This document shows, in pieces, positions 1 to 64,000 of a DNA stretch of 64,000 bases. Within the stretch, counting starts at the first letter, position 1. Each line of letters starts with the position of its first letter. The stretch is taken from the NCBI GenBank assembly GCA_965230915.1, contig OZ246395.1, forward strand, positions 204,019 through 268,018. The letters are read 5' to 3'. The notes beneath the pieces were generated by a model. The model did not search any database and was not told where the DNA came from. It was given only the letters and a program-made list of their open reading frames with translations. A program made the position numbers and the translations under genes. This stretch comes from an uncultured Candidatus Saccharibacteria bacterium. Lineage in GTDB: Bacteria > Patescibacteriota > WWE3 > 2-01-FULL-39-13.

Positions 1-1
1 A

Positions 2-3000
2 GAAAAACTCGAGGTATTTAATGCTGGAGAGGTTTACGCAAGAGTAACAAACACCCAATCAACCGGAGCTGCAGGAATCAACTTATCATCAGGTACGGCA
101 TATAGCTTGATATTCACCAATTCACAGAGCCAGACTAGCTACGGCGGTGTTAACTCGCTAAACCTATACGGTGGTCCAAGTTCTCCGATAGCATTTTTGG
201 TAAATGATAATCCGGTACCTGCAATGACAATTAACACATCAGGAAGAGTCGGAATTGGAACAACCAATCCAGGACTCTTCACATTGGGCGTAGGCGGAAG
301 TGCAAACTTTGGAAACTTAGCTATCGGTGGATTATTGCTAAATACAAATTCAAGTGCAACATCTGGTGCAACATTAGTAGGTCTAAATGATAACTCTTTA
401 ACCTACATCTCAAGTAACACAAACGTTCAGTCAGCTATCGAGCAATTAGACGCAGCCATCGTAGGTGTAGCTGCTTCTGGCGGACTTTGGACCGATGGCG
501 GTACAACAACATACTTAAATTCATTAACAGATAATATTGGGATCGGATACACAGCAACAAACTACAAATTAGGCGTAAATGGAACAGCTGCAGTCTTGAA
601 CTTAGTACTTGGCGGAACTCAAATCACCTCAAGTGCTACAGAATTAAACAAATTAACAGGCGCTACATTATCTACAACAGAACTTAACTACTTAACCGGA
701 ACAACAGTTACAAACGGTGGAGTATTATTCGGCGACGGATCAAAGATCACAAATGATGCTGCAAGCTTCTACTTTGATAATACAAATGACAGATTAGGTT
801 TGGGAACTACAGCTCCATCACAAAGATTCCAGGTAAATACAAATGGTTCTGCATTCGTAGTAACAAGCACAGGTAACGTAGGGGTAGGAACAACTTCTCC
901 TCTTGCAAACTTTGATACAAATGGAACAGCATGGTTAAGAGGTAACACCGCTGCAGTATCTGGTTTATACGTAAATACATCAGGAAACGTTGCAATCGGA
1001 GGAACAGCAGCATCAAATGCTCCATTCTTCTTTAACAACACAAGCGGATTCACAACTAACTTAAGTTCAGCAACAGCATTAACAGTTGGTGCATCAGGAA
1101 CAGCTCAAGCTACATTCGATACAACACTTGGAGCATCAACAGATATGTTCAAACTAAATGTTCCATCAGGATCAACTGTCGGAAATATCTTCGCTATCTA
1201 TGATAACGGCTCTCCGGTATTTAAGGTTTCGCAAAACCAGATTGAGTCAGCAGTTCCACATACATTTACAGCTGCAGGTGATGTTTCGATGGCATATGAT
1301 CTAAACTTCACAAACCCAACAGCTGCATATGTAAACTTTGACGGTCCTGGATATATCAGAACAAATAACCCAAGCGGTAACCACAACTTAACCTTCAGTG
1401 CAGCAAATAGTGGAGTAGTTTACGTAGACGACAACTTCACAGTATCTGGAACACAACAGACATATACAAATGCAACGGCATTAGACTTGGCTGCATCAAC
1501 AACAGCTCTAAATATCGAAGCCGGCCTTCTAAATCTTGATACAACAAACTCGAGAGTTGGAATCGGAACAACAGCTCCAGAAAGCAAATTAACCGTAGCT
1601 GGTAGTGCAACAATAGGCGCAGCTTACACAGGAGTTGGTATTTCTGCTCCATCAAATGGACTATTAGTACAAGGTAATACAGGAATCGGATCATCAGCTC
1701 CAAATGCTTTATTAAGCGTTGGTGCTACAAACCAATTCAATGTAAATTCATCAGGCAACATAACAAGAATCGGCGGAGTTAACCATAATGTTTCAAATAG
1801 CTCCGGAAACTTATTACTACAATCAAACGGCGAATTAGTATTCGATGATTCATCAGTATCTACAACAATTCAATTAAGCGACACAGATACAACATTGCCA
1901 GCCGGAAACATCGGTATCATCGATGCAATAAACGACGCATATAACGCAGCGGTATCGGCAGGTGGAGTTTGGACAGATGGTGGTACAACAACATACTTAA
2001 CATCATTAACAGATAACGTCGGTATCGGATTAACTGCTACAAACTACAAACTTGCAGTTTCAGGAACAGCAGCATTCAGCAACCTAGTATTAGGTGGAGC
2101 TCAAGTAACATCAACAGCTGCACAATTAAACTTCTTAACCGGAACAACAGTATCAACAGGCGGAATATTATTCGGTGACGGATCAAAGATCACAAATGAT
2201 CAAGCTAACTTCTTCTGGGATAACACATCAAAGAAACTTGGAATCGGAACAACAGCTCCAGAAAGTTACTTAACAATCAGAAATAATGCACAAATCGGAT
2301 ACACAGGTATCGGTAGATCTGCTCCGGTATTCGGATTATTAGTACAAGGTAACGTCGGTATCGGTATGACTAACCCAGGCGGTTACAACTTAAATGTCGG
2401 CGGATCAGCAAACTTCACAAACTTATTTGTCGGAAATGTTAATATCGGAAGTACTCAGCCAACAGGCTCTGGTGCAACATTAATTGGAACATATGATGAA
2501 TTTGCAAATTCAAACAGCACCAATGTTCAAGATGTATTAGATGACCTTGATTCAGCTATATCTGGTGCATCACATAACGCAGTAACTTTGGCGGGATCAT
2601 ATAATTATTTAACAATTGACGGATCACAGGTAATAACTTTAGGCGCAATTGACTTAGCTACAGGTACTGGAGATGTAACCGGATTATTAGGAGTTACCAA
2701 TGGTGGTCTGGGCGCAAATGTAACAGCAGTTGGCGCTGGTGAAATTCTATATTCAACTTCTTCAAGCGCATATGATTCATTAGCAGCTGGAAATAGCGGT
2801 CAAATCTTAACATCTGGCGGAGCAGGTTCGCCAAGCTGGAGTAACGTCACAACATTAATCTCAGCCGGTGATGACATCGATGTAACTGGAACTACAACAG
2901 CTACGGTAGCTTTAGAAGATGATGTCGACTTATCGGTATTAAGAGCAAGCTCAGTAGCAGGTCTTAAATTATTCGACGACGGAAGCAACCTTGGAATATT

Positions 3001-6000
3001 TATACAAGACGGTGGAAATGTCGGTATCGGAACTTCATCGCCAACAGCTCAATTGAGTCTAGGTTCTACAGGCTACACATTCGCAACAAGCGGATTGTCA
3101 TTCGGCGACGGAGACACAGGATTCTTTGAAAGCGCAGATGACAGATTGAACTTACAAACAGGTGGTTCAATAAGATTCACAGTTGACTCAAATGGAAGAA
3201 TTGGAATCGGAACAACCGCTCCGGAGTCTCCATTATCATTGGCAGGTGGAGCAACAATCGGATCAGGCTACACAGGTACAGGAGTTTCAGCTCCAACAAA
3301 CGGATTATTAGTACAAGGTAAAGTTGGAATCGGAACAACCAATCCAGCTTATGATTTAGATGTGATTTCAACAGGATCACCGACCTTCAGAATCGCAACA
3401 ACATCTAGCTCTAATAACCCTGCAACACTAGTATTGCGTGGATATCAATCAACCGATAATGCATTAATTAATGAAATTCAATTTAGAACAAATAATGGTG
3501 GTTCGATTACTTCATCGATTCAGAACCTAAAGGGATCAGGTAGCGGAGATGGATACTTAACATTCTCAACTGGAACCAGCGGAACTTTAACTACAAGAAT
3601 GCAAATTTCACAAGGTGGAAACGTAGGAATCGGAACAACTGTTCCTGGATCATTATTATCAGTTGCATCAAATGCAGCAATCGGTGCTCTATATTCAAGA
3701 TATAGTGCTCCATCAAACGGATTAATCGTACAAGGCGCTGTAGGAATCGGAAATAGCAACCCAGGAGCATTCGCATTAGGTGTAACTGGTGGAATAAATG
3801 TTTCAGACGACTTCTATGTAAACTCAGTTGGACTAAATGACAATGCAAGTTCGGCATCAGGCGCTTCATTGGTAGGACTTTGGGATGATAGCATGACTTA
3901 TATTTCTGCAAATACAAATGTTCAAAGTGCTATCAAACAATTAGACTCAGCAATCTTATCTGGAGTAATTTCCGGAACCGACAATAGAATCGCAAGATTT
4001 AATGCTGCTGGAAACAACGTAGAAAACTCATCACTAAACGATAACTATACAGGTGGAGTCGCATTAACAATCGACGGCGAAGGTGACATCGGAATCGGAG
4101 TAACAGCTTCAATTTACAAATTAAATGTTTCAGGAAGCTTGAATACAACATCTCTATACATAAACGGTACACAGGTAACTTCAGATGCTGCTGAATTAAA
4201 TATCTTAGATGGAGTAACCTCAAATGCTACAGAGCTTAACTACTTAGACGGCGCAAGTGCAAACAACGGTGGCTTAGTATTTGGAAATGGAACCAACCTA
4301 ACTCAAGATTCAGCAAACTTATTCTGGAACGACTCAACAAATAGATTAGGTATCGGAACAACAGCTCCAGCTAGCGCATTATCAGTAGCTGCTGGTGGAA
4401 CATTCGGTTCAGGATATTCAGCATTTGCAGCTCCGACAAACGGATTACTAGTACAGGGCAACGTCGGAATCGGTTCTACTAACCCAGCATTCAAACTTGA
4501 TGTAAACGGAGCTGGAAGAGCGAACAGTTTCTTGACAGGTGCATTGGTATTATCAAACTCAGACGCAAGCTTATTAACAGGTAAAGCAGGTCTTAATGGA
4601 TTCTCGGCATTTAACGGTGGAATTGGAACTGGCGGAAAAGACAGCCTATTGGCTCTTCAAAGAATCACCTCGTCAGGAAACTTAGTAAATATCGGATCAA
4701 TTAAGGCTGGCGAGACTTTATTAACCAGCGGTGGAACATTCGCAGCAAAAGTCGACTATGCCACCGATACAAACCCATGGTTTATGTCGAAGGGCGATGT
4801 AAATGGTGATGGTTTTATTGATATTGTTAGCGCTAACTATAGTGGTGACTCAGTATCAGTCTTAATAAACGATGGTGATGGAACATTTGCAAGTAATGCT
4901 GATTATACAACTGACACAGGTCCAGTAAGTGTTGCCGTCGGAGATATGAACGGTGATGGTTTTGCCGACCTTGCTTCGGCTAATCAAACAAATGATACGA
5001 TGTCGGTATTTATAAATGATGGTGATGGAACATTTGCAGCTAAAGTTGATTATGCTACCGGTGATAATCCATGGGATTTAGATATCGCAGATGTAAACAA
5101 CGATGGTATAGCCGACATCGCAGTTGTAAACCAGACCGCAGATACGGTTTCAGTATTCATCAATAATGGAAACGGAACATTTGCAGCTAAGGTAGATTAC
5201 TCGGTAGATACAACTCCTGAAGGTGTTGTAATCACTGATGTAAATGGTGACGGATATGCAGATATTGCAACTGGTAATTCATCAGGTCTATCTGCAACTG
5301 TTTTATTAAATGATAGAGACGGAACATTTAGTAATAGAGCTGACTATAACACAGTATCAAATGGCCCTAACGATATTAAAGCCGGCGATATGAATGGCGA
5401 TGGCAAGGTTGACTTGGTTGTTTCATATAATATTTATATCGGAATCTTTATGAATAATGGCGACGGAACATTTGCTTCGGTTGCTACATACTCTTCAAAC
5501 GGAAACTTCCCATCATCGGTAGAACTGGGCGATATTAATGGCGATGGCATGTTAGATGTTTCTACAACTAACTATATGGACGATGAATTGGCTTTATTAA
5601 CAAACGATGGCGATGGAACATTAACTGTCGCATCAGAAATAACGGCTGGCGACGAGCCACTCTCATCAGTAATAGCTGACTTTAATAATGACGGCAAAGC
5701 TGATATTGCAACTGTGAACTGGGGAGATTCAGATGTTTCGGTATTCATTAACCAACCTACAACAATGTTCTATGCAAATGCATCTAACGGTAGAGTCGGA
5801 ATTGGAACAACCGCAACTGACTTCCAATTAACTCTAGGTGGAAGTTTGGGCCCAAGCATTAACGATACTTATGATTTAGGATCCGACTCAAAGAGATTCA
5901 GAGATTTATACTTAGGCCCAGATACATTGCATATCGGTACTTCAACATCTGATGAATATGCAATCGGATACGACACAACAAACAATAGATTAGGATTCAA

Positions 6001-9000
6001 CGTAAACGGATCTGGAAATGCAGAAATCGTATTTGATTCAAACGGAAACGTCGGAATTGGAACAACTAACCCAGGTGCGTATGCATTAGGAGTAGGCGGA
6101 ACAGGCAACTTTGCTGGACTTGCAATTAGAGGATTAGATATCTCAACAAACTCATCAGCAACATCTGGAGCAACTTTGATCGGATTAAATGACGATACAA
6201 TGACCTACATATCTGCAAATACAAGTGTTCAAAGTGCTATCAAGCAATTAGATACAGCTATTGGTGCAGTTGCTGCAACAGCTGGAGTAACATCTATAAC
6301 TGGTACAGCAAATCAAATAGCTGCTTCGGCTTCAACAGGGGCTATAACTCTAAGCTTGCCATCAACATTAATCGCTCCAGGAACATTCCAATCACTAGGT
6401 AATATAACCTTTGGTGATGCGTCGGGAGACAGCGTGACATCAAATGCTGCAAGTTGGACATTTGCAAATGATACAAATGTAACTTTATCTGGCGGAGTAG
6501 CAGGTCTAAGTTTTGATACAAGCACACTATCTATTGATTCCACAAATGACAGAGTTGGAATTGGAACAACCGGACCACAAGGCCTACTTTCAGTCGCAGG
6601 CAATGCAATCATTGGACAAGGAATAACAGCTGGTACGACACAGCTATATATCGGATCAACGGTTGGCGTTTCAGATAAGGCTTTGTTAATTGAATATGAC
6701 AACACCAATAATGCTGCCAGACTTAGAATAGCCGGAGACAGCAGCCCGCTTGGCTTGAGTGTCCATGATGGCGGAAATGTAGGTATAGGTGTAACAGCTG
6801 CAAACAGTTTATTACATATTTCCGGTGTGTCTAATCAGTTTAATATTCAACAATCAAATGCAACAAACGCTAACTCAAGAATTATGCTTTCAGATTCGGC
6901 AAACACATTGCTAGGAGTATTAGAAACTGGAAAAGGTAGCCATAGACATACCTTTGCTGACGGTTCAGTATTCGCTAGTGGGTACTTAGCTTTATACAAT
7001 GTTCAGGCTCAACCTCTATTATTCGGTACTAACGATACAATTAGAATGACTCTTGATTCATCCGGCAATCTTGGTGTCGGAACAACAAATCCAAGAAGTT
7101 TATTATCAGTAGCAGGTGGAGGACAATTCGGTTCAGGTTACGCAGGTATGGGTGCATCAGCTCCAACAAACGGATTGCTTGTCGAAGGCAATACAGGTAT
7201 CGGAACAACTGCTCCAACATTCAAACTTGATGTGGTAAGTTCAACAACCGCAGGCGGATTCCAATTAACAGCTGATTCAGTAACTACTGGAATAGGTTCA
7301 AACTTCAGCTTTGATGGATTAACAACCGGAACAGGTCTAAACATTGCTTCAACATCAACAGCACTAACAACTGGTACATTAGGAAGCTTCGACTGGTCAC
7401 CAACAAGCACAACTTCTGCGACCGGTGATCTATTCAAACTAAATGTAGGTGCAAATGGATCAATCGGAAATGTATTTGCTGCTTACGACAACAGCTCATT
7501 GTTATTCAGAATCTCACAGACTCAAATCGAATCAGCTGTTCCACACTTGTTCAGCTCTACCGGAGATGTCTCTATCGCAAACGATTTAGTAATGACAAAT
7601 CAAACAGCATCATTCATAAATTCATATGGTCCATTAACAGTTACAAGTGGAGAATCGTTTGAAAACTTACCATTAACTCTAAAGACATACGGAACAGGAA
7701 GCTTGTTATTAGACGTTCCAGGTGGAGTAGATTTGAACCAATCACAGAATTGGACGCTTGCTACAGGTACAGCTGCACTAAATATAGGTAATGGATTGTT
7801 TAACCTAGACACGACAAATAGCTATATCGGAGTTGGAACAACTGCTCCTAGTGCTTACTTCCACGGTGGAACAAATAGAGTTTTAGAAATACAAAATCCA
7901 GGAACAGCAACTAACAGCCAAGCACACTTAATACTAAGTACTGGTGCAACAACTAACTTTGGATCAGTCGGAAGTTTATCTTGGATGACTCCTAATTCAT
8001 CATCAAATAAAGGCGTTGCTTATATCTCAGCTACGACAACACTTTCTGCAGCAACCAATGCTAGCGGTGCTCTTATATTTGCAACAGCAAATGCTGCTAA
8101 TCCATCAGAAAGAATGAGAATACTACCAAACGGAAATGTCGGAATTGGTACTACTGGTTCTCAGACTGTAAGGTTATTTGCTTCAACTGATGTAGCTGGA
8201 TATGCCGCATATTTCTTCAATGATGGTAATGCAACAACTAGAGCAGGTATTGGAATCCAGGGTGGTCTTGATAGTACCGCTGGTCAAACTAAATTAATTA
8301 CTTTCTTTGACGGAGATGGAACCGAAGTTGGAGATATTTCAAACAATAACGGTACAGTTTCATTAACCGCTTTCACGGGATCTCACTTGGTATCTTTACC
8401 ACAATCAGATAATGCAAATGGTTACTCATACGGAACCCTAGTTTGTTTAACAAAGACAACAACTCCTGATAACACTTATCAGCCAGTATATGAAGCTAAG
8501 AAATGTTCAGATCCATATTCATCTAGCGTATTCGGTGCATATGCATATAAAGATACAACCAAGTCAAATGTCCACGGATTATATTCTGTTGGAGATGGTC
8601 ATGTCTTGGTAACAACTGAAAACGGAGAAATTAACATCGGCGATAGAATCGTAACTTCTGGCTTAGCAGGATATGGAATGAAAGCTACAGAATCTGGAAC
8701 AATCGTCGCGGTAGCAACCGGTGATTGGGCTGACATAGAAGACAAGACAACCGTAACATTGCCAGATGGAAGACAAGTTGAAGCTGGTTTAATTCCAGTT
8801 TCATATTATCCAGGTGTTTACTACACAATCCCTGGCGACTTACCAACACTAGCTGACTTAGGCTTAGAAAGTGGAGATAAATTAACCCTAGATACCGAAG
8901 ACGGATCAGACACATTCTTTACACACGATTCTGGTCTAAACAAATTAGATCTATCAGTAGACGGGGTTAACGCTTTCAGCTTCTCAGCAAATGGAAGTTC

Positions 9001-10351
9001 AAGCAACGGATATGTAGCTACACCATTATCAGAATTAGCAGAAAGTTATCCGACGAACGATGTATCTCTAGAACCAGGAGACGTAGTAGTACTTGATAAG
9101 CCAACCGAAGAAGAAGCCGCAGATACAAGCAAATACTTGGTATCTAAATCAAACGGTGAAAATAAAGGCGCAGTATTAGGTATTGTTTCAAGCAAACCTG
9201 GAATATTATTAAGCGGCGGCGAATTTAAAGCACAAATCTGTAGCGCAGTAGAAGCAAACGAAGAAGATGCAAAACAAAGCTTAATAACAAAAGAAATACG
9301 AACATTAGCAGAAAAGACAGTCGATGCACAAATTGCAGCTGCAGCAGAAAACGGCGAAGACATATCAGCTGATAGAGACGAAATGATCGAAGATGCAGTC
9401 GCCGATTTAACAGCTCAATATGACAACGGCGAAGCAGTATTAGACCTTGGAACATTCGCATCTATAGAAGATCAAATTTCGTCATGCAAGTCTACAAAAC
9501 AGGTCGAAGTTGCAATATCAGGAAGAGCTCCAGTCAAATACGACAACAGCAACGGAGAAATTGAAGCAGGTGACTTACTTGCAGTATCAGAAGTCGAGCC
9601 AGGAAAAGTAATCAAAGCAACCGAAAAAGGTTGGGTGATCGGTCGTGCATTAGAAGACGCAACTGAAAACACCGGAATCATAATGGCAGCTGTTAATTTA
9701 ACCTGGTTCTCAGGTGACGAAGAAGCATTAGTCTTCGATACAACAGAACCTACAGACCTTGAATCACTAGAAGATATATTAGAAATCCAAGATACAGAAG
9801 ATGGCGGAAAGAGAGCAGTATTCTTCAGTGATATGAATGTAACCGGAAACGTAACAGCAGAATCATTTAGCACATTAGGTGAAATTACAGCAGGATTCTT
9901 AGTAATCGATGGTGAAAACGATTCAATCAACGTATTAGGCGGAGGAGATCTAAAACTTCAAACAGATATTAACCCTGGAAATATCGATGCATTCAATGGC
10001 GCAATCGTAATGACACCAGAAGGTGGATTAATTGCTAAAGCTGAAATCACAGCAGACACAATTGTAGCTAGAAAGGTTGCAGTCTTAGGAGAAGAAACAG
10101 TCGCACAACAAGCAGTTAGTGCAGACGGATCAACAATAGGTGAGGGTACATTAGGAACAGGATTACTAGAAGTGACAATAACAAACGCAAACGTAAAGGC
10201 TAACTCAAAGATCTTTATAACACCAACTACATCAACAGGTGGTAAAGCTCTAATCGTTAAGTCAAAAGCTGATGGATCATTCGTAGTATCAATAGATTCT
10301 GCACACAACGCAGATGTGAGTTTCGACTACTGGATAGTCGACGTTCGATAA
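2..10351 (+). CDS. Giant secreted/surface repeat protein, 5'-partial. The reading frame is open back to the window start. The ~500-aa super-repeats contain a 'GIGTT(A/N)P' motif and a 'T(A/S)xELNxL(T/D)G' phage-fibre-like motif. The body also includes a central FG-GAP propeller, an acidic C-terminal region and a triplicated ~50-aa beta-rich motif.
   Basis: Uninterrupted ORF in frame 2 from position 2; the track's TTG at 107 is not the real start. Dozens of copies of 'NVGIGTTNPG' and 'SAPTNGLLVQGNVGIG' are seen directly in the translation, four copies of 'ATLVGLNDxxxTYISxNTxVQSAIxQLDxAI', and seven 'DxNGDGxxD' repeats. No homology search was possible. Confidence 0.85.
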   Translation, partial: EKLEVFNAGEVYARVTNTQSTGAAGINLSSGTAYSLIFTNSQSQTSYGGVNSLNLYGGPSSPIAFLVNDNPVPAMTINTSGRVGIGTTNPGLFTLGVGGSANFGNLAIGGLLLNTNSSATSGATLVGLNDNSLTYISSNTNVQSAIEQLDAAIVGVAASGGLWTDGGTTTYLNSLTDNIGIGYTATNYKLGVNGTAAVLNLVLGGTQITSSATELNKLTGATLSTTELNYLTGTTVTNGGVLFGDGSKITNDAASFYFDNTNDRLGLGTTAPSQRFQVNTNGSAFVVTSTGNVGVGTTSPLANFDTNGTAWLRGNTAAVSGLYVNTSGNVAIGGTAASNAPFFFNNTSGFTTNLSSATALTVGASGTAQATFDTTLGASTDMFKLNVPSGSTVGNIFAIYDNGSPVFKVSQNQIESAVPHTFTAAGDVSMAYDLNFTNPTAAYVNFDGPGYIRTNNPSGNHNLTFSAANSGVVYVDDNFTVSGTQQTYTNATALDLAASTTALNIEAGLLNLDTTNSRVGIGTTAPESKLTVAGSATIGAAYTGVGISAPSNGLLVQGNTGIGSSAPNALLSVGATNQFNVNSSGNITRIGGVNHNVSNSSGNLLLQSNGELVFDDSSVSTTIQLSDTDTTLPAGNIGIIDAINDAYNAAVSAGGVWTDGGTTTYLTSLTDNVGIGLTATNYKLAVSGTAAFSNLVLGGAQVTSTAAQLNFLTGTTVSTGGILFGDGSKITNDQANFFWDNTSKKLGIGTTAPESYLTIRNNAQIGYTGIGRSAPVFGLLVQGNVGIGMTNPGGYNLNVGGSANFTNLFVGNVNIGSTQPTGSGATLIGTYDEFANSNSTNVQDVLDDLDSAISGASHNAVTLAGSYNYLTIDGSQVITLGAIDLATGTGDVTGLLGVTNGGLGANVTAVGAGEILYSTSSSAYDSLAAGNSGQILTSGGAGSPSWSNVTTLISAGDDIDVTGTTTATVALEDDVDLSVLRASSVAGLKLFDDGSNLGIFIQDGGNVGIGTSSPTAQLSLGSTGYTFATSGLSFGDGDTGFFESADDRLNLQTGGSIRFTVDSNGRIGIGTTAPESPLSLAGGATIGSGYTGTGVSAPTNGLLVQGKVGIGTTNPAYDLDVISTGSPTFRIATTSSSNNPATLVLRGYQSTDNALINEIQFRTNNGGSITSSIQNLKGSGSGDGYLTFSTGTSGTLTTRMQISQGGNVGIGTTVPGSLLSVASNAAIGALYSRYSAPSNGLIVQGAVGIGNSNPGAFALGVTGGINVSDDFYVNSVGLNDNASSASGASLVGLWDDSMTYISANTNVQSAIKQLDSAILSGVISGTDNRIARFNAAGNNVENSSLNDNYTGGVALTIDGEGDIGIGVTASIYKLNVSGSLNTTSLYINGTQVTSDAAELNILDGVTSNATELNYLDGASANNGGLVFGNGTNLTQDSANLFWNDSTNRLGIGTTAPASALSVAAGGTFGSGYSAFAAPTNGLLVQGNVGIGSTNPAFKLDVNGAGRANSFLTGALVLSNSDASLLTGKAGLNGFSAFNGGIGTGGKDSLLALQRITSSGNLVNIGSIKAGETLLTSGGTFAAKVDYATDTNPWFMSKGDVNGDGFIDIVSANYSGDSVSVLINDGDGTFASNADYTTDTGPVSVAVGDMNGDGFADLASANQTNDTMSVFINDGDGTFAAKVDYATGDNPWDLDIADVNNDGIADIAVVNQTADTVSVFINNGNGTFAAKVDYSVDTTPEGVVITDVNGDGYADIATGNSSGLSATVLLNDRDGTFSNRADYNTVSNGPNDIKAGDMNGDGKVDLVVSYNIYIGIFMNNGDGTFASVATYSSNGNFPSSVELGDINGDGMLDVSTTNYMDDELALLTNDGDGTLTVASEITAGDEPLSSVIADFNNDGKADIATVNWGDSDVSVFINQPTTMFYANASNGRVGIGTTATDFQLTLGGSLGPSINDTYDLGSDSKRFRDLYLGPDTLHIGTSTSDEYAIGYDTTNNRLGFNVNGSGNAEIVFDSNGNVGIGTTNPGAYALGVGGTGNFAGLAIRGLDISTNSSATSGATLIGLNDDTMTYISANTSVQSAIKQLDTAIGAVAATAGVTSITGTANQIAASASTGAITLSLPSTLIAPGTFQSLGNITFGDASGDSVTSNAASWTFANDTNVTLSGGVAGLSFDTSTLSIDSTNDRVGIGTTGPQGLLSVAGNAIIGQGITAGTTQLYIGSTVGVSDKALLIEYDNTNNAARLRIAGDSSPLGLSVHDGGNVGIGVTAANSLLHISGVSNQFNIQQSNATNANSRIMLSDSANTLLGVLETGKGSHRHTFADGSVFASGYLALYNVQAQPLLFGTNDTIRMTLDSSGNLGVGTTNPRSLLSVAGGGQFGSGYAGMGASAPTNGLLVEGNTGIGTTAPTFKLDVVSSTTAGGFQLTADSVTTGIGSNFSFDGLTTGTGLNIASTSTALTTGTLGSFDWSPTSTTSATGDLFKLNVGANGSIGNVFAAYDNSSLLFRISQTQIESAVPHLFSSTGDVSIANDLVMTNQTASFINSYGPLTVTSGESFENLPLTLKTYGTGSLLLDVPGGVDLNQSQNWTLATGTAALNIGNGLFNLDTTNSYIGVGTTAPSAYFHGGTNRVLEIQNPGTATNSQAHLILSTGATTNFGSVGSLSWMTPNSSSNKGVAYISATTTLSAATNASGALIFATANAANPSERMRILPNGNVGIGTTGSQTVRLFASTDVAGYAAYFFNDGNATTRAGIGIQGGLDSTAGQTKLITFFDGDGTEVGDISNNNGTVSLTAFTGSHLVSLPQSDNANGYSYGTLVCLTKTTTPDNTYQPVYEAKKCSDPYSSSVFGAYAYKDTTKSNVHGLYSVGDGHVLVTTENGEINIGDRIVTSGLAGYGMKATESGTIVAVATGDWADIEDKTTVTLPDGRQVEAGLIPVSYYPGVYYTIPGDLPTLADLGLESGDKLTLDTEDGSDTFFTHDSGLNKLDLSVDGVNAFSFSANGSSSNGYVATPLSELAESYPTNDVSLEPGDVVVLDKPTEEEAADTSKYLVSKSNGENKGAVLGIVSSKPGILLSGGEFKAQICSAVEANEEDAKQSLITKEIRTLAEKTVDAQIAAAAENGEDISADRDEMIEDAVADLTAQYDNGEAVLDLGTFASIEDQISSCKSTKQVEVAISGRAPVKYDNSNGEIEAGDLLAVSEVEPGKVIKATEKGWVIGRALEDATENTGIIMAAVNLTWFSGDEEALVFDTTEPTDLESLEDILEIQDTEDGGKRAVFFSDMNVTGNVTAESFSTLGEITAGFLVIDGENDSINVLGGGDLKLQTDINPGNIDAFNGAIVMTPEGGLIAKAEITADTIVARKVAVLGEETVAQQAVSADGSTIGEGTLGTGLLEVTITNANVKANSKIFITPTTSTGGKALIVKSKADGSFVVSIDSAHNADVSFDYWIVDVR
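4780..5780 (+). repeat. Seven FG-GAP/VCBS-type repeats (DVNGDGFIDIV, DMNGDGFADLA, DVNNDGIADIAV, DVNGDGYADIA, DMNGDGKVDLVV, DINGDGMLDV, DFNNDGKADIA), a predicted 7-bladed integrin-alpha-like beta-propeller inside the giant protein.
   Basis: Periodic ~45-aa repeats, each carrying the Ca-binding-like DxNxDGxxD motif followed by a hydrophobic strand, seen in translated aa ~1560-1890. Confidence 0.6.
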
Positions 10352-10370
10352 AAATGTACCTATGGTATTA

Positions 10371-10577
10371 ATGGTCTCGTGAGACGGCCCATTACAATGG
10401 GTTTTTCGTGAGCCTTTTAATGCTATATAGCATTAAGTTCGTAGCACATTTCGCACATTAGTTTTTAAATGTTTGATTGCAAAGAATAAAAGGTGTCAGA
10501 CCATATCGACCTGACGCAAATCTTGATGGTCTCGTTAATACGATCCATGGGCGGGGAGTTTTTAGCGGGCCTTTTAA
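10371..10577 (+). promoter_or_regulatory. Leader between giant gene 1 and giant gene 2. Two ~50-nt related modules (10371-10420 and 10526-10577) each begin ATGGTCTCGT, carry a CCATT/CCATGGG core, and end GTTTTT-NNNN-(A/G)GCCTTTTAA. A perfect 20-bp palindrome TTAATGCTATATAGCATTAA lies at 10417-10436.
   Basis: Direct inspection: imperfect direct repeat 155 nt apart, internal palindromes (GTCTCgtGAGAC; CCCATTacAATGGG), and a perfect 20-bp inverted repeat. Confidence 0.4.
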
Positions 10578-10632
10578 GGTTAAAATCTTATTCTTTAAAA
10601 TATTCCTCTCTAAATTTTGCTATTATTTAAGG

Positions 10633-13600
10633 GTGAAGTTTAGATTCCTGCCACCATTCAAAATAAGCCACAAAAAAAATGCAGCAAGCAAAAGAAAAAT
10701 TAGGCCTGTTGTCATTTACGCGCTTATAGTGATAGCTATTCTCGTTCCAGTTATCTATATAGTAAACAACCGTGCAACAAAGTCTGAAGCTGCTTGGTGG
10801 GACGACAGCTGGTCGTATAGACAAAGAATTCCAATTACAAATAGCGGAAGTGCTCAAACCGATTATGAAATCTCATTTACCTTAAATACATCATCTTTAA
10901 TTACGGCAGGAAAATTGCAAAGTGATTGTGATGATATTCGTGTCGTTGGAGAAGACGGAAAAGTACTGCCGGTTTGGGTTCAAGAAGATGTTTCAAATTG
11001 TAATACTTCATCTACAAAAATTTGGACGAAAATACCTTCTATATCCACAGATCCAATGAATATATATGTATATTATGGGAATCCAACAACTACTGGAGCT
11101 TCAGATGGTAACGGTGTTTTTATGTTTTTTGATGATTTTGATAGTAATAGGATATCTGATGCAAAATGGGACGAACAAGATTCCGGGGCCACTGTTTCGG
11201 TTTCGAGCGGTATTGCTACTTTTACCACCTCGTCATCTTCAGATTACTACTGGATCAGTTCGAAAAATCTATTAACATCTCCATATTGGGTCGAATCTTA
11301 TGTAAGTAGCCACAGTAGTGCAAACCCCGGCGGAGCTGTACTAAGAATGGGGCAATCATCTGGCAAAGTTCTAAGATCGAACGGTAACTATTACAATGAA
11401 TACTCTATAGATGATAACCTTAATACCTATAGAATTGTCGGTGATGATTCTGGCAGTGGTTATTCAGTAACTTCTACTACAACCTCTAATACCAGTGGTG
11501 TTTGGCGATTTTCATGGCCGGCAACCGGTACACAGCTATTTTATTTAAATGATGCAAGTACATTAACTGGAGGACATTCGACTGTATCGGCGTCTTCGAA
11601 TACTTATATATATGTTGGATCTCCAGCAAACTCAACAACCGGGTCAGTTTCAATAAGTTGGATTTTAGGCAGAAAATATGCCTCAACAGAACCTTCTGTA
11701 GGAACATTGGGCACAGAGGAGCAGAGTAGCGGTCCACTAATTTACTACAAATTCAACGAAGGTACGGGAACCACTACTAATGATTCATCGGGCAATGGTG
11801 CAAATGGTACTCTTTCTAATGGGCCCGTATGGTCATCGAACAGTTTATGCTTAACAGAAGCTTGTTTATATTTCGATGGTTCCGATGACCAAGTTGATAC
11901 TGGTAAAGATTACTCATGGTCTTCGTCTCAATCATTTGGTTTATCTGTATGGGTCAAGCCCACAAGTATCTCAGGTAATAGAACGATTTTTGGAAAAGGT
12001 CTAACGGGGTCAACCTGGGAATACAGTCTTAAGCTGACCAATGCAACTCCTAACTTTACATATTGGAATACCAGCGGTGGCGGTGAAATTAGTTTGAGCT
12101 CTTCTGAAACGATTGATCTAAATACCTGGAATCACCTTGTGGTTACATACAATGGATCAACTGCATATCTATATTTAAATGGAAAGGTAGTCTCCACTGA
12201 TACAGCGGGAGGAACCTTCCAAAACCGCGCAAATAATATAATTATTGGTAGAGCTTATTTTAACTCAGGAGCAAGCGGAGCATTTCAAGGCTATATCGAT
12301 GAGTTCAAAGTTTATAATTATGCGCGTTCGGCAGCCGAAGTCCAGAAAGATTATCTTTCAGGGTTAGCATCAAGCTCAACGCCACAGGGATCGTCGGCTA
12401 TTTTGGGTGGTGGAGGAATAGGGAATCTAACAAGTGGACTAGTTGGTTACTGGAAATTTGATGATTGGTCATCGGGGATTCCCGACTCAAGTGGAATAGG
12501 TAATTCGGGTTCAGTAACTAACGATACCGCATCAACTACAACTTCAAAATTTGGATTAGCAGCGAACTTCGACGGAACCGACGACAAAATTCTTATTCCA
12601 GATTCATCTGCATATGACTTTCCGGACAACTCTTTTTCAATTGCAACTTGGTTTAAAACTCCCAATACTGCAACGAGTAGGGGAATTTTCTATTTAATAT
12701 CGGATGGTGGCTACTTTTACATTAATATAAATTCATCAGAAGCTGTTGTTCTAGAAACAGGTGATAGCAACGGCACATCAATTAGTGTTACAAGTACAAC
12801 TACATATTCAGATGCAGCGTGGCATCAGATAACAGTTGTAAGAGATGCCGTAAATAAAAAATTACTAACATATATAGATGGAGTGAATATAATATCAGTC
12901 GACGACACGCGTACTGGTAATTTTAATCCTTCATCATTTGTTCAGTTAGTAATTGGTGGTGGTTATAATTTAACAACCTTTGAAGGTCAGCTAGACGATT
13001 TTCGTATATATAATAGAGCGTTAAGTGGAAACGAAGCGAGTCAACTTTATAGCTGGGCTCCAGGCCCAGTTGGTTATTGGAATTTAGACGATGGAACTGG
13101 CACAAGTGCGCTAGATATAAGCGGGAACAGTAGCACTGGTACACTGACCAATGGTCCTACATGGACAAATGGCAAAGTGGGCAAGGGAGTAAATTTTGAT
13201 GGATCAGATGATTATATAAGCATTGGGGATGTATCGGCTTTAAATACAAGTGGAAGTGTTTCGGCTAGTGCTTGGATTTACCTAAATAATACCACTGGCG
13301 TAAAGTCAATTGGTGGCCGATGGGGAACAGGGGCTTCTGATCATAGCTATAAAATAGCTGTTTTGAGCGGTAAATTTTATATAGACGTGTCAGGCACGGG
13401 CTCGGGTGACAATTATCGCCAGTCAAATACAACTCTTTCAACCGGAACTTGGTACCACGTAGAAGGTGTATATACAGCCGGGTCTTCAGCCACTCTTGAT
13501 GTTTATGTAAACGGAAAACTAGATAACGGAACGTTAACTGGAACTGTTCCTTCATCACTATTTACTGGGGCTTCAACTGCAAGAATCGGAACTGATACTA

Positions 13601-15816
13601 CTAATTATTTTAATGGAGTTATTGATGAGTTTAGAGTTTATAACTATGCCCGTTCACAAAAGCAAATACTCCAAGATTTTAATTTTGATCACCCCTCTGT
13701 CGGAACACCTATCGGTGCAACTTTATTACATTATAAATTTGATGAGGGGTATGGGGCGACTACTTATGATAGTTCTCCTAGTGGATTGAATGGAACCCTA
13801 GGTGCTGGAACATCTGCCCCAACATGGTCGAACGATGGCAAATTCGTGAAGGCGTTAACTTTTGATGGTTCGAACGATTATGTAAATGGTGGAACTTCAA
13901 CTAATTTAAATCTTACTGGTCCGTTCACAATAACTGCATGGGCCAAAAGAAGCGCATCATCTTCATACGATACTATCTTGCAGCGATATGCGGAATCATC
14001 TCCATTTAATGGATATGCATTGAGGTATAGCAATGGTGTTGGCGAAGTCAACAAACTTTGTTTCTGGACTGGTGGTGCTTCGGGCACGTGGTTATGCACT
14101 TCAAAAACAATTACTGATACAAGCTGGCATTATCTAACCGCAGTGTGGGACGGAACAACTCGTAGCGTATATATAGATGGTGTTAAGTACGCTTCAGACA
14201 CACAAGCTTCGGCATTAAGTAATTCATCTGACACATTATATATTGGAGCAATAGGCAGCAGCCCTGTAGCCGCAGATTTTGGCGGTACAATGGACGAAGT
14301 GAAAATTTATCCATTTGCTTTGACCGAGGATGAGATAAAGATTGATTACAACAATGGAAAAGTGGCTGTAATGGGTTCAACAGGTACAACATCAGCAGGC
14401 ATTGCTGATAATTCTGCCTTGCGTGAATACTGCGTGCCTGGAGATTCTAGCTCATGTAGTGCTCCAGTTGGAGAATGGAAAATGGACGAAGGCACAGGAT
14501 CTGGCACAGATGCGGTAAAAGACACTGCTAGTACAAATCACGGGGATACTCAGGGATCTATGACAAATGCAAATTGGGTGCCTGGACATTTCGGAAATGC
14601 TTTGCGATTCGATGGAGTAGACGATCTAGTGACTTTAGGAACTGGAAGTACGCTAGCTCAAACAGGATCCTTAACACTTTCTGCTTGGATTAACTATAAC
14701 CAGCCAACGGGTAATTACTACATAATTAGCAAATACCGCGCTGTTTCTGGCAAAAGAGGATATGCGCTACTTATCATAGACAGTAAGTTACAATTTATTC
14801 TTGGAACAGCTGCAGATGGAGCCACAAGCTTTACTTCGACGGGGAGCGTTCCTACTAATGAATGGGCATATGTCGCTGGTGTTATCGGCGCCGACAATGT
14901 AATGAGGCTATATATAAATGGAATTTTGGATTCTACTCAAAATTATTCCGGTACAAGACAAGCGTCAACTACAGATGTCCAAATCGGCGCTTACGGTGAT
15001 TCGGGTTTAAGGAATTCGTACTTTCCCGGAATGATAGATAATGTTCGAATTTACAATACAAATTTAAGTCAGGCACAAATTGCATGGGAATATAATAAAG
15101 GAAAGCCTATCGGACACTATAAACTCGATGAATGTGAAGGTACGACTGCATATAATTCAGCTTTTAGCACAGGTGCTGCACCTGGTCGCAACGGAGATAT
15201 AGATATAGGTGCATCGGGTTCGCAGACAGCAGCGGGGACATGTTCCACATCGGGTGCATGGTATAACGGTTCCACAGGAAAAATTAACTCGAGCCTATAT
15301 TTTGATGGAACCGACGATGAGGTCAATATTCCAGATGATGCTAACTATGATTTTTCTGCCAGTCAGGATTTCACAGTTGCTATTTGGATGAATGCTTCAT
15401 CTTCACAAGTGACATCAACTTCATCATTTTTTGAAAAATGGGATGCAACCGGCGGTTATCCTTTTGCTCTAAGATTTAGCTCGGGTAGTATTGTTGCGGC
15501 CAGATACGACGGAACTAATAATCCCTCTATAACAAGTACATCTGCAATTTATGGTGACGATAACTGGCACCATATCGTATTTGCAAAAATAGGTTCGACC
15601 TTATATTTGTATATTGACGGTAGACTAGACGGTACGGCAACTGATACCACCACCGGTACTACTGCCAATTCATTCCCTCTATATATAGGTAATAGAGGTT
15701 CGGTGGCAAATAGACACTTCACCGGAAAATTAGACGAAGCAATGGTTTTTAATTATGGATTAACATCACAGCTTGTTCGTACTTTATATAACTCAGGTGC
15801 AGCAGCATTTAAATAG
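10633..15816 (+). CDS. Membrane-anchored DUF2341-like plus multi-LamG (concanavalin A-like lectin, Laminin_G_3-type) giant protein. Start uncertain: GTG at 10633 is most consistent with the paralog's N-terminus, and the track's TTG at 10477 is the alternative.
   Basis: N-terminal Lys-rich segment plus a TM helix (IYALIVIAILVPVIYIV). Then 'AAWWDDSWSYRQRIPITNSG...DCDDIRV...YVYYGNP...FDDFD' (DUF2341-like). About 7 tandem units each end in 'F(x)G(x)IDE(F/V)(K/R)(I/V)YNxA(L/R)S..E(I/V)' with 'LxFDGxDD' openings, typical of LamG_3. Confidence 0.8.
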   Translation: MKFRFLPPFKISHKKNAASKRKIRPVVIYALIVIAILVPVIYIVNNRATKSEAAWWDDSWSYRQRIPITNSGSAQTDYEISFTLNTSSLITAGKLQSDCDDIRVVGEDGKVLPVWVQEDVSNCNTSSTKIWTKIPSISTDPMNIYVYYGNPTTTGASDGNGVFMFFDDFDSNRISDAKWDEQDSGATVSVSSGIATFTTSSSSDYYWISSKNLLTSPYWVESYVSSHSSANPGGAVLRMGQSSGKVLRSNGNYYNEYSIDDNLNTYRIVGDDSGSGYSVTSTTTSNTSGVWRFSWPATGTQLFYLNDASTLTGGHSTVSASSNTYIYVGSPANSTTGSVSISWILGRKYASTEPSVGTLGTEEQSSGPLIYYKFNEGTGTTTNDSSGNGANGTLSNGPVWSSNSLCLTEACLYFDGSDDQVDTGKDYSWSSSQSFGLSVWVKPTSISGNRTIFGKGLTGSTWEYSLKLTNATPNFTYWNTSGGGEISLSSSETIDLNTWNHLVVTYNGSTAYLYLNGKVVSTDTAGGTFQNRANNIIIGRAYFNSGASGAFQGYIDEFKVYNYARSAAEVQKDYLSGLASSSTPQGSSAILGGGGIGNLTSGLVGYWKFDDWSSGIPDSSGIGNSGSVTNDTASTTTSKFGLAANFDGTDDKILIPDSSAYDFPDNSFSIATWFKTPNTATSRGIFYLISDGGYFYININSSEAVVLETGDSNGTSISVTSTTTYSDAAWHQITVVRDAVNKKLLTYIDGVNIISVDDTRTGNFNPSSFVQLVIGGGYNLTTFEGQLDDFRIYNRALSGNEASQLYSWAPGPVGYWNLDDGTGTSALDISGNSSTGTLTNGPTWTNGKVGKGVNFDGSDDYISIGDVSALNTSGSVSASAWIYLNNTTGVKSIGGRWGTGASDHSYKIAVLSGKFYIDVSGTGSGDNYRQSNTTLSTGTWYHVEGVYTAGSSATLDVYVNGKLDNGTLTGTVPSSLFTGASTARIGTDTTNYFNGVIDEFRVYNYARSQKQILQDFNFDHPSVGTPIGATLLHYKFDEGYGATTYDSSPSGLNGTLGAGTSAPTWSNDGKFVKALTFDGSNDYVNGGTSTNLNLTGPFTITAWAKRSASSSYDTILQRYAESSPFNGYALRYSNGVGEVNKLCFWTGGASGTWLCTSKTITDTSWHYLTAVWDGTTRSVYIDGVKYASDTQASALSNSSDTLYIGAIGSSPVAADFGGTMDEVKIYPFALTEDEIKIDYNNGKVAVMGSTGTTSAGIADNSALREYCVPGDSSSCSAPVGEWKMDEGTGSGTDAVKDTASTNHGDTQGSMTNANWVPGHFGNALRFDGVDDLVTLGTGSTLAQTGSLTLSAWINYNQPTGNYYIISKYRAVSGKRGYALLIIDSKLQFILGTAADGATSFTSTGSVPTNEWAYVAGVIGADNVMRLYINGILDSTQNYSGTRQASTTDVQIGAYGDSGLRNSYFPGMIDNVRIYNTNLSQAQIAWEYNKGKPIGHYKLDECEGTTAYNSAFSTGAAPGRNGDIDIGASGSQTAAGTCSTSGAWYNGSTGKINSSLYFDGTDDEVNIPDDANYDFSASQDFTVAIWMNASSSQVTSTSSFFEKWDATGGYPFALRFSSGSIVAARYDGTNNPSITSTSAIYGDDNWHHIVFAKIGSTLYLYIDGRLDGTATDTTTGTTANSFPLYIGNRGSVANRHFTGKLDEAMVFNYGLTSQLVRTLYNSGAAAFK

Positions 15817-15890
15817 TTTTAAAAAAGTATTTAATAAAAATGTTAAACTTTAATTTATAAAGATTTGCAGAAATATCAACAAAAAATCGC

Positions 15891-18800
15891 ATGCCCAAAA
15901 GTACTCTTTCTAAAACATTTTTAATAAAAAACACTTTTAATTTTTTTAAAAAACCTACTAAAAACTTTTCAAATGTTGCAAATCAGACAACTACATTACT
16001 CAAAAAGAACAAACGAATAAGAACAACAACAATTTTTGCTGCAATTGTTCTTGTAGTTTTGGTTCCAATAATCATTCTTACATTAAGAAAAGGGGAGCAA
16101 GCTGCCGCTTGGTTTGATGAAAGTTATCAATATCGAAAAGCAGTCGCAATAACAAACTCATCTGGCTCGAATTTAACCGATTTTCAGTCCTCTTTTACTT
16201 TGGATACTGCTGCGTTGGTTACCGCTGGCAAAATGCAAAGTGATTGCGATGATATTCGCATAACAGATGTAAACGGACAGATATTGCCTTTTTGGATAGA
16301 GGAAAATAACCCAGGGTGTAATCAAAGTGCAACTGTTGTCTGGACCAAGGTGCCGAGCATTCCAACCTCCGGAGCAACAGTATATGTTTATTATGGAAAT
16401 CCAAATTCAGCAAATGCGCAAAAAGGTGAAAATGTTTTTGAATTTTTTGACGACTTCTCTCAAAATACAATTGGTTCAAAATGGACTGTTCAATCCGGAA
16501 CCTGGTCAATTTCTGGCGGAGAACTTAGGCAAACCGTTAATAATGTAGTAAACAGGAATATTTATGTAAATTATTCACATTCCAATATTGTTATCGAAAC
16601 ACGTCAAAAAACCTTATCGACTGGAATCGCCGATTATACCGGTATAAATGCTCGTGATCAGGGAACAGGTGCGCGCTATCTATTTAATTGGAATAACCTT
16701 GGAACCGGAGATGTAAATGTTTATAAGAACACTGGAACTGATGCATCCGAAGTATGGACTGAGTTAGGAACCAGCGCAACATATGGTAGTTTAGACCGAT
16801 CTTCTTATCACAAACTAAAAGCAACTATGAACGGATCTTCACTATCAACCTGTGTTGATAGCACATGTACAACTACAACCGATGCCACGTACGCGTCTGG
16901 AACACGAATCGGATTGAGATCTGAAGGTGATAATCGTTTTGACTACTATTTCGTACGTAAATATGCATCTACAGATCCATCATTATCTGCAGGTTCGGAA
17001 GAATTGGGCAAAGCGCCAATCGCATATTGGAAACTCGACGAGGGGCAGGGCAGCACAACATACGATACGATGGGACGCAACAACGGAACCTTAGGTGTCG
17101 GCTCATCGGCTCCGCAATGGAAAAGTGAAAGCGAGTGTATAACAGGGAAGTGTTTGTATTTTGATGGGAGTAATGATTTCTTTTCGATTACTACTCCTAA
17201 CATACAAGATACTCCAAATAAGTTTACAATCGAAGGATATATCAGACCAGCGGAGGTAAATGCTAGGTTTATAGGACCGACAACAAATGGGGTAGATAAT
17301 TATATCGCCTATAACGCAAATAATAAGACGCTCGATGTTGCGATAACAGAATCTACTGACCTTAATAATAGGACAAGATCGTCAGCTAATAACACAGTAT
17401 TACCAAATATCTGGACACATTGGGCTGTATCGATAGATGATAAGGATATAAAAATTTATATAAATGGAAAGTTGAATGCTCAATTTACAGAGACCATAGA
17501 TATCGGTACATGGGCTGGCCCATGGATAATAGGTGCAAGAGGAAATAAGTCTGTCTTCTATCAAGGATATTTAGATGACGTCAAAGTCTACCCATATGCC
17601 CGAACCGCCGCTGAAATCAAAAACGACTACAACAACGTATCGTCAACCCAAGGTACGAGCGCTTCAACGGTTAGCCAAAACCAGGGCGGAGATCTTTCAA
17701 ATGGGTTAGTTGGATATTGGAAAATGGATGAAAATACAGGAACGAGTGCTAGTGATGCAAGTGGGAATAGTAACACCCTTACATTATCCACTTCTTCATG
17801 GACAACCGGAAAATACGGCACTTCATGGAGCGGATCTGGAAGCAGTTATTTATCACGCGCCGACGATTCAGATTTTGATTTTACAAATACAGACGAGTTG
17901 ACCATAAGTTTATGGTACAAAACAAGCAGCACAACAAATGCTGCAGACTACTTAGTAACTAAATACTCATTAGGAAGTGATCTCGGGTATTATCTGTCTT
18001 TTGATGGCTCTTCTGGAACACTAAGCTTTATAACGGGTGATGGACTAAATTTTGACTCTGTCAGCACTAGCGCAGATGTATACGATGCACAGTGGCACCA
18101 TGTCTCGGTTGTAAAAAAGGGAACCACAGACATGCGACTATATTTGGATGGAGTGCTCCAGAGTACAGATAGCTCAATTACTTCGGGCGATTTTTCTACC
18201 GGAACACTTCTTTATGTCGGAGATATTAATGGCCTTGGCGGTGGCAATGCGTTTAACGGAACAATCGATGAGCTTCGGATTTATCGCCGTGCGCTAAATC
18301 CCACAGATGTTAGTGCGCTCTATAATTTTGCTCCAGGACCAGTTGGTTATTACAAACTAGACGATGGATCTGGAACAGCCGTTATAGATGCCTCAGGTAG
18401 CGGAATAAATGGAACACTAGGAACAGGTTCATCGGCTCCATCCTGGTCCTCTGGCAAGTATGGTGGTGCGCTAAGGTTTGATGGGAGCAATGATACAGTA
18501 AATATCTCTTCAAGTGATCTTGGCTATTTTACAAAGAGCGCTACAGTTTGTTTATGGATAAATCGATCTGGAACTTCGCTACAGGAAAGATTTTTTAGCT
18601 CACGATCAGGAAATCCTAGAGAAAGTTTTGAACTACATACCGAAACAAACAATGATCTAGTAAGATTTGATTTGGGTGATGGATCAACCGCCTCATCTTT
18701 GCAAGGAACTGCCAGCATACCTGTTGGCGTATGGACACATATTTGTGGAGTTAGAGATTTGATTAATACTAAAAGGTATATTTATGTTAATGGAAAATTA

Positions 18801-21113
18801 GATGCCACCGAAGGTACTCTAAGTGTTACTGGTGATATTAATCCAACACAAACAACCTTAGGCAATTTATCAACTTCTTCATTTTATGGCGGATTAATCG
18901 ATGATGTAAAAATTTATAATTACGCCCGCACCCAGTCACAAATTTTACAAGACTACAACGCCGACCATCCCAACGTTGGCACCCCAGTCGGTTCCACAGT
19001 TCTAAATTTAAAGTTCGACGAAGGCTATGGAACAACGGCCTACGATAAATCTCCACAAGCAACAAACGGAAACTTAGGTACAGGTACGTCTGCCCCTAGT
19101 TGGACTAATAGTGGAAAATTCGGAAAAGCCCTAACTTTTGATGGCGCCGATGATTATGTAAGCGTTGCAAATACAACCGCCAACCAAAACATGGATGTAA
19201 AGACAATCACAGCGTGGATAAAAATAAATGGTCTTGGTGAAAATTCTGCACCCAGAATTATTGATAAACGACAAGCTGGAACCGGATGGGAAGTGCAGTA
19301 TAAAAGTGACAGTAATCAACGGTTAGAACTTGTCCAGGATTTTTCTGGTTCAGCTGCTCAATGGAGCACACCGGCTAATAGTTTGTCTTCTGGAGTCTGG
19401 ACATATATCGCAGTTGTATATGATCGAACATCTGCTTCGAATGCTCCAATTATGTATATAAATGGTAAATCACAAACCATTACTACTATCGTTGCTCCAT
19501 CTGGTACAGCCTCGTCAGACTCATCTAACCAAATAACAATTGGAAATAGAGCTGCGGCAGATAGAACATTTGATGGCACAATCGACGAAGTTAAAGTTTA
19601 TCCATTCGCCCTCACTGCAGACGAAATCAAACTCGATTACAACCAGGGCAAGCTAGACACAATGGGATCGATCTCCACCGCATCAGATGGCATTACAGCT
19701 TCAAATGGAGCTGATCGGGCATACTGCGTACCTGGCGACACATCCACATGCAACGCGCCAGTAGCTGAGTGGCTATTTAATGAAAATACTGGAACAACTG
19801 CGAATGATACCGGTAGTGGAGGAAGAAATGGTACATTTGGCGCAAGTTCAGCAGCACCTACTTGGACTTTCGGAAAATATGGCAATGGCGTACATTTTAA
19901 TGGGTCGCAATACATAAATACCTCGACACAATTCTCATTTTCAACTTTAACTAGTTTTACTTTATCGGGTTGGTATAAATTTGACGAAGTAGCTGTAGGC
20001 GGCTGGGCTATAGATCGCTCAGATGGCGCAGATGAAATAACGGATATCTACCAAAATGGTGATGATATATCTTTTGTAGTAAGAGATGACAATAAAATTC
20101 CTGATAATGCTATTTATGCAACTGCGTCTAATGTTTTAGTTGCCAATACATGGTATCACGTAGTTGGAGTTCGCGATGTTGCGACAGATAAAATATATCT
20201 ATATTTAAATGGAGAGCTTAAAGCTAGTGCAACAGATACTACCGGCACAACAATTTCCCCGACACTTCGGTTGGGTGCACATTATGCTGGCACTGGGCCA
20301 CAGTTTTCACTCGACGACGTTAGGGTGTACGATTACGCTCGTACTCCAGCTCAAATAGCATGGGAATTTAGCCGTGGTGCGCCGGTTGCATATTATAAAT
20401 TCGATGAATGCCAAGGAACAACAATTAATGACTGGGGCCCTAATGGAAATGGAGGATACAATGGTAATAATTTAACTTTTACAGTTTCGGGGTCTGGTTC
20501 ACAAACTGCTACAGGTACGTGTAGCTCATCAGGTGCCTGGAATAACGGCGCAAGTGGCAAATTTAATTCGGCTTTAAGTTTAGATGGCACTGATGATACT
20601 GCAAAAGTTTCAGATCCATCTAGTGGAATTTTAGATTTTGCAGATGGGGAAAACTTCACCGTTTCTGTATGGGTAAAACCTACGGCAGTAAGTACAAATC
20701 AAGTGGTTTTTGCAAAAAAGAATGGAACTGCAAATACATTAATCGGATACCTCGGCTATATAAATAACCAAGGTAAAGTTGTTTTTGTTGCTGCAACCAA
20801 TTCATCAAACAATATTTCCTTGTTCTCAAATAATCTAGTGACAGCTGGAGTTTGGACGCATTTAACTTACGTATATACCGGTGCGAGCAATACAGTAAAA
20901 GTTTATATTAATGGCCAGGACGCGGGCGGAACGCCTACCGTAACTGGTGATCCGGCAAGTTTAGCTAATAGTGTGGATTTTGCTATTGGTACCGAGTCAG
21001 ATGATCAAGTTCCATTCGCAGGGTTAATTGATGACCTTAAACTTTACCGGTATGCTTTAACTCAAGATCAAATCCAAACAGATATGTCTGGTGGAGCTGT
21101 TAGCTTTAGATAA
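15891..21113 (+). CDS. Paralog of the preceding gene: membrane-anchored DUF2341-like plus multi-LamG-domain giant protein (1740 aa).
   Basis: ATG start preceded by an AT-rich promoter-like region. N-terminal TM (IFAAIVLVVLVPIIIL). 'AAWFDESYQYRKAVAITNSSG...DCDDIRI...YVYYGNP...FDDF' aligns with gene 2, and both carry repeated LamG end motifs 'IDE(L/V)(R/K)(I/V)Y..AL...(D/E)(I/V)'. Confidence 0.85.
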   Translation: MPKSTLSKTFLIKNTFNFFKKPTKNFSNVANQTTTLLKKNKRIRTTTIFAAIVLVVLVPIIILTLRKGEQAAAWFDESYQYRKAVAITNSSGSNLTDFQSSFTLDTAALVTAGKMQSDCDDIRITDVNGQILPFWIEENNPGCNQSATVVWTKVPSIPTSGATVYVYYGNPNSANAQKGENVFEFFDDFSQNTIGSKWTVQSGTWSISGGELRQTVNNVVNRNIYVNYSHSNIVIETRQKTLSTGIADYTGINARDQGTGARYLFNWNNLGTGDVNVYKNTGTDASEVWTELGTSATYGSLDRSSYHKLKATMNGSSLSTCVDSTCTTTTDATYASGTRIGLRSEGDNRFDYYFVRKYASTDPSLSAGSEELGKAPIAYWKLDEGQGSTTYDTMGRNNGTLGVGSSAPQWKSESECITGKCLYFDGSNDFFSITTPNIQDTPNKFTIEGYIRPAEVNARFIGPTTNGVDNYIAYNANNKTLDVAITESTDLNNRTRSSANNTVLPNIWTHWAVSIDDKDIKIYINGKLNAQFTETIDIGTWAGPWIIGARGNKSVFYQGYLDDVKVYPYARTAAEIKNDYNNVSSTQGTSASTVSQNQGGDLSNGLVGYWKMDENTGTSASDASGNSNTLTLSTSSWTTGKYGTSWSGSGSSYLSRADDSDFDFTNTDELTISLWYKTSSTTNAADYLVTKYSLGSDLGYYLSFDGSSGTLSFITGDGLNFDSVSTSADVYDAQWHHVSVVKKGTTDMRLYLDGVLQSTDSSITSGDFSTGTLLYVGDINGLGGGNAFNGTIDELRIYRRALNPTDVSALYNFAPGPVGYYKLDDGSGTAVIDASGSGINGTLGTGSSAPSWSSGKYGGALRFDGSNDTVNISSSDLGYFTKSATVCLWINRSGTSLQERFFSSRSGNPRESFELHTETNNDLVRFDLGDGSTASSLQGTASIPVGVWTHICGVRDLINTKRYIYVNGKLDATEGTLSVTGDINPTQTTLGNLSTSSFYGGLIDDVKIYNYARTQSQILQDYNADHPNVGTPVGSTVLNLKFDEGYGTTAYDKSPQATNGNLGTGTSAPSWTNSGKFGKALTFDGADDYVSVANTTANQNMDVKTITAWIKINGLGENSAPRIIDKRQAGTGWEVQYKSDSNQRLELVQDFSGSAAQWSTPANSLSSGVWTYIAVVYDRTSASNAPIMYINGKSQTITTIVAPSGTASSDSSNQITIGNRAAADRTFDGTIDEVKVYPFALTADEIKLDYNQGKLDTMGSISTASDGITASNGADRAYCVPGDTSTCNAPVAEWLFNENTGTTANDTGSGGRNGTFGASSAAPTWTFGKYGNGVHFNGSQYINTSTQFSFSTLTSFTLSGWYKFDEVAVGGWAIDRSDGADEITDIYQNGDDISFVVRDDNKIPDNAIYATASNVLVANTWYHVVGVRDVATDKIYLYLNGELKASATDTTGTTISPTLRLGAHYAGTGPQFSLDDVRVYDYARTPAQIAWEFSRGAPVAYYKFDECQGTTINDWGPNGNGGYNGNNLTFTVSGSGSQTATGTCSSSGAWNNGASGKFNSALSLDGTDDTAKVSDPSSGILDFADGENFTVSVWVKPTAVSTNQVVFAKKNGTANTLIGYLGYINNQGKVVFVAATNSSNNISLFSNNLVTAGVWTHLTYVYTGASNTVKVYINGQDAGGTPTVTGDPASLANSVDFAIGTESDDQVPFAGLIDDLKLYRYALTQDQIQTDMSGGAVSFR

Positions 21114-21137
21114 AAAATAGGTTAGGGGAATAAAAAA

Positions 21138-21160
21138 AGACCTCTTGCGAGGTCTTTTTT
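21138..21160. terminator. Bidirectional intrinsic terminator between the convergent LamG gene (+) and rplL (-).
   Basis: AAAAAA-AGACCTC-ttgc-GAGGTCT-TTTTTT: a perfect 7-bp stem, 4-nt loop, and A-run/T-run on either side. Confidence 0.7.
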
Positions 21161-21180
21161 AAACTGTTAAAGATTAGTTA

Positions 21181-21585
21181 TTATACTAATTCTACTTTTG
21201 CTCCAGCTTCTTCTAATTTCTTCTTAGCGTTTTCTGCATCGTCTTTCTTAGCATTTTCTAAGATAGTAGCATCGCCTTTGTCGACTAATGCTTTAGCTTC
21301 AACTAATCCTAAGTTTGAATTTAGTTCGCGAACAACTTTAATAACAGCTATTTTAGTAGCTCCTCCGTCTTTTAAGACGACGTTGAATGAATCTTTTTCT
21401 TCAACAGGTGCGGCTGCTTCGGCTCCTGCTGCTGGACCTGCTGCCATAGCAACTGGTGCGGCTGCTGAAACTCCGAACTTTTCTTCCATAGCTTTTACTA
21501 ATTCAGCAAGTTCTAATACAGTCATTTTTTCTACTGCATCCATAACTTCTTGTGCTGCTTTAGATAGTTTAATTTCTTCTGCCAT
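21181..21585 (-). CDS. rplL: 50S ribosomal protein L7/L12.
   Basis: MAEEIKLS..., Ala/Glu-rich hinge and C-terminal domain '...[39 protein letters not shown]'. Confidence 0.9.
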
Positions 21586-21631
21586 TGATTTGATTCACCT
21601 CCTAAAAGTGATAAGTAGGATAGGTCAGCTG

Positions 21632-22153
21632 TTAAGCTTTCTTTTCCTTGATAGCGTTTAATGCTCTAACAAAATTACCTTGAACTCCCTTACTTGCATA
21701 CATAAAGCCACGGATAGGAGCGTTGAATCCACCCATAACCTGTGCCAATAAAACTTCTCTTGAAGGAAGTTTTGAAAAAGCCTCAACTTTATCACCAGTA
21801 AGTGCCTGACCGTTTAAAACACCCATTATTACTGCACCTTTTTCATTTTTCTTAATGAAATCAAAAAGAATCTTAATAGGTTCAACAACATCATCTGAAG
21901 TAGGTATAACCATAGCGTTTTGTCCTTGTAGGACTTTTTCATCTGCTTTAGCTCCTAATTTTTCGATAATTCTTGAAATTAAGGTATTTTTAACAACTTT
22001 TAATTTAGTGCCAGATTTGGCCAATTCTCCGCGAAGGGCATTGATTTCATTAACGCCAATTTTGGAGTAATTGAATACTACAGTTGTTCCATTTGTAAGC
22101 TCATTTGAAATTTCTTCAACGAGTTGTTTTTTTGCTTCTAAATTTTTGGACAT
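21632..22153 (-). CDS. rplJ: 50S ribosomal protein L10.
   Basis: Typical L10 N-terminus '...VVFNYSKIGVNEINALRGELAKSGTKLKVVKNTL'; lies immediately upstream of rplL. Confidence 0.9.
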   Translation of the reverse strand: MSKNLEAKKQLVEEISNELTNGTTVVFNYSKIGVNEINALRGELAKSGTKLKVVKNTLISRIIEKLGAKADEKVLQGQNAMVIPTSDDVVEPIKILFDFIKKNEKGAVIMGVLNGQALTGDKVEAFSKLPSREVLLAQVMGGFNAPIRGFMYASKGVQGNFVRALNAIKEKKA

Positions 22154-22270
22154 AATTTTTCCTCGGTAGGGTGGGAGGCCAAACAGCCTTTTAACTTGGG
22201 TCCCTACTGTCTATGGAATTAATTGACTGGTGAAAGTTTAAATTGGGTAAATACTTATGTCAATAGGGAT
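22154..22270 (-). promoter_or_regulatory. Candidate rplJ (L10) leader / autoregulatory 5'UTR.
   Basis: 117-nt untranslated gap directly upstream of rplJ, which is the position of the L10-leader RNA motif in other bacteria. Structure was not verified. Confidence 0.3.
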
Positions 22271-23650
22271 TTATTCAGGCTTTGGGAGCCTTGTTCCATA
22301 TAAGTCAGCTATCATCCAAGCAAAATGGAATGCAATATTTTGATCTAATATATAAGCTTTTTTACCTCTGATTTGAGTAAGTAGTGGGTCGATTTCTAGG
22401 TCAAATGCACCTTTAAAGGTAGTTCTATTTACTATATGTTCGATCATCTGCCTTGTTTCTGTATCTTCACCATTTAGAGTTCTCTGGAGTTCGCGCTTTG
22501 TACCTTTAAATCCGTTTGGGTCACCTTTAACAACAATATGGGAACATCTACGTGCTAGGGTAGCGAAAACTTCTTGCCATGTGATTTTCTCTGTTTTGGT
22601 AGCTCTTTCAGGATAACTAACTGTGTTGCCATCTACGCCGGATTTTATTTGAAGTAGGTCGATAAAAGGTAAAATGTCATATCGTAAATACAAATTTAGC
22701 AAAGCATCCATAGGTGATAGTCCGAGGGCATTTGAATAAAGTACGCTAACAGGTCTATATGGATGGTCGGCTTTGTATTTTATTGCTTCAGATGGATTAT
22801 AAAAAGCCATAGTCGCTTCTCTAAACATTAGCGAGTATAAAGTATGTGCCTGTTCTGAAAATTTATGAGATGGGGTTATCGCAAATTCAGTTGTTATATC
22901 ATTAACCACGCGTATAAGTGCTAGTCTATATTGTTCTATGCTTTCTGCATTTCCTAATATATTCGAAGCATATTCAAAGGCTTTCTCCCATCTTTCTATT
23001 AGTGGAAGTGTTTTAGGAGCAATAATAGGCGAGCGTGTTGTGATAATTTTTATGGGTAAATCACGGTCTATAGCTTCCGGCCAGTTATCTTTTAGTGATC
23101 GCCTAAATGGGTGGTATGCTGAGCCACCGTACCATTGCTTAAGAAGCGTGGCAGCATCGTGTTGAACTTCCAATGAGCCTTTTTTCCCGGATGAAATTCG
23201 GGGAGCAAAACTTGACCATGATATTACAAGTCTATCTCTGAGTTGCCCAATATCTTTTGATGCTGCCTTAGCAAGTTCCTCTCGGTTCTTATTATATGCT
23301 GGAGTTGCTATGTTTAGTTCTGATAGGTGTAACTGTGATTTAGATTCGGGCGTAAGAGGCTCGTTACTATCACTTGTTTCTATTTCTAATTTTTTATCTG
23401 CTTCATAGTTGTCCGTAGACCGGAAAAATCTGCTTCTTAATGTATATTTCCGTTCTTGGCGAGGGCTCATTGTATAGACCTCTACTTTTGGATGATCAGC
23501 GTCGGGTTCTGGGAACGTTTCAATTGGTGGTTCATCAGTATATTCGGTCGGCTGTTGTGGATAGCCAGTTGGGTAATTGTATCCTTGTATTGTCTCAGGC
23601 TGTTCTTCTGGCAGATCTTCGTTTGGGAAATTTTCAAAATCATTTAGCAT
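22271..23650 (-). CDS. Hypothetical protein (459 aa) with an acidic, Pro-rich, disordered N-terminal ~120 aa and a ~340-aa globular C-terminal domain. No recognisable motifs.
   Basis: Long intact ORF with host-like codon usage, sitting between rplA and rplJ on the same strand. I recognised no known family. Confidence 0.7.
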   Translation of the reverse strand: MLNDFENFPNEDLPEEQPETIQGYNYPTGYPQQPTEYTDEPPIETFPEPDADHPKVEVYTMSPRQERKYTLRSRFFRSTDNYEADKKLEIETSDSNEPLTPESKSQLHLSELNIATPAYNKNREELAKAASKDIGQLRDRLVISWSSFAPRISSGKKGSLEVQHDAATLLKQWYGGSAYHPFRRSLKDNWPEAIDRDLPIKIITTRSPIIAPKTLPLIERWEKAFEYASNILGNAESIEQYRLALIRVVNDITTEFAITPSHKFSEQAHTLYSLMFREATMAFYNPSEAIKYKADHPYRPVSVLYSNALGLSPMDALLNLYLRYDILPFIDLLQIKSGVDGNTVSYPERATKTEKITWQEVFATLARRCSHIVVKGDPNGFKGTKRELQRTLNGEDTETRQMIEHIVNRTTFKGAFDLEIDPLLTQIRGKKAYILDQNIAFHFAWMIADLYGTRLPKPE

Positions 23651-23726
23651 TCTAATTTATCGAGGATTCTAGCAAATGATTTTTATGTTGCAAGTTTTAG
23701 TGAATTTAAAGCCTGGGTTATAGTGA

Positions 23727-24560
23727 TTACGCTACAATCTTTACGCTAGGGCTCATAGTTGAGCAAACGTATACACCAGTTATGAATTTTTTCTTTATTT
23801 TAGCCGGAGTATTTTTGTTAAGTTCAGCTAATAGGTGAGAAATGTTAGCAACCAATTCTTCGTCTTTAAAGCTTAGGTTTCCAACTGTTTGGTGGATAAC
23901 CGCATGGCTTGGTTGTGTTTTAACTTCGATTTGGCCTTTAGATAATTCTTCAATAGCTTTCTCTGGTTTGTCTGTAACAGTGCCTGTCTTTGGTGAAGGC
24001 ATTAATCCTTTTGGACCTAAAATTTTTGCGGCTTTAGCAATGTCTTTCATGGTAGCAGGGGTAGCAATAACGATATTAAAATCTGTGTCAGCTTTTAATT
24101 TTCCTGAAACAATTTCATCAACAGCTGAAGCATCTCTGTAAGTTACATCACCTTTAGTTCCGGAATTTTCTGTTCCGATAACAAGAATTTTTACTTTTTT
24201 GCCAATTCCATGAGGTAAAGTGGTGATAAATCGAACTCTTTGATCAGATTTTGATTTGTCGATTCCCAAGTTGATATGAAGTTCTACAGATTCGTTGAAT
24301 TTTGCGTATGCAGCTTTTCTGATTTCTTTTACCGCCTCAGAAACTGATACTGATTTATCTTTATTTAATGCTTTTCTAGCAGCAGTATATTTTGCTCCAC
24401 GAGTTTTTTTAGCACCTTTTTTAATCATAGCCTTCTTTTTAGGAGCTTCTTCTACGGTTTCAGGTTTTGTAGTTTCTACTGGCTCAGTAGGAATAGCCAT
24501 ATCTGCTAAGTTTTCTAGCGCTTCTGGAGTTACTGATTTGTCGACGATTTTTTTAGCCAT
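23727..24560 (-). CDS. rplA: 50S ribosomal protein L1 with a ~44-aa N-terminal extension, or an alternative start at internal Met45.
   Basis: '...AKFNESVELHINLGIDKSKSDQRVRF...LPHG...KVKILVIG...' L1 core. An 8-nt gap to rplK supports the long form. Confidence 0.85.
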   Translation of the reverse strand: MAKKIVDKSVTPEALENLADMAIPTEPVETTKPETVEEAPKKKAMIKKGAKKTRGAKYTAARKALNKDKSVSVSEAVKEIRKAAYAKFNESVELHINLGIDKSKSDQRVRFITTLPHGIGKKVKILVIGTENSGTKGDVTYRDASAVDEIVSGKLKADTDFNIVIATPATMKDIAKAAKILGPKGLMPSPKTGTVTDKPEKAIEELSKGQIEVKTQPSHAVIHQTVGNLSFKDEELVANISHLLAELNKNTPAKIKKKFITGVYVCSTMSPSVKIVA

Positions 24561-24568
24561 GTTTATAT

Positions 24569-24988
24569 TTATGCTTCAACTTCTACACCCATACTTCTTG
24601 CTGATCCGGCAATTATTTTCATTGCTTGTTCGACGCTGTTAGCGTTTAGGTCAGGCATCTTCTTTTCAGCAATTTCTCGAAGCTGAGCTTGAGTAATTTT
24701 GCCGATTTTTGTTTTATTAGGTTCTCCTGATGCTTTGTCTTTTCCGATAGCTTTAAGAATTAAGCTGGTTGCAGGAGGTGTTTTAAGAATAAATGTGAAT
24801 GATCCGCCTTCGAAGATTGTGACTTCAGCTGGAACAATTCCATCCATACCTTGAGTTCTTTGATTGAATTCAGTACAGAAAGCCATAATCTGAACTCCGT
24901 GTTGACCAAGTGCTGGTCCGATAGGTGGAGCTGGATTAGCTTTTCCGGCTTGAATATTTAATTTTAGGATTGTTTTAACCTTTGGCAT
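24569..24988 (-). CDS. rplK: 50S ribosomal protein L11.
   Basis: [42 protein letters not shown]... canonical L11. Confidence 0.9.
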
Positions 24989-25044
24989 GTTAATTTTGCT
25001 TGCTTATTATATAAAACTGTTCGAAAAAAGGGAAGTTTTTTCGT

Positions 25045-25632
25045 TTATGCTGGCTCTACTTGTGTAAAGTCAACTTCGACAGGAGTTTCGCGATCGAAAA
25101 CAGAAACTAATACTTCTAAACGACCCTGATCTGTCATAACCTTGCTGACTTTTCCTAAGAAATCCTTGAAAGCACCAGCATTAATCTTAACTGCATCTCC
25201 TTCTTTGAATTTGGCTTCAAATCTTGGAGCATCTAATTTCATAAATTTAACGATAGAATCAACTTCTTTTTTAGAAAGTGGAGTAGGGCGGTTTCCGATT
25301 CCGACGAATCCGGTAACTCCTGGAGTAGTTCGAATTGCGTGCCATACATTATCGTCTATAACAGCTTTTACCAAGATATATCCTGGGAACATACGTTCGT
25401 CGACTTCTTTCTTTTTACCGCTAGAAATAACGATTTTCTTTTGTGTAGGAATTAAAACTTCATTAATGCGGTCAGTAAGATCCATAACACGGACGCGTTC
25501 CCCTAAAGTAATAGCGACCTTTCTTTCGTGACCTGAATAGGTGTGAACCACAAACCATTTTGCTTCTGGATTTGGTCTATCTGTAAATTTTAAGCCTGTT
25601 GGGGCTTCCATTTGGATTGCTTCTTCTGCCAT
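25045..25632 (-). CDS. nusG: Transcription termination/antitermination factor NusG.
   Basis: 'KWFVVHTYSGHERKV' NGN domain and C-terminal KOW 'FKEGDAVKINAGAFKDFLGKV'. Position is between secE and rplK. Confidence 0.9.
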   Translation of the reverse strand: MAEEAIQMEAPTGLKFTDRPNPEAKWFVVHTYSGHERKVAITLGERVRVMDLTDRINEVLIPTQKKIVISSGKKKEVDERMFPGYILVKAVIDDNVWHAIRTTPGVTGFVGIGNRPTPLSKKEVDSIVKFMKLDAPRFEAKFKEGDAVKINAGAFKDFLGKVSKVMTDQGRLEVLVSVFDRETPVEVDFTQVEPA

Positions 25633-25643
25633 TTCTTTTTTAA

Positions 25644-25823
25644 TTAAATGAATGCTTTAAATACTGCACTAAAAACGTAGTCTAATAGACCCATATAAAT
25701 GCTGACGATAAGACTAACAATAATAACAACCTGCGTCAATCTTATAGTTTCTTTTCGAGTAGGCCAAATTACCTTTTTTAATTCGTCTCGAGTTTCATTT
25801 ATGAATTTACTGGGATTAAACAC
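25644..25823 (-). CDS. secE: Preprotein translocase subunit SecE (59 aa, below the ORF-track cutoff). Probable GTG start.
   Basis: Manual translation of the minus strand gives VFNPSKFINETRDELKKVIWPTRKETIRLTQVVIIVSLIVSIYMGLLDYVFSAVFKAFI*. This is the conserved 'ELKKVxWPxxxE' SecE motif plus a single TM, directly upstream of nusG. Confidence 0.5.
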   Translation of the reverse strand: MFNPSKFINETRDELKKVIWPTRKETIRLTQVVIIVSLIVSIYMGLLDYVFSAVFKAFI

Positions 25824-25891
25824 TGCACTAGTATAGCAAGTAGCTATCTATATTGCTATACGGTACTTGCTCTTTTTCATGTTTTGCCATG

Positions 25892-25990
25892 AAAGTAGCA
25901 AACCAGCTGTTAAATAACTAGATGAACGTTTGCTCTTTCGCCGTTTTCGCAAAAAGTAGCAAACAAGCCATTATCTGACTAGACGAACAT
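25892..25990. repeat. Two imperfect 38-nt direct repeats (25892-25929 and 25953-25990; 30/38 identical; consensus AAAGTAGCAAAC-AGC--TTA--T-ACTAGA-GAAC-T) plus flanking inverted repeats, in the secE / ORF-26254 divergent intergenic region.
   Basis: Direct sequence comparison. Nearby palindromes are TTTCATGttttgcCATGAAA (25875-25894) and GTTTGCT...AGCAAAC (25928-25964). Confidence 0.5.
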
Positions 25991-26253
25991 ATAGTGGAAA
26001 ACTCATAGTAAAGTCTGTATAATTCCTGACGGACCAAATCCAAGGTGCTTGGATCTCGTCCAGCAAGGTTCTTAATAAAATTAAGAGAAAGTGAGTCGCA
26101 AAATGCGTCGCAAGCCAGATTCCGATAAGTAAAATACGGATGGCGAAGTAAATCCTCCATAGCTTCTCTTAGGGGAGCAGTTCGGCATAAGGGCCAAAAT
26201 CCTTATATCAACTGCTCTCCTGGTTATTTTCTATTTCAAAATTTTCTGTAATA

Positions 26254-26961
26254 ATGGCTGATATGAGTTCGATGGCAGATCTTTTAGCAGAAGATCTTCA
26301 AGAAGATTTAGAAGAGCCCAAAAATATCCCACCTCAAAACGTTAACCCTCAAAATCAACTTTCTATAGAAGAACAAAATAAATTGCCTCCAATTGGCGAA
26401 GATATCCAATGTATTACCCATGCCTGCATTGAACAATTAAATGGATTAAATTTGCCTCCGAATAATTCAAGTTCTGGAGTATATCTTGTGTGTAGCAATA
26501 TTTTGCATGTCCAACACGCAGCCGCTGTTGAATATGCAAAACAGTATGAAAATGGGTTAGTACCATTTGACCATTTTATGAGAGATATTCTTCCGATAAT
26601 TAAAGCTGAAGATGCAAGGTTATTTTCGAATTATGTAAATATTTTTGATTCGCTAGAGGGTCGAAATGATAGGGTAATAGGAGGTAGTTTTTACGATAGA
26701 GTATCAGTTTTAGCTTCTATAATTACATTTAAAGCTAGATGTGAGCACCAGGCTGCTATATGGGAAACAACCGACAAGTTTTGGTATTTTGCCCAAGAGG
26801 TATATCAGAAATATGCCTTATATGAAGACAAGATTTCACATCTTAATACAACCGATTCTGAAAAGGCCGGATTTAAAGAGTGGCTTCTTCTAAATTTTCC
26901 TAAAAATATAATCAGCGCGTGGGTTTCTTCTATTAGAGCTCAACCTCAAGCAGCTGTATAA
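26254..26961 (+). CDS. Hypothetical protein (235 aa) with an acidic N-terminus.
   Basis: ORF only; no recognised motifs. Confidence 0.55.
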   Translation: MADMSSMADLLAEDLQEDLEEPKNIPPQNVNPQNQLSIEEQNKLPPIGEDIQCITHACIEQLNGLNLPPNNSSSGVYLVCSNILHVQHAAAVEYAKQYENGLVPFDHFMRDILPIIKAEDARLFSNYVNIFDSLEGRNDRVIGGSFYDRVSVLASIITFKARCEHQAAIWETTDKFWYFAQEVYQKYALYEDKISHLNTTDSEKAGFKEWLLLNFPKNIISAWVSSIRAQPQAAV

Positions 26962-26992
26962 ATTTTCATTTAATACATATACAATAAATTCA

Positions 26993-27451
26993 ATGCCACA
27001 CTATAAAGAGAACGATAAAGAATTAGAAAAAATTATATCGCCATCCGGTTTTGAAGATCGAAAGCCACTTACTGTAAAAGAAGCTGCAAAAACATTCCGC
27101 TTACACCGCGTGTCGGTTAAAAATGCTTGGAACGGCGTGGTTACGGCATTCTTAACACAACCAAACTTCAGAATACATTTAGTGTTCTTTTTACTTGTAA
27201 CTTTAATGAGTTTTTATTTTCAAATAACACTTTTTGAGTACGTTTCGATCGTAGTGGTTAGTGCTCTAGTTATAGTTTGTGAAATGGTTAATACCGCTGT
27301 CGAGGCCGTTAGTGACGAAGTCGCTCAAGGTGAGTACAGAAGATTAATCGGAGTTGCAAAAGATGTTGCAGCGGGGGCAGTTTTGCTTTCAGCCTGTTTT
27401 GCCATTTTAGTAGCCATATTAATTTTTGGACCAAGAATCATAGCAATTTAG
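26993..27451 (+). CDS. dgkA: Diacylglycerol/undecaprenol kinase (DgkA family).
   Basis: 'NFRIHL...' , three TM helices, 'EMVNTAVEAVSD' and 'AKDVAAGAVLL' DAGK_prokar motifs. Confidence 0.75.
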   Translation: MPHYKENDKELEKIISPSGFEDRKPLTVKEAAKTFRLHRVSVKNAWNGVVTAFLTQPNFRIHLVFFLLVTLMSFYFQITLFEYVSIVVVSALVIVCEMVNTAVEAVSDEVAQGEYRRLIGVAKDVAAGAVLLSACFAILVAILIFGPRIIAI

Positions 27452-27502
27452 CTAATTAAGCGAGCTTGAACTCTTCAACCTAGACATATATAGTTAATTC
27501 AC

Positions 27503-28126
27503 ATGTTAATCTCACTTCTTTTTGAAAATCCAATCGTTGCTCTTATGGTTTTTGCTTCACTAATAACAGCTTTAGCATTTCACGAATATGCGCATGCATA
27601 TGCTGCAACCAAAATGGGCGATCCAACACCAAGAATGCAGGGAAGGCTAACTTTAAATCCATTGGCCCATTTAGATGCTCTTGGATCATTACTATTAATA
27701 TTCACCGGAATAGGTTGGGGTAAACCAGTGGAATTTAACCCCGCATATATGAAAAATGTCAGACGCGACGCAGCGATTGTCGCTTTCGCTGGGCCGCTTT
27801 CTAACATTGCGCTTGCTATAGTTGCAACGGGATTACTGTATATAACAAACATGATGCCAGCACTTAGCTATATAAGTATGGCTTTGGCTTTCTTTGTGAC
27901 TCTAAATATCGCTTTGGCTGTTTTTAATTTAATTCCTGTAGAACCATTAGATGGATTTAAAGTTGTTGCCGGTATACTGCCACCACATTTGGCACGCCAG
28001 TGGGAAGAGCTTCGGCCTTATGGAATTTATGTTCTTTTGGTTCTTTATTTCACTCGAATGATCGATAAGTGGATATTCCCGGTTGCAGATTTTATATCTA
28101 ACTTTTTATTACAGGGAATTCGCTAA
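27503..28126 (+). CDS. Peptidase M50 family site-2-protease-like zinc metalloprotease (small form without PDZ).
   Basis: HEYAHA (HExxH) in the first TM, 'LTLNPLAHLDALGS', and 'NLIPVEPLDGFKV' (LDG motif). Confidence 0.75.
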   Translation: MLISLLFENPIVALMVFASLITALAFHEYAHAYAATKMGDPTPRMQGRLTLNPLAHLDALGSLLLIFTGIGWGKPVEFNPAYMKNVRRDAAIVAFAGPLSNIALAIVATGLLYITNMMPALSYISMALAFFVTLNIALAVFNLIPVEPLDGFKVVAGILPPHLARQWEELRPYGIYVLLVLYFTRMIDKWIFPVADFISNFLLQGIR

Positions 28127-28308
28127 ATTCGTTATCCCGAAGAGGTTTCTTGTGTGTTAAAATTTTCAAGTCCAATTGTAATGATCTGGAGCGATCTTTT
28201 TTAGATTTGGAAGTTTTGAATTTTTTATGAATATTCTGGAGGTAGCTTGAGACTACTGGCTCAAGCGTAAAGCCGTAAGTATGTGAATAAAAAATTCAAA
28301 ACGAACAA

Positions 28309-28384
28309 GCCTGGATAGCTCAGTTGGTAGAGCACGTCCATGGTAAGGACGGGGTCCCGAGTTCAAATCTCGGTTCAGGCTCCA
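28309..28384 (+). tRNA. tRNA-Thr (anticodon GGU), CCA encoded.
   Basis: Manual cloverleaf: acceptor GCCTGGA/TTCAGGC, D-arm TAGCTCAGTTGGTAGAGCA, anticodon stem CGTCC/GGACG with loop ATGGTAA, T-arm CCGAGTTCAAATCTCGG, discriminator T then CCA. Confidence 0.9.
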
Positions 28385-28415
28385 TTTTAGATTTATTGTT
28401 TTTCATTAGCGACCC

Positions 28416-28491
28416 GCCGTTTTAGCTCAGTTGGTAGAGCAGCGGTTTTGTAAACCGCAGGTCCTGAGTTCGAGCCTCAGAAACGGCTCCA
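28416..28491 (+). tRNA. tRNA-Thr (anticodon UGU), CCA encoded.
   Basis: Acceptor GCCGTTT/AAACGGC, anticodon stem GCGGT/ACCGC with loop TTTGTAA, T-arm CTGAGTTCGAGCCTCAG, then T-CCA. Confidence 0.9.
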
Positions 28492-28607
28492 TTTTTCACC
28501 CTAATCACAGACCTATAGTATTGCAATTTTCCTGGTTTTAATTTATAATTATGCCCGCTAATCTAAATTAGCAGCGGAAATTCTACTCACTATGAAGGAG
28601 AGAAAAG

Positions 28608-28988
28608 ATGATCGCCGTAGCACCAGGTATAGAGGTTGAGATGGATGGTTCTGTCGTCGACGAGGCGCCAGTTGTTGTTCGGTCGCCCTTTTCGATGGGC
28701 TACGTTGGGCATGCGACATGGAAGCCATTACGGAACTTTCTTCTTAATCGCGCCGACTTACCGTTCGAAAGGATCCTGGCCTTAGGCCGGCACCTCGGCA
28801 TTGCCGAAGGCGCACTATGGGCCGAAGGGATCAACTTGGGGATTCCCAAGAATCGTCGGTATCGTTTTGTTTCGAACTTTGTAACCGCCGTCATGGCTGA
28901 CGCCAAGCCTCCTGTTGGAGCCGATGGCAAACGGCCTAAGTACGACAAGTTCGCGACGTTGAAAAAGCTCAAGGCCGCAATCGCCTAG
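28608..28988 (+). CDS. Hypothetical protein (126 aa) encoded by a conspicuously GC-rich gene (~55% GC, high GC3), likely horizontally acquired.
   Basis: Strong SD GAAGGAGAG 7 nt upstream. Codon usage (GTC GTC GAC GAG GCG CCA...) is unlike neighbouring genes. Flanked upstream by tRNA-Thr and a near-palindrome CCGCTAATctaaATTAGCaGCGG (28555-28577). Confidence 0.6.
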   Translation: MIAVAPGIEVEMDGSVVDEAPVVVRSPFSMGYVGHATWKPLRNFLLNRADLPFERILALGRHLGIAEGALWAEGINLGIPKNRRYRFVSNFVTAVMADAKPPVGADGKRPKYDKFATLKKLKAAIA

Positions 28989-29002
28989 AGCTAATCCGCT
29001 TG

Positions 29003-29071
29003 GCCCAGGTATAGTGGTTTATTTACTCTTCGGAGTCTAAATATAACTGCTATGCCTGGGTCTTTTTTTTT
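29003..29071 (+). terminator. Intrinsic terminator after the GC-rich gene.
   Basis: GCCCAGGTATAG ... CTATgCCTGGGtC long imperfect stem followed by T9. Confidence 0.5.
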
Positions 29072-29335
29072 GTTTGACTTATAAATTTCATCAGATACAA
29101 TCGAAATATGAGAGTAATCTCAAACCTGCTGTGATCGTACATAATATAAAAGCGATCATTACAAGCTTTAACCGGGGTATTCGAATCTCGGTAAAGGAAA
29201 CTTTATCGGTGAGAATTAGCCCAAATGTCAGACCATCATGGTCGGCTACATTATGCACGGCACGGCGGGTCTATATTTACTAAAATTACATAGTTGTACT
29301 AGCTTTATAAAAAGCTTGTTGTTATAATATCGACC

Positions 29336-29515
29336 ATGGCTAAGAAGGGAAAAGGACATCGTCAAATGATGTTGTGGGCTTGCAGCAAATGCGGCAACAA
29401 AAATTACATAACAGAAAAGAATAAAATCAACACTACTGATAAATTGGAAATGAATAAATTCTGCAAGACTTGCCAGGAACATACTTCTCACAAAGAAAAT
29501 ACTAGACTTAAATAA
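29336..29515 (+). CDS. rpmG: 50S ribosomal protein L33 (59 aa, below the ORF-track cutoff).
   Basis: Manual translation: MAKKGKGHRQMMLWACSKCGNKNYITEKNKINTTDKLEMNKFCKTCQEHTSHKENTRLK*. Shows the L33 Cys4 zinc-ribbon pattern (CxxC...CxxC) and a K-rich N-terminus. TATAAT at 29323-29328, only ~8 nt from the ATG, suggests a leaderless transcript. Confidence 0.8.
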   Translation: MAKKGKGHRQMMLWACSKCGNKNYITEKNKINTTDKLEMNKFCKTCQEHTSHKENTRLK

Positions 29516-29581
29516 AGTCGCTAAAGTCTCCAAATGACAAAATATCTCTTGCCATCTATAATTCGTCTATTGTTTTTATAT

Positions 29582-29656
29582 AGGCGGGTCGGTTAATCGG
29601 TAAACCACGGGTCTCCAAAACCCGGACTGTGGGTTCGAGGCCCACCCCGCCTGCCA
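29582..29656 (+). tRNA. tRNA-Trp (anticodon CCA), CCA encoded.
   Basis: Acceptor AGGCGGG/CCCGCCT, D-arm GGTTaatcggtaAACC, anticodon stem CGGGT/ACCCG with loop CTCCAAA, T-arm GTGGGTTCGAGGCCCAC, then G-CCA. Confidence 0.9.
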
Positions 29657-29761
29657 TTTTCAGTATATCCTCAGCCATTTCTACTGTTAGTTCATAACTC
29701 GGTTAACATTTGTTCATAATTTGTTAATAAATTTTTCAAGATGTATAGTTAAATTTAAATA

Positions 29762-30433
29762 ATGAAAGCATTAGTAATCGACGATGATCCTCGAATAGTT
29801 CGAAGACTCCAACGTATTCTAAAAGACGAATATGTGGTCGATATTGCTCAAAGTGCTTCAGCGGGCGAAAAACTCGCTTACAATTCTCATTACGACATTA
29901 TTTTGCTCGATCTAATGCTTCCTGATATGGATGGTTTAGATTTATGTTCTGTCCTTAAGACAAATACGAAGGATATTCCTATAATGATTATTTCTGATAA
30001 AAATTCGATTGCCGATATCGATCGTGCATTCGATAAAGGGGCCGACGATTACTTAATGAAACCTTTAAATGTACGAGAATTAAAAGCTCGAATGAAGGCC
30101 TTATTGCGGCGTGTTGCCAGATCAGAAGACTTATATAGTAAGACTTTAACTCTTCGTAATTTAATGTTTGATAGGTCTCGAAAAGCCTTGTTTTACAACG
30201 AAAAAAGGGTTGCGCTGCGAAAAAAAGAAATGCAGTTAATCGAGTTTCTAATGGTAAACAAAGGTAGGGTTTTAACTCGTGGTGAAATTTTGGAACACGT
30301 TTGGGACGCTGATATCAGCGTATTCACAAATACGGTCGACGTACATATGAAACGTTTACGAGACAAAATAGAGAAGCCTTTTAATGAAAAGTATATCGAA
30401 ACCGTTCATGGTCTAGGTTATATTATTGAGTGA
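29762..30433 (+). CDS. OmpR-family two-component response regulator (REC plus winged-helix trans_reg_C). No cognate kinase in the window.
   Basis: 'ALVIDDDPRIV...DIILLDLMLPDMDGLDLC...IPIMIISDKNSIADIDRAFDKGADDYLMKP' and C-terminal '...VHMKRLRDKIE...IETVHGLGY'. Confidence 0.85.
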   Translation: MKALVIDDDPRIVRRLQRILKDEYVVDIAQSASAGEKLAYNSHYDIILLDLMLPDMDGLDLCSVLKTNTKDIPIMIISDKNSIADIDRAFDKGADDYLMKPLNVRELKARMKALLRRVARSEDLYSKTLTLRNLMFDRSRKALFYNEKRVALRKKEMQLIEFLMVNKGRVLTRGEILEHVWDADISVFTNTVDVHMKRLRDKIEKPFNEKYIETVHGLGYIIE

Positions 30434-30444
30434 GATTTTTGCTA

Positions 30445-30699
30445 TTAAGCAGCTTTTTGTGCTTTAGCTTCAGCTGAAACGTATTCTGGGTATTTTGCAC
30501 CAAAGATTTTTCCCTGTTTTACAGATTTTAAGCAGTCAGTACAAATGTTTACCTGAACTGGAACATCTTGCACTAAAATAGTGGTTTTTCTAAGATTTGG
30601 TTGTCTATGTCGGATACTACGATACTTAACTCCCCAGATAAGGGCGATCTTTTTTCCTTTTTGTGATTTTTTATCGCAGAGTTGGCAAACTTTTGACAT
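30445..30699 (-). CDS. rpmB: 50S ribosomal protein L28.
   Basis: MSKVCQLCDKKSQKGKKIA... and 'RHRQPNLRKTT'; typical L28 start and size. Confidence 0.8.
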   Translation of the reverse strand: MSKVCQLCDKKSQKGKKIALIWGVKYRSIRHRQPNLRKTTILVQDVPVQVNICTDCLKSVKQGKIFGAKYPEYVSAEAKAQKAA

Positions 30700-30809
30700 G
30701 CGAATATTAAACCATTTTTGAGGCTAAATGGCAACCTTTTTAGTATAGATTTACTGTTTTGTTAGTTTTTTGTTACATAAAATTAATGTGCGGGGAGTAG
30801 ATTTGCAGA

Positions 30810-31673
30810 ATGAAATGGCAGAAAGCAGACCTTACTACACAGTTCAAAATGATCGATGGAATGAATATAGATCCACCTCTAGAAAAGCTTTATTTTTCAG
30901 GTGAAATACCCGATTTAGATAACGCTATCGCAGTTGTTGGGTCTCGTAAGGTCTCAGATTACGGCAAAAGAGTGTGTCGCGAATTTGTTTCGGTTATGGC
31001 AAAAGCTGGGCTTACTATAATTAGTGGATTAATGTATGGAATCGATATCGAAGCTCATAATGCGGCCATTGATGCCGGAGGGAAGACTGTCGGAGTTTTG
31101 GGCTATGGCCACGATTATTTACGTAATTATGGTTATGCCCAAAATCTATATGAAAAGATTCTAGCTACAAAATCAGGTGCAGTGATTTCAGAATATGAGC
31201 CAAGCGAGCCTGCTGCTAAATGGACATTTCCAAAAAGGAACCGCATTATTTCTGCTTTATCTAAAGCAGTTTTAGTAATAGAAGGTGGAGAAAACTCAGG
31301 TAGCTTGATAACAGCTGGATATGCAGTAGAGCAGGGTAAAGAGGTTTTTGCAGTTCCCGGCTCTATATATAATGTGAATTCGAAGGGAACAAATTGGCTT
31401 ATAAAGCAGGGAGCCCACATGGCGACTTCACCTGAAGATATATTATTATTCTTTGGAAAACCTTTGCCTAATAAAATAGACAAAACAAAATTAAGTGAAA
31501 CAGAGCAGCAGATTTTACAAATTATAGAATCGCTAGATCAAAATACTACGGCATCAAAAATAGCCGATATTTCAGGACTTTCAGTAGGAGATTTAAACGC
31601 AAAGTTGTCAAAACTGGAACTTATGGGGTATATTGCCCGAGGTAATTTTGGAAAATTTACGATTTTAAAGTGA
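30810..31673 (+). CDS. dprA: DNA processing protein DprA (Smf), competence/recombination mediator.
   Basis: 'AVVGSRKVSDYGKRV...GLMYGIDIEAHNAAIDAGGKTVGVLGYGHD' Rossmann-like DprA core, and a C-terminal winged-helix-like region. Confidence 0.85.
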   Translation: MKWQKADLTTQFKMIDGMNIDPPLEKLYFSGEIPDLDNAIAVVGSRKVSDYGKRVCREFVSVMAKAGLTIISGLMYGIDIEAHNAAIDAGGKTVGVLGYGHDYLRNYGYAQNLYEKILATKSGAVISEYEPSEPAAKWTFPKRNRIISALSKAVLVIEGGENSGSLITAGYAVEQGKEVFAVPGSIYNVNSKGTNWLIKQGAHMATSPEDILLFFGKPLPNKIDKTKLSETEQQILQIIESLDQNTTASKIADISGLSVGDLNAKLSKLELMGYIARGNFGKFTILK

Positions 31674-31719
31674 ATGCCAAATCAAAAATTTTCCTGTACA
31701 GTTATCTAATAATAAAGAT

Positions 31720-34074
31720 ATGAAAAACATTGTAGTTGTTGAATCTCCATCAAAAACAAAGAAATTAGCTTCATTTTTAGGCAAAGATTATGAAGTTTTA
31801 TCGTCGGTTGGGCATATACGTGACCTGCCAAAATCAGGTCTTGGTGTCGATGTAGAAAATAATTTCGAGCCAGAGTACGTATTGTCTCCTGATAAAAAAG
31901 ACGTAATTAACGGGCTTAAACGGTCGGCAAAAGATGCTGACGCTATTTACTTGGCAACGGATCTTGACCGCGAAGGCGAAGCTATTGCCTGGCATGTGGC
32001 TTATTTAATGAATAACGAGAAAGATTTGACCAATGCCGAAGATAAGGACGCGAACTATCAGATAGCTCAAAAGGTAAAAAATAAAAATGGCCAAAACCCT
32101 AAGGTATATCGAGTAACTTTTAACTCCATCACAAAAGAAGCTGTGCTAGATGGGTTTAAGGCTCCTCGCAAACTGGATTTAAACTTAATCGATGCACAAC
32201 AGGGACGAAGAATATTAGATAGATTAGTAGGCTATAAGCTGTCCCCACTGTTATGGGAAAAAATCCGCTATGGATTATCGGCAGGTCGAGTACAATCTGT
32301 TGCCGTGCGTCTAATTGTAGAAAGAGAGCGCGAAATAAAGGAATTTAATAAACTTCCATATTATGAGATTTTTGCCGATTTTATAAAAGGCAAAGATAAG
32401 CTAATCACAAAACTAGTAAAAATCGATGGTCAATCAATTTACGAGAAGAAAAAATTCAAACTTTTTGCTTCCGAATATATAGCTTCAAAAACAATATTAG
32501 ATAATGAAACTGACGTAAAGAAAGCATTAGAGAATATTAAAAAAGATGAGTTTGCCGTAACTCAAGTTGAATCAAAAGATCTAAAAAGTCACCCAAGTCC
32601 ACCGTTTGCTACAGCAACGCTTCAGCAAGCAGCCAGTTCAAATTTAGGTTATTCGCCAGCTAGAACAATGCAACTTGCACAAAAATTATATGAAGGCGGA
32701 TTCATAACTTACATGCGTACCGATAGCATTAATTTAAACGCAGATACCATAAAAGACATTAGAAAATTTATAAAGGGAGCTTACGGCGACAATTATATGC
32801 TCGCGCATGAACGTCATTTTAAGGCTAAAAAAGATGCAAGAACTCAGGAAGCTCACGAAGGTATTAGGCCAACCGATGTAGCAGTTCGCGCAGAGGAATT
32901 ACCAAAATCGGTGAATCCGCAACAAAGAAAGTTATATGAGCTTATTTGGCGCAGAACAATAGCCTCACAAATGGCTCCAGCAGTTTTTGGTAACACAAAG
33001 GCAGCTATTGAAAATACAAAAGGTGAAAGCAAATATACATTCGAAGCTCGAGGCTCAATAATAAAATTCGATGGATACCTAAAAGTTTACTCGAACAAAC
33101 GAAAAGATGAGATTTTGCCGGAAATTAAGGAAGGGGACTCAGTTAAATTAGAAGACGTTCATGAAGAAGCGAAAGAAATGTCTGCTCCACCAAGGTATAA
33201 CGAGTCATCGCTCGTAAAAGAGCTCGAAAGCTTTAATATTGGACGTCCGTCTACATATGCGTCGATTATTTCGACGATTCAGACACGTGGTTATGTTAAA
33301 AAGATCGATAAGTCATTATCTCCAACTGACAATGGATATGTTGTAAACGATCTTTTGGTTCAGCATTTTCCACAGATTGTAGATGTCGACTTTACTGCTG
33401 AAATGGAAGAAGGCCTAGACGAAGTGGCCGAAGGTGATTTAGATTGGCGCAAATTATTAGGGGAATTTTATAAACCGTTCGAAAAACTTGTTGCTGCAAA
33501 GCGCAAAGAAATCAAAAAAGAAGATGTTGTTATTATGGAAAAAACCGATGAGGGTTGTCCAGAATGTGGTAAAGGCCATTTAATTGTAAAGCTGGGTAAA
33601 TTCGGCAAATTCTTAAGCTGTGATCAGTATCCGGAATGTAAATACGCAAGACCTATTGAAACCGAAGAAACTGCTGCAATGCAAAATGAAAATGAAGAGG
33701 CTGGGGTAAGCGAAGAAATTCCAGATTTAAATGAAAAATGCCCTGAATGCGGAGGCCAACTGACAATTAAAGAAGGTCGTTTCGGCAAATTTATCGCCTG
33801 CGAAAACTATCCCAAGTGTAAATTTACAAAAGCTATCTTAAAGAAGGTCGGAATTAAATGTCCCAAATGCGGCGAAGAACACGGTGGGGAAGTTGTAATG
33901 AAACGAACACAGCGTCAAAAAATATTCTTTGGATGTTCAAGATATCCTGCTTGCGATTATGCAAGTTGGACAAAGCCAGTTGTCGGAGAAGATGGAAAGG
34001 TAATTGATGAGCCGGCCAAAAAGGCAAAGAAATCGGCTAAAAAGGTTGCTAAAAAAGCAAAAAGTAAAAAATAA
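31720..34074 (+). CDS. topA: DNA topoisomerase I with C-terminal zinc-ribbon (C4) repeats and a Lys-rich tail.
   Basis: TOPRIM 'VVVESPSKTKKLASFLGKDYEVLSSVGHIRDLPKS'; 'DLDREGEAIAWH'; active-site region 'ITYMRTDS'; three CPxCG...C zinc ribbons. Confidence 0.95.
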   Translation: MKNIVVVESPSKTKKLASFLGKDYEVLSSVGHIRDLPKSGLGVDVENNFEPEYVLSPDKKDVINGLKRSAKDADAIYLATDLDREGEAIAWHVAYLMNNEKDLTNAEDKDANYQIAQKVKNKNGQNPKVYRVTFNSITKEAVLDGFKAPRKLDLNLIDAQQGRRILDRLVGYKLSPLLWEKIRYGLSAGRVQSVAVRLIVEREREIKEFNKLPYYEIFADFIKGKDKLITKLVKIDGQSIYEKKKFKLFASEYIASKTILDNETDVKKALENIKKDEFAVTQVESKDLKSHPSPPFATATLQQAASSNLGYSPARTMQLAQKLYEGGFITYMRTDSINLNADTIKDIRKFIKGAYGDNYMLAHERHFKAKKDARTQEAHEGIRPTDVAVRAEELPKSVNPQQRKLYELIWRRTIASQMAPAVFGNTKAAIENTKGESKYTFEARGSIIKFDGYLKVYSNKRKDEILPEIKEGDSVKLEDVHEEAKEMSAPPRYNESSLVKELESFNIGRPSTYASIISTIQTRGYVKKIDKSLSPTDNGYVVNDLLVQHFPQIVDVDFTAEMEEGLDEVAEGDLDWRKLLGEFYKPFEKLVAAKRKEIKKEDVVIMEKTDEGCPECGKGHLIVKLGKFGKFLSCDQYPECKYARPIETEETAAMQNENEEAGVSEEIPDLNEKCPECGGQLTIKEGRFGKFIACENYPKCKFTKAILKKVGIKCPKCGEEHGGEVVMKRTQRQKIFFGCSRYPACDYASWTKPVVGEDGKVIDEPAKKAKKSAKKVAKKAKSKK

Positions 34075-34134
34075 TCCCCGAGTACGATGGTTTTGATTGT
34101 GCGTGATTCACGCGAAAAACCACCGTACCGGGGA
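34075..34134. terminator. Long inverted repeat / bidirectional terminator between topA (+) and the convergent ORF (-).
   Basis: TCCCCGAGTACGATGGTTTT ... AAAACCACCGTACCGGGGA (about 17/19 complementary), enclosing the palindrome GCGTGAtTCACGC. Confidence 0.55.
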
Positions 34135-34141
34135 ATAAGCA

Positions 34142-34615
34142 TTAACGTCCTGCCCGTATTAATTCTTCTATCCTCGGGCAAACCTCGTCCACGAACTTTT
34201 TCCAGAATTCAGATTGAGGGCGGTAATGTACTCCAACGACCATTGCTGTCGCAAATACTTTGCCCACATTGAATTGTCGCATTACTTGCTGAATTCCGTT
34301 GGCCACTTGCCAATCAGCTTCCTCGATAATGTCATCTAGCCATACCTGAATTAGCATAGCCACATCGGTTTGCAAACTATACCGACGAGCCACACATAGA
34401 ACCAGAGTTAAGCGGTCTCGGATCGACCATTGTGAGTCATCGGTAAGTAAGAGGCCTTCCAGCGTTCCGTCCCAATCATTTTTTGCCAGGGGTGTTGTAT
34501 CTCTAGGTGGGTGCAGCCCCAAGTAGTTCATGTGGGGGTCACTGGCTTCCAGCGCCTTTCCGGTAATTGGGCTAGGTACTACATCCCAGACAATCCCATA
34601 TCTCACATTAATCAT
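34142..34615 (-). CDS. Hypothetical protein (157 aa) encoded by a moderately GC-rich (~47%) gene.
   Basis: ORF with codon usage shifted toward GC; no recognised family. Confidence 0.55.
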   Translation of the reverse strand: MINVRYGIVWDVVPSPITGKALEASDPHMNYLGLHPPRDTTPLAKNDWDGTLEGLLLTDDSQWSIRDRLTLVLCVARRYSLQTDVAMLIQVWLDDIIEEADWQVANGIQQVMRQFNVGKVFATAMVVGVHYRPQSEFWKKFVDEVCPRIEELIRAGR

Positions 34616-34917
34616 ATTTTCTCCATCCCAGATTAAGTAGATTAGTTAATGTTCTACAAACTGGGCGATATTATAACAGGAGCTCGTGCGAGGCCAAAAC
34701 GTTAAAGGATTCAATTATCCTTATTTTTCTGATATTATATTCACATTACGCATGATCGGACATGCTCCTGAGTCCTACTAGTCCGATCAGAGGGTTAAGG
34801 AGCGTGAGATTTTTACATCTAAAATTAAAAAAAGGCTTCGGCTGTATAGTCTTCGACAGATGATGCGACTGCAGAATTTTTTTGATTTTATCTATAAAAA
34901 ATCTCAAATAAAAATCA

Positions 34918-35772
34918 ATGTCAAAACAAAACATCAAACTGCCTACAGTAGAAGAAATGTTAGAAGCTGGAGTCCACTTCGGTCACCAGATGAAGAGAAG
35001 ATCTCCCTACATGGATAAATTTATCTATGGAGTCGATAACAAAAGTCAGGTCATCGACCTTTATAAAACTCAAGAACAGCTCCAAAAAGCTATAGATTTC
35101 ATTTACGAAATCACTAGTCGTGGAGGACAAATAGTCGTCGTTGGAGCAAAAAGACAAGCTAGCCCAGTTGTTAAAGAAATGGCTCAGAAAGCTGGTCTTT
35201 TATTCGTAAACCAACGCTGGTTAGGCGGAACTTTTACAAACTTCAATTCTATAAAAGGTAAAGTCGATCGTTTAAATTTCTTGATCGACGCCAGAAAAAG
35301 AGGGGATCTTGATAAATACACCAAACGAGAAAGATTAGATTTTGACCGCGAAATCGAAAAACTTGAAGAAGTAGTCGGAGGAATCAGAGGAATCAAGAGA
35401 TTTCCAGACGCTTTAATAGTTGTTGACGTTAAGAAAGAAAAAGTTGCTGTTCACGAAGCTAAAGCTGCAAAAGTTCCAGTTATTGGAATTGTTGATACAA
35501 ACAGCGATCCACGAAATGTTAAATACATCGTTCCTGCTAATGATGACGCTATTAAATCAATCAATTTGATTTTGGGAGTATTAACTGACGCCGCAATCGA
35601 AGGCTATAAAGATCAAAACATGGAAGCTCCTAAAACAGAAGCCCCAAAAGCTGAAGTTAAAGAAGAAGCGCCAGTAAAAGAAGCAAAAGCCACAGCTCCA
35701 AAAAAAGCTGAAACAAAAGCAAAGCCAGGTGCACCCGTCAAGCGAGTACAAGCAAAAACTAAGTCTAAATAA
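34918..35772 (+). CDS. rpsB: 30S ribosomal protein S2 with a Lys/Ala/Pro-rich C-terminal extension.
   Basis: 'MLEAGVHFGHQMKRRSPYM...GGQIVVVGAKRQA...LFVNQRWLGGTFTNF' S2 core. Confidence 0.9.
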   Translation: MSKQNIKLPTVEEMLEAGVHFGHQMKRRSPYMDKFIYGVDNKSQVIDLYKTQEQLQKAIDFIYEITSRGGQIVVVGAKRQASPVVKEMAQKAGLLFVNQRWLGGTFTNFNSIKGKVDRLNFLIDARKRGDLDKYTKRERLDFDREIEKLEEVVGGIRGIKRFPDALIVVDVKKEKVAVHEAKAAKVPVIGIVDTNSDPRNVKYIVPANDDAIKSINLILGVLTDAAIEGYKDQNMEAPKTEAPKAEVKEEAPVKEAKATAPKKAETKAKPGAPVKRVQAKTKSK

Positions 35773-35815
35773 TTATTTAATTGGATAAGCCGGACAGGTT
35801 ATCCACAAAAAAGTA

Positions 35816-36268
35816 ATGGATATCAACATAATAAAAAACTTACGTGAAGAAACAGGTGCAGGAGTTATGGATGCTAAAAAAGCATTAGAAGAATCGGGCG
35901 GAGATGTAGAAAAAGCAAAACAAATTTTACAAGAAAAAGGTGTTGAAAGAGCTGCCAAAAAAGGCGATCGCGAAATTAAAGCAGGAAGAATTTTTTCTTA
36001 CATTCACTCAACCGGAACTGTCGGAACTTTAGTAAAACTTGGTTGTGAAACTGATTTCGTTGCTAAAAACGAAGAATTCACAAAACTCGGAAACGAAATT
36101 GCTATGCAATATGCTGCAATGGGTTCAGAAAACACCACCGTCGAAGAGCTTTTAGAGCAAGATTACATAAGAGATTCATCAAAGAAAATTAAAGATTTAG
36201 TTACAGGTGCCGTTTCTAAAACTGGCGAAAACATAACTGTAGCTGAAGTCACAAGATTCTCTTTATAA
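35816..36268 (+). CDS. tsf: Elongation factor Ts, short (150 aa) form.
   Basis: 'LREETGAGVMDAKKALEESGGDVEKAKQILQEKG' UBA-like N-terminal domain, then 'GRIFSYIHSTGTVGTLVKLGCETDFVAKNEEF'. Lies immediately downstream of rpsB. Confidence 0.85.
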   Translation: MDINIIKNLREETGAGVMDAKKALEESGGDVEKAKQILQEKGVERAAKKGDREIKAGRIFSYIHSTGTVGTLVKLGCETDFVAKNEEFTKLGNEIAMQYAAMGSENTTVEELLEQDYIRDSSKKIKDLVTGAVSKTGENITVAEVTRFSL

Positions 36269-36375
36269 AGGGGACCTCAGTCATTCCTCAGTATTCTGGC
36301 TTATTGTTTGAATATTGAGGAAATGGTAAAAATACTCCATAAGTATTTATTGAACTTTCATAAACATTTAACAAT

Positions 36376-36930
36376 ATGAAACCAGAAGATTTTCAAAATC
36401 ACCTAACAAATATTAAAAAATTTCTAAATGACGAACTTTCCAAACTAAGAGTTGGAAGAGCGGCCCCATCTCTAATTGAAGATATTAGAGTTGAAGCCTA
36501 TGCAGGTTCTGAAGCCATGCCTATTAAAGAGCTGGGTAGCGTTTCTGTGCCAGATTCTCAGTCAATAACAATTGCTCCATGGGACAAGTCGATTTTGAAA
36601 AAGATTGAAGACGCAATTAGAAATTCAGGTCGCGGATTAAATCCAATTAATGAAGGGGAACAGATTCGTGTTCCGATTCCTCCACTTACAGAAGATCGTC
36701 GCCGAGAAATGACAAAAGAAGTTTCAAAAACCGTTGAACAGGCCAAAATTCGAGTTAGAACTCTACGCCAAGACGTGATCAAATCAATAGAAGAACAGGA
36801 AACTAATGGTGTTATTTCAGAAGATGATATGGCCCGCGAAAAGAAAGATATCGAAGCTAAAATCAAACAAATTAATGATGAACTTGATCAAATAGGCGAG
36901 GCTAAATCCGCTGATATAATGAAGGTTTGA
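36376..36930 (+). CDS. frr: Ribosome recycling factor.
   Basis: 'LSKLRVGRAAPSLIEDIRVEAYAGSEAMPIKELGSVSVPDSQSITIAPWDKS...IRNSGRGLNP' canonical RRF. Confidence 0.9.
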   Translation: MKPEDFQNHLTNIKKFLNDELSKLRVGRAAPSLIEDIRVEAYAGSEAMPIKELGSVSVPDSQSITIAPWDKSILKKIEDAIRNSGRGLNPINEGEQIRVPIPPLTEDRRREMTKEVSKTVEQAKIRVRTLRQDVIKSIEEQETNGVISEDDMAREKKDIEAKIKQINDELDQIGEAKSADIMKV

Positions 36931-36932
36931 TC

Positions 36933-37020
36933 TTAGAATGTTTCTCGAAATCTAACCTCAGGATTCATGCTTGAGCCTGTAGTCTCAAGATACCTCCAGG
37001 CAGATTTCTCAAAACATTCT
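36933..37020 (+). promoter_or_regulatory. Structured intergenic element between frr and rseP: an 11-bp perfect outer stem TTAGAATGTTT / AAACATTCTAA enclosing two internal hairpins.
   Basis: Inverted repeats seen directly: outer 36933-36943 against 37010-37020; inner CTCAgGattcatgCtTGAG and GCCTGtagtctcaagatacctcCAGGC. Confidence 0.35.
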
Positions 37021-37047
37021 AATATCATTACATTAAAAACATAAAAT

Positions 37048-38190
37048 ATGATATTTTCTCTGCTGCTTTTTATTCTAATACTATCTTTTCTAGTGTTTAT
37101 TCACGAACTTGGCCATTTTGTTGCTGCACGCAAGAATGGCGTAAAAGTTGACGAATTCGGGCTCGGGATTCCACCAAGAGCCTGGGGTAAAAAGGTCGGT
37201 GAAACAATATATTCGCTTAATTGGCTTCCCATCGGAGGCTTTGTAAAAATTCGTGGCGAAGATTTCGAAGATTACGATCCAAAAGATCCAGAAAACTTTA
37301 TTAACAAAAAGCCATGGCAAAAATCGGTGATTTTACTCGCTGGAATTTTCATGAACTTTTTATTTGCTGTTGTGGTTTTTTACTTTCTATTATCTATAAA
37401 TGGATGGAAATCAAGCCCTTTAGCTATATTAACCGATTATAGATTTCCATTTGGACAAAAGGTTGAAGTTCCAAATGTTACAATGGGCTTTTCTGAAAAC
37501 TCTCCAGCAGGGGCCGCCGGAATGCAGTATGGCGACCAGGTTTTAAAACTAACTACATCCGAAACTTCGATTGAACCGAAATCTACTGATGAATTTATAA
37601 GCTTTGTTTCTGATAAAGCTGGTCAAGAAATCACAATTGATTCTAAAAATATAAATAATAATACCGAAGCTACTTATAAAGTGACGCCTGTTTATAACGA
37701 GCAGTTGGGTAGGGCAATAGTTGGAGTTCAACTAGGTGAGGTTGCTCAATTAGCTTACACTACACCAACAGATAAACTTTTCGCCGGATTTACCCATTCA
37801 ATAAACGTAATGGGATATTCTTTTGCAGTTTTAGGATCATTGGTCTCAACATCTGTCGAAACTAAAGATATCGAACCTGTTGCCCAAGGAGTTTCTGGTC
37901 CAGTTGGAATTTATGGCGCTGTAAATTCAATAACTGAAATGGCGGGAGAACGTATGATAGTTTCTATTTTAGATTTAATGGCTTTACTATCCTTATCTTT
38001 GGCCGTTATGAATTTGTTACCATTTCCGGCTTTAGATGGAGGCAGATGGGTTTTTGTTTTATTTGAATGGATATCTGGCAAAAAACCTTCTCAAAAGCTA
38101 GAAGCAAGGGCGCACCAAGTGGGTTTTGCCATTTTGATTGTATTTATTCTGGTAGTTACCTTCAAAGATATTTTCCAATTTTTGATATAG
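37048..38190 (+). CDS. rseP: RIP zinc metalloprotease RseP (site-2 protease, M50 plus PDZ).
   Basis: 'FIHELGHFVAARKNG' HExxH in TM1, a PDZ-like middle, and 'LNLLPFPALDGGRWVF' LDG motif. Lies downstream of frr as in many bacteria. Confidence 0.85.
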   Translation: MIFSLLLFILILSFLVFIHELGHFVAARKNGVKVDEFGLGIPPRAWGKKVGETIYSLNWLPIGGFVKIRGEDFEDYDPKDPENFINKKPWQKSVILLAGIFMNFLFAVVVFYFLLSINGWKSSPLAILTDYRFPFGQKVEVPNVTMGFSENSPAGAAGMQYGDQVLKLTTSETSIEPKSTDEFISFVSDKAGQEITIDSKNINNNTEATYKVTPVYNEQLGRAIVGVQLGEVAQLAYTTPTDKLFAGFTHSINVMGYSFAVLGSLVSTSVETKDIEPVAQGVSGPVGIYGAVNSITEMAGERMIVSILDLMALLSLSLAVMNLLPFPALDGGRWVFVLFEWISGKKPSQKLEARAHQVGFAILIVFILVVTFKDIFQFLI

Positions 38191-38302
38191 AGCCAAAGCC
38201 TATAGTTCGCAATTTAAACTTAGAATTGCTATAATATAGCTATTCTACGAAAGTAGTAGTGGCACAGTAAATAAAATTTAATCACAGTACAAGGGGAAGA
38301 AA

Positions 38303-38683
38303 ATGCCTCATTTGCAGATTTTGCCCACTCCGGAAAACATTGAGACCCTAAAGATGTTCTTCAAGGCTTTCCGAGAATTGAGCCTGCTCTTTGGGTTCAT
38401 ATGGTTTTTTGGTCATGGATTAGGCATAGCATACTATAAGGACTGTGGTAATAGCTTTTTTCGTAATATGATCCTGGTCATTTGGCATGCGGTAGCCGCC
38501 TTATTGGTATGGATCTCGGTGATTGTGATTCCATTAACAATCGAAGGTTCGTGGGTCAATAGTTATTTGAGCCTACGACCTAGCTTGTTTTTCGGCACTA
38601 TCATCACCGGTTATTGTCTTGGGCTCGTGGCCTATCTTCTAACCAGGCCTGAAGACCGCCGAGCAAGGAATTTTTCTACCTAA
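38303..38683 (+). CDS. Hypothetical integral membrane protein (126 aa, ~45% GC).
   Basis: Three hydrophobic helices. Preceded by a promoter-like TTCGCA-18-TATAAT and followed by a strong terminator. Confidence 0.5.
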   Translation: MPHLQILPTPENIETLKMFFKAFRELSLLFGFIWFFGHGLGIAYYKDCGNSFFRNMILVIWHAVAALLVWISVIVIPLTIEGSWVNSYLSLRPSLFFGTIITGYCLGLVAYLLTRPEDRRARNFST

Positions 38684-38695
38684 CCGTGCGCCACC

Positions 38696-38754
38696 GGACC
38701 TGGCTTTCTTATCAGAAATGATAGTTTTTAGAAAGCCAGGTCCTTTTGCTTTTT
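38696..38754 (+). terminator. Strong intrinsic terminator.
   Basis: GGACCTGGCTTTCT (38696-38709) pairs perfectly with AGAAAGCCAGGTCC (38730-38743) as a 14-bp stem, followed by TTTTGCTTTTT. Confidence 0.65.
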
Positions 38755-38781
38755 ACACTCAACCAATTTCATACTCACATA

Positions 38782-38810
38782 TTGGCAAAAAGCCATGTCC
38801 TTGCTATACT
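38782..38810 (+). promoter_or_regulatory. Sigma70-like promoter TTGGCA-17-TATACT, positioned so that rpsF (ATG 38819) would be leaderless.
   Basis: -35 TTGGCA at 38782-38787 and -10 TATACT at 38805-38810, giving a predicted +1 about 38817-38819. There is no SD before either candidate ATG. Confidence 0.45.
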
Positions 38811-38818
38811 TCTCACGC

Positions 38819-39103
38819 ATGAATAAGTACGAATTGATGGCGATCTATAACTCGAATCTCAAAGATGACGAGGTTAAGAAAAGTATCTCCACATTAAAAG
38901 ACAAAATTAAAGACCTAAAAGGTAACCTTACCAGTGAAGACTACTGGGGTTTAAAAGATCTCGCATATGAGATTAAAAAAGCAACAAAAGCTTATTATGT
39001 AGTATTAACCATCGATATGGATGGCGACTCAGCCAAAGAATTATCAGCATGGTTAGCAGGACAGGACAGTGTTTTAAGAAGCTTGTTAACAAAAGGTAAT
39101 TAA
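38819..39103 (+). CDS. rpsF: 30S ribosomal protein S6. Start taken at the second in-frame ATG; the track's 38795 gives an 8-aa longer form.
   Basis: MNKYELMAIYNSNLKDDEV... matches the S6 N-terminus pattern (M-x-x-YE-x-x-x-I), and 'DYWGLKDLAYEIKKATKAYYVVL' resembles the S6 'EDWGRRQLAYPI...AHYV' region. Confidence 0.85.
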   Translation: MNKYELMAIYNSNLKDDEVKKSISTLKDKIKDLKGNLTSEDYWGLKDLAYEIKKATKAYYVVLTIDMDGDSAKELSAWLAGQDSVLRSLLTKGN

Positions 39104-39176
39104 TCGTTAATAGATTTTTAACCTTAGGTTGATAGCATTGATTAAGTAATTATTTAAAGGATTCAAAAGGAGCTAT

Positions 39177-39668
39177 ATGGCTACAAGATCATTAAACCTA
39201 GTTTTTTTAATTGGAAATCTTACAAGAGATCCTGAACTTAGATACACATCAACAGGAACTGCTGTTGCAACATTTACAGTCGCAACAAACAGAAATTATG
39301 TAGATTCAACAGGAAAAGCTGTCGAATCAGCAGAATTTACTAATGTCGTAGCTTGGGCAAAACTTGCAGAAATTTGTGGACAACTTTTAAAGAAAGGAAT
39401 GAAGGTTCATATCCAAGGAAGACTTCAAACCTCAAAATGGCAAGACAAGGAATCAGGTAAAGAAATGAGAAAAACCGAGGTTGTAGCTACAGATATGATG
39501 ATTCTGTCTCCAGTAGCAGGTGGAAACGGCGGAATGTCTGAATCAGATTCAGAAGGCGGTTCAGCACCAGCTTCAAACTCAGGAGACATGGGAGAAAACG
39601 TAGATTTTAGTGCATTCGAAGAAATGGGCGATGCCCAGAATCCAGATGATTCAGGAACTCCATTCTAA
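39177..39668 (+). CDS. ssb: Single-stranded DNA-binding protein.
   Basis: OB-fold 'LNLVFLIGNLTRDPELRYTSTGTAVATFTVATNR...', a Gly/Ser-rich linker, and the acidic C-terminal tip 'DDSGTPF'. Strong SD AAAAGGAG. Confidence 0.9.
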   Translation: MATRSLNLVFLIGNLTRDPELRYTSTGTAVATFTVATNRNYVDSTGKAVESAEFTNVVAWAKLAEICGQLLKKGMKVHIQGRLQTSKWQDKESGKEMRKTEVVATDMMILSPVAGGNGGMSESDSEGGSAPASNSGDMGENVDFSAFEEMGDAQNPDDSGTPF

Positions 39669-39682
39669 ATTAGTTTAAAAAT

Positions 39683-39940
39683 ATGGCAAAAGCAAAACAA
39701 AAAACAACAAGACCAAGTAAACAGGATACTAAAAAAGAAATAGACAGAAGTGTTCTATTGAGAGATATCGACTACAAAAATGTTTCTCTTCTTAAGAAAT
39801 ACATGGGTCCAAGAAAGAAGATTTTGCCACAAAGTGTTACTAAGCTTTCAGCTAAACATCAAAGAAAATTAAAAATTGAAATTAGAAAAGCAAGAGTAAT
39901 GGGGCTTCTACCTTTTACAGATCGCCACGCTTTGAGTTAA
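39683..39940 (+). CDS. rpsR: 30S ribosomal protein S18.
   Basis: 'IDYKNVSLLKKYMGPRKKILPQSVTKLSAKHQRKLKIEIRKARVMGLLPF' canonical S18. Confidence 0.9.
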   Translation: MAKAKQKTTRPSKQDTKKEIDRSVLLRDIDYKNVSLLKKYMGPRKKILPQSVTKLSAKHQRKLKIEIRKARVMGLLPFTDRHALS

Positions 39941-39952
39941 AATCAAAGTGTT

Positions 39953-40858
39953 ATGATCCTGCCAATATTTCTCACATCACAATATGTGTCGGTAAACCTT
40001 GACGATAGCACTCATACTGGAAAGAAAGGTATTGCCCAACATAACCTTATTAATCTTCGCCCGGCACTAGATCCATTTACACCTTTAATTTCTACAGCCC
40101 GAATGCGTGAGCTTTTAAAAAATATTGTAAGCGATGAGCAGCTTAACGATTTTAGGCCAGTAGTTTTATCAATTGCGGATGAGAATTTTGACATAGAACT
40201 TGGATATGATTTCCAAAATATACTCGATAGTGTACCTTTTGCGATTATTGTTCCAGAATATTATTATTCGAAAGCGGTAGATATGATTGCACCATCATCT
40301 GCTAATTTGTTTTTAAATTGTCGAAAATATGGGCTGCCGATTCCGGAAGATATCAAAATCGAAATCGATGCAGTAACAATCTCGCTATATGCAAAAGACA
40401 ATGTCGGAAAATTCATAAGTCAGAATCAAATTATAATTTCTACTACAGATGTAGATGCAAAGTTCAAACCGGAATATACGGAGGCAATGGTGAAAGCCTT
40501 ATCCGACAACATTCAGATTGCCGGTGTCTGGAAAGTAATAATTGATTCTCAATATCGACTTTTTCCAGCTCTAATAGAATCACTCGAAGATAATGTTTCT
40601 ATCGATCAGTTTTTTGATGCTTTCGATGATGACGCAGATGGGAAATTAATCATTGCTCCCGGAGTTACTGAACTTCAATTAGGCGAAAACGATAGTTTTG
40701 AAACAATTCCACTCGTAAATACTCAGCTGAATAAATTTAAAATAAAAGATGACGATAAAATAACATTTAAATGGAAGTCTGATAAATCAAAATTTGAAGG
40801 CGAAATTTATGGAAGCAAAACTGGTATTAGAATCGATGTTCGCGATCGTACTAAATAA
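39953..40858 (+). CDS. Hypothetical protein (301 aa) in the position where rplI (L9) usually lies. Start uncertain.
   Basis: ORF only; no L9 features such as an N-terminal 'MKVILL' or a long helix. Confidence 0.45.
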   Translation: MILPIFLTSQYVSVNLDDSTHTGKKGIAQHNLINLRPALDPFTPLISTARMRELLKNIVSDEQLNDFRPVVLSIADENFDIELGYDFQNILDSVPFAIIVPEYYYSKAVDMIAPSSANLFLNCRKYGLPIPEDIKIEIDAVTISLYAKDNVGKFISQNQIIISTTDVDAKFKPEYTEAMVKALSDNIQIAGVWKVIIDSQYRLFPALIESLEDNVSIDQFFDAFDDDADGKLIIAPGVTELQLGENDSFETIPLVNTQLNKFKIKDDDKITFKWKSDKSKFEGEIYGSKTGIRIDVRDRTK

Positions 40859-40860
40859 AT

Positions 40861-41769
40861 ATGACTAAATTAATTAAAACAAAAACCGACCACGAAGTAG
40901 AAGGAAAAATCATTTATAACGAAGACATTTTGTATAAATTAGATCTTCCAACCGATTTGCACCCAGTTCTAAAAGAAGGAACAGAAATCGAAGAAGGCGA
41001 TCTGATTAAGCCCAAAACTAAAAGCGAAGAGGACTTAGATCTAATAGAAATCGAATATAAGGGTGTAACCGAGTTATTACCTGGTCAGCATGTGAAAGTT
41101 GGTGATACCTTATACACGAATAAAAAACTTTTCAAAAAGCATGAAGTTAAAAGCGAAGTTTCTGGAGTAGTAAAAGAAGTAACAGAAGATTTAATAAAGA
41201 TTCAGGAACAAAGTGAAGACGAAGAAACAAAATTACCACCATTTAAAACTCCGTTTGGTGGAAAAATAACTAAGGTACATGACAATTATATGCTTTTAAA
41301 TTTTTCGGCAGTTCAAGTAAATTTATTTGAATCAAAAGCCGGGTCGGCCGTTGGTCCAATTAGATATATTTCGTCAGACCAGATCCGCGAAAGAAAAACA
41401 TTAACATCTCATATAGAAAAATCAGTTATTGTTACGGAACAAATTACTGCAGAACTTTATCCCATGCTTTCTACATTAGGAGTAGGAGCAATTATTGCAA
41501 ATAGTATTGATTATTCTTTGTTTAAGAATATGATAATTTTAGCTGTGCCGATTGGAATAATTTCCGGATTCGGATATACTCCCAATGAAAAAGGCAAATC
41601 TGAAGTTAAACCAATTTTGACTGAAGATGAAGCTCTGATAAAATACATAAAGTCTATTGAAGGAAAAACAGTTTGGGTCGACGGAGATTATGGAAGGCTT
41701 ATTATTCCAGAAACTCGAGAACCAGCTTCTTTAAAACGACACCATTGGAAATTAAACTTCGGTGTTTAA
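40861..41769 (+). CDS. Hypothetical protein (302 aa) with an acidic N-terminal half and a hydrophobic C-terminal segment.
   Basis: ORF only. Confidence 0.5.
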   Translation: MTKLIKTKTDHEVEGKIIYNEDILYKLDLPTDLHPVLKEGTEIEEGDLIKPKTKSEEDLDLIEIEYKGVTELLPGQHVKVGDTLYTNKKLFKKHEVKSEVSGVVKEVTEDLIKIQEQSEDEETKLPPFKTPFGGKITKVHDNYMLLNFSAVQVNLFESKAGSAVGPIRYISSDQIRERKTLTSHIEKSVIVTEQITAELYPMLSTLGVGAIIANSIDYSLFKNMIILAVPIGIISGFGYTPNEKGKSEVKPILTEDEALIKYIKSIEGKTVWVDGDYGRLIIPETREPASLKRHHWKLNFGV

Positions 41770-41788
41770 GTTTCAAATTTTGAACAAA

Positions 41789-43078
41789 ATGATTGCAAAA
41801 AATATACAAAGTATTATTACAGGAATTTTATTAATCGTTATCGGAGCACTTGGCGGATATTATTTCGGCAATCAAGGCTATGAAGTCAGAATTAAAACCG
41901 ATTCTCCAGAAATTAAAGTTGTAAATCGTGAGGCCGCTATTCCAACTACCGCAGATATGTCCCGATTTTGGGAAGTCTGGGACATCATCACTAAGGAACA
42001 TATCGATAAACCCCTCGATCCGAATAAACTAGTCGATGGCGCCATTCATGGAATGGTTAGTTCGATAGGTGATCCATATACAACATATTTAAATATCGAG
42101 CAAAACGGTGAGGTTCAAAGTTCGCTAAACGGATTATATGAAGGTATAGGCGCTCAATTAGGTTTTGATGAAAACAATAATTTGATTGTTGTGGCGCCAC
42201 TTGATGGTTCTCCTGCAAAAGCAGCGGGAGTTCAAGCAGGCGACCGAATTATTCAAATTGAAGGTAAAGATACAACAGGAGTTTCGGTAGAAGAAGCTGT
42301 AAACAAAATTCGTGGAAAAGCTGGAACTGTAAGTACGCTTTTGCTTTTTAGAAAGGATGTTGAAAAACCATTCGAAGTTAAAATCACACGTGCGGAAATA
42401 AAATTAGACAGTGTAACTTGGGAAGACAAAGGCGATGGAATTGCGTACATTAGACTTTCACGTTTCGGTGAATCTACAAATACAGAATGGGCAAAGGTCG
42501 TCGGTGAAATCACAACTCAAATGCCAAATCTAAAAGGTATAGTTTTAGATGTAAGAAATAACCCTGGAGGATATCTAGATGCAGCCGTTTATATCGGTTC
42601 AGAATTCGTGTCAGATGGGGTGATAGTTTCTGAAGCATTTTCAAATGGTACTAACCAGGAATTCAAAGTCGATCACAAAGGTAAGCTTTTAGACAACAAA
42701 TTAAAATTTGCTGTTTTAATAAATGGCGGATCAGCTTCTGCATCTGAAATTGTAACCGGCGCATTAAAAGAAAGGCGCAACGCAATAATTGTTGGCGAAA
42801 GATCTTTTGGTAAAGGAACTGTTCAAAGATCAGAAGAATTTGATGATGGAGCATCGGTTCACGTTACTGTTGCAAAATGGTTAACTCCAGATAAAAATTG
42901 GGTTGATAAACGATCCAAATCTGTAGAAGATAGCGTATATAACATAACTAATGAAGATGGCACGACTACGATCGGAGGATTTAAACCTGATTACGAAGTG
43001 AAATTTACTGATGAAGATGTTAAAGCTGAAAAAGACGTTCAACTGGATAAGGCTGTAGAATTACTTAAGGCCAAATAG
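41789..43078 (+). CDS. ctpA: Carboxyl-terminal processing protease (S41, CtpA/Prc-like) with an N-terminal TM anchor and a PDZ domain. The track's GTG at 41762 is the alternative start.
   Basis: 'FWEVWDIITKEHIDKP...GIGAQLGFDENNNLIVVAPLDGSPAKAAGVQAGDRI' (PDZ) and 'RNNPGGYLDAAVYIGSEF...GGSASASEIVTGALKERRNAIIVGERSFGKGTVQ' (S41 catalytic Ser/Lys region). Confidence 0.8.
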   Translation: MIAKNIQSIITGILLIVIGALGGYYFGNQGYEVRIKTDSPEIKVVNREAAIPTTADMSRFWEVWDIITKEHIDKPLDPNKLVDGAIHGMVSSIGDPYTTYLNIEQNGEVQSSLNGLYEGIGAQLGFDENNNLIVVAPLDGSPAKAAGVQAGDRIIQIEGKDTTGVSVEEAVNKIRGKAGTVSTLLLFRKDVEKPFEVKITRAEIKLDSVTWEDKGDGIAYIRLSRFGESTNTEWAKVVGEITTQMPNLKGIVLDVRNNPGGYLDAAVYIGSEFVSDGVIVSEAFSNGTNQEFKVDHKGKLLDNKLKFAVLINGGSASASEIVTGALKERRNAIIVGERSFGKGTVQRSEEFDDGASVHVTVAKWLTPDKNWVDKRSKSVEDSVYNITNEDGTTTIGGFKPDYEVKFTDEDVKAEKDVQLDKAVELLKAK

Positions 43079-43121
43079 TTAATAAAGGTTAGTTTCAGAA
43101 AAGGATTTTATATTCAATACG

Positions 43122-44273
43122 ATGAGCGACTTCCGTAGATTAATTACAATCATAATTGTTGTTTTAGGTGCATACCTAATTTACTACTACCAATCTGCAA
43201 TTGGTAATTTTCTTAGAAACCCGATTAATACACTAGATAATTTATCGCAACAGGTCGAAGACAGGACTATCCCAACTCCTGGCAACGCAGAAAATGTAAA
43301 ATTAGTCGTTGTTGACGAAGAAAATCAGGTTATTAAAGTTGTAGAAGATTCTACAAAAGCCGTAGTTTCAGTTGTCAGAAAAGAAACATATTTTGATCCA
43401 TATCAAGGCCCATTAACCTCAGAAGATTCAATTGGAACAGGATTTATAGTAGATGGCAAAAGGGGAATAGTCTTAACGAATAAACATGTTGTTGATGATA
43501 ATGGTGCAACATACAGTATAGTGATGGGGGAGGGTGAAGAAACTTACGATGTTACTAATGTTTACAAAGATCCAACAAATGATTTTGCGATTTTACGAAT
43601 AAGTAATGGAGATAAAGAACTTCCACAATTAAAATTAGGCGACTCAGACAAATTAAAAGCTGGACAAACTGTTGTTGCAATTGGAAATGCATTAGGCCAA
43701 TTTGGAAATAGCGTCACTAAAGGAGTTGTTTCCGGTACCGGGCGTGGAATTGTTGCGAGTGCCGGTCCGTTTGGAGAAGCCGAATCAATCGAGAATGTTA
43801 TTCAAACCGATGCCGCATTAAATCCTGGTAATTCCGGCGGTCCGCTTCTAAATCTAGCCGGGGAAGTTATCGGAATTAATGTAGCAGTTACCCAAGGCGC
43901 AGAAAACATTGGATTCTCACTTCCGATTAATATTTTAAAACCAATAATTGATGGATTTAACACAACCGGCAAAATTGTACGACCTTATTTAGGTGTCAAC
44001 ATCAGACCAATTACACAAGACATGGTAGAACGCGGTGCGCCTACAGTCGGAGCTTTTGTTGTTGATGTGGTTTCCGGGTCTCCTGCTGCAAAGGCTGGAA
44101 TTCAAAAAACCGACATAATTACGCATGTGAACGGAACAAGAATTGATAATGATCCTAATACTTTACAAAAGATTATTGCGGGTCTAAGGGTTGGGGACAA
44201 TGTTGCAGTTGTCGTAGAACGAAATGGCCAGGAGGTTTCTCTAAATGCCACAATTGGAGAGCTAGACCAATAG
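43122..44273 (+). CDS. HtrA/DegP-family trypsin-like serine protease with a C-terminal PDZ domain and an N-terminal TM anchor.
   Basis: Catalytic triad context: 'LTNKHVV' (His), 'DFAILRI' (Asp), 'GNSGGPLLN' (Ser). PDZ 'GAFVVDVVSGSPAAKAGIQKTDIITHVNG'. Confidence 0.85.
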   Translation: MSDFRRLITIIIVVLGAYLIYYYQSAIGNFLRNPINTLDNLSQQVEDRTIPTPGNAENVKLVVVDEENQVIKVVEDSTKAVVSVVRKETYFDPYQGPLTSEDSIGTGFIVDGKRGIVLTNKHVVDDNGATYSIVMGEGEETYDVTNVYKDPTNDFAILRISNGDKELPQLKLGDSDKLKAGQTVVAIGNALGQFGNSVTKGVVSGTGRGIVASAGPFGEAESIENVIQTDAALNPGNSGGPLLNLAGEVIGINVAVTQGAENIGFSLPINILKPIIDGFNTTGKIVRPYLGVNIRPITQDMVERGAPTVGAFVVDVVSGSPAAKAGIQKTDIITHVNGTRIDNDPNTLQKIIAGLRVGDNVAVVVERNGQEVSLNATIGELDQ

Positions 44274-44370
44274 TCTGACCACACTTGTTTTTGTAATTTC
44301 ACTAATCTAAAATATCCACAACACCTGTTGAGGTGGGTTTGTAGCACTCTACTAAAAAGGAGAAGAGCGG

Positions 44371-44676
44371 ATGCTTGCTGGAATTGCAGCGCCAAGTGTT
44401 CAAAGCTCAGAAGATTTTTTTCTGACGCTTATTCCCACCGATGGTGGTGAACATGTTATTGTTCGTACGATGGCACAGTTCAAAGAGCATTATCTTACGC
44501 GTGCTGATGGGGTTATGTATGCCATCAAAATTGACGAGCGGCAAATCAGCAGCTACGAAGCGCAGGTTTTGCTGCGGCAGTTTCAAACGTCACAGATTGC
44601 ATTTCAACCCCGACCAAACTGGGAAGATCTTTACTATGAGTGCCAGAGTGGTAGTTTCAGCTATCGGCCTTATTAG
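44371..44676 (+). CDS. Hypothetical soluble protein (101 aa) in a GC-richer patch, with a strong SD.
   Basis: AAAAAGGAGAAG 8 nt upstream of the ATG. Overlaps an alternative-frame ORF (44441-44917). Confidence 0.45.
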   Translation: MLAGIAAPSVQSSEDFFLTLIPTDGGEHVIVRTMAQFKEHYLTRADGVMYAIKIDERQISSYEAQVLLRQFQTSQIAFQPRPNWEDLYYECQSGSFSYRPY

Positions 44677-44917
44677 AAGGTTCGTCGGTTTATGGCGAAT
44701 CTGGCTAAGTTTGGCAATCGCTATATTTATATATCGGCCGTTGTATTTTTGGCTGATATCATGGGCTGACCCGAGTGTGCCAAATCTGATATGCGCGGTA
44801 TTGGTCGGCGCAGTGTCGTTCGGTCTTTTTGTTGTAGTTTTAACCGTGCTGTACGAAATTCGGGCAGCACAAGAATTTTCGGCTAAACACCGAAGACACC
44901 GTTTAGTCGAAGAATAG
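44636..44917 (+). CDS. Putative small membrane protein (93 aa), the C-terminal part of the track's 158-aa ORF starting at internal Met66. Overlaps the end of the previous gene by 41 nt.
   Basis: Two hydrophobic helices (LWRIWLSLAIAIFIY...; LICAVLVGAVSFGLFVVVLTVL). The upstream 65 codons of the 158-aa ORF overlap the better-supported 101-aa gene in another frame. Confidence 0.3.
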   Translation: MSARVVVSAIGLIRRFVGLWRIWLSLAIAIFIYRPLYFWLISWADPSVPNLICAVLVGAVSFGLFVVVLTVLYEIRAAQEFSAKHRRHRLVEE

Positions 44918-45027
44918 GACCGGAAAATGATTCCGCCTAGCAGGGCATCAGGGCTGATTTATTCAGCACTCCAAAAGAGTTAAAACCTGATGCCTTTTAT
45001 TTTGAATACAACTACGAAAGGGCTGCT

Positions 45028-45510
45028 ATGAGTACTTTAGGTAGACAATCGATGGTCGGAATCGTACGGCTGTCTTTGTACGGTATTTACCTGTGTGTGT
45101 GCCTCTGGCTTGTGATCAATCTATCTAGTTTTGGACTAAGTATTAGTGGCCCTTACAGGTGGGTATGCTTGCTGCTTAGCTTCACAGTTGTCTATGGGTT
45201 CATAAGGACTTTCTGGCGGGTAATTAACATTATCGGCAGTATTTCCGATTCGACCATGCTGTCGATCGGCGAAGTGATAGTTGTTTTGACTTTGACACTT
45301 GGTGCAATGGGGCTTTTTGTAGCAATCGCGCTCGAAATTTCCACATACTTTACGAAGTATGGAATTCCGACGACATACTTGATAGTTGGGGTTTGGGTCG
45401 TAGTATCTATTTGGATTTTGCCGTCAATTGTGCGTGCGGCGGTAAGGCGCTACGAAGAATGGTTCGGAACAAAAGTTCTCAGCTTTTTGCTTCATAGCTC
45501 TGGCCCTTAA
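45028..45510 (+). CDS. Hypothetical integral membrane protein (160 aa, 4 predicted TM helices), GC-richer.
   Basis: Hydropathy judged by eye; no motif. Confidence 0.5.
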   Translation: MSTLGRQSMVGIVRLSLYGIYLCVCLWLVINLSSFGLSISGPYRWVCLLLSFTVVYGFIRTFWRVINIIGSISDSTMLSIGEVIVVLTLTLGAMGLFVAIALEISTYFTKYGIPTTYLIVGVWVVVSIWILPSIVRAAVRRYEEWFGTKVLSFLLHSSGP

Positions 45511-45587
45511 TAAAGTCGCCTAAGTGCGTGGATTCTATCCTGATACTTGAACGCAAATTCAAGAGATAGGGTAGGGTCCACGTTTTT

Positions 45588-46580
45588 TTATTCTTCATCG
45601 GTAGTGTCTGTTGAAATTTCTCCACTTTCCATGCCGGCTTTTATATCCTCTAATAAGTCTTCAATATCTCCTGCCATTCGGCGTTCAATATTAAACCAGC
45701 TTTTTTTGATGCGGTGATCGGTGATTCGATCTTGTGGAAAATTGTAGGTCCTAATTTTTTCAGATCGATCTCCAGAACCTATCTGATCGGCTCTTAATTC
45801 GTCTATGGAGCCTTTTTGTTGTTGTTGCATAAGATCATACAATTTTGATCTCAGCGTCGACATAGCCCGCTCACGGTTCTTAATCTGGCTACGCTCGTCT
45901 TGGCATTGAACTACCAACCCAGTAGGTAAGTGTGTAATACGGACCGCGCTTTCGGTTTTATTAACGTGTTGGCCTCCAGCTCCTCCGGCTCTATATACAT
46001 CAACTCTAAGGTCTTCTGGTCTTATTTCGACTTCTACTGCGCTTACGATAGGTAATACGGCAATGGTTGCGGTTGAAGTGTGAATGCGTCCTCCAGATTC
46101 GGTTACTGGTATACGTTGAACGCGGTGAACTCCACTTTCGTATTTAAGTTCATCATATGGAGCAGTAGCTGCTTTGCCTTTTTTTATTTCGAATTGAATT
46201 TCTTTATAATTACCAATTCCACCTTCATTTTTGGAAATTATTGAGTAGTTCCAACCTTTGGTTTCGGCATATCTGGTGTACATGGTGAATAGGTTATTAG
46301 CAAAAAGCCCGGCCTCATCACCGCCGGCACCGGCACGAATTTCAACGATGGAATCTCCGGTTTCTGCGGATGAACTGTCACCATCTGACTTTTTTGAATA
46401 GTCGCCATTCATCATTGCAATAGCATCTTGAAGCTGTTGTTTCTGAGTTTCTAAATTGGAGATTTCTTCTGTAATAAGGTCAGCCATTGAAGGGTCAGCC
46501 TCTACCATAGCCATAGTTTCAGCAATTTTTGCATCTATTGAACTTATTTGATCTTGAAGTGCGGATGTTGCGGAATCCAT
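45588..46580 (-). CDS. prfA: Peptide chain release factor 1, with a short acidic C-terminal tail.
   Basis: GGQ motif '[24 protein letters not shown]'; RF1-type tripeptide region '[21 protein letters not shown]' (PxT). Confidence 0.9.
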
Positions 46581-46604
46581 AGCTTAATTATAGCTCCTGT
46601 CTAT

Positions 46605-46955
46605 CTACTGTAGGGCTTTAAGCATGTCTTTTAATGATTTTGGACCTTCTTCGCGTTCTTTTTGCTGTGACATTTTAGCTTTTAGAGCTTCGACACGAGC
46701 CTTTCTAGCTTTTTCGGCTAAGTCCATTTTCTTTTTGAATTTATCAACACGACCTTCGATGTCGACGAATTTGTGGTCGCCAGTCCAAAAAGGGTGGCAA
46801 TTGCTGCAAATTTCAACAGTTAAGTGGTCTAAAGTTGATCCTGTTTCGAATTTATTTCCACATGCACAGGTAACTGTGATGGTTTCGTGATATGTAGGGT
46901 GAATTCCTGATTTCATATAGTTATTTGTGGCGAGATTACCTAATAGCTTCGCCAT
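46605..46955 (-). CDS. rpmE: 50S ribosomal protein L31 with N- and C-terminal extensions.
   Basis: '[45 protein letters not shown]...GRVDKFKKK' L31 core with a CxC...CxxCH zinc site. Confidence 0.8.
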
Positions 46956-47073
46956 GACTGGGATATTTTAACAAAAAGCCCAAACTAAGGCAAATAGTAG
47001 CTTTTTAGTATATAATTTTGCGCAATTCACATTGGTGAACGCACACTATAAATCAACCTAAGAGGAGAATCAC

Positions 47074-47673
47074 GTGAACTGGTCAGATTATGCCAGCCTG
47101 GCAGACAGGCTATACAAGCAGTCGGGGTTTATTTATGTCGGAGCCGAGTTTTGCTGGGAATTACAGGATATATTCCTGTCACTTGTAGCAAGAACGCTCA
47201 GCGATGACAAAGAGATCAAAATCCTTATCAACAGCAGCGGGGGGAGCAGCATGTCTTGCATGGCAATGCGTAATAGCCTTCTTCTAGCTCGCATGAGGGA
47301 AAAGAAGTCAGTGGGAGTTGTTCTTTCGAGGGCTTATTCTGCGGCATTCCTTTTGCTTCAAAGTTGCGATACGCGCTTAGCTATGGAAGGGTCAACACTG
47401 TTGATGCACCATGGCAGCAGCCAGCTCGATAACAATGAGCTGGCCGCTATTAATCGTGGTGAATCATGGCCTGCGGAGCATCGCAAAAGGTTCAATGACG
47501 AACTGATCGAAGCTGTGCAAAGACGTACTGGCGTGACGAAGAAAAAGTTGTTCGAATATTTCGACACTGAGAGATATTTTTCCGCCGGGCAGTCGCTTGA
47601 TGAGAATTTCGTAGATGGGGTAGTTTCATCGTATACAGAAATTCCAGCCGAAGTTCTGACATTGTTGTCTTAA
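47074..47673 (+). CDS. ClpP/S14-like serine protease family protein (GTG start, GC-richer accessory gene).
   Basis: 'KILINSSGGS' compares with ClpP 'INSPGG', and 'RAYSAAFLLLQSCDTRLAMEGSTLLMHHG' compares with ClpP 'AASMGA.LLAAG..R..LPNSRIMIHQP'. Strong SD AAGAGGAG upstream. Confidence 0.55.
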   Translation: MNWSDYASLADRLYKQSGFIYVGAEFCWELQDIFLSLVARTLSDDKEIKILINSSGGSSMSCMAMRNSLLLARMREKKSVGVVLSRAYSAAFLLLQSCDTRLAMEGSTLLMHHGSSQLDNNELAAINRGESWPAEHRKRFNDELIEAVQRRTGVTKKKLFEYFDTERYFSAGQSLDENFVDGVVSSYTEIPAEVLTLLS

Positions 47674-47691
47674 TTTTGAAAGGCGGGGTAA

Positions 47692-48066
47692 ATGCTACTG
47701 ATGCTAAATGGCCCAGAAGTTATCGAGTTTCTGTCGATAATTGCAGGCCTGGATGTTGCACTGAGGATGACGGGATTTAATCCCACGGTCTCTGTGGTAA
47801 TGGCACTGCCTAAGATTAAGATGGAGGATTTTGATCGAAGGTGGGATCACTTTAGGGAATTTTGTGCCAAGAACGAATGTTCTTTGCAAGTTTTCATTTT
47901 CGGATCGCATACAGATCCAAACCAGAGTACGAGTCTCCGCTTTGGTGATTCCAGGTGTGACTATATTAACGTCTACATCTATACCGTGGGTTGGTTCGCT
48001 GATCGGCCACTAAGCGACTCGCTTCAGGCGATCGATCAATTCTTAGGTGGAATTTCGGAAGTTTAG
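47692..48066 (+). CDS. Hypothetical protein (124 aa), GC-richer.
   Basis: ORF only. Confidence 0.4.
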   Translation: MLLMLNGPEVIEFLSIIAGLDVALRMTGFNPTVSVVMALPKIKMEDFDRRWDHFREFCAKNECSLQVFIFGSHTDPNQSTSLRFGDSRCDYINVYIYTVGWFADRPLSDSLQAIDQFLGGISEV

Positions 48067-48142
48067 GTGTTTGCTCGCGGTTTGCAGCTTTCTTCCAGTC
48101 TAACTGGGTACAAGAGAGCTGCAGGCCGCGATTTTATTAAGA

Positions 48143-49294
48143 TTATTTTCGCCTTTCTGCCAAATAAACTCCAATCGTTATAATAATTGCTCCAGCTAAA
48201 AATAGTGGAGACAAAGTTTCACCCAGTAAAAATATTGCAGCAGGTATTGCAGCAAGTGGTTGTAAATAATAGAAAACCGACGCTTCGCTTGCTTCGATTA
48301 TACGCAGCCCAGATTGGTATAAGACATAAGCTAAAACTCCAGATAATATAGACATGTATAAAATCCCCCAAAGAATTGGCGGAGACATATAGGTTTTTAG
48401 GTTCCCAATAATTATGCTTGAAAGGCTAGGGGAAGCTGTTTTTATCAAACAAGAATATTTAACAACTTCATTTTGCGGCAGGTAATTAACAACTGCGTCG
48501 CCTCGGCAGGTTTTACATTCATAACATCCGACTGAATCGCATGCCATGCCAGCTCTATAATTGGCTCGATCTATATCATTAATAGTACATGTTCTAAGTT
48601 GTCCCAAATTGCTGGTTTTGTGCAAAAAGATTTGTTCGCCAAGGCCAAGGGGAATGAAAACAATAGCCGCAAACATAAATGAAATAACTATTTGAGCCAG
48701 TGGCGTTACTATTTTATCTCCAGCTAAATGACGTTTTGTATAAATTGAATAGTATGAATCGAGTGCGATTCCGCCTAAAAATAAAACATTACCGATTAAT
48801 GAACTTCTTATTGTTAAAAAAGTATCACCCTGACTTGCATCCCCGGCAAATAGTAGGGGAGAAAATACAACAATTAGAGTTCCAAAAAATGCTAGAAGCG
48901 TACCTTCAATCTCATTTCGCTTGATTGTTTCTTTTAAAATTAAAAAGCCCATCGCAGAAACCAAAAGCGGAGTAAATGAGCTAATTAATGAGGCGTTTAT
49001 AGCTGTTGTGCGCTCGATTCCCATAAAAATTAGAATGAGTGCTGCAACATGGCCGATCATTGATGAGGTAAAAATATATCTGTAGCGAATCCGATTAATC
49101 TTATGTCGTTTAAGAATGTAAAACAAAAAAGGAAGTAAAACAATTGCGGCTGTAACAAAGCGCAGCATTAAAAAGGTAAGTGGGGGGACCTCGGTTACTG
49201 TTAATTTTATGACGATGGTGGCGAATCCCCAGATTAAGGATGCAATCACTAATACAATATTTGCAATAACTCTTTCTGAGATTTTGGCAGGCAT
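48143..49294 (-). CDS. EamA/DMT-superfamily transporter (two EamA halves, ~10 TM helices) with a ~70-aa Cys-rich soluble insertion between the halves.
   Basis: Repeated five-TM halves. The insertion '...RTCTINDIDRANYRAGMACDSVGCYECKTCRGDAVVNYLPQNEVVKYSCLIK' has 7 Cys including CX4CX2CX2C. Confidence 0.65.
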   Translation of the reverse strand: MPAKISERVIANIVLVIASLIWGFATIVIKLTVTEVPPLTFLMLRFVTAAIVLLPFLFYILKRHKINRIRYRYIFTSSMIGHVAALILIFMGIERTTAINASLISSFTPLLVSAMGFLILKETIKRNEIEGTLLAFFGTLIVVFSPLLFAGDASQGDTFLTIRSSLIGNVLFLGGIALDSYYSIYTKRHLAGDKIVTPLAQIVISFMFAAIVFIPLGLGEQIFLHKTSNLGQLRTCTINDIDRANYRAGMACDSVGCYECKTCRGDAVVNYLPQNEVVKYSCLIKTASPSLSSIIIGNLKTYMSPPILWGILYMSILSGVLAYVLYQSGLRIIEASEASVFYYLQPLAAIPAAIFLLGETLSPLFLAGAIIITIGVYLAERRK

Positions 49295-49339
49295 TACGAT
49301 AATTCTAGCAGAGATAAATTAGTAATTTCCATTAAGTAG

Positions 49340-49975
49340 TTATTTGAGGGCTTGGCCTATTTCGCTTAGGGTGGTTTTATAGAAATAGAGTTGTTTAGAG
49401 TATACACTCGCAAATTTTGATTTTGGGCTAAATCCAGGATGATACTTTATTATTGTCACTTCGATAATACCAAAAAGTTTTAAAGGCTCTACTACCAGAT
49501 CAGAAAAAGTAATGTCATTTAATTTTTCTGAACATTGAGATTTTACCAATATATAAAAGTCATATAAATCTCTATTTTCTTGCGAAATCTTTTTTAAGTC
49601 TTTTATTGCAACCTTAATATATTCACGTAAAATTTTGCTAATTTCTTCTGCTTCGGCGTCGTTTTCCAATAATGAGATTGTAAATTTTTCTGATGTATAA
49701 GTTTCCCATAATTTATCGTAGAGATCTTTTAATCCCGAGTAAGTGGAAATTACCTTGCTATCATTTGTTGTGAGCACTTTTGATCTGACACTTAATAGGT
49801 GTATGAATAAAAATGCTTTTTTTGAACTTTTTGGTAATGATTTATTAGTTATTAAAGTCTTTACCAGCTCTTCGTCATAGAGGTTAATTGGTTCTTTACT
49901 AGAAATAAGAGCTTTCTCAAATTGCTGAAAGTATTTAATTATCGCGGTTTTAGTAACATCTGAAAGCTTAGTCAT
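49340..49975 (-). CDS. Hypothetical protein (211 aa) upstream of the ABC exporter genes.
   Basis: ORF only; Lys-rich, no clear HTH. Confidence 0.45.
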   Translation of the reverse strand: MTKLSDVTKTAIIKYFQQFEKALISSKEPINLYDEELVKTLITNKSLPKSSKKAFLFIHLLSVRSKVLTTNDSKVISTYSGLKDLYDKLWETYTSEKFTISLLENDAEAEEISKILREYIKVAIKDLKKISQENRDLYDFYILVKSQCSEKLNDITFSDLVVEPLKLFGIIEVTIIKYHPGFSPKSKFASVYSKQLYFYKTTLSEIGQALK

Positions 49976-50001
49976 TTCTATATAATAATTTGAATGTAAA
50001 T

Positions 50002-52206
50002 TTATGCATAAACTCGGGCAAGTTTTTTCTTTCGATAAATTCTGCTCGCACCGATTAATGCTAATAAAACGGCTGAAGAAATTGGAGCGCCATAATTTAT
50101 CATGTCCTTAATGTTTTGTTCTACTGAAATAAATTGCGATCCTAACAAGTTTTTGGTCTTAATTTGTGAAAGACCTTCAACTTTTCCCATATTTTCTAAA
50201 AGTGCCAATGCAAGTACGGCGTTTTCCTGAATAGGTTGAGTAAATTGGTCTTCAAAAATTCTGCTTGATCCTGCGATTACCAATGTTCCGCCATTGTCAG
50301 TTTTTCTGTAGGCAACAAGTGGGTGTCTCATTAAGTTATCATTTGAATGCTGAGCTTGTGGGTCGATGTTAACAGTGCCATCCTCTTCTCCTCCGGAATT
50401 GGAAGTTGCATATAACCACTTCCAGTTCGGATCTAGCGTCAATGTTGATGCCCATGGCATAAGAATTTTTTGTGGTAAGAATTGAATTTCTGCGGATCCC
50501 GAATCATCTTTAGGTGTCACTACAAAGAATGGATACTTGGCACTCAATGTTTGGCTAACAGGAATTTCTAAACTATTTTGTAAATCATAGGCCATGTCGT
50601 TATCGACTTTCGCTCCATATTGACTCAGAACTTGCCCCGTATTTGCAATATCGCTAACAAGTCCGGTTGTTTCGTCTATTTGTTTTGTGTCGGCTAGATA
50701 TAAAACATTTCCGCCGGCATTTATATAATCTGCTATATATTTCATCGATTCATCGTTATATGAATTTTTAGGACCGGCAATAATAATTAAGTTGTAATCG
50801 CTAAGTTTTGGATCGACTAAGGGAGTTTTTTCTTCTGTATTTGACGGTCTTAATGCCACAGATTTTATATCGTATTCAGCTTGTAAAACCTGTTGTAGTA
50901 GGCCATACTCTTGAAATATTCCTTTTTCGCCATTGCCGGTTATAAAAGCAACTTTTGGCTTTTCGGTTTGCTTGATTTTATTGATAATAGAAGTGATTTG
51001 ATATTCCATATCATCGACACTATTTATGTAGTCGATTTTTTCTTTCTTTGATTCATCTTCATTCATAACCGCCAGTGCTAAATATCCTTGTTGAATTTGA
51101 AGTTGGTCTTCTCCGACAGTGTTAAATTGGACAGGTTGAATTTCTAAAGAGCTTAGTCTTTCGCCATTTGTATTTGGGTCTAAATATCTAACTTCTAAAT
51201 TATTGCCGGCAGAAGCTTTGTAGTCTGCCAAAATATTTTTGATTTCTTCAAAAGCGGCTTTATACATCGGAGGCAGATTATTTGTTGCGTAAACTTCGAT
51301 GATAATCTTTCCATCTTTATGTAAAACCTGTTCGGTAATATTTGAAAGTGTATATCGTTTGCTTGATGTTAAATCAATTCTTCCGAGCTGCTGACCAAAA
51401 TAGTTTGATAGATAGGCGAGGGCTACTCCGACAAATGCTATAGAAATTATTATTGTTAAGGTCTTTCTATATAGTTCGGTTGTATTAGAAATACGTATTT
51501 TTTCTAGGTTTGTATATGCGATTGCTACCGCGGTAACAATAAAAATCACAAAGTATATAAGGTTATTAAGACTTATAACCCCACGAACTAATGGGTTAAA
51601 GTTGTCGATAATACTAAATTGGGCAAGGGCATTAACAAGACCTGTCGGCAAATTAATAGCAGTAATATCGGTATTTATTATTAAAAGTATTAGAGTTAAA
51701 ACCGCTGAGGTTATAAAAGCTGCTATCTGGTTTTTATAAAAGCTCGATACTGCAACTCCTAAGCTGGATAAAGCTAGTGTTAATAAAAATGCTCCCAAAT
51801 ATTGTGAGAAAGTTTCTCCAATATCTATCGGGGCGATTCTACTTATAAGAATAGGTAAGGGGATCGTTAACAAAATTGCGATAAACACAATTTTGGTTGC
51901 ACCTAGGATTTTCCCTAATACTAGTTCTATTTGCTTTATTGGTTTAGTTTCTAGGTATTCAACGGTTTGTCTTTCAAATTCACTTGCAAATGATCCCATT
52001 GTTACAGCCGGTATTAAAACCGCTAAAAACCAAGGCATTATTTGGAACATACTTCTCATTGAAACAACTCCACTTATGAAAAATGTCTTTAAGAAGAAGA
52101 AATAAAGAAGTCCTAAAAATAACACTATTAATATATACCCACCTAAGTGGTCGAACTGCGCCTTTAGCTCTTTTATAGTAATTTCCTTTATGCTGTTAAT
52201 TCTCAT
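50002..52206 (-). CDS. ABC-2-type permease fused to a GldG-like large extracytoplasmic domain (GldF+GldG-like architecture), with a C-terminal TM anchor.
   Basis: N-terminal 6-TM ABC-2 permease region, then a ~450-aa hydrophilic domain, ending in the TM 'AVLLALIGASRIYRKKK'. Overlaps and is co-directional with the upstream ABC ATPase. Confidence 0.65.
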   Translation of the reverse strand: MRINSIKEITIKELKAQFDHLGGYILIVLFLGLLYFFFLKTFFISGVVSMRSMFQIMPWFLAVLIPAVTMGSFASEFERQTVEYLETKPIKQIELVLGKILGATKIVFIAILLTIPLPILISRIAPIDIGETFSQYLGAFLLTLALSSLGVAVSSFYKNQIAAFITSAVLTLILLIINTDITAINLPTGLVNALAQFSIIDNFNPLVRGVISLNNLIYFVIFIVTAVAIAYTNLEKIRISNTTELYRKTLTIIISIAFVGVALAYLSNYFGQQLGRIDLTSSKRYTLSNITEQVLHKDGKIIIEVYATNNLPPMYKAAFEEIKNILADYKASAGNNLEVRYLDPNTNGERLSSLEIQPVQFNTVGEDQLQIQQGYLALAVMNEDESKKEKIDYINSVDDMEYQITSIINKIKQTEKPKVAFITGNGEKGIFQEYGLLQQVLQAEYDIKSVALRPSNTEEKTPLVDPKLSDYNLIIIAGPKNSYNDESMKYIADYINAGGNVLYLADTKQIDETTGLVSDIANTGQVLSQYGAKVDNDMAYDLQNSLEIPVSQTLSAKYPFFVVTPKDDSGSAEIQFLPQKILMPWASTLTLDPNWKWLYATSNSGGEEDGTVNIDPQAQHSNDNLMRHPLVAYRKTDNGGTLVIAGSSRIFEDQFTQPIQENAVLALALLENMGKVEGLSQIKTKNLLGSQFISVEQNIKDMINYGAPISSAVLLALIGASRIYRKKKLARVYA

Positions 52207-52894
52207 GTGACTTTAATTCTTTAAATATTTTTTCGAGGTTCATTTTCTTTGGAGAACCCTGTGTAACTAATTGACCATTATTTATTACGATAACCTTGTT
52301 GCACATTGCGTCTACTTCTTGCATAACGTGAGTACTAATTAAAATAACTTTATCTTTAGACATTTCAATAATTAATTTTCTGATATCTTCACGCTGGTTG
52401 GGGTCTAAACCTTCAGTAGGTTCGTCTAAAATTAAAAGTTTAGGGTCGTGAATCATTGCTGCTGCAAGTCCGACTCTTTGTTTATAACCTTTGGATAACT
52501 CGGCAATAGGTGATAGCAAACGATTGGTGATACCGACTTCTTTTGCTATTTTTTTAATTCTCTCTTCTATATTTTTGTTATCAACACCTTGCAATTTTGC
52601 TGACATTGTTAAGAAATCTACAACAAGCATATCTAAATATAATGGATTATTTTCGGGTAAATATCCGATTAAAGATTGTGTCTCTAAAGTGTCGAGTTGA
52701 GTATCTTTATCTTCTATTGTAATTTCGCCTTCAGATGGAAAATAATAAGAGGTGATCATACGCATGGTTGTAGTTTTACCGGCTCCATTTGGTCCAAGTA
52801 AACCCGCGATGTCTCCTTTTTCTAATTCGAAAGAAAGATCCTTAACGGCTTCGACTCCGCCAAAATTTTTTGATACATTTTTGACCTTCAACAT
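52196..52894 (-). CDS. ABC transporter ATP-binding protein (GldA/ABC-2 exporter type).
   Basis: Walker A 'GLLGPNGAGKTTTMRMI', signature 'LSKGYKQRVGLAAAM', Walker B 'LLILDEPTEGLD', H-loop 'ILISTHVM'. Confidence 0.9.
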   Translation of the reverse strand: MLKVKNVSKNFGGVEAVKDLSFELEKGDIAGLLGPNGAGKTTTMRMITSYYFPSEGEITIEDKDTQLDTLETQSLIGYLPENNPLYLDMLVVDFLTMSAKLQGVDNKNIEERIKKIAKEVGITNRLLSPIAELSKGYKQRVGLAAAMIHDPKLLILDEPTEGLDPNQREDIRKLIIEMSKDKVILISTHVMQEVDAMCNKVIVINNGQLVTQGSPKKMNLEKIFKELKSHEN

Positions 52895-52928
52895 AATATA
52901 GTGGATTTATATCTTGCATTATAGACCA

Positions 52929-53273
52929 ATGTCAAGAAAATCGCTTGAGCTTGGAGTTTTCTTATTATGGGGTATAATATGGTATATGACTGTAAATTGG
53001 GGGGTCACTGAACAAGTTAATAATGAGACGCAAAATCCAGAAAATGGCTTGAATACTGAAGTTTCTCAGACTTCGGTAAGCGGATATGTGCCAGCCCCAA
53101 GACCTGTTATTGCAACTGTGCCTGATGAAAGAACCGTACCAAGCACAACAGAAATAGTGCAAGATATAACACCTAAAACTCCTATTGTAAGGACATCCGA
53201 AAACGTACACAGAGCTGCCTTATGGGCGGTTACACAATCTAATGCTCAAGCACAGAAACCCGAAGGTTTTTAA
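52929..53273 (+). CDS. Small membrane-anchored protein (about 114 aa from ATG 52929; the track's start at 52914 is a TTG).
   Basis: N-terminal TM 'LELGVFLLWGIIWYMTV' followed by a Pro/Thr-rich extracellular tail. Confidence 0.4.
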   Translation: MSRKSLELGVFLLWGIIWYMTVNWGVTEQVNNETQNPENGLNTEVSQTSVSGYVPAPRPVIATVPDERTVPSTTEIVQDITPKTPIVRTSENVHRAALWAVTQSNAQAQKPEGF

Positions 53274-53301
53274 AAAGCCGCTATGCTAAAATTTCTTTAG
53301 C

Positions 53302-55716
53302 ATGCCCGAACAAGTTGTAAATCCCGAAACCTTTTTTACTCAATCACTTCATCTTTTTCAAACTGTTTTAATATTTTCAGTCATCCTATTAGTCTTAATG
53401 GTTGTTATATATTATGGATTTAAAGCATATATTTGGCATGTTCGTTTTAAGAATCGAAAAAAATCTTTAGACGAAAAAGTTTTTCTAAAGATACAGATTC
53501 CCGAAGAAAATGAAATTGAGCCATCTATGTCGGAGCAGATGTATAGCAGCATGTACGGCATTCGCAAAAGCGGTTTTATGGAATCACTAAAGGAACACGA
53601 CCATATTTCATTTGAAATTGTCGCTAATAATGAATCAATCGATTTTTATGCGGTTTGTCCGAAAAATCTTGAGAATTTGGTTGAGAAACAAATTAATGCG
53701 GCTTATCCAGATGCAGAAATTACGAAAGTCGATCCATGGAGTTTATGGACTAACGATGGAACGGTTGAATTTTCAAGTTTGGTTTTGCGAAAACCAGATT
53801 ATTTTCCAATAAATACTTACGAAGAAATGAAGGTGGATTCGATCGCAGTTATAACTGCTGCAATGGGCAAGTTGCACGAAGGGGAAGGTCTGGCAATTCA
53901 AATGGTAATTAGGCCTGCCGAAGATATATGGCAAAAGAATGGAAAAGCCCATATTAAAAAATATTTTTCAGATAAAAATGGAAAAGATGGATCGAAAATG
54001 TCGAAAATAGACGAAGATTATATTCAAACGATTCAAAGCAAAATTTCCAAAATTGGATTTGAAACAGTTATTCGTTTGGTATCAGTTTCTAATGACGAAG
54101 CTTCGGCTAAGGCTAATTTAAGCAACTTAGAGCGAGCTTTTGGCCAATTTAACAGCCCCGTTTTTAATTCTCTTAAAAAAGCTCCTCAGCGATACGAAAA
54201 GTATTTTGTAATTTCATTTATCGCGAGAATGTTCCCGGTTGTTGAAAAGTTTGAGCTTCCATTTGAAATTCCATTTTTATTGAAAAAAGAATGGTTTAGA
54301 GGTTGGAGTATTTATAACACCGAAGAGCTTGCGACACTTTGGCATCTTCCAAATAAAAATGTAAAAACACCTCGAATTAATTGGTTGCGATCAAAAGGTT
54401 CAGCCGCGCCAATTGAATTGCCTGATTCGGGACTTTACCTTGGTAAATCAATATTTAGAGGAACCGAAGTGCCAATTTTTATGCAAGACGAAGATCGCCG
54501 TCGCCATATGTATATTTTAGGAACTACAGGTACAGGAAAATCGGAATTTATGAAATTTATGGCGATTCAGGATATTAAAGAAGGCAAGGGAGTTGCTTTT
54601 ATTGATCCACATGGATCAGCAGTTAATGATATTGTGCAGCAAATTCCACCAGAAAGAATTGATGATGTGATTTATTTTGACCCAAGCACCGAAAGACCGA
54701 TGGGGCTAAATATATTGGATGTAAAAACAGAAAAAGAAAAAGACATGGTTATCAATAAGTTTATTGAGATGTTGTACGAATTGTACGACCCAAATAAACA
54801 GGGTATTATGGGGCCTCAGCTCGAGCGTGCACTTCGTATGTGTATGTTGACCATTATGAGTAAACCCGGAGGTTCGTTAATCGAAGTCGTTCGTTTATTG
54901 GTCGACGAAAACTTTCACAAAGAGTACATGCCTTATATTAAAGACGATACAGTTCGTTTATATTGGACTGCTGAAGTTGCAAACACCACAAAAAATCGTA
55001 AAGGCGAAACCATGGGCTATTTTGTTTCAAAGCTCGACCGTTTTACAACCGAAAAAACCATGCGTTATATGTTGGGCCAGTCATATTCGTCCTTTGACTT
55101 TAACGATGTAATGAATAATCGCAAAATTTTATTAGCTGATTTATCAAAAGGTAAATTGGGTGCAGAAAATTCTAAATTTTTGGGATTAATGTTAGTTCCT
55201 CGTTTACTAGCCGCTGCATTTTCACGAATCGAAAAAATGGAGCGCGGAGAACATATAGAAGATTTTTACTTATATATTGATGAGTTCCAGAACTACACCA
55301 CTCCGGACATCGAAACAATTTTGTCTGAAGCGCGTAAATATCGCTTAAATTTAATTGTCGCAAATCAATTTATTGGACAACTGCCAGAAAAAATTAAAGA
55401 CGCCATATTTGGAAATGTCGGAAGCATGACTGTATTTCGCGTAGGTACAGATGATGCGCAATATTTAGAAAAGTATTTTGCTCCAACTTTTGGGCAAACA
55501 GATTTAATGAACAATAGAGTAGGGCGGGCTTACATGAAGTTGCTTGTTAACAACCAGCCATCGCCAGCTTTTGCGATGACCACCGATTGGGACATGATTT
55601 CCAGTATGCCGCGTGATTTTGCTTTAGGCCAGCAAATTAAAGAGCTAAGCCAGCAAAAATATGGAAGAAACCGCTTTATCGTCGAACAAGAGATAAAAGC
55701 TAGAGGTGGGATGTAG
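53302..55716 (+). CDS. Type-IV coupling protein-like P-loop ATPase (TraD/TraG/VirD4 family with a TraG-D_C-like C-terminus) and an N-terminal TM anchor.
   Basis: TM 'VLIFSVILLVLMVVIYYGF'. Walker A context 'RRHMYILGTTGTGKSEFMKFMAIQDIKEGKGVAFIDPHGSA' (T4CP-like 'GxTGSGKS...DPKGE'). Walker B 'LYIDEFQNY' followed by 'ARKYRLNLIVANQFIGQL...IFGNVGSMTVFRVGTDDAQYLEKYF' (TraG-D_C-like). Confidence 0.65.
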   Translation: MPEQVVNPETFFTQSLHLFQTVLIFSVILLVLMVVIYYGFKAYIWHVRFKNRKKSLDEKVFLKIQIPEENEIEPSMSEQMYSSMYGIRKSGFMESLKEHDHISFEIVANNESIDFYAVCPKNLENLVEKQINAAYPDAEITKVDPWSLWTNDGTVEFSSLVLRKPDYFPINTYEEMKVDSIAVITAAMGKLHEGEGLAIQMVIRPAEDIWQKNGKAHIKKYFSDKNGKDGSKMSKIDEDYIQTIQSKISKIGFETVIRLVSVSNDEASAKANLSNLERAFGQFNSPVFNSLKKAPQRYEKYFVISFIARMFPVVEKFELPFEIPFLLKKEWFRGWSIYNTEELATLWHLPNKNVKTPRINWLRSKGSAAPIELPDSGLYLGKSIFRGTEVPIFMQDEDRRRHMYILGTTGTGKSEFMKFMAIQDIKEGKGVAFIDPHGSAVNDIVQQIPPERIDDVIYFDPSTERPMGLNILDVKTEKEKDMVINKFIEMLYELYDPNKQGIMGPQLERALRMCMLTIMSKPGGSLIEVVRLLVDENFHKEYMPYIKDDTVRLYWTAEVANTTKNRKGETMGYFVSKLDRFTTEKTMRYMLGQSYSSFDFNDVMNNRKILLADLSKGKLGAENSKFLGLMLVPRLLAAAFSRIEKMERGEHIEDFYLYIDEFQNYTTPDIETILSEARKYRLNLIVANQFIGQLPEKIKDAIFGNVGSMTVFRVGTDDAQYLEKYFAPTFGQTDLMNNRVGRAYMKLLVNNQPSPAFAMTTDWDMISSMPRDFALGQQIKELSQQKYGRNRFIVEQEIKARGGM

Positions 55717-56071
55717 ACCAACTAGCAAACCCCATAGCCTTGACTTTTCACAGCACTTGATCTATTCTTATCCCCGGAATTTGGTTATTGGCCAATAGCC
55801 AAAACTTGTTTCACACCGGGCATTGCCCATTACCGTCTCGCCGGGGTGTGAGGAAAAAAGTCTCTCAACGACGAGAGAACAGAACAAATGGCCAAAAAAA
55901 GAACCAAAAGCAAAGCGAGAATAGCTTTTTGGTTCGTCTACAAATTATCAGGGAGGGATTGAGCAGAAATCTCAAAATTTTGTTCTCATTGCGAGAACTT
56001 AATGTATAAAAGATTTTAGCTCTTCCTCCCTGTTTCACTTTTATTAACCTCTTATTGCCTACCCTATAGTA

Positions 56072-56100
56072 TTGACAAAGTCTCTCTAAAATGTTACTAT
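56072..56100 (+). promoter_or_regulatory. Consensus-like sigma70 promoter TTGACA-17-TACTAT upstream of the small-secreted-protein gene cluster.
   Basis: -35 TTGACA at 56072-56077, 17-nt spacer, -10 TACTAT at 56095-56100; about 185 nt upstream of ATG 56284. Confidence 0.5.
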
Positions 56101-56283
56101 GACGCCATTATTGAGGTATTGCTCATGCAGCAGTTTTCTCAATTAATGCACATTTTTATAGGTGATTCTTTTGAATTACCATCTGGTTAAATTGTTCCGA
56201 CTATTTTGTTTCTCTTTATTTAAGGGGGTCAAGATTGTTGGAACAATTACACTTTATACACATTCAATGAAGGAGAGATCGAA

Positions 56284-56856
56284 ATGTTTGCAAAGTTGAA
56301 GGCAAAATCAGATTGGTTATTAGACCGAGTTCATGGTTTTTACTTTCCCTATGGAAGCGATTTCACTGATTGGCCGCGTTTGATTTTATCGGCTCTGGCC
56401 GTCTTGTTTGTCGCAGGCGTGCTTCTTCTGTGGGCAGTTTACAATATTGCCCTTATAAATCACGAAAACGCGGTTTACCCTGACCTCAGCGATGTTGTTG
56501 GATTTAAGCTCGAGGTATTTCGCACTGATGGAAGCAGCGCGGTAGTTACCGGGCCACACTCGACAACAGTCATTGTGCCGTGGAATTACACTGGCAGCAT
56601 TGAGGCTTTGCTTGAAAATGGCGCAGAATTCGTTGGTAGTTCGCCATCGGGGCAGCTTTATAAGTTTGGGCCAGAGGTTACACCAAAGGTTCAGATAGGG
56701 GATCATGTCACATTCATTTTCCCGGTGCCCGCTGATGCGGATGCAATTCAGTTGATCGTAGATCCGGAAACAGGCAGTTGGGACGGCAGCCCGTCGTCTT
56801 ACTATTTCTGCAAGCTATCCGAATTTTGCTTATATCCTCCGGGATTTGGCAAGTAA
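56284..56856 (+). CDS. Small membrane-anchored/secreted protein, paralog family member 1 (190 aa), with the C-terminal motif YYFC-x6-C.
   Basis: SD GAAGGAGAG upstream. TM 'LILSALAVLFVAGVLLLWAVYNIAL'. C-terminus '...SYYFCKLSEFCLYPPGFGK'. GC about 48%. Confidence 0.5.
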   Translation: MFAKLKAKSDWLLDRVHGFYFPYGSDFTDWPRLILSALAVLFVAGVLLLWAVYNIALINHENAVYPDLSDVVGFKLEVFRTDGSSAVVTGPHSTTVIVPWNYTGSIEALLENGAEFVGSSPSGQLYKFGPEVTPKVQIGDHVTFIFPVPADADAIQLIVDPETGSWDGSPSSYYFCKLSEFCLYPPGFGK

Positions 56857-56906
56857 TTGAAGTAACAACGCTTTCTTTTAAACTCCCACACGAAAGGTTT
56901 CGAACA

Positions 56907-57440
56907 ATGAAGAAGCTACTTATTCCGGGTTTGCTGGTTTTGATTTTTGCTCTCCTGTGGAGCGGGTTTGACCAAAACAGTATCACTGCCTCCTGGTTCC
57001 AGCGCGGCGAACCCGTGCCCGAGCAGGAGAGCTTGGAATCGCGCATTGCGATGGCCGAATCGCGCCTCGAGTACCTTGAGCAACAGGAAGCTCTTCGTAT
57101 CGAAAACGATCAGTTTATGTTCGTTTCAGATGCCGATGAGTTTTTGGCGCGCACCGGTCTTCTCTTCGAACAAGAGCCAGTCGCTGTAGACATGATGCGA
57201 ATCATTGATAGCAGCGGCAAAGAATCGGGAAGCGGTGCGACCTACAAGTTCTCAGAGTCGCCGGTATTGGTCGATGACAGTGGAAACAGATTTCCGCTCG
57301 ATATTCACAAGGGTGAAACGGCCCATTTGTTGGCGTATACTGAAGGCAATGTGACTCAACTCGCATACTATGCGTGCTATACAAACAGCGCCATGTGTTA
57401 TGTCGAGACCAAAGTTCTGCCGATAGCGATGAGCTATTAG
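56907..57440 (+). CDS. Small secreted protein, paralog family member 2 (177 aa from ATG 56907; the track ORF starts upstream at 56778 and overlaps the previous gene).
   Basis: SD AAAGG 8 nt upstream. Signal/TM 'MKKLLIPGLLVLIFALLWSG'. C-terminal 'GNRFPLDIHKGE...GNVTQLAYYACYTNSAMCYVE' aligns with member 3. Confidence 0.5.
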   Translation: MKKLLIPGLLVLIFALLWSGFDQNSITASWFQRGEPVPEQESLESRIAMAESRLEYLEQQEALRIENDQFMFVSDADEFLARTGLLFEQEPVAVDMMRIIDSSGKESGSGATYKFSESPVLVDDSGNRFPLDIHKGETAHLLAYTEGNVTQLAYYACYTNSAMCYVETKVLPIAMSY

Positions 57441-57466
57441 CGATGAGATGAAGTAACCAGATTTAA

Positions 57467-57546
57467 AAGGCGGTGGCCGAGAAACATGATTTTTGCTGAT
57501 CTTTAGCAATCCTCATCGTTTCTCGGTCCACCGCCTTATTTTTTTA
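57467..57546 (+). terminator. Large intrinsic terminator (about 19-bp stem with an internal hairpin) followed by a T-run.
   Basis: AAGGCGGTGGCCGAGAAAC (57467-57485) pairs with GTTTCTCGGtCCACCGCCTT (57518-57537), followed by ATTTTTTTAC. Confidence 0.55.
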
Positions 57547-57668
57547 CCCAAATTCCCTTACAATCTAAATATCCTATAACATGCTAAAATAATGCCCATC
57601 AAACTATCATGTGTTCGTTTGATTAGTCTTTTGTGTTTTAGAAAACAATAACGAAGGGGAGAGGCTCA

Positions 57669-58160
57669 ATGCGCAGAAAGAAATTAATTTTCGCACTGGC
57701 AATTAGCATCGCAGTAAATGCTTGTCTGGGGTTCCAATATTTCAACCATATATCTAGGATAAGCGAACTTACTGCCGCAACTAATAGTCTTACCAAGAAG
57801 GTTCTGGAGGCGAGTCAGCCGCCAGAATATTATCTTTTAGACAGTAGTGGGCTGATCGACACTGTCATTCAGTTGAACGGCGTGGGTCTGGGTATGTTTG
57901 GTCCAAACCGAATTTATCTCATGGATGATCCACCTACTGCTACGTTTTTGTCAGATGGAGAAACTTTTCCCTTTGATATTTCAGATGGAAATTTCATCAA
58001 CATCGTCCCCGTTTTTGGGCCAGACGGAAATGTTTTGCATCCGGCCTATTATGTATGCGATCGGATGAATTTCGAGACATGTACCTTCAACCCAGACAAG
58101 CTGAGGTTTTTGAGGCCCATCGACGGGATGCCGACGGCAACAAGACAATCAGGTGCGTAG
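57669..58160 (+). CDS. Small secreted protein, paralog family member 3 (163 aa).
   Basis: Signal peptide 'MRRKKLIFALAISIAVNACLG'. 'GETFPFDISDGN...GNVLHPAYYVCDRMNFETCTF' shares 'FP.DI..G...GNV...AYY.C......C' with member 2. Confidence 0.55.
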   Translation: MRRKKLIFALAISIAVNACLGFQYFNHISRISELTAATNSLTKKVLEASQPPEYYLLDSSGLIDTVIQLNGVGLGMFGPNRIYLMDDPPTATFLSDGETFPFDISDGNFINIVPVFGPDGNVLHPAYYVCDRMNFETCTFNPDKLRFLRPIDGMPTATRQSGA

Positions 58161-58328
58161 TTTGAAAAGGGCAGCCTAACTGAATTTTGCAGATTTTTTG
58201 CAAACCAGTTGGGCTCCCTAGTATTTTTGCCATCGGCAAAAAACTGGGAGTAAAACGAGCAACTTTTTATACTTTCGGGATTTGTAAATAATTGTTATCA
58301 TTTCTTCCAGCACTTCTGCGCTTTTTAT

Positions 58329-58417
58329 GGAAGGGTCGCATAGTTGGTCTAGTGCGGCGGTCTTGAAAACCGCTATATCGCAAGATATCGTGGGTTCGAA
58401 TCCCACCCCTTCCGCCA
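58329..58417 (+). tRNA. tRNA-Ser (anticodon UGA) with a long variable arm, CCA encoded.
   Basis: Acceptor GGAAGGG/CCCTTCC, anticodon stem GCGGT/ACCGC with loop CTTGAAA, 17-nt variable arm TATATCGCAAGATATCG, T-arm GTGGGTTCGAATCCCAC, then G-CCA. Confidence 0.85.
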
Positions 58418-58446
58418 CGTTAAAATGGCGTTATTTCCTTAAATTT

Positions 58447-58710
58447 ATGGATATTTTAATTATCATGCTTGTCACAATGTTTTTTGGAGGATTATTGCTC
58501 GTTTTATGGGGGCTTTGCCTTATTGTAGGTTTTGGATGGGCCATGTTTATTATTGGCTTAATTTCATTGACAGGCGGAACTCCAGAAAGTTTTGCAGAAG
58601 CACAAAGAGATTATCCCGGAGCTAAAACCTTAAAAGGTAAGTTATTAGGGCTTCTTTTAGTAATTTTAGGAATAACTTCGATGATTTATAGCCTCAATAT
58701 TCAACAGTAA
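58447..58710 (+). CDS. Small integral membrane protein (87 aa), starting at the internal ATG of the track ORF that overlaps the tRNA.
   Basis: Two hydrophobic helices (ILIIMLVTMFFGGLLLVLWGLCLIVGFGWAMFIIGLISL). The track start at 58327 lies inside tRNA-Ser and is therefore implausible. Confidence 0.4.
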   Translation: MDILIIMLVTMFFGGLLLVLWGLCLIVGFGWAMFIIGLISLTGGTPESFAEAQRDYPGAKTLKGKLLGLLLVILGITSMIYSLNIQQ

Positions 58711-58986
58711 AAAAGTGAGCCAACTAAACTGGGGTTTGGAAAATATCCAAATCAGTATAGCTGGCTCTTGGTAGGTGGCCGCGCATTATTTCTTGCCGGG
58801 GCAAGAACATGTGCAGTGCCGCTGCGTGCCGTTGCAGTGGTGTCCACTTTCGCAACTTGCACAAATGAATCCGTCGTCATCATTAAATCGACATATCCAA
58901 AACAGAATTATCAGCAACATGTCCGATCTCCTTTCTGAAGATTCGAGCAAAGTATAGTCTTTGAAAATTAGGTGTCAATTGTCGAA

Positions 58987-59745
58987 TTATTCGACCATTT
59001 GAAGGATTTTATTAATATCGCTTAGCTGTTTTTCCATATCTTTAAATTGTGCCTCATCGATATTTTCGGAATGTTTGCTTGGGTCAAAATTGTCATAGAC
59101 ATGAAGTTTTCGTAAAACGGCTTCGGCGTCTTCGTGGTTTTCTAAAACTCCCCGCTCTTTATACATTTCTAGTTCCAATAAACGACGTGTAGTGGATTTT
59201 AATGCATCTATTCCATTTAAGACCTCGAATTTTCGATCGGCTGCAAAGCTTGTTTTAACTTTTCCGGAAGAATTTATTGTAATTGTGTGTTTTTCAGCGA
59301 CATCATTTGGAGCAGGACGGGTTTCGTCATCATCTAAACCATCTTCTTCGTATAAATCTTCTTCGATATTCAAAAATCTTTTGACTTCAATTAAAACAAA
59401 TGGGTTATTAGCCTGATCGTATTTTCGTAAAGCGCTTATAACAACTTCGTCTTCAGAAGAAGCATCATTCAAATGATCAGCAATAGTACCCTGATCCCAG
59501 TCTTTGCCGGTTACAAAAATTCGTAAAGATCCATCTTCACGTCGAAGAGCTTCACAATTACTAAAATGATCAGAATGTGCGAATTCTTCAATATCATTTA
59601 ATAAGCTTGTAACTTCGGTTTTGCTTTTTTTAGGTGGAGTCGCCCTAGTCATATTGGAAACAAGCGATTGTACCGAGCTTGCAACATTCGATATATTGCC
59701 CTGAATAGGTTGTGAGGAAATTAGTGAGCTGACAGACGAACTCAT
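58987..59745 (-). CDS. Hypothetical protein (252 aa) with a Ser-rich N-terminus and an acidic middle.
   Basis: ORF only. Confidence 0.5.
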   Translation of the reverse strand: MSSSVSSLISSQPIQGNISNVASSVQSLVSNMTRATPPKKSKTEVTSLLNDIEEFAHSDHFSNCEALRREDGSLRIFVTGKDWDQGTIADHLNDASSEDEVVISALRKYDQANNPFVLIEVKRFLNIEEDLYEEDGLDDDETRPAPNDVAEKHTITINSSGKVKTSFAADRKFEVLNGIDALKSTTRRLLELEMYKERGVLENHEDAEAVLRKLHVYDNFDPSKHSENIDEAQFKDMEKQLSDINKILQMVE

Positions 59746-59819
59746 GTACTAAATTTTAAATTGTTAACGTTAGTTTGCAAATGCTTGATTTATCCTTTGT
59801 TTAAGCTGATAATTTGCAT

Positions 59820-60542
59820 ATGCAAACAAATAAATCTTTTTCAGTTTCTGAGGCACTTAGATCGGGGTGGGAGATGTTTAAAAAGAATCCATTATTTTGG
59901 ATGGGCGTTACAGGTGTAGTAATGTTCTTCTCTTTTTTATCAGCTTCTCCAAGCTTTGTGTATCAAATGTCAGTAGGGGATTTTGAGGCAGAGATACCTC
60001 CACTTATTAATATATTGGGCTTTTTACTCTCTTTTGTATCATTGGGTATTCAGCTAGGACTGTTAGTTTTATTGATTAACGCACATCGGGGAAGAGAGCA
60101 AAATTTTTCTATTTTATTCAGTAAATTTCAGATTGTCCCACTTATAAAATTCTGGGTAGCATCTTTACTGTATGGCCTAATGGTTGTAATCGGAGTTTTA
60201 TTACTAATTGTTCCAGGAATTTACTTTGGAATTAAGTATCAATATTTCGCATATTTTATAGCGGAAAAGGACGCTGGAATTATAGAATCATTCAAGTTAA
60301 GTGGAGATTTAACTAAGGGCATAAAATCTTCACTATTTGGATTAGCAATTGTTTCAATATTAATTGCATTAGTAGGGGCCTTTATAAGCTTTGGACTAGC
60401 ACTTTTTATAATAGGACCAATAATAAACTTAGCGACTACTTATGTCTATTGTAAATTCAGCGGGTCAAATGAAGCATCGCCTGCTTCAGAAATGCCAAGA
60501 ATGGCACAATCACCAATGGCTGAAGCACAACCTTTAGCATAA
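59820..60542 (+). CDS. Integral membrane protein, DUF975-like (about 240 aa).
   Basis: N-terminal 'SVSEALRSGWEMFKKNPLFWMGV' followed by multiple TM helices. The track start at 59814 is a TTG, with an ATG two codons later. Confidence 0.5.
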   Translation: MQTNKSFSVSEALRSGWEMFKKNPLFWMGVTGVVMFFSFLSASPSFVYQMSVGDFEAEIPPLINILGFLLSFVSLGIQLGLLVLLINAHRGREQNFSILFSKFQIVPLIKFWVASLLYGLMVVIGVLLLIVPGIYFGIKYQYFAYFIAEKDAGIIESFKLSGDLTKGIKSSLFGLAIVSILIALVGAFISFGLALFIIGPIINLATTYVYCKFSGSNEASPASEMPRMAQSPMAEAQPLA

Positions 60543-60584
60543 CTAAGAATTGCTTTCGGGTAGAGTTTGGGTTAAATTAGCTTG

Positions 60585-61829
60585 ATGAGCGAATCAAATC
60601 AATTAGACAAACCTCTATCCGAAATTTTGCGTCCAAATAAGATCGAAGATTTTATAGGACAAGACCACCTTATAAAAAATAATGGGCCGATTAAAAAGGC
60701 TCTCGATTTAAAATCTGTGTACTCGATGATTTTTTGGGGACCTCCAGGTGTTGGTAAAACAACTTTGGCACGGCTCATTGCAAATTATGTTAATGCCGAT
60801 TTTATTGAAATTTCCCCGACAGTTTCCGGTGTAAAAGATATTAAAGCCGCGGTAGAGAAGGCGAGGACAAATTTAAATATTACCGCCGATGCCGGGTTAT
60901 TTGCCGAGACTTCTACTAAAAAGAAAACAATTTTATTTGTAGACGAAATTCACCGTTTTAATAAAGCACAACAAGATTATTTGCTTCCACATGTCGAAAG
61001 CGGATTAATAACTTTAATCGGAGCAACAACCGAAAATCCATCATTTGAAGTTGTTTCGCCGTTATTATCACGTACACGAGTTTATGTTTTTAAGTCTTTA
61101 GCCAAAGAGGATATTTTAAGAGTTATAGATCGCGCGCTTGAATATCTAAAAGATGTAGAGCTAACTGAAAAAGCCCGAGACTATTTAGCTGAAATTTCTA
61201 ACGGAGATGCACGCGCTGTTCTAAATGCATTAAATGCGATTGCAACCATTGGCTTAAAGAAGGTCGATGTACCCGATTTAGAAAATGTTCTACAGACAAA
61301 ATTAAATCGATACGATAAAGGGGGAGAAGAGCATTACAACACAATTAGCGCGTTTATAAAAAGTATGCGTGCATCGCAACCCGATTCAGCTCTATATTAT
61401 TTAGCTCGAATGGTTGACGCAGGAGAGGATCCTAAATTTATTGCACGCCGAATGGTAATTTTTGCTTCAGAAGATATCGGAATGGCTGACCCGCAAGCAC
61501 TACAGGTGGCTAATGCGGTTTTTCGGGCTTGTGAAACAATTGGTTATCCAGAAGCTCAGATAAATTTGGCACACGGAACAGTTTATTTGGCAACAGCGCC
61601 GAAAAACCGCGCTGCATACGACGCATATTTTGAAGCGCTCGAAGACGTCAAAAAACTTGGCAACCTAGATATTCCACTTCATGTCAGAAATGCTCCAACA
61701 AAATTAATGAAAAATTTGGGATATGGAAAAAACTACGAAATGTATCCAGACCAGAATAAATCCAATTTGCCAGATGAAATAAAAGGCAAGAAATATTACT
61801 ATAAAGATATAGATGGAAAAACAAATTGA
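60585..61829 (+). CDS. rarA: Replication-associated recombination protein A (RarA/MgsA), an AAA+ ATPase.
   Basis: 'SMIFWGPPGVGKTTLARLIAN' Walker A, 'ILFVDEIHRFNKAQQDYLLPHVESGLITLIGATTENP' Walker B / sensor, and the C-terminal MgsA helical domain. Confidence 0.85.
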   Translation: MSESNQLDKPLSEILRPNKIEDFIGQDHLIKNNGPIKKALDLKSVYSMIFWGPPGVGKTTLARLIANYVNADFIEISPTVSGVKDIKAAVEKARTNLNITADAGLFAETSTKKKTILFVDEIHRFNKAQQDYLLPHVESGLITLIGATTENPSFEVVSPLLSRTRVYVFKSLAKEDILRVIDRALEYLKDVELTEKARDYLAEISNGDARAVLNALNAIATIGLKKVDVPDLENVLQTKLNRYDKGGEEHYNTISAFIKSMRASQPDSALYYLARMVDAGEDPKFIARRMVIFASEDIGMADPQALQVANAVFRACETIGYPEAQINLAHGTVYLATAPKNRAAYDAYFEALEDVKKLGNLDIPLHVRNAPTKLMKNLGYGKNYEMYPDQNKSNLPDEIKGKKYYYKDIDGKTN

Positions 61830-63018
61830 AATTTGGCTAAAAAGGGGAGTTATAACAGCCGATCAAGCTGCAGTAATGACTCAGGATTTAAAAAATTCAA
61901 AAAAACTTAATGCCCAAAATCGTTTTGTTATTGTCGTTTCGATAATTGGTGCTGCACTTTTAGGGATTGGAGCGATTCTTTTTATCGCGGCGAATTGGGA
62001 ATACATGACCCCGACTTCAAAAGTTTTAATTTTATCTCTCTCAACTGTTGGTATTTATTTGCTAGGCTATTATTTTAGATACGAAAAGAGAAATCTTCCT
62101 AATGTTGGTTCTTCATTGTTGTTCCTATCGGCTCTATTATTGGGTGCTTCGATCTTTCTGGTTGCACAAATCTATAATTATAACGCTAATGCTCACTATA
62201 TTATTTTAATTTGGTTGCTTTTACTCCTGCCATTTTTATATACCATTCGAACTTATATGGTTTCGACATTAGTCACGATAATCTTTTACGTTTGGCTGTT
62301 TGTTTTTTTACAGAATGGTTTTTTGTATGACACTGTTAAATATGAGGAGGGTCTTAAGATTCTATCTTTATATTTATTTAGCGCGGTTTCTTTAGTGTCA
62401 TTTGGAACTCTGCATCAGATAGTTCCATCTTTGCATAAAGTTGGACGTGCGATGAAATGGATAAGTATTGAAGTTGCAATGATTGCCTTATTCTATTTTT
62501 CATTTGATCAAACAGATAATTTTAAACGCGTATATTACTACGATTATAATGTGAATCCTGAAGCCTTAGCGTTTTTGCAAACAATCTACTTGATATTTGC
62601 AATTATGGCCGTGGGTTTAGCTTGTTTAGCTTGGCTTGCAATAAAAAACCACAAAACTCGAATGTATGAATTTTCAGCAATAATTTTAACGGTATTTTTA
62701 ACAATGCTTTTTATATCGCATCTAGAAATGGCGACAATTTTCGCGATTATTTATAATTTTTTGATTTTTGGAATTTGCTTGGCGTTAATTTATACGGGTT
62801 ATCAGCGCGAAGATATAAAAACAGTAAACCTAGGAGTTTTTTGGGTTTGTATTTTAGTTGCGGTCAGATATTTCGATTATTTTTGGGAACTTATGGATCG
62901 TTCAATTTTCTTCTTAATAGGGGGAACTGTTTTGATTGTTGGAGCAATATTTTTAGAAAGAGGACGTAGAAATTTGAAAGAAAAGTTTAGTTTGAATCAT
63001 ACGCAAAACAATGGATAA
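61813..63018 (+). CDS. DUF2157-like polytopic membrane protein.
   Basis: Soluble N-terminus 'IEIWLKRGVITADQAAVMTQDL' followed by about 10 TM helices, an architecture typical of DUF2157. The next gene is GDYXXLXY-type, the usual partner. Confidence 0.55.
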   Translation: MEKQIEIWLKRGVITADQAAVMTQDLKNSKKLNAQNRFVIVVSIIGAALLGIGAILFIAANWEYMTPTSKVLILSLSTVGIYLLGYYFRYEKRNLPNVGSSLLFLSALLLGASIFLVAQIYNYNANAHYIILIWLLLLLPFLYTIRTYMVSTLVTIIFYVWLFVFLQNGFLYDTVKYEEGLKILSLYLFSAVSLVSFGTLHQIVPSLHKVGRAMKWISIEVAMIALFYFSFDQTDNFKRVYYYDYNVNPEALAFLQTIYLIFAIMAVGLACLAWLAIKNHKTRMYEFSAIILTVFLTMLFISHLEMATIFAIIYNFLIFGICLALIYTGYQREDIKTVNLGVFWVCILVAVRYFDYFWELMDRSIFFLIGGTVLIVGAIFLERGRRNLKEKFSLNHTQNNG

Positions 63019-63562
63019 ACGAAAAATTGCATTTCTGTTAATACCGCTTTTATGGTTTGCGGCGATCTGGGGAACTCTTGCATACGAAGAATACCAGTTA
63101 TCAAACGGGCGCGAAGTGATTTTAAATGTTATACCTGTTGATCCGCGAGATATGTTTAGAGGAGATTACGTAACTCTAAGCTATGAGATTTCTACACTCG
63201 AATACTTCGACTCGGTGACATACGGTACGCCTGGAAGCAACGTAGACGTTGGGGATACGATTTATATTCAATTACTGTCCAACGGAATGATGGCATATTA
63301 TTATGAATATCCAAATTCACCCGCAATATTTACAAAGACCATGCCTACAGCTAAAAATAGAATTGCAGTAAAGGGTGTCGTTAAAGATAAGTACGTAGAC
63401 TCTGACGAAAGGGTCCATTTATCTGTAGATTATGGCATTGAGTCATATTTTGTACCTGAAGGAACCGGCAAGGATATCGAGCGAAGAATCAGAGATGGGA
63501 ATGTTCAGGCGCGTATTATAGTAGATAAATACGGCAATGCTTCTGTCAAATCACTCGAATAA
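63011..63562 (+). CDS. GDYXXLXY-domain protein (DUF4401-like), membrane-anchored.
   Basis: 'DPRDMFRGDYVTLSYEIS' motif after an N-terminal TM anchor. Confidence 0.65.
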   Translation: MDKRKIAFLLIPLLWFAAIWGTLAYEEYQLSNGREVILNVIPVDPRDMFRGDYVTLSYEISTLEYFDSVTYGTPGSNVDVGDTIYIQLLSNGMMAYYYEYPNSPAIFTKTMPTAKNRIAVKGVVKDKYVDSDERVHLSVDYGIESYFVPEGTGKDIERRIRDGNVQARIIVDKYGNASVKSLE

Positions 63563-63587
63563 TTGATAAAATATAGACACGATTTTA

Positions 63588-63949
63588 CGAAGCCCGGCAC
63601 ATTACTGCTACTTTTAGTATGCAGAGGAAAGTCCAGCCAACATAGAGTAGGGTGGGCATGTGAAGGCATGCCATTGGCCGCAAGGTCAAAATAGTGGTCA
63701 GCGAAGAAATTCAAAGACGCGGTTATGGAATTAACCATAATTGAGAGCCATAGAGACGAGCTGTTTCTAAACCGTAAGGCATGAAACAAGCTGGAACGAG
63801 CAATCCTCCCTGTTGCAATCCGCGACTTATCGCCATAGGTTACTCGCCAAGATGCTACGCAAGTAGAAGACGCGATCAAAAGACGGAGCTTAGATAGATT
63901 ATGTGCGCTAGTCCTAGACTAGCAACAGAAGCTGGCTTACAGGGCTTCG
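63588..63949 (+). ncRNA. rnpB: RNase P RNA (bacterial type A-like).
   Basis: P1 pairing CGAAGCCC (63588-63595) with GGGCTTCG (63942-63949). P4 5' strand 'GAGGAAAGTCC' near 63625. 3' conserved 'ACAGAAgCTGGCTTACAGGGC' at 63925-63945. Size is about 360 nt. Confidence 0.75.
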
Positions 63950-64000
63950 TAGAAAAGGTAAAAATTTCTGTATTTGCAAAAATTTAGTCCTCGGTAGAAA

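Follow-up and report, generated by a model that had tools for sequence, protein, structure and literature searches.

In E. coli-type genomes rplKA and rplJL(-rpoBC) are transcribed from two separate promoters, PL11 and PL10, with an L10 leader (Rfam RF00557). To our knowledge, E. coli and most other bacteria have no gene in the interval from rplA to PL10. Elsewhere in genomes, conserved genes do flank variable content. Chromosomal hotspots in bacterial pangenomes reportedly hold accessory genes that vary from genome to genome and are flanked by conserved core genes. At the capsule locus of pneumococci, which lies between dexB and aliA, hypervariable alleles are replaced by natural transformation through the conserved flanks. 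T4-like phages have homing endonuclease genes that stand free between conserved neighbours.

Here we analyze a gene of 459 codons (ORF459) that lies between rplA and rplJ in an uncultured Candidatus Saccharibacteria bacterium. The window is the whole stretch of 64,000 nucleotides that was analyzed. At this site, related genomes have widely differing versions of ORF459, toxin-antitoxin genes or nothing, and hence the gene looks like swappable accessory cargo and not like a component of the ribosome. With modest confidence, we read ORF459 as a hypervariable accessory gene that is restricted to its lineage and occupies a recombination slot, with a conflict-type role and exchange by homologous recombination.

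The gene order on the minus strand is secE-nusG-rplK-rplA-ORF459-rplJ-rplL, and all genes are co-directional. ORF459 is a complete coding sequence (22271..23650 including the stop codon; minus strand, like all features below) that starts with ATG; upstream of the start the frame is open for just 2 codons. This agrees with the preliminary description of a co-directional 459-aa frame between L1 and L10. On one side lies rplA (ribosomal protein L1, 277 aa; 23727..24560), which matches Pfam PF00687 Ribosomal_L1 (E 2e-43) and has an N-terminal extension of ~55 aa (the TIGR01169 match covers residues 55-276). On the other side lie rplJ (L10, 173 aa; 21632..22153; NCBIfam NF000955, E 6e-43) and rplL (L7/L12, 134 aa; 21181..21585; Pfam PF00542 and PF16320).

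By our own arithmetic, the probability of a 459-codon open frame arising by chance in DNA of 39% GC is ~5e-14 per start. The codon usage of ORF459 correlates with that of the other genes in the window when read in frame (r = 0.71), compared to 0.11 and 0.16 out of frame. Codon usage and GC content are both native to the window, and we therefore reject a recent foreign insertion. An assembly artefact is rejected as well, because identical contigs were obtained from two other runs (L090 and L091, independent re-assemblies of two other samples, are 100% identical to the window version). Intact homologs of 340-535 aa occupy the same site in five related lineages. A frameshift had been named as a possible objection, but each sampled lineage has an intact reading frame. 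Judged from its sequence, ORF459 is a genuine, expressed-looking gene.

ORF459 had been placed inside a single rplK-rplA-rplJ-rplL operon. While the position between rplA and rplJ stands, the single operon does not: ORF459 sits at the boundary of two predicted transcription units, rplK-rplA and rplJ-rplL. A promoter scan predicts a promoter for ORF459 itself, TTGCAA-16 nt-TGcTAGAAT with an extended -10 element (23666..23693; 9/12 matches with TG). This promoter sits 15 nt before the ATG, and therefore the leader would be very short or absent. In the window, L005 and L078, a 15-nt core, CAT(C/T)TG(C/A)TA(G/A)AATC, is kept 10-15 nt upstream of the start; the DNA around it is unalignable among the three. 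We infer that the ORF459 promoter is active.

The second predicted promoter, a P_L10-like TTGACA-17 nt-TAAACT (22235..22263; 10/12 matches), belongs to rplJ and begins 7 nt past the ORF459 stop in the window. Both hexamers are conserved in the window, L005, L078, L092, L080 and the insert-free L001. A promoter/terminator scan detected no terminator between ORF459 and rplJ. Given this, and because ORF459 always points the same way as rplJ, read-through into rplJL is possible and, with it, a degree of functional coupling to the genes of the ribosomal stalk.

Between the ORF459 stop and rplJ lies a spacer of 117 nt (22154-22270), which contains a putative L10 leader as had been proposed. The leader (22154..22234) was delimited with Rfam RF00557, RNAalifold and a centroid fold. 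Its hairpin GUAGGG...CCCUAC carries the AGACAG/GGGACCCAAGUUAAA motif, a core that is conserved in relatives; an extra GGCC hairpin in the loop is common to the window and L092. RNAalifold on 8 relatives finds compensatory changes in 4/9 pairs, and the centroid fold gives the same helix. The outer stem pairs UCC with the rplJ Shine-Dalgarno sequence GGA, and in this model the leader appears to mask the Shine-Dalgarno sequence. As in E. coli, a separate promoter and a structured L10-binding leader are found directly upstream of rplJ, with or without the insert. Unlike the Firmicutes-type L10 leader model, the window leader lacks the terminator part, and its match to RF00557 (30.9 bits, E 0.021) is under the gathering score of 44.

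We surveyed the junction in twelve lineages. The ORF459 family is present in six, other cargo in three, and three junctions are empty; several of the six ORF459-carrying loci lie on short metagenomic contigs and the sample is small. Empty junctions are found in L001 (111 bp), the P0022 lineage (108 bp) and L083. The other cargo consists of MazE and PIN genes in L081, of PIN, a 100-aa gene and NUDIX in L082, and of four genes including OGG in L084, L086 and L087. Where the ORF459 family is present, its position and orientation are the same in all six lineages, directly upstream of the rplJ promoter and leader. In this slot, the rplA stop is followed by the gene's own predicted extended -10 promoter and by ORF459; within 5-15 nt of the ORF459 stop comes the rplJ promoter, and then the L10 leader with rplJ.

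The family was seen solely in a small subclade of Saccharibacteria, in which L10 is at least 83% identical, and no relatives were detected outside it, in line with the earlier suggestion of a lineage-specific novelty. Absence from all close relatives had been considered a sign of a recent neutral insertion. Most close relatives carry the gene; L001 does not. This gene-free lineage is nested within the clade and groups with L078 in the tree. Since ORF459 is lost or absent in this nested relative, the gene appears dispensable. A scan of metagenome contigs with the L10 alignment matched N-terminal patterns of 72 unrelated bacteria at <=40% identity and was uninformative for synteny. The baseline for the rplA-rplJ gap from those loci (7 usable loci) was not relied on.

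ORF459 alleles are only 21-49% identical between genomes, whereas flanking proteins are 75-97% identical. For the individual proteins, identities are 90-97% for NusG, 77-90% for L11, 65-80% for L1, 72-96% for L10 and 78-86% for L12. BLASTN homology between the window and L078, L001, L081 and L005 ends exactly at the rplA stop (23726/23727). The downstream breakpoints with relatives fall at 22242-22263. These breakpoints delimit a putative exchangeable cassette that includes ORF459 and spans roughly 22250-23726.

The cargo and its flanks also have conflicting trees. The window and L092 group together with a bootstrap support of 94% for L10 and 99.6% for L12. In the ORF459 tree this group receives 0%; instead, L078 groups with L092 (100%) and the window with JGI (99.6%). 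L092, the key locus for the discordance, is a 3.4-kb Logan contig that could have been joined chimerically in the conserved rplJ region during assembly. The comparison of the window, L005 and JGI is likewise discordant (92% versus 88% for L10, but 28% versus 40% for ORF459).

Like recombination hotspots, the ORF459 slot has the same core flanks (rplA and rplJ), differing cargo, breakpoints at the borders and a discordant cargo tree, L092 being a short metagenomic contig. In contrast to hotspots, the slot holds a single gene and lies inside the normally contiguous rplKAJL cluster, with neither integrase nor tRNA. Within one subclade it also holds divergent alleles of one family instead of unrelated islands. 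Capsule-type allelic replacement resembles the slot in other respects: alleles are deeply divergent, the site is fixed, the alleles are shuffled relative to the flanks, and the host lineage is competent. Yet ORF459 encodes one cytoplasmic protein and not a surface-antigen pathway, and exchange is deduced from six loci.

The likeliest cause of the tree conflict with the flanks would be the replacement of whole ORF459 alleles via homologous recombination. The highly conserved ribosomal-protein genes would then act as homology arms. The lineage seems equipped for natural transformation: the window encodes DprA, and Saccharibacteria have been shown to be naturally competent and to recombine DNA through ~1-kb arms (PMC10633639). 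ORF459 alleles would be exchanged by this recombination route.

What the gene encodes is best explained as a cytoplasmic protein that combines an acidic, disordered N-terminus, variable among alleles, with a domain of ~330 aa. No ORF459 allele has a signal peptide or transmembrane segment. The N-terminal region (aa 1-131; 23258..23650) is acidic and Pro-rich, as described before (net charge -14, 21% D+E, 11% P), and probably disordered, judging by composition and alignments. Its length differs between alleles, from about 10 to 185 aa. At the extreme N-terminus there is a short acidic-aromatic motif, ..[DG]FE.., of which M1, F5 and E6 are invariant in three alleles. The conserved domain (aa 132-459, about 330 aa; 22274..23257) was delimited with a 4-allele alignment. 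Across the 4 alleles it has 20 invariant residues in ~330 positions, rich in P, G, W, R, D and K, and contains the motifs LP[IV]x[IV]Ix2R, RP[VI]S, SxPxxxTKxxxxxW and [IV]V[KRN][GA]D. The L078 allele belongs with the family according to hhalign (probability 98.8%, E 9e-17).

Outside the N-terminus the protein proved as unrecognizable as first reported, and no family was found. Neither the window allele nor any of the four alleles matches Pfam, NCBIfam, PHROG or PADLOC, and PDB sequences gave no match by phmmer or by profile. The family makes up only three clusters among 1.84 billion representative proteins. A word-indexed protein search returned the query alone, and a profile search brought nothing further. 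The proposed AlphaFold check yielded no usable fold (pLDDT 35-40). AlphaFold2 reached a pLDDT of 35.5 for the single ORF459 sequence and of 40.2 for the domain with a 3-sequence alignment. The low-confidence domain model is mixed alpha/beta, and its Foldseek matches in the PDB are meaningless (best E 0.05, TM 0.2-0.33). PD-(D/E)xK, methyltransferase and HEPN motifs that we spotted by eye were rejected, because the residues in question vary between alleles. ORF459 is also unlikely to be the target of a diversity-generating retroelement, because the divergence spans the whole gene. In the literature we found no earlier account of this rplA/rplJ junction or of the source samples.

The function of ORF459 is probably conflict-related. 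It could lie in phage defence or immunity, or in an interaction with the host bacterium, since such roles would favour rare alleles. Two grounds suggest a conflict-related role, namely the evolutionary behavior of the gene and the toxin-antitoxin modules that other lineages carry there. The junction is shared with MazE/PIN in L081 and with PIN/NUDIX in L082, and in sister lineage L081 it holds a VapBC-type pair (MazE-fold antitoxin and PIN toxin). ORF459 differs from VapBC-type systems in being a single gene without PIN or antitoxin domain, and in the PADLOC and Pfam searches none of the 4 alleles matches a known defence or toxin-antitoxin family.

A more specific version of this proposal is speculative, and we hold it only tentatively. 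The ORF459 family could be a new class of conflict proteins of epibiotic Saccharibacteria, either single-gene determinants of phage defence or immunity or effectors directed at the Actinobacteria host. An advantage of rare alleles would maintain the deeply divergent versions, and natural transformation would shuffle these via the ribosomal-gene flanks.

If ORF459 is indeed exchangeable cargo, then the normally contiguous rplKAJL cluster holds a recombination slot in a Saccharibacteria clade. The gene in this slot would be hypervariable and exchangeable, and would lack relatives in a set of about 15 billion proteins. Such a slot would offer a compact natural case of transformation-driven allele shuffling in ultra-small epibiotic bacteria, as well as a candidate entry into the largely unknown defence and host-interaction repertoire of Saccharibacteria. 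The idea is testable, because natural transformation now allows Saccharibacteria to be engineered, with the conserved flanks as ready homology arms.

Alternatively, ORF459 may be a young orphan gene with little or no function, inherited vertically and drifting to loss under relaxed constraint without any exchange of alleles. The extreme divergence, the lengths of 340-535 aa and the loss in L001 all fit such a gene, as does the presence of another orphan-gene slot near secE. The rapid divergence could indeed stem partly from relaxed constraint and not from diversifying selection. Against it stand an intact frame in every sampled lineage, 20 invariant residues over about 330 positions and the retention of a conserved promoter element. 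Drift alone also does not explain the strongly supported tree discordance. Hence we consider this explanation unlikely. If it were true, then ORF459 would be ordinary for candidate-phyla genomes.

The exchangeable-cargo reading must also be weighed against selfish spread. ORF459 could be a site-specific element, such as a free-standing homing-type gene or a mobile-element remnant, that spreads by cutting empty rplA/rplJ sites. Like the homing endonuclease genes of T4-like phages, ORF459 is solitary, wedged precisely between two highly conserved genes and patchily distributed, and its phylogeny is discordant. Unlike them, it has no GIY-YIG, HNH or LAGLIDADG domain, and Pfam, NCBIfam and PHROG searches revealed no nuclease, integrase or transposase domain in any allele. 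Viral contigs, phage genomes and plasmids contain no ORF459 relatives, so the homology to a mobile or selfish gene that had been raised as a counterargument was not found. Codon usage and GC content are native, and there is no second copy in the window or any fetched locus. At the borders there are neither terminal inverted repeats nor a target-site duplication but only short, chance-level repeats (the best inverted pair is 15 nt long, 80% complementary and AT-rich). All of this makes a selfish element quite improbable. A transposon or IS is rejected, since there are neither repeats nor a transposase.

The least probable explanation is the one proposed in the preliminary description, a ribosome- or translation-associated factor that is co-transcribed with ribosomal proteins. 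ORF459 would be made together with L10/L12, act on the stalk or on translation, and stay next to rplJ for co-regulation. In all six lineages that carry it, ORF459 keeps its position and orientation ahead of the rplJ promoter and leader, which, like the lack of a detected terminator before rplJ, is compatible with this idea. The conserved acidic-aromatic N-terminal motif could be a docking peptide, by which ORF459 might act as a strain-specific L10/L12 stalk modulator, although this role is less likely. However, ORF459 has a conserved predicted promoter of its own and rplJ has a separate one. The gene is absent from L001, L083, the P0022 lineage and all more distant Saccharibacteria sampled, and it is replaced in L081, L082 and L084 by cargo that includes toxin-antitoxin modules, NUDIX and OGG. 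Its tree is discordant with L10/L12. A conserved ribosomal binding interface is hard to reconcile with identities of 21-49%, compared to 72-96% for the ribosomal partners.

On the P0002 contig, BrnT/CopG adjoins rplL. A second orphan-gene slot, unrelated to ORF459, adjoins secE, suggesting that orphan genes generally turn over rapidly in these genomes.

On the minus strand, the gene order is secE (25644-25823), nusG (25045-25632), rplK (24569-24988), rplA (23727-24560), ORF459 (459 aa, 22271-23650), rplJ (21632-22153) and rplL (21181-21585). The 117-nt spacer between the ORF459 stop and rplJ holds a promoter-like element (TTGACA-17-TAAACT, minus strand, 22263-22235) and a segment that matches the Rfam L10 leader (30.9 bits, E = 0.021, under the gathering score of 44). 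Hence, the preliminary description of an insert with a retained putative L10 leader is accurate. It also placed the insertion inside a single operon, which the predicted promoters speak against: ORF459 appears to occupy the gap between an rplKA unit and an rplJL unit. The split, the PL10-like promoter and the leader are all like the E. coli-type organization. What is unusual is the location of the slot inside an otherwise contiguous rplKAJL cluster, and its occupant.

All members of the ORF459 family lie between rplA and rplJ and point in the same direction as both. The junction anatomy is identical in the window and in two relatives' loci (L005 and L078). The rplA stop is followed by a short spacer, a conserved CAT(C/T)TG(C/A)TA(G/A)AATC (an extended -10), 10-15 nt and the ATG of the inserted gene. 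After the gene's stop come 5-15 nt, TTGACA-17-T(T)TAAACT, the leader, GAGGA and the rplJ ATG. ORF459 thus apparently has its own predicted promoter and a leader that is missing or very short. In L001, a relative that carries no insert, the rplJ promoter and leader are conserved to an equal degree. Across eight relatives, four of nine pairs in the leader hairpin show compensatory changes, and the hairpin's outer stem base-pairs with the Shine-Dalgarno sequence of rplJ. An extra GGCC...GGCC stem in the hairpin loop, a 12-13-nt insertion, is found in the window (22175-22195) and in the Logan contig L092 (run SRR10418756, about 520-545) and is absent from other relatives. The neighbouring rplA product, L1, has 277 aa with a Lys/Glu/Ala-rich N-terminal extension of about 55 residues; the match to the bacterial L1 model begins at residue 55 and falls just short of the model's cutoff (211.4 against 216.3 bits). 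L1 is 228 aa long in L093-L098, which belong to a more distant Saccharibacteria lineage.

ORF459 is no chance reading frame. This follows from its codon usage, which correlates in frame with that of the other genes in the window (r = 0.71; 0.11 and 0.16 out of frame), from its native composition (GC 0.39, GC3 0.27), from the mere two open codons upstream of its ATG, and from Logan contigs of other sequencing runs (L090, L091) that are 100% identical to the window across 2.4-3.2 kb including ORF459. An acidic, proline-rich stretch of about 131 residues (net charge -14, 21% D+E, 11% P) opens the protein, and the remainder is a domain of about 330 aa. Hydrophobic segments that could act as a signal peptide or a membrane helix are absent from all alleles of the family.

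The fold of this protein is not recognizable. Neither ORF459, nor all four full-length alleles, nor their profile matched Pfam, NCBIfam, PHROGs, PADLOC or PDB sequences. No relatives were found by tblastn in 50,697 phage records and 72,556 plasmids, or in IMG/VR. AlphaFold2 gave low-confidence models only (pLDDT 35.5 and 40.2), and Foldseek with the better one returned nothing significant. In a word-indexed search of 5.8 billion clusters ORF459 matched itself alone. Two relatives, P0002 (535 aa, 41% identity, E = 2e-59) and P0003 (340 aa, 27% identity, E = 3e-21), emerged when 1.84 billion representatives were scanned exhaustively with HMMER. Further members were traced via contigs carrying close L10 orthologs: a 388-aa gene in L078/L079 (hhalign probability 98.8%, E = 9e-17 against the family), in L092, a C-terminal fragment with 48% identity to the L078 protein, and, in L080, a 29-aa C-terminal remnant at the contig edge that resembles the L078/L092 type. 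With the family HMM, neither the rest of the window nor any of the retrieved loci showed a paralog. Clustered at 50% identity, about 15 billion proteins contain just three clusters of this family. Twenty positions are invariant in its four full alleles; they fall in short motifs, and P, G, W, R, D, K and T are frequent among them. The N-terminal region ranges in length between about 10 and about 185 residues, retaining a short acidic-aromatic start.

We ranked junction contents by L10 identity to the window. The ORF459 family fills the slot in the window, L090 and L091 (100%), L092 (96%), L005 (92%), the JGI contig 3300050046 that encodes P0002 (88%) and L078/L079 (83%); L080 (83%) keeps the remnant. 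The junction is empty in L001 (80%; 111 bp), L083 (55%; 250 bp) and L093-L098 (49%; 108 bp). It holds a MazE-fold antitoxin and a PIN toxin, both Pfam-confirmed, in L081 (75%). On the opposite strand it holds PIN, a 100-aa gene and NUDIX in L082 (59%), and four genes including an OGG/HhH-GPD glycosylase in L084, L086 and L087 (54%). From this survey, the compact junction is the ancestral state, and the Saccharibacteria rplA-rplJ boundary gained different accessory genes repeatedly. In L085 (Logan SRR23814899), of the 54%-identity lineage, DnaJ and TrmB-like genes instead of rplA lie upstream of the cargo block, indicating a rearrangement with its breakpoint at this junction. The JGI contig carries a further toxin-antitoxin module beside the same cluster, a BrnT toxin/CopG-like antitoxin pair directly downstream of rplL.

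The inserted gene diverges far more than its flanks. Between subclade genomes, identity is 90-97% for NusG, 77-90% for L11, 65-80% for L1, 72-96% for L10 and 78-86% for L12, but 21-49% for the ORF459-family gene. In BLASTN against every relative, homology ends at 23726/7, the stop codon of rplA, and restarts at the rplJ promoter (22242-22263). Neighbour-joining trees with bootstraps disagree as well; only six loci carry the gene. The window groups with L092 for L10 (94%) and L12 (99.6%); in the inserted-gene tree L092 pairs with L078 (100%) and the JGI allele with the window (99.6%), and the bootstraps never recover the window-L092 pairing. The window and L092 share their private leader insertion, yet their alleles are 21% identical, although L092 is a 3.4-kb metagenomic contig for which a chimera across the conserved rplJ is formally possible. 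L005 and the JGI contig are independently discordant with respect to the window (L10 92% versus 88%, inserted gene 28% versus 40%). The L10 tree places L001, which lacks the gene, with L078; therefore L001 lost the gene, or it was gained on more than one occasion.

Whole-allele replacement at the slot, in which the conserved ribosomal genes would serve as homology arms, is the simplest explanation of this discordance. It is mechanistically plausible because the window encodes DprA (30810-31673; DNA_processg_A, E = 3e-62), a recombination mediator of natural transformation, and Saccharibacteria are naturally competent: competence and recombination of linear DNA with arms of about 1 kb were shown experimentally (PMC10633639). 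An OmpR-type response regulator lies at 29762-30433. We favour a reading of ORF459 as an accessory gene that is dispensable, hypervariable and exchangeable and that sits in a slot between core genes, akin to core-flanked variable hotspots with transformation-mediated allele exchange. When cytoplasmic proteins show this pattern of evolution and shuffling, they typically act in genetic conflict (phage defence, immunity, effectors). We infer such a role for ORF459 from its evolutionary behaviour and neighbourhood rather than from homology, PADLOC and Pfam being negative. ORF459 is clearly real and evolves oddly, in a phylum rich in orphan genes.

That ORF459 is an orphan gene simply drifting is unlikely, given intact frames, invariant motifs, a conserved promoter and the tree discordance. 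A homing-type selfish gene would fit the pattern, but family searches yielded no nuclease domain, and there are no repeats and no phage relatives, which makes this reading rather improbable. Least probable is the ribosome- or translation-associated factor first proposed, which co-orientation with the ribosomal genes and the lack of a detected terminator would suit, but which is not borne out by a gene that is missing from a nested relative, has alleles with about a quarter of residues in common while L10 and L12 are almost unchanged, has a conserved private promoter (predicted), and shares its junction with unrelated cargo, above all toxin-antitoxin modules.

A second variable orphan slot, unrelated to ORF459, flanks the ribosomal cluster on its opposite side, directly upstream of secE and before the DAGK gene (25843-27022). 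It holds ORFs at 25918-26160 (minus strand) and 26254-26961 (plus strand). The latter (235 aa, acidic N-terminus) has no match in Pfam, PHROG or PADLOC, and BLAST shows no similarity between it and the differing orphan ORFs that L078, L081 and L001 carry there. Two tRNA-Thr genes (28309-28384, 28416-28491) are immediately followed by a GC island at 28600-29000 (54-55%, against 39% for the window on average). A 126-aa plus-strand ORF (28608-28988) within it has no Pfam match, and no Rfam family matched the island. The island is possibly foreign DNA integrated beside a tRNA, or an unrecognized structured RNA. Finally, three consecutive giant ORFs (3414, 1779 and 1740 aa) occupy 107-21113, convergent with rplL. 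They are probably surface adhesins; the last has DUF2341 and six Laminin_G_3 domains, and a homolog sits at the same position in L078, L001 and L092.

What the first reader, a model, noticed from the sequence alone, without database searches (positions are those of the whole stretch)
53302..55716. Orphan TraD/VirD4-like type-IV coupling ATPase with no other T4SS genes nearby
An 804-aa protein has an N-terminal TM anchor, a T4CP-like Walker A region (ILGTTGTGKS...FIDPHGSA), Walker B 'IDEFQN' and a TraG-D_C-like tail. It is flanked by an ABC exporter and small secreted proteins, with no VirB4/B6/B8/relaxase in the window. It may act in DNA uptake together with DprA/Ssb, in protein secretion, or be the remnant of an integrated element.
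Basis: partly seen in the sequence, partly recalled or inferred. Interest (0 to 1): 0.6.

Follow-up and report, generated by a model that had tools for sequence, protein, structure and literature searches.

The report
Patescibacteria core VirD4-like membrane ATPase
The gene is real, but it is not a stray leftover of a mobile element: it belongs to a membrane ATPase family carried by Patescibacteria of many lineages, always away from the type IV secretion genes, and its counterpart in the one genetically tractable species is essential for growth on the host, although nobody has shown what it does.

Summary
The 804-aa ORF at 53302-55716(+) is real and intact. It has one N-terminal TM helix, Walker A GTTGTGKS and Walker B YIDEFQN. 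No other T4SS gene lies in the 64 kb window.

The ATPase half is clearly T4CP/VirD4-type: hhalign gives 99.7% to a genuine Bacillus conjugative T4CP and 94.8% to TrwB, and it does not reach the thresholds of the HerA, FtsK or VirB4 models.

"Orphan" is the norm here. The gene belongs to a very large family found in many Patescibacteria lineages, more than 4,500 clusters at 90% identity. Family members have 36-53% identity across classes, sit in housekeeping contexts and show no GC anomaly. A 2025 survey already reported that T4CP homologues in this phylum almost never lie near virB4.

What I add:
- The N-terminal 320 aa is Pfam DUF8128. Its predicted fold matches only the VirB4/TrwK N-domain (structure only, no sequence signal).
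- A small co-oriented ORF abuts the ATPase in 75 of 77 loci.
- The Saccharimonadia members are syntenic with S. epibionticum SEML1_0141/0142, which Tn-seq scored essential but no paper discusses.
- The same two-domain protein occurs in Firmicutes phages and haloarchaeal plasmids.

Most likely role: a coupling or energising ATPase acting in trans with the chromosomal T4SS. A T4SS-independent translocase is not excluded.

The parts
52929..53273 (+). Small upstream ORF in the partner position (114 aa from ATG 52929; the ORF opens at TTG 52914). It has an N-terminal hydrophobic stretch, then a polar, Pro/Thr/Gln-rich low-complexity region. Its stop is 29 nt before the ATPase start.
   Evidence: The exact 114-aa sequence is in the protein collection from the 945-kb NCBI contig and from Logan contigs. 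A same-strand ORF of at least 50 aa ends at the ATPase start in 75 of 77 loci (median gap 7 nt, median length 141 aa). A C-terminal motif HMM hits 29 ORFs out of about 3,745, all directly upstream of or fused to the ATPase. The window's copy lacks that motif and is not detectably similar even to the ORFs of relatives whose ATPases are 75-77% identical. Its role as a partner is therefore inferred from position only.
53302..55716 (+). The whole ATPase gene, 804 aa: TM anchor, DUF8128 domain and T4CP-type motor.
53347..53436 (+). Single N-terminal transmembrane helix (about residues 16-45), followed by the basic stretch RFKNRKK, which puts the rest of the protein in the cytoplasm.
   Evidence: Sequence; AF2 helix 8-56. 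Topology is inferred from the positive-inside rule.
53470..54417 (+). DUF8128 domain (Pfam PF26449; residues about 57-372): an alpha/beta domain whose predicted fold resembles the N-terminal domain of VirB4/TrwK.
   Evidence: Precomputed PF26449 hit on the identical protein. Domain-only AF2 model: pLDDT 89, pTM 0.88. Foldseek against the PDB: the top 14 hits are all TrwK/VirB4 chains (E 7.5e-7 to 1.8e-4, TM 0.40-0.48), and the next hits are unrelated folds. There is no sequence-profile signal to the VirB4 NTD (hhalign 0.2%).
54433..55581 (+). T4CP/VirD4-type P-loop motor domain (residues about 378-760).
   Evidence: hhalign 99.7% to a Bacillus plasmid T4CP, 94.8% to TrwB and 86% to a VirB4-CTD profile. 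A PDB profile search finds TrwB and DotL at E 4-5e-5. Foldseek to TrwB: rmsd 5 A, TM 0.61 normalised by the target.
54520..54543 (+). Walker A motif, GTTGTGKS (residues 407-414).
   Evidence: G407, T409, G410, G412 and K413 are invariant in 37 sequences.
54730..55116 (+). All-alpha insertion (residues about 477-605, eight helices) between Walker A and Walker B, in the position of the all-alpha domain of TrwB.
   Evidence: AF2 secondary structure. It is included in the end-to-end alignments with T4CP-type proteins.
55264..55293 (+). Walker B region, FYLYIDEFQN (residues 655-664). It is followed by the conserved ARKY.LNL..ANQ...QL segment.
   Evidence: D660, E661, F662, Q663, N664, R678, K679, Q689 and Q693 are invariant.
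55588..55713 (+). C-terminal helical tail (residues about 763-804). In Saccharimonadia relatives it is extended by 150-250 low-complexity residues.
52870..52897 (+). Promoter-like site (TTGATA-16-CATAAT) upstream of the partner ORF. This is compatible with a two-gene operon but is weak evidence.
   Evidence: The number of such sites in the region is not above the shuffled expectation.

Best explanation
The gene encodes a vertically inherited Patescibacteria protein found across many classes of the phylum. It is an NTPase anchored in the cytoplasmic membrane by one N-terminal helix. Its C-terminal half is a VirD4/T4CP-type motor, made of a RecA-like P-loop core with an all-alpha insert. Its cytoplasmic N-terminal half is Pfam DUF8128, whose predicted fold resembles the VirB4 N-domain that docks VirB4 onto the inner-membrane platform of a T4SS. 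In most lineages the gene is co-transcribed with a small, fast-evolving, largely disordered protein.

Most likely mechanism: by analogy with TrwB and VirB4 the protein forms a ring at the membrane. It hydrolyses NTP to recruit or push a macromolecular substrate. It acts in trans as the coupling or second energising ATPase of the chromosomal Patescibacteria-type T4SS, which is encoded elsewhere in the genome and has no recognisable coupling protein in its own locus.

Shown here: gene integrity, domain architecture, T4CP-type motor, phylum-wide conservation, conservation of a small upstream ORF, synteny of the Saccharimonadia members with an essential S. epibionticum gene pair.

Inferred: oligomeric state, topology, cooperation with the T4SS, nature of the substrate.
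For: Identity of the motor: (T4CP-type, stronger than VirB4, HerA or FtsK).

Extra domain. Full-length Foldseek ranks full-length TrwK/VirB4 first (E 4e-16, about 890 aligned columns).

Conserved, vertically inherited gene. More than 4,547 clusters at E<1e-5, with 47-53% identity to WWE3, CPR3, Woyke- and Gottesmanbacteria. At least 595 loci in GTDB species representatives, covering Microgenomatia, WWE3, Dojkabacteria and Saccharimonadia plus one record labelled Paceibacterota. DUF8128 alone finds 1,894 clusters at 50% identity, and in the proteins of about 700 aa or more it lies near the N-terminus. Contexts are housekeeping and GC is unremarkable.

Upstream ORF.

Link to an essential gene. 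Saccharimonadia relatives L078 and L081 carry DUF8128. They match SEML1_0140-0145 gene for gene, including gyrB. In the Tn-seq of Wang et al. 2023 (PMC10633639, Table S1), SEML1_0142 is called ES/ES/ES: 114 insertions in the input fall to 11, 11 and 9. SEML1_0141 keeps 0 insertions after selection.

Link to the T4SS. The Se T4SS (SEML1_0006-0019) is essential and was described as lacking a recognisable coupling protein. In phage G a VirB4-CTD-like gene lies directly upstream of the DUF8128 homologue. On a Pontibacillus plasmid a DUF8128 protein lies about 7 kb from a VirB4/pilin conjugation cluster.
Against: No T4SS gene is adjacent in the window. None recurs in the four gene tables I read or among the neighbour families shared by the roughly 80 loci.

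Homologues exist in phages D6E and Staley. In the stretches I read, about 16 kb of the 49-kb D6E genome and about 14 kb of Staley, no T4SS gene is annotated. So the module may be able to work without a T4SS.

The survey found T4CP hits in more genomes (2,918) than VirB4 (2,417), although its T4CP count mixes two profiles.

Orthology to SEML1_0142 rests on synteny, shared DUF8128 and 36-39% identity. I could not obtain the sequence of the second, non-essential Se paralogue SEML1_0293, whose Pfam hit pattern resembles the window protein's. I therefore cannot exclude that it is equally close or closer.

The VirB4-NTD resemblance is based on predicted structure only (hhalign 0.2%).

The protein fails every curated full-length T4CP model threshold.
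Confidence: 0.5

Rival explanations
1. It is a T4SS-independent membrane translocase. The DUF8128 ATPase, perhaps with its small upstream protein, works on its own as an FtsK-like pump for DNA or another polymer. Possible roles are chromosome or replicon segregation, or recombinase-coupled DNA handling. Its essentiality in S. epibionticum would then reflect a housekeeping role rather than secretion.
For: Phages D6E and Staley encode full-length DUF8128 plus T4CP-type homologues, and no T4SS gene is annotated in the stretches I read. In both phages a tyrosine integrase lies convergent immediately downstream. A Xer-like tyrosine recombinase occupies the same position in 28 of 82 Patescibacteria loci, and an FtsB-like gene lies nearby in 20. 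In D6E a gene annotated as a partition protein lies upstream, with about 1 kb of unannotated sequence in between. No T4SS gene recurs near the family. T4CP hits occur in more genomes than VirB4.
Against: At least one relative's contig also encodes a canonical FtsK with 4TM, alpha, motor and gamma domains (locus L002). The recombinase adjacency is restricted to some lineages and absent from the window, so it may be inherited synteny. A position next to the integrase in temperate phages is also typical of accessory genes. The motor is closer to conjugative T4CPs than to FtsK (PF01580 E 0.035; hhalign). Phage G pairs the homologue with a VirB4-like ATPase.
Confidence: 0.3
2. It is a DNA-uptake motor that works with the competence machinery (ComEC, type IV pili, DprA, Ssb). 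This is one of the first reader's suggestions.
For: dprA and ssb are present in the window. The archaeal DNA-import ATPases CedB and CedD give weak Walker-A-region hits. A ComEC/Rec2 gene lies about 5 kb from the haloarchaeal homologue.
Against: dprA and ssb are 14-22 kb away, and dprA sits directly upstream of topA. Neither gene appears in the four gene tables I read. In S. epibionticum a comEC deletion abolishes transformation but not viability, whereas SEML1_0142 is essential, so the essential role is not transformation (PMC12857230). The Ced hits cover only about 60 residues around the P-loop and score far below the cut-offs.
Confidence: 0.07
3. It is a decaying remnant of an integrated conjugative element or prophage: an orphan T4CP left behind after the other transfer genes were lost.
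For: No relaxase or mating-pair genes are nearby. The closest relatives outside Patescibacteria are on plasmids and phages. A tRNA-Ser gene lies 2.6 kb downstream.
Against: The ORF is full length and every catalytic residue is invariant. There are thousands of orthologues at 36-53% identity across classes, and their motor and DUF8128 domains occupy the same positions. Neighbours are housekeeping genes, there is no integrase or repeat boundary, and GC is 0.35-0.38, like its surroundings. Its Saccharimonadia counterpart is essential.
Confidence: 0.02
4. It is a divergent full-length VirB4 paralogue rather than a T4CP, so that both halves descend from VirB4.
For: Full-length Foldseek ranks TrwK/VirB4 first, and the N-domain alone hits only TrwK. 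The size (804 aa) and the two-domain layout match VirB4. A small gene lies upstream, as virB3 does before virB4.
Against: Sequence profiles place the motor with T4CPs: 99.7% and 94.8% against 11% and 3.5% to single VirB4 sequences, and 86% to a VirB4-CTD profile. AAA_10 scores E 0.077, and no PF03135 or PF19044 hit was seen. TIGR00929 scores 28.6 bits against a cut-off of 643. There is no sequence signal between DUF8128 and the VirB4 NTD. The upstream proteins are mostly not TM proteins, unlike VirB3.
Confidence: 0.08

Closest known systems
Conjugative type IV coupling proteins (TrwB of R388, VirD4, TraD, TraG; and the pLS20-like T4CP of Bacillus plasmids)
   Same: Membrane-anchored P-loop motor with the same Walker A, Walker B and ARK..Q..QL motifs, and an all-alpha insert in the same position. 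hhalign gives 99.7% to the Bacillus plasmid T4CP and 94.8% to TrwB. Foldseek to TrwB gives rmsd 5 A.
   Different: It has one TM helix instead of two. It carries an extra 320-aa DUF8128 domain between the anchor and the motor. No relaxase or mating-pair genes are nearby. It is chromosomal and vertically inherited, has a small co-oriented ORF upstream, and scores far below all curated T4CP model cut-offs.
VirB4 (TrwK of R388; PDB 8rtd, 7o42, 7o43)
   Same: Overall two-domain layout and size. The predicted DUF8128 fold matches only the TrwK N-domain in the PDB (E 7.5e-7). The motor domains are distantly homologous (86%).
   Different: There is no detectable sequence similarity in the N-domain (0.2%). 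The motor is closer to T4CPs. It has its own TM helix rather than a VirB3 partner. It is not encoded in a T4SS cluster.
S. epibionticum ML1 SEML1_0141/SEML1_0142 (Wang et al. 2023 Tn-seq; annotated 'TraM recognition domain-containing protein')
   Same: Saccharimonadia members of the window's family share gene order with this locus: two small + strand genes, the ATPase, a 193-aa gene on the - strand, a roughly 550-aa gene on the - strand, then gyrB. They also carry DUF8128 and have the P-loop at about residues 381-800. Both Se genes are scored essential.
   Different: Identity to the window protein is 36-39%, and the Saccharimonadia proteins have a 150-250-aa C-terminal extension. Orthology is positional, because I could not compare with the second paralogue SEML1_0293, which is non-essential.
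Firmicutes phage proteins of phrog_5156 (Bacillus phage G gp156, Staley gp98, D6E ORF23)
   Same: Same DUF8128 plus T4CP-type motor architecture. phrog_5156 matches at E 4e-77. The NTD profile gives 96.7-99.1% and the motor profile 96.8-99.7%.
   Different: They have no N-terminal TM helix and only about 20-23% identity. They lie next to an integrase or, in phage G, a VirB4-like gene. Their function is unknown.
Haloarchaeal megaplasmid pairs (for example Natrinema pNATPE01 NATPE_RS19225 + RS19220)
   Same: A DUF8128-like protein lies immediately upstream of a 'TraM recognition domain' T4CP-type ATPase on the same strand.
   Different: The two domains are separate ORFs, the ATPase is about 994 aa, the element is a plasmid and the host is an archaeon.

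Membership tests
Type IV coupling protein (VirD4/TraD/TraG/TrwB) | VirD4-type P-loop nucleotide-binding domain with Walker A and B | tested here: met
   Motifs are present and invariant. Pfam TraG-D_C, TrwB_AAD_bind and DUF87 score above their gathering cut-offs. hhalign gives 99.7% to a genuine conjugative T4CP and 94.8% to TrwB. A PDB profile search finds TrwB and DotL.
Type IV coupling protein (VirD4/TraD/TraG/TrwB) | All-alpha domain inserted in the nucleotide-binding domain | tested here: met
   The AF2 model has eight helices at residues 477-605 between Walker A and B. This region is included in alignments to T4CP-type proteins and in the Foldseek match to TrwB. The evidence is predicted, not experimental.
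Type IV coupling protein (VirD4/TraD/TraG/TrwB) | N-terminal transmembrane anchor | tested here: met
   There is one hydrophobic helix at about residues 16-45. By my own recollection canonical T4CPs usually have two TM helices; this was not tested here.
Type IV coupling protein (VirD4/TraD/TraG/TrwB) | Score above the curated full-length family thresholds (NCBIfam TraD/VirD4 models) | tested here: not met
   The best model is conju_CD1115 at 45 bits against a cut-off of 250. SXT_TraD scores 42 against 366 and TOL_TraD 35 against 648. The same holds for all 37 relatives.
Type IV coupling protein (VirD4/TraD/TraG/TrwB) | Genetic linkage to a relaxase and/or mating-pair-formation genes | tested here: not met
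   None was found in the ORFs scanned across the 64-kb window. None recurs in the four gene tables read or among the neighbour families shared by about 80 related loci.
Type IV coupling protein (VirD4/TraD/TraG/TrwB) | Substrate or relaxosome recruitment to a T4SS channel | not testable with these tools
   This needs interaction or transfer assays.
VirB4 | VirB4-type motor (PF19044, AAA_10, TIGR00929) | tested here: not met
   TIGR00929 scores 28.6 bits against 643. AAA_10 scores E 0.077. hhalign to a VirB4-CTD profile gives 86%, weaker than to T4CPs.
VirB4 | VirB4 N-terminal domain (PF03135) | tested here: inconclusive
   Predicted structure: Foldseek hits only TrwK (E 7.5e-7, TM 0.48). Sequence: hhalign gives 0.2%, and no PF03135 hit appears in any listed relative.
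Pfam DUF8128 (PF26449) family | PF26449 domain following an N-terminal anchor, fused to a P-loop ATPase | tested here: met
   There is a precomputed PF26449 hit on the identical protein P0001 and on nearly all of the 240 listed relatives. The domain lies near the N-terminus in the hits of about 700 aa or more. The model is absent from my local Pfam copy, so I relied on the precomputed hits.
HerA / FtsK-SpoIIIE | Family-specific motor and accessory domains (HerA HAS-barrel; FtsK alpha, beta and gamma) | tested here: not met
   NCBIfam HerA scores 16.5 bits against 970, and PF01580 scores E 0.035, below its cut-off. The DUF87 hit covers only the Walker-A region (positions 3-62 of 220). A relative's contig encodes a separate canonical FtsK.
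SEML1_0142 orthologous group (essential in S. epibionticum) | Same orthologous lineage as SEML1_0142 rather than the paralogue SEML1_0293 | tested here: inconclusive
   Supported by synteny of the Saccharimonadia relatives with SEML1_0140-0145, by shared DUF8128 and by the upstream small ORF. The SEML1_0293 sequence was not obtainable, and its Pfam hit pattern does not discriminate.

The most novel reading that the evidence does not exclude
The DUF8128 ATPase and its small upstream protein are the 'missing' coupling or energising module of the essential, relaxase-less Patescibacteria T4SS. A T4CP-type motor has acquired a VirB4-N-domain-like docking module and its own membrane anchor. This lets it plug into the T4SS platform from a separate locus and drive the exchange of macromolecules with the host cell. 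That would explain why SEML1_0141/0142 are as essential as the T4SS genes themselves. The family, which is also found in Firmicutes phages and haloarchaeal plasmids, would then be an unrecognised architectural class between VirB4 and VirD4.
Probability: 0.3. Interest if true: 0.75.

Novelty: new variant of a known kind. Interest (0 to 1): 0.45.

Why it matters
Patescibacteria make up a large share of bacterial diversity. In the cultured examples examined here they live as obligate epibionts on host cells. Their chromosomal T4SS is, according to a 2025 review, the first T4SS shown to be essential for its bearer. What it transports and how it is energised or loaded are both unknown, because no relaxase or coupling protein is found in the locus.

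The published view is that the T4CP homologue of S. epibionticum is dispensable. That statement refers to SEML1_0293. The Tn-seq table shows that a second VirD4-like gene, SEML1_0142, and its small upstream neighbour are essential. The window's gene belongs to the same DUF8128 family and has the same layout.

This gives a concrete and testable candidate for the missing motor. It also gives a first structural hypothesis for a Pfam domain of unknown function present in about 1,900 protein clusters. The gene in this window is itself an ordinary member of that family. The value lies in the family-level reading, not in this locus.

Tried and rejected

(2) Sequence confirmation of DUF8128 = VirB4 NTD failed. 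The family profile gave no signal against single VirB4 sequences (0.2-0.5%) or against a 60-sequence TrwK-family profile (0.2%).

(3) I tried to establish whether the 2025 survey counted this family as T4CP. NCBI accessions of six family members were not found in the stored, truncated copy of its Table S3. The stored part only shows that genomes have one or two t4cp1 hits plus t4cp2 (FtsK-like) hits.

(4) I looked for a second VirD4/VirB4-like gene near the DUF8128 gene in all held loci, to obtain a paralogue for rooting. None was found. The SEML1_0293 sequence could not be retrieved with the tools.

(5) Exact look-ups of window proteins returned no organism names. The window's class within Patescibacteria is therefore unnamed. 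The nearest named relatives are WWE3/Katanobacteria, at up to 53% identity.

(6) The motif of the upstream proteins, (V/I)LP(I/L)T...G...S..WL.EW..R.IK, is real in 29 loci but absent from the window's clade. I do not claim homology for the window's upstream ORF.

(7) Defence-system affiliation. PADLOC gives only a moderate hit to mad8 (2e-15) and weak HerA hits. The context is not a defence island, so I rejected this reading.

(8) The promoter and terminator scan around the operon gave nothing above the shuffled expectation.

(9) A literature search for DUF8128 returned no paper.


Full report
OBSERVATION

The ORF at 53302-55716 (+) is real: ATG start, 804 aa. An identical protein is a called gene on a 945-kb NCBI contig, which points to a small Patescibacteria genome.
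- Walker A, GTTGTGKS, residues 407-414
- IDPHG, residues 434-438
- Walker B, YIDEFQN, residues 658-664

A single long hydrophobic helix at the N-terminus is followed by RFKNRKK. By the positive-inside rule this places the rest of the protein in the cytoplasm (topology is inferred). Pfam gives weak hits that are nevertheless above the gathering cut-offs: DUF87 (Walker-A region only), TraG-D_C (655-738) and TrwB_AAD_bind. All NCBIfam T4CP, VirB4, HerA and Ced models are hit far below their cut-offs.

I scanned most, not all, ORFs of at least 100 aa in the window. The rest of the window is ordinary chromosome:
- three giant FG-GAP or ConA-lectin surface proteins
- ribosomal proteins, NusG, RRF and a release factor
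- dprA-topA and ssb
- S41, HtrA and M50 proteases, and a ClpP-like gene
- MgsA
- four tRNAs

No VirB4, VirB6, VirB8 or relaxase was found. GC around the gene (0.35-0.38) matches its surroundings.

WHAT THE PROTEIN IS

A search of 5.8 billion proteins returned more than 4,547 clusters at E<1e-5. The top 120 all scored above 770 bits. Identity was 47-53% to proteins of WWE3, CPR3, Woykebacteria and Gottesmanbacteria.

These span Microgenomatia, WWE3, Dojkabacteria/WS6 and Saccharimonadia, plus one record labelled Paceibacterota. Some record titles, such as 'uncultured Gammaproteobacteria', appear to be placeholder labels.

The precomputed domain annotation shows that the N-terminal half is Pfam PF26449, DUF8128. 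No paper in the library mentions DUF8128. An exhaustive phmmer search with that domain alone finds 1,894 clusters at 50% identity at E<=1e-3, and 877 at E<=1e-10. In the hits of about 700 aa or more, the domain starts at about residue 30-115 of proteins of roughly 700-1,400 aa.

MOTOR DOMAIN

The family profile for residues 373-770 was compared with reference sequences and profiles:
- 99.7% probability (E 3.5e-27) over 375 columns to the coupling protein of a Bacillus plasmid conjugation operon. That gene sits with a relaxase and an AAA_10 VirB4.
- 94.8% to TrwB.
- 11% and 3.5% to two single VirB4 sequences.
- 86% to a VirB4-CTD profile.

All 37 relatives hit TraD/VirD4 NCBIfam models, and only 19 hit VirB4_CagE. 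TraG-D_C and DUF87 are hit by 37 of 37 relatives, and TrwB_AAD_bind by 30 of 37.

The AF2 model (pLDDT 85) shows an eight-helix insert at residues 477-605 between Walker A and B. This is where TrwB has its all-alpha domain. Foldseek superposes the motor on TrwB at rmsd 5 A.

So the motor is T4CP-type.

N-TERMINAL DOMAIN

Full-length Foldseek unexpectedly ranks full-length TrwK/VirB4 first (E 4e-16, about 890 aligned columns), ahead of HerA and TrwB.

I modelled residues 50-375 alone (pLDDT 89, pTM 0.88). Against the PDB, the top 14 hits are all TrwK chains (E 7.5e-7 to 1.8e-4, TM 0.40-0.48). The next hits are unrelated alpha/beta folds at E>1e-3.

I therefore report a VirB4-N-domain-like predicted fold, not demonstrated homology. 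From my own knowledge, canonical T4CPs have no such domain.

GENE CONTEXT

In four relatives with long contigs, the neighbours are housekeeping genes that differ between lineages.

In 75 of 77 loci a same-strand ORF of at least 50 aa ends at the ATPase start. The median gap is 7 nt and the median length 141 aa. These ORFs are polar and low in complexity, and they rarely have a TM-like segment.

An HMM of a C-terminal motif, (V/I)LP(I/L)T...G...S..WL.EW..R.IK, finds 29 ORFs among about 3,745:
- 24 end at the ATPase start.
- Two more abut ATPase genes that run off their contig.
- Two are fused in frame to the ATPase.
- One lies about 0.8 kb upstream.

Other clades have motifs of their own. The Saccharimonadia version is DLIEKEWV...DDPY...KADYLKKRY.

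The window's upstream ORF (52929-53273, 114 aa) is an independently called gene. It lacks the motif. It is not detectably similar even to the upstream ORFs of relatives whose ATPases are 75-77% identical. Its role as a partner is therefore positional only.

The ABC transporter next door recurs only in a close relative. The three downstream small secreted paralogues are not conserved neighbours.

LITERATURE

Quinonero-Coronel et al. 2025 (PMC12102498) reported the following:
- VirB4 in 2,417 of 3,035 Patescibacteria genomes.
- 5,713 T4CP homologues in 2,918 genomes, only 148 of them near virB4.
- Almost no relaxases.
- The possibility that the t4cp has been exapted, because the S. epibionticum homologue is not essential.

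Their T4CP hits mix the profiles t4cp1 (VirD4-like) and t4cp2 (TcpA/FtsK-like). The genomes in the stored part of their table show one or two t4cp1 hits each.

Wang et al. 2023 (PMC10633639) state that the essential Se T4SS (SEML1_0006-0019) lacks recognisable coupling and relaxase proteins.

Their Table S1 lists two VirD4-like genes:

| Gene | Size | Tn-seq call | Context |
|---|---|---|---|
| SEML1_0293 | 921 aa | NE/NE/NE | next to a sigma factor |
| SEML1_0142 | 1,019 aa | ES/ES/ES (114 input insertions fall to 11, 11, 9) | 12 nt downstream of SEML1_0141 |
| SEML1_0141 | 139 aa | GD/ES/ES (0 insertions after selection) | small hypothetical gene upstream of SEML1_0142 |

Neither SEML1_0141 nor SEML1_0142 is mentioned in the main text.

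The Saccharimonadia loci retrieved as relatives of the window protein (L078, L081; 36-39% identity over residues 22-801) carry DUF8128. They match SEML1_0140-0145 gene for gene: two small + strand genes, an ATPase of 933-1,027 aa, a 191-194-aa gene on the - strand, a 578-618-aa gene on the - strand, and then gyrB.

The family to which the window's gene belongs is therefore, by position, the essential SEML1_0142 type.

Caveat: I could not obtain SEML1_0293. Its Pfam hit set (PF10412, PF12696, PF01935) resembles that of the window protein. I cannot exclude that it is an equally close paralogue.

RELATIVES OUTSIDE THE PHYLUM

- PHROGs family phrog_5156 matches at E 4e-77 over residues 231-798.
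- Bacillus phage G gp156 aligns over residues 64-751. Phages Stahl, Staley and Stills and Geobacillus phage D6E align from about residue 95-102.
- The DUF8128 profile matches the N-terminal halves of these phage proteins at 96.7-99.1%, and the motor profile matches at 96.8-99.7%.
- The phage proteins lack the N-terminal TM anchor.
- In D6E and Staley a tyrosine integrase lies convergent directly downstream. A Xer-like recombinase occupies the same position in 28 of 82 Patescibacteria loci.
- In phage G the upstream gene gp155 is VirB4-CTD-like (92%).
- On haloarchaeal megaplasmids DUF8128 is a separate ORF immediately upstream of a T4CP-type ATPase.
- On a Pontibacillus plasmid a DUF8128 protein lies about 7 kb from a VirB4 (CD1110-type) and pilin cluster.
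- The motor alone is 29-30% identical (E 1e-42 to 1e-50) to uncharacterised 'DUF87' or 'T4SS DNA-binding' proteins of Rhodococcus, Streptomyces and Sulfitobacter replicons.

MECHANISM

Shown:
- The gene is intact, conserved and anchored by one TM helix.
- It has a T4CP-type motor and an additional DUF8128 domain.
- A small co-oriented ORF accompanies it in most lineages.
- It is inherited vertically and lies away from the T4SS genes.
- Its positional counterpart in S. epibionticum is essential.

Inferred:
- It forms a ring at the membrane, as its relatives TrwB and VirB4 do.
- The DUF8128 domain serves as a docking module. By my recollection of the R388 structures, the VirB4 N-domain contacts VirB3 and VirB8.
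- The protein acts in trans as the coupling or second energising ATPase of the chromosomal T4SS.
- The small disordered upstream protein serves as an adaptor, regulator or substrate.

I put this reading at about 0.5.

The main rival, at about 0.3, is a T4SS-independent translocase. It is supported by the phage homologues, for which no T4SS gene is annotated in the stretches I read, and by the recurrent recombinase neighbour.

DNA uptake with DprA/Ssb is unlikely (about 0.07). There is no linkage, and comEC is dispensable in Se whereas SEML1_0142 is not. A decayed mobile-element remnant is effectively excluded (about 0.02). A divergent full-length VirB4 paralogue is possible, but the sequence profiles disfavour it (about 0.08).

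VERDICT

The 'orphan' status is the documented norm in this phylum, and the gene is not an element remnant. The locus is an ordinary member of a large, named but uncharacterised family.

The added value is at the family level:
- an unrecognised architectural variant of T4CP, with a VirB4-like N-domain and a small upstream protein
- relatives in phages and archaeal plasmids
- an overlooked essentiality signal, which makes the missing motor of the essential Patescibacteria T4SS directly testable

Interest 0.45. Novelty: new variant of a known kind.

Noticed in passing
window 107-21113 (+): Three consecutive giant ORFs of 3,414, 1,779 and 1,740 aa. They carry FG-GAP repeats or six Laminin_G_3 (ConA-like lectin) domains plus DUF2341. 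They are probably surface adhesins of an epibiotic cell.
   Followed up: partly
window 56284-56856, about 56910-57440, and 57669-58160 (+): Three paralogous small proteins with a TM or signal anchor share a C-terminal 'AYY(A/V)C....C' motif. They have no Pfam match. They lie in a stretch with GC 0.44, against 0.35-0.38 around it. They are not conserved next to the ATPase in other lineages.
   Followed up: partly
window 30810-34074 (+) and 39177-39668 (+): dprA lies directly upstream of topA, and ssb lies about 5 kb further on. These genes are 14-22 kb from the ATPase and are not linked to it in the relatives' gene tables I read.
   Followed up: yes
window 50002-52894 (-): An ABC ATPase and a 733-aa fusion of an ABC-2 permease with ABC_transp_aux, DUF7088 and GIFT-like domains are transcribed divergently from the upstream ORF. 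The same neighbour is seen only in the close relative L005.
   Followed up: partly
loci L011-L062 (28 of 82); L090 (D6E) 9378-10820; L091 (Staley) 8248-9147: A tyrosine recombinase lies convergent immediately downstream of the DUF8128 ATPase. It is Xer-like in many Patescibacteria and an integrase in two Firmicutes phages. An FtsB-like gene is nearby in 20 Patescibacteria loci. This could hint at recombinase-coupled DNA handling, or it could be synteny and accessory-gene position only.
   Followed up: partly
L092 (Bacillus phage G) 3300-7442: gp155 is VirB4-CTD-like (hhalign 92%). It lies directly upstream of gp156, the DUF8128 plus T4CP-type homologue. This makes a VirB4/VirD4-like ATPase pair inside a jumbo phage.
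   Followed up: partly
L093 (Natrinema pNATPE01) 12903-17070; L094 (Pontibacillus plasmid) 11896-13167: DUF8128 occurs as a stand-alone ORF. In the haloarchaeon it lies directly upstream of a 994-aa T4CP-type ATPase. In Pontibacillus it lies about 7 kb from a VirB4 (CD1110-type) and pilin conjugation cluster.
   Followed up: partly
L012 233-2773 and L016 5521-8262: In two loci the motif of the upstream proteins lies in the same reading frame as the ATPase with no intervening stop. This suggests natural fusions of the small protein and the ATPase, or read-through gene calls.
   Followed up: no
S. epibionticum Tn-seq table (PMC10633639, Table S1): SEML1_0141 and SEML1_0142 are scored essential but are not discussed in the main text of that paper. 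The later survey cites only the non-essential paralogue SEML1_0293 as 'the' t4cp.
   Followed up: yes
window 53302-55716; PADLOC: The motor gives a moderate hit to mad8 of the methylation-associated defence system (E 2e-15, residues 399-715). The closest non-Patescibacteria motor, a Rhodococcus 738-aa DUF87 protein, sits among NYN and CHAT genes. Relatives of this motor may therefore also be used in defence islands.
   Followed up: no

What the first reader, a model, noticed from the sequence alone, without database searches (positions are those of the whole stretch)
56284..58160. Three paralogous small secreted/membrane-anchored proteins with a conserved C-terminal YY(F/A/V)C-x5-7-C motif, driven by a strong promoter next to the T4CP-like gene
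The proteins are 190, 177 and 163 aa. All have N-terminal signal or TM anchors. Members 2 and 3 align over 'G..FP.DI..G...GNV...AYY.C......C', and member 1 retains 'YYFC-x6-C'. They sit in a GC-rich patch with a strong promoter and terminators, between a T4CP-like ATPase and tRNA-Ser. They may be a family of disulfide-stabilised secreted effectors, adhesins or bacteriocin-like proteins.
Basis: seen in the sequence. Interest (0 to 1): 0.65.

Follow-up and report, generated by a model that had tools for sequence, protein, structure and literature searches.

The report
Orphan disulfide-loop surface proteins, accessory islet
Three real neighbouring genes in a tiny WWE3-like (candidate phyla radiation) bacterial genome encode fast-evolving, membrane-anchored outward-facing proteins of a very rare family, and they sit in a lineage-specific inserted islet, so their position next to the secretion-type ATPase gene is an accident of location, not a functional link.

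Summary
The three ORFs (190, 177 and 163 aa) are real. All carry one N-terminal hydrophobic anchor and a C-terminal YY-x-C-x5-7-C motif. Members 2 and 3 are clearly homologous (z 8.3 against shuffles). Member 1 is only marginal by alignment, but the motif (chance about 1e-5), its architecture and a positional orthologue support it.

An exhaustive profile search of 1.84 billion cluster representatives (about 15 billion proteins) found two further members. A third lies beside one of them. That gives six proteins in three genomes, with no Pfam, NCBIfam, PHROG, PADLOC, PDB or viral-fold match.

Six relatives keep the order CtpA-HtrA-RF1-L31-EamA-ABC-T4CP-tRNA-Ser, with only 28-407 bp between the T4CP-like gene and the tRNA. 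The 2.6-kb segment 55717-58328 is therefore an accessory islet. It is one of several GC3-rich (0.46-0.60 versus 0.19-0.36) islets of small, mostly orphan genes in this genome.

The genes form two self-contained units: promoter, conserved leader hairpin, m1-m2, strong terminator; then an extended -10 promoter, m3, terminator.

Most likely they are variable cell-surface proteins with a disulfide-closed tip loop. Function is inferred, not shown. The T4CP, bacteriocin and pilin readings failed their tests. Interest is modest.

The parts
55717..58328 (.). Accessory islet as a whole, between the stop of the T4CP-like gene (53302-55716) and tRNA-Ser(tga) (58329-58417).
   Evidence: In L002, L003, L004, L005, L008 and L009 the same two flanks are 28-407 bp apart. 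Islet GC is 43.9% versus 39.0% for the window. The Logan contig L001 is identical to window 55613-58417.
56072..56100 (+). Promoter P1: TTGACA, 17 nt, TACTAT, with TG before the -10 hexamer.
   Evidence: It matches 10 of 12 consensus positions plus TG. The extended -35 context CCTATAGTATTGAC is identical upstream of P0005 in L010/L013, and nearly so at window 28512. Activity is inferred.
56190..56248 (+). Conserved hairpin in the m1 leader RNA.
   Evidence: RNAalifold on window versus L012 gives 21 pairs, 4 of them with compensatory double changes, 6 with one-sided changes and 0 broken. The leader 56101-56290 folds with z -4.9. Only two sequences were available.
56284..56856 (+). m1: 190 aa, a 28-residue cytoplasmic N-terminus, a TM anchor at about residues 29-60, a beta-rich ectodomain, and YYFC-x5-C eight residues from the end.
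   Evidence: AAGGAG lies at 56270-75. The positional orthologue P0009 in L012 shares the N-terminus MF.K[LI] and the leader.
56907..57440 (+). m2: 177 aa, an N-terminal signal or anchor, a coiled-coil-like stalk, a beta domain, and AYYACYTNSAMC.
   Evidence: The orthologue P0005 is 29% identical over 140 aa (E 2e-12) and shares LAYY[AV]CYTNSA.
57467..57546 (+). Terminator T1: a long G+C-rich stem followed by a U-run.
   Evidence: dG is -46.4 kcal/mol and z -8.4, with 0 of 200 shuffles folding as well. The stem is conserved after P0009 in L012; that spacer is 75% identical, z 20.7. It shares GGCGGTGGC with the hairpin after P0005 in L013.
57582..57590 (+). Promoter P2 of m3: extended -10 element TGCTAAAAT.
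   Evidence: It is conserved as TGCTAGAAT in L012 within the aligned spacer. The consensus scan did not find it. Its role is inferred.
57669..58160 (+). m3: 163 aa, an N-terminal anchor or signal (VNAC lipobox-like at residues 16-19), a helix to about residue 49, a six-stranded beta domain, and AYYVC-x7-C.
   Evidence: The AlphaFold2 model has pLDDT 72.5. The orthologue P0006 in L012 is 34% identical (E 5e-14).
58168..58245 (+). Terminator-like region T2: a hairpin at 58168-58219 followed by UAUUUUU, then a second hairpin.
   Evidence: The fold has z -5.3, with 0 of 200 shuffles folding as well. The spacer between m3 and the tRNA is 70% identical to L012, z 14.3.

Best explanation
The three genes encode a very rare, lineage-restricted family of bitopic surface proteins in WWE3/Katanobacteria-like bacteria.

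Protein plan: an N-terminal hydrophobic anchor or signal (N-in, C-out), a helical stalk, and an all-beta ectodomain of about 90 residues. The ectodomain ends in an aromatic-aromatic-x-Cys, 5-10 residues, Cys loop that is most likely closed by a disulfide.

Gene organisation: they lie in a 2.6-kb accessory islet inserted between two core features, a stand-alone VirD4-like ATPase gene and tRNA-Ser. They are expressed from two self-contained units:
- P1, conserved leader hairpin, m1-m2, terminator T1.
- P2, m3, terminator T2.

The islet is one of several GC3-rich islets of small, mostly orphan genes that this genome carries between conserved core genes, so a horizontal origin is likely.

The proteins change about eight times faster than a housekeeping neighbour, while their promoters, leader and terminators stay recognisable.

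Inferred function: displayed, variable binding or masking proteins of the cell surface, used in contact with a host cell or against phage, with the disulfide-closed loop as the variable tip.

Shown: the genes, the family, the hydropathy-based topology prediction, islet status, operon structure and fast divergence. Inferred: the disulfide, surface exposure, horizontal origin and function.
For: Family:
- m2-m3 z 8.3.
- A profile of m2+m3 searched against 1.84e9 representatives finds only P0005 and P0006 as convincing extra members.
- P0009, beside P0006, has YMVC-x5-C.
- The core profile scores m1 and P0009 above 99.2% and 99.8% of shuffles.
- Motif chance is about 1e-5.

Topology: one hydrophobic segment, positive N-termini, acidic ectodomains and exactly two ectodomain cysteines in all six proteins. 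The model shows a long N-terminal helix followed by six strands, pLDDT 72.5.

Islet:
- Relatives have the T4CP-like gene and tRNA-Ser 28-407 bp apart.
- CtpA-HtrA-RF1-L31-EamA-ABC-T4CP synteny is kept, while every GC3-high ORF is missing.
- GC3 is 0.46-0.59 versus 0.19-0.36 for core genes.

Same locus in another genome: L012 carries P0009, a terminator, P0006, tRNA-Ser and then RarA (86% identical).

Units.

Rate: dN is 0.70-0.94 for the family versus 0.09 for RarA. Three near-identical strains of P0005 differ only at S137G and V141F, in or next to the Cys loop.

Stand-alone T4CP homologues are common in Patescibacteria: 5,713 homologues, of which only 148 lie near virB4 (PMC12102498).
Against: - There is no experimental or omics evidence of expression, export or a disulfide.
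- No signal-peptide predictor was available, so cleavage versus anchoring is open.
- The m3 model is only moderately confident and the m1 model is poor (pLDDT 58). No fold match was found.
- Synonymous sites are saturated even in RarA (dS 1.8), so positive selection cannot be separated from relaxed constraint.
- Horizontal origin rests on composition and patchy presence only. No integrase, att repeat or donor was found.
- The orthologues in L012 and L013 keep high GC3 despite deep divergence. A single old transfer does not explain this.
Confidence: 0.55

Rival explanations
1. Mobile-element or phage-derived 'moron-like' cargo. The cassettes were brought in by a phage or other element of these bacteria and act as superinfection-exclusion or receptor-masking membrane proteins.
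For: - Each unit has its own promoter and terminator, and composition unlike the host's.
- The islet lies beside a tRNA gene and has a patchy distribution.
- An m2-type gene with a similar promoter and terminator stands alone at another locus in L013.
- A neighbouring GC3-rich islet holds a ClpP-like gene with a weak phage match (E 7e-5).
Against: - No integrase, phage or conjugation gene lies in or next to the islet, and there are no flanking direct repeats.
- No PHROG, PADLOC, phage or plasmid hit, and no IMG/VR hit by pattern.
- The islet lies on the 5' side of the tRNA gene.
- It is old enough for orthologues to be only 26-34% identical.
Confidence: 0.2
2. Secreted antibacterial peptides or bacteriocin-like proteins, possibly with m1 as the immunity or anchor partner.
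For: They are small exported proteins with a conserved Cys pair and a GNV...YY.C stretch that superficially recalls the YGNGV-x-C-x4-C box. There are several variable paralogues, and an ABC transporter lies within 4 kb.
Against: - No pediocin box and no double-glycine leader.
- The motif is C-terminal, in 140-190 aa proteins that keep a hydrophobic anchor.
- The ABC system is of the ABC-2 / ABC_transp_aux type, without a peptidase domain, and is conserved in relatives that lack the genes.
- No hit to any bacteriocin family in Pfam or NCBIfam.
Confidence: 0.08
3. Accessory parts or substrates of a type IV secretion-like machine working with the adjacent T4CP-like ATPase.
For: The genes lie immediately downstream of a VirD4/TraG-like gene on the same strand. 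T4SS loci often hold small bitopic proteins (general knowledge).
Against: - The T4CP-like gene is conserved without these genes in six relatives.
- There is 567 bp of spacer, and the genes have their own promoter.
- No VirB4, VirB6 or VirB8 family was found in the scanned ORFs of the window.
- The m2-type gene in L013 has no T4CP nearby.
- An N-terminal Sec-type anchor does not fit a T4CP substrate.
Confidence: 0.05
4. Divergent pilin-like subunits: an N-terminal hydrophobic helix, a beta sheet and a C-terminal disulfide loop, as in type IV pilins.
For: The overall plan is the same in the model and in the sequences.
Against: - No class III signal is present: no G-1 and no E+5, even with a relaxed pattern.
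- No pilin family hit, and no pilin among PDB fold hits.
- m1 and P0009 have long cytoplasmic N-termini without a cleavage motif.
- No pilus genes lie nearby.
Confidence: 0.04
5. Chance ORFs in a GC-rich stretch that are not genes.
For: High GC3 lengthens spurious ORFs; several antisense ORFs of 85-110 aa overlap the region.
Against: Orthologues in two other genomes keep the architecture, the motif and the start. Ribosome-binding sites, promoters and terminators are in place. The m2-m3 similarity has z 8.3.
Confidence: 0.02

Closest known systems
Type IV pilins (for example the disulfide-bonded D-region of Pseudomonas PilA; from general knowledge)
   Same: An N-terminal hydrophobic helix continues into a long helix, followed by a small antiparallel beta domain and a C-terminal Cys-Cys loop that varies between relatives.
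   Different: There is no prepilin (class III) signal, no Glu5, no pilin family hit and no pilus genes nearby. This is a resemblance of plan only, not membership.
Phage 'morons' and lysogenic-conversion membrane or lipoproteins (concept from the phage literature; from general knowledge)
   Same: A short autonomous unit with its own promoter and intrinsic terminator, composition unlike its surroundings, a small envelope protein as product, and patchy presence.
   Different: It is not inside a recognisable prophage. It has no phage homologues and has been kept long enough for orthologues to diverge to about 30% identity.
PPC (bacterial pre-peptidase C-terminal, PF04151) beta-sandwich domains
   Same: The m2+m3 profile weakly hits PPC-type repeats in two large proteins over the motif D.F.F....G..I.I.
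   Different: No Pfam PPC hit for any member. Profile-profile comparison aligns only 18 columns with P 0.09. The library E-values were inflated by tandem repeats.
Stand-alone VirD4-like T4CP homologues of Patescibacteria (PMC12102498). This concerns the neighbouring gene, not the family.
   Same: The neighbour has DUF87, TraG-D_C and TrwB domains above Pfam cut-offs. It is chromosomal, conserved, and away from any virB4, as the paper reports for most of 5,713 homologues.
   Different: It has no demonstrated relation to the three small proteins.

Membership tests
Type IV pilin / pseudopilin | Class III signal peptide: Gly at -1, hydrophobic N-methylated residue at +1, Glu at +5. | tested here: not met
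   Neither the PROSITE-like pattern nor a relaxed pattern matched any of the six proteins.
Type IV pilin / pseudopilin | Match to pilin or N-methylation family models. | tested here: not met
   No Pfam or NCBIfam family at E up to 0.1.
Type IV pilin / pseudopilin | Long N-terminal helix packed on a beta sheet, with a C-terminal disulfide loop. | tested here: inconclusive
   The secondary-structure order fits, but the model is of moderate confidence and no pilin structure was among the PDB matches.
Class IIa (pediocin-like) bacteriocins | YGNGV-x-C-x4-C box near the N-terminus of a mature peptide shorter than 60 aa, and a double-glycine leader. | tested here: not met
   Patterns are absent. The proteins are 142-190 aa and the motif is C-terminal.
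Class IIa (pediocin-like) bacteriocins | A dedicated ABC exporter with a C39 peptidase domain, and an immunity gene in the locus. | tested here: not met
   The nearby ABC genes are of the ABC-2 / ABC_transp_aux type and are conserved in relatives without the family.
Type IV secretion system component or T4CP-dependent substrate | Co-inheritance with the T4CP or T4SS genes. | tested here: not met
   Six relatives keep the T4CP-like gene without the family. The L013 member has no T4CP within 10 kb downstream.
Type IV secretion system component or T4CP-dependent substrate | VirB4 and other T4SS genes within about 20 genes. | tested here: not met
   None was found among the window ORFs scanned against Pfam. 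The three giant ORFs and the ribosomal-protein cluster were not scanned.
PPC domain (PF04151) | A significant match to the family profile. | tested here: not met
   No Pfam hit. hhalign against PPC repeats of P0004 and P0008 gave P 0.09 over 18 columns.
Bacterial lipoproteins | A lipobox [LVI][ASTVI][GAS]C at the end of the signal peptide, conserved in the family. | tested here: not met
   Only m3 has VNAC at residues 16-19. Its orthologue P0006 and the other four members have none.
Phage moron | Own promoter and terminator, and nucleotide composition unlike the neighbours. | tested here: met
   (units). (composition).
Phage moron | Located within a prophage or phage genome. | tested here: not met
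   The flanks are core genes. There are no PHROG or phage hits.
Diversity-generating retroelement target | A template repeat near-identical to the variable region, and a reverse transcriptase nearby. | tested here: not met
   No second copy of any islet segment exists in the 64-kb window. The rest of the genome could not be examined.

The most novel reading that the evidence does not exclude
The islet is one instance of a CPR-specific 'cassette frame': conserved regulatory DNA (promoter with the CCTATAGTATTGAC context, structured leader, long-stem terminators) inside which GC3-rich coding sequences for surface proteins are replaced or diversified. Together with the other GC3-rich islets of small, mostly orphan genes, it would form an exchangeable surface repertoire that sets host or phage specificity in these ultra-small episymbionts.
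Probability: 0.12. Interest if true: 0.6.

Novelty: new variant of a known kind. Interest (0 to 1): 0.3.

Why it matters
Candidate phyla radiation bacteria are thought to live attached to other cells, yet few of their surface proteins are understood. This locus gives a concrete, testable example. It is a tiny family with a conserved disulfide-loop tip, carried in a variable islet between core genes, with conserved regulatory elements. If such GC3-rich islets hold the strain-specific surface repertoire, they would be the first places to look for host-range or phage-resistance determinants in these organisms. On present evidence it is a well-delimited orphan family, not a new mechanism.

Tried and rejected
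- **Single-sequence search with m3:** only a self hit.
- **Six-member profile, word-seeded search of 5.8e9 clusters:** it returned only known members.
- **Other hits of the exhaustive search** (P0003, P0004, P0007, P0008): these are tandem-repeat proteins (ubiquitin-like or PPC-like). I judged them false or only motif-level matches.
- **Family searches:** Pfam, NCBIfam, PHROGs, PADLOC and a PDB sequence profile gave nothing.
- **Scans with the m2+P0005 alignment:** no relatives in JGI metagenomes or IMG/VR.
- **Scan for the 19-mer of the tRNA-Ser promoter shared with L012:** 42 chance loci and no family member.
- **Flanking repeats:** no att-like direct repeats or partial tRNA copy at the islet ends. 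No degraded fourth copy in the spacers. No internal template repeat.
- **Phage and plasmid collections:** no match.
- **Sample accessions:** not found in the literature library.
- **A dN/dS argument for positive selection:** dropped, because dS is saturated even for RarA.
- **Promoter homology between the window and L013:** an early idea that the shared 14-mer proves it, now weakened. A near-identical motif precedes an unrelated gene at 28512, so it may be a lineage promoter consensus.
Full report
**What is there**

The window is low in G+C (39%). Relatives of its genes come from MAGs labelled candidate division WWE3, Patescibacteria or Saccharibacteria. The proteins are on record from a 945-kb NCBI contig.

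The three ORFs are as described:
- m1, 56284-56856, 190 aa.
- m2, 56907-57440, 177 aa. The ATG start is supported by an independent gene call and by the aligned N-terminus of its orthologue.
- m3, 57669-58160, 163 aa.

Each has one N-terminal hydrophobic segment, a positively charged N-terminus, an acidic remainder and exactly two cysteines outside the anchor.

**Are they a family?**

- m2 and m3 are homologous: BLASTP E 2e-5; Smith-Waterman z 8.3, 0 of 2000 shuffles.
- m1 is not detectably similar to m2 (z 0.5) and only weakly to m3 (z 2.0).
- A profile of the four clear members scores m1 above 4961 of 5000 shuffles, and its counterpart P0009 above 4989 of 5000.
- The motif YY.C.{5,7}C arises in about 1 in 100,000 random proteins of this composition. 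Cysteine makes up 0.43% of residues in ten long ORFs of the window, and the motif (as YY.C.{4,9}C) occurs in no other six-frame ORF of the window.

I accept m1 as a distant member. This rests on the motif, the shared architecture and its position, not on alignment alone. m1 has C-x5-C, not x6.

**How rare is it?**

- An exhaustive HMMER search of 1.84 billion representatives with the m2+m3 profile gave two convincing extra members. P0005 (153 aa) carries LAYYVCYTNSAHC. P0006 (142 aa) carries GYYVC-x10-C.
- The other four hits are tandem-repeat proteins.
- Next to P0006 lies P0009 (175 aa, YMVC-x5-C).
- A six-member profile searched against 5.8 billion clusters returned only members already known.
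- There is no match in Pfam, NCBIfam, PHROGs, PADLOC, PDB sequences, phage or plasmid records, IMG/VR or JGI metagenomes.

**The surroundings decide the interpretation**

- Six relatives carry the T4CP-like gene at 73-80% identity. In these, tRNA-Ser(tga) follows it after 28, 46, 62, 84, 207 or 407 bp, against 2612 bp here.
- At the protein level the order CtpA-HtrA-RF1-L31-EamA-ABC permease-ABC ATPase-T4CP is kept in four relatives (a fifth, L005, keeps RF1 to T4CP), but m1-m3 are absent.
- So the segment 55717-58328 is an accessory islet, and the T4CP-like gene is a core, stand-alone gene.
- No other T4SS family was found in the ORFs I scanned.
- This matches a survey of Patescibacteria in which only 148 of 5,713 VirD4-like homologues lie near virB4 (PMC12102498).

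**The same locus elsewhere**

- Contig L012 holds P0009, a terminator, P0006 and tRNA-Ser(tga). It then holds a 253-aa gene on the other strand, a 258-aa membrane protein and RarA. This is the window's order without m2.
- RarA is 86% identical between the two, m3/P0006 only 34%, and m1/P0009 is not detectable by BLASTP.
- The non-coding parts align well: leader 65% (z 7.5), terminator plus m3 promoter 75% (z 20.7), and the m3-tRNA spacer 70% (z 14.3). The coding parts do not align at the DNA level.
- dN is 0.70-0.94 for the family against 0.09 for RarA. dS is saturated for all genes, so positive selection cannot be claimed.
- The m2-type gene P0005 stands alone at a different locus, beside PIG-L, LemA, M48 and GatCAB genes. 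It has the same CCTATAGTATTGAC promoter context and a long-stem terminator starting GGCGGTGGC.
- Three near-identical strain variants of P0005 differ only at S137G and V141F, in or beside the Cys loop.

**Expression signals**

- P1 is TTGACA-17-TACTAT with TG, at 56072-56100.
- The 184-nt leader is strongly structured (z -4.9).
- Its hairpin at 56190-56248 is kept in L012, with four compensatory pair changes and none broken. Only two sequences were available.
- T1 after m2 is a very stable terminator (dG -46 kcal/mol, z -8.4).
- m3 therefore needs its own promoter. A conserved extended -10 element lies at 57582-57590.
- A terminator-like hairpin with a U-run follows m3.

**Composition**

- The islet's coding sequences have GC 0.45-0.51 and GC3 0.46-0.59. 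Core genes have GC3 0.19-0.36, with ribosomal-protein genes lowest. The spacers have GC 0.37-0.38, like other non-coding DNA.
- Seven further loci of small ORFs in the window share the high GC3.
- Those at 44.4-45.5 kb and 47.1-48.1 kb lie between HtrA and RF1 and between L31 and EamA. In relatives these gene pairs are directly adjacent.
- The three genes thus belong to a wider set of GC3-rich accessory islets. Horizontal origin is the simplest reading, but no donor, integrase or att site was found.
- The orthologues in L012 and L013 also keep high GC3. This remains unexplained.

**Structure**

- AlphaFold2 with the six-sequence alignment gives m3 a helix over residues 2-49 and six strands over 53-130 (pLDDT 72.5, pTM 0.52).
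- The m1 model is poor (pLDDT 58), but again shows a TM helix followed by strands.
- The weak link to PPC domains did not survive a profile-profile test (P 0.09 over 18 columns).
- Pilin, sortase, Tat, double-glycine and pediocin signatures are absent.

**Verdict**

The family is real, very rare and extracytoplasmic by hydropathy prediction. The proposed tie to the T4CP-like gene or to an ABC exporter is not supported.

The best-supported account is an accessory islet encoding fast-evolving, membrane-anchored surface proteins with a disulfide-closed C-terminal loop. They are expressed from two autonomous units. Their role, in host contact or phage interplay, is inferred. The main rival is a mobile-element-derived cargo of the moron type.

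Noticed in passing
window 44371-45510 and 47074-48066: Two further GC3-rich islets (GC3 0.48-0.52). They hold small orphan ORFs, one multi-TM protein and a ClpP-like protein (PF00574, E 7e-13). They sit between HtrA and RF1 and between L31 and EamA, gene pairs that are directly adjacent in relatives L003, L004, L008 and L009.
   Followed up: partly
window 28512-28988: A 126-aa orphan ORF has the highest GC3 in the window (0.60). It lies right after two tRNA-Thr genes and is preceded by CCTATAGTATTGCA, nearly the same extended -35 context as the m1 promoter and the P0005 promoter in L013.
   Followed up: partly
window 34142-34615 (-) and 38303-38683 (+): Two more small ORFs with GC3 0.46 and 0.51 and no Pfam family. 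Their presence in relatives was not checked.
   Followed up: no
window 55855-55936, minus strand: Two tandem terminator-like hairpins, each followed by a U-run, read on the minus strand inside the 567-bp spacer after the T4CP-like gene. There is no obvious minus-strand gene for them to terminate. An unannotated small RNA or a relic are both possible.
   Followed up: partly
window 58447-60542 and L012 1677-3309: The genes just downstream of tRNA-Ser also evolve fast. The 252-aa minus-strand protein is 25% identical and the 242-aa membrane protein 35% identical between the window and L012, against 86% for the next gene, RarA. An 87-aa membrane ORF at 58447-58710 has no counterpart in L012.
   Followed up: partly
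window 53302-55716: The VirD4/TraG-like ATPase (804 aa, N-terminal TM region, P-loop domain from about residue 380) is a conserved stand-alone chromosomal gene. No other T4SS family was found in the scanned neighbours. Its first 370 residues or so match no family.
   Followed up: partly
window 107-21113: Three consecutive giant ORFs of 3414, 1779 and 1740 aa on the plus strand, with GC2 near 0.5 and low GC3. They were not analysed.
   Followed up: no
L002 4263-4968: A WWE3 relative has two copies of tRNA-Ser(tga) about 530 bp apart, directly after its T4CP-like gene. This suggests past rearrangement or insertion at the same site.
   Followed up: no
L001, L010, L013: Assembly breaks coincide with these loci. 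The Logan contig L001 spans window 55613-58417 and ends exactly at the tRNA 3' end. Two independent ENA assemblies (L010, L013) end 343 bp upstream of the P0005 gene, and a third (L011) 118 bp upstream. This may reflect strain heterogeneity around the cassettes.
   Followed up: no
window 52914-53273: A 119-aa ORF between the ABC ATPase gene and the T4CP-like gene has no Pfam family and no tblastn match in any relative, although both flanking genes are conserved.
   Followed up: no
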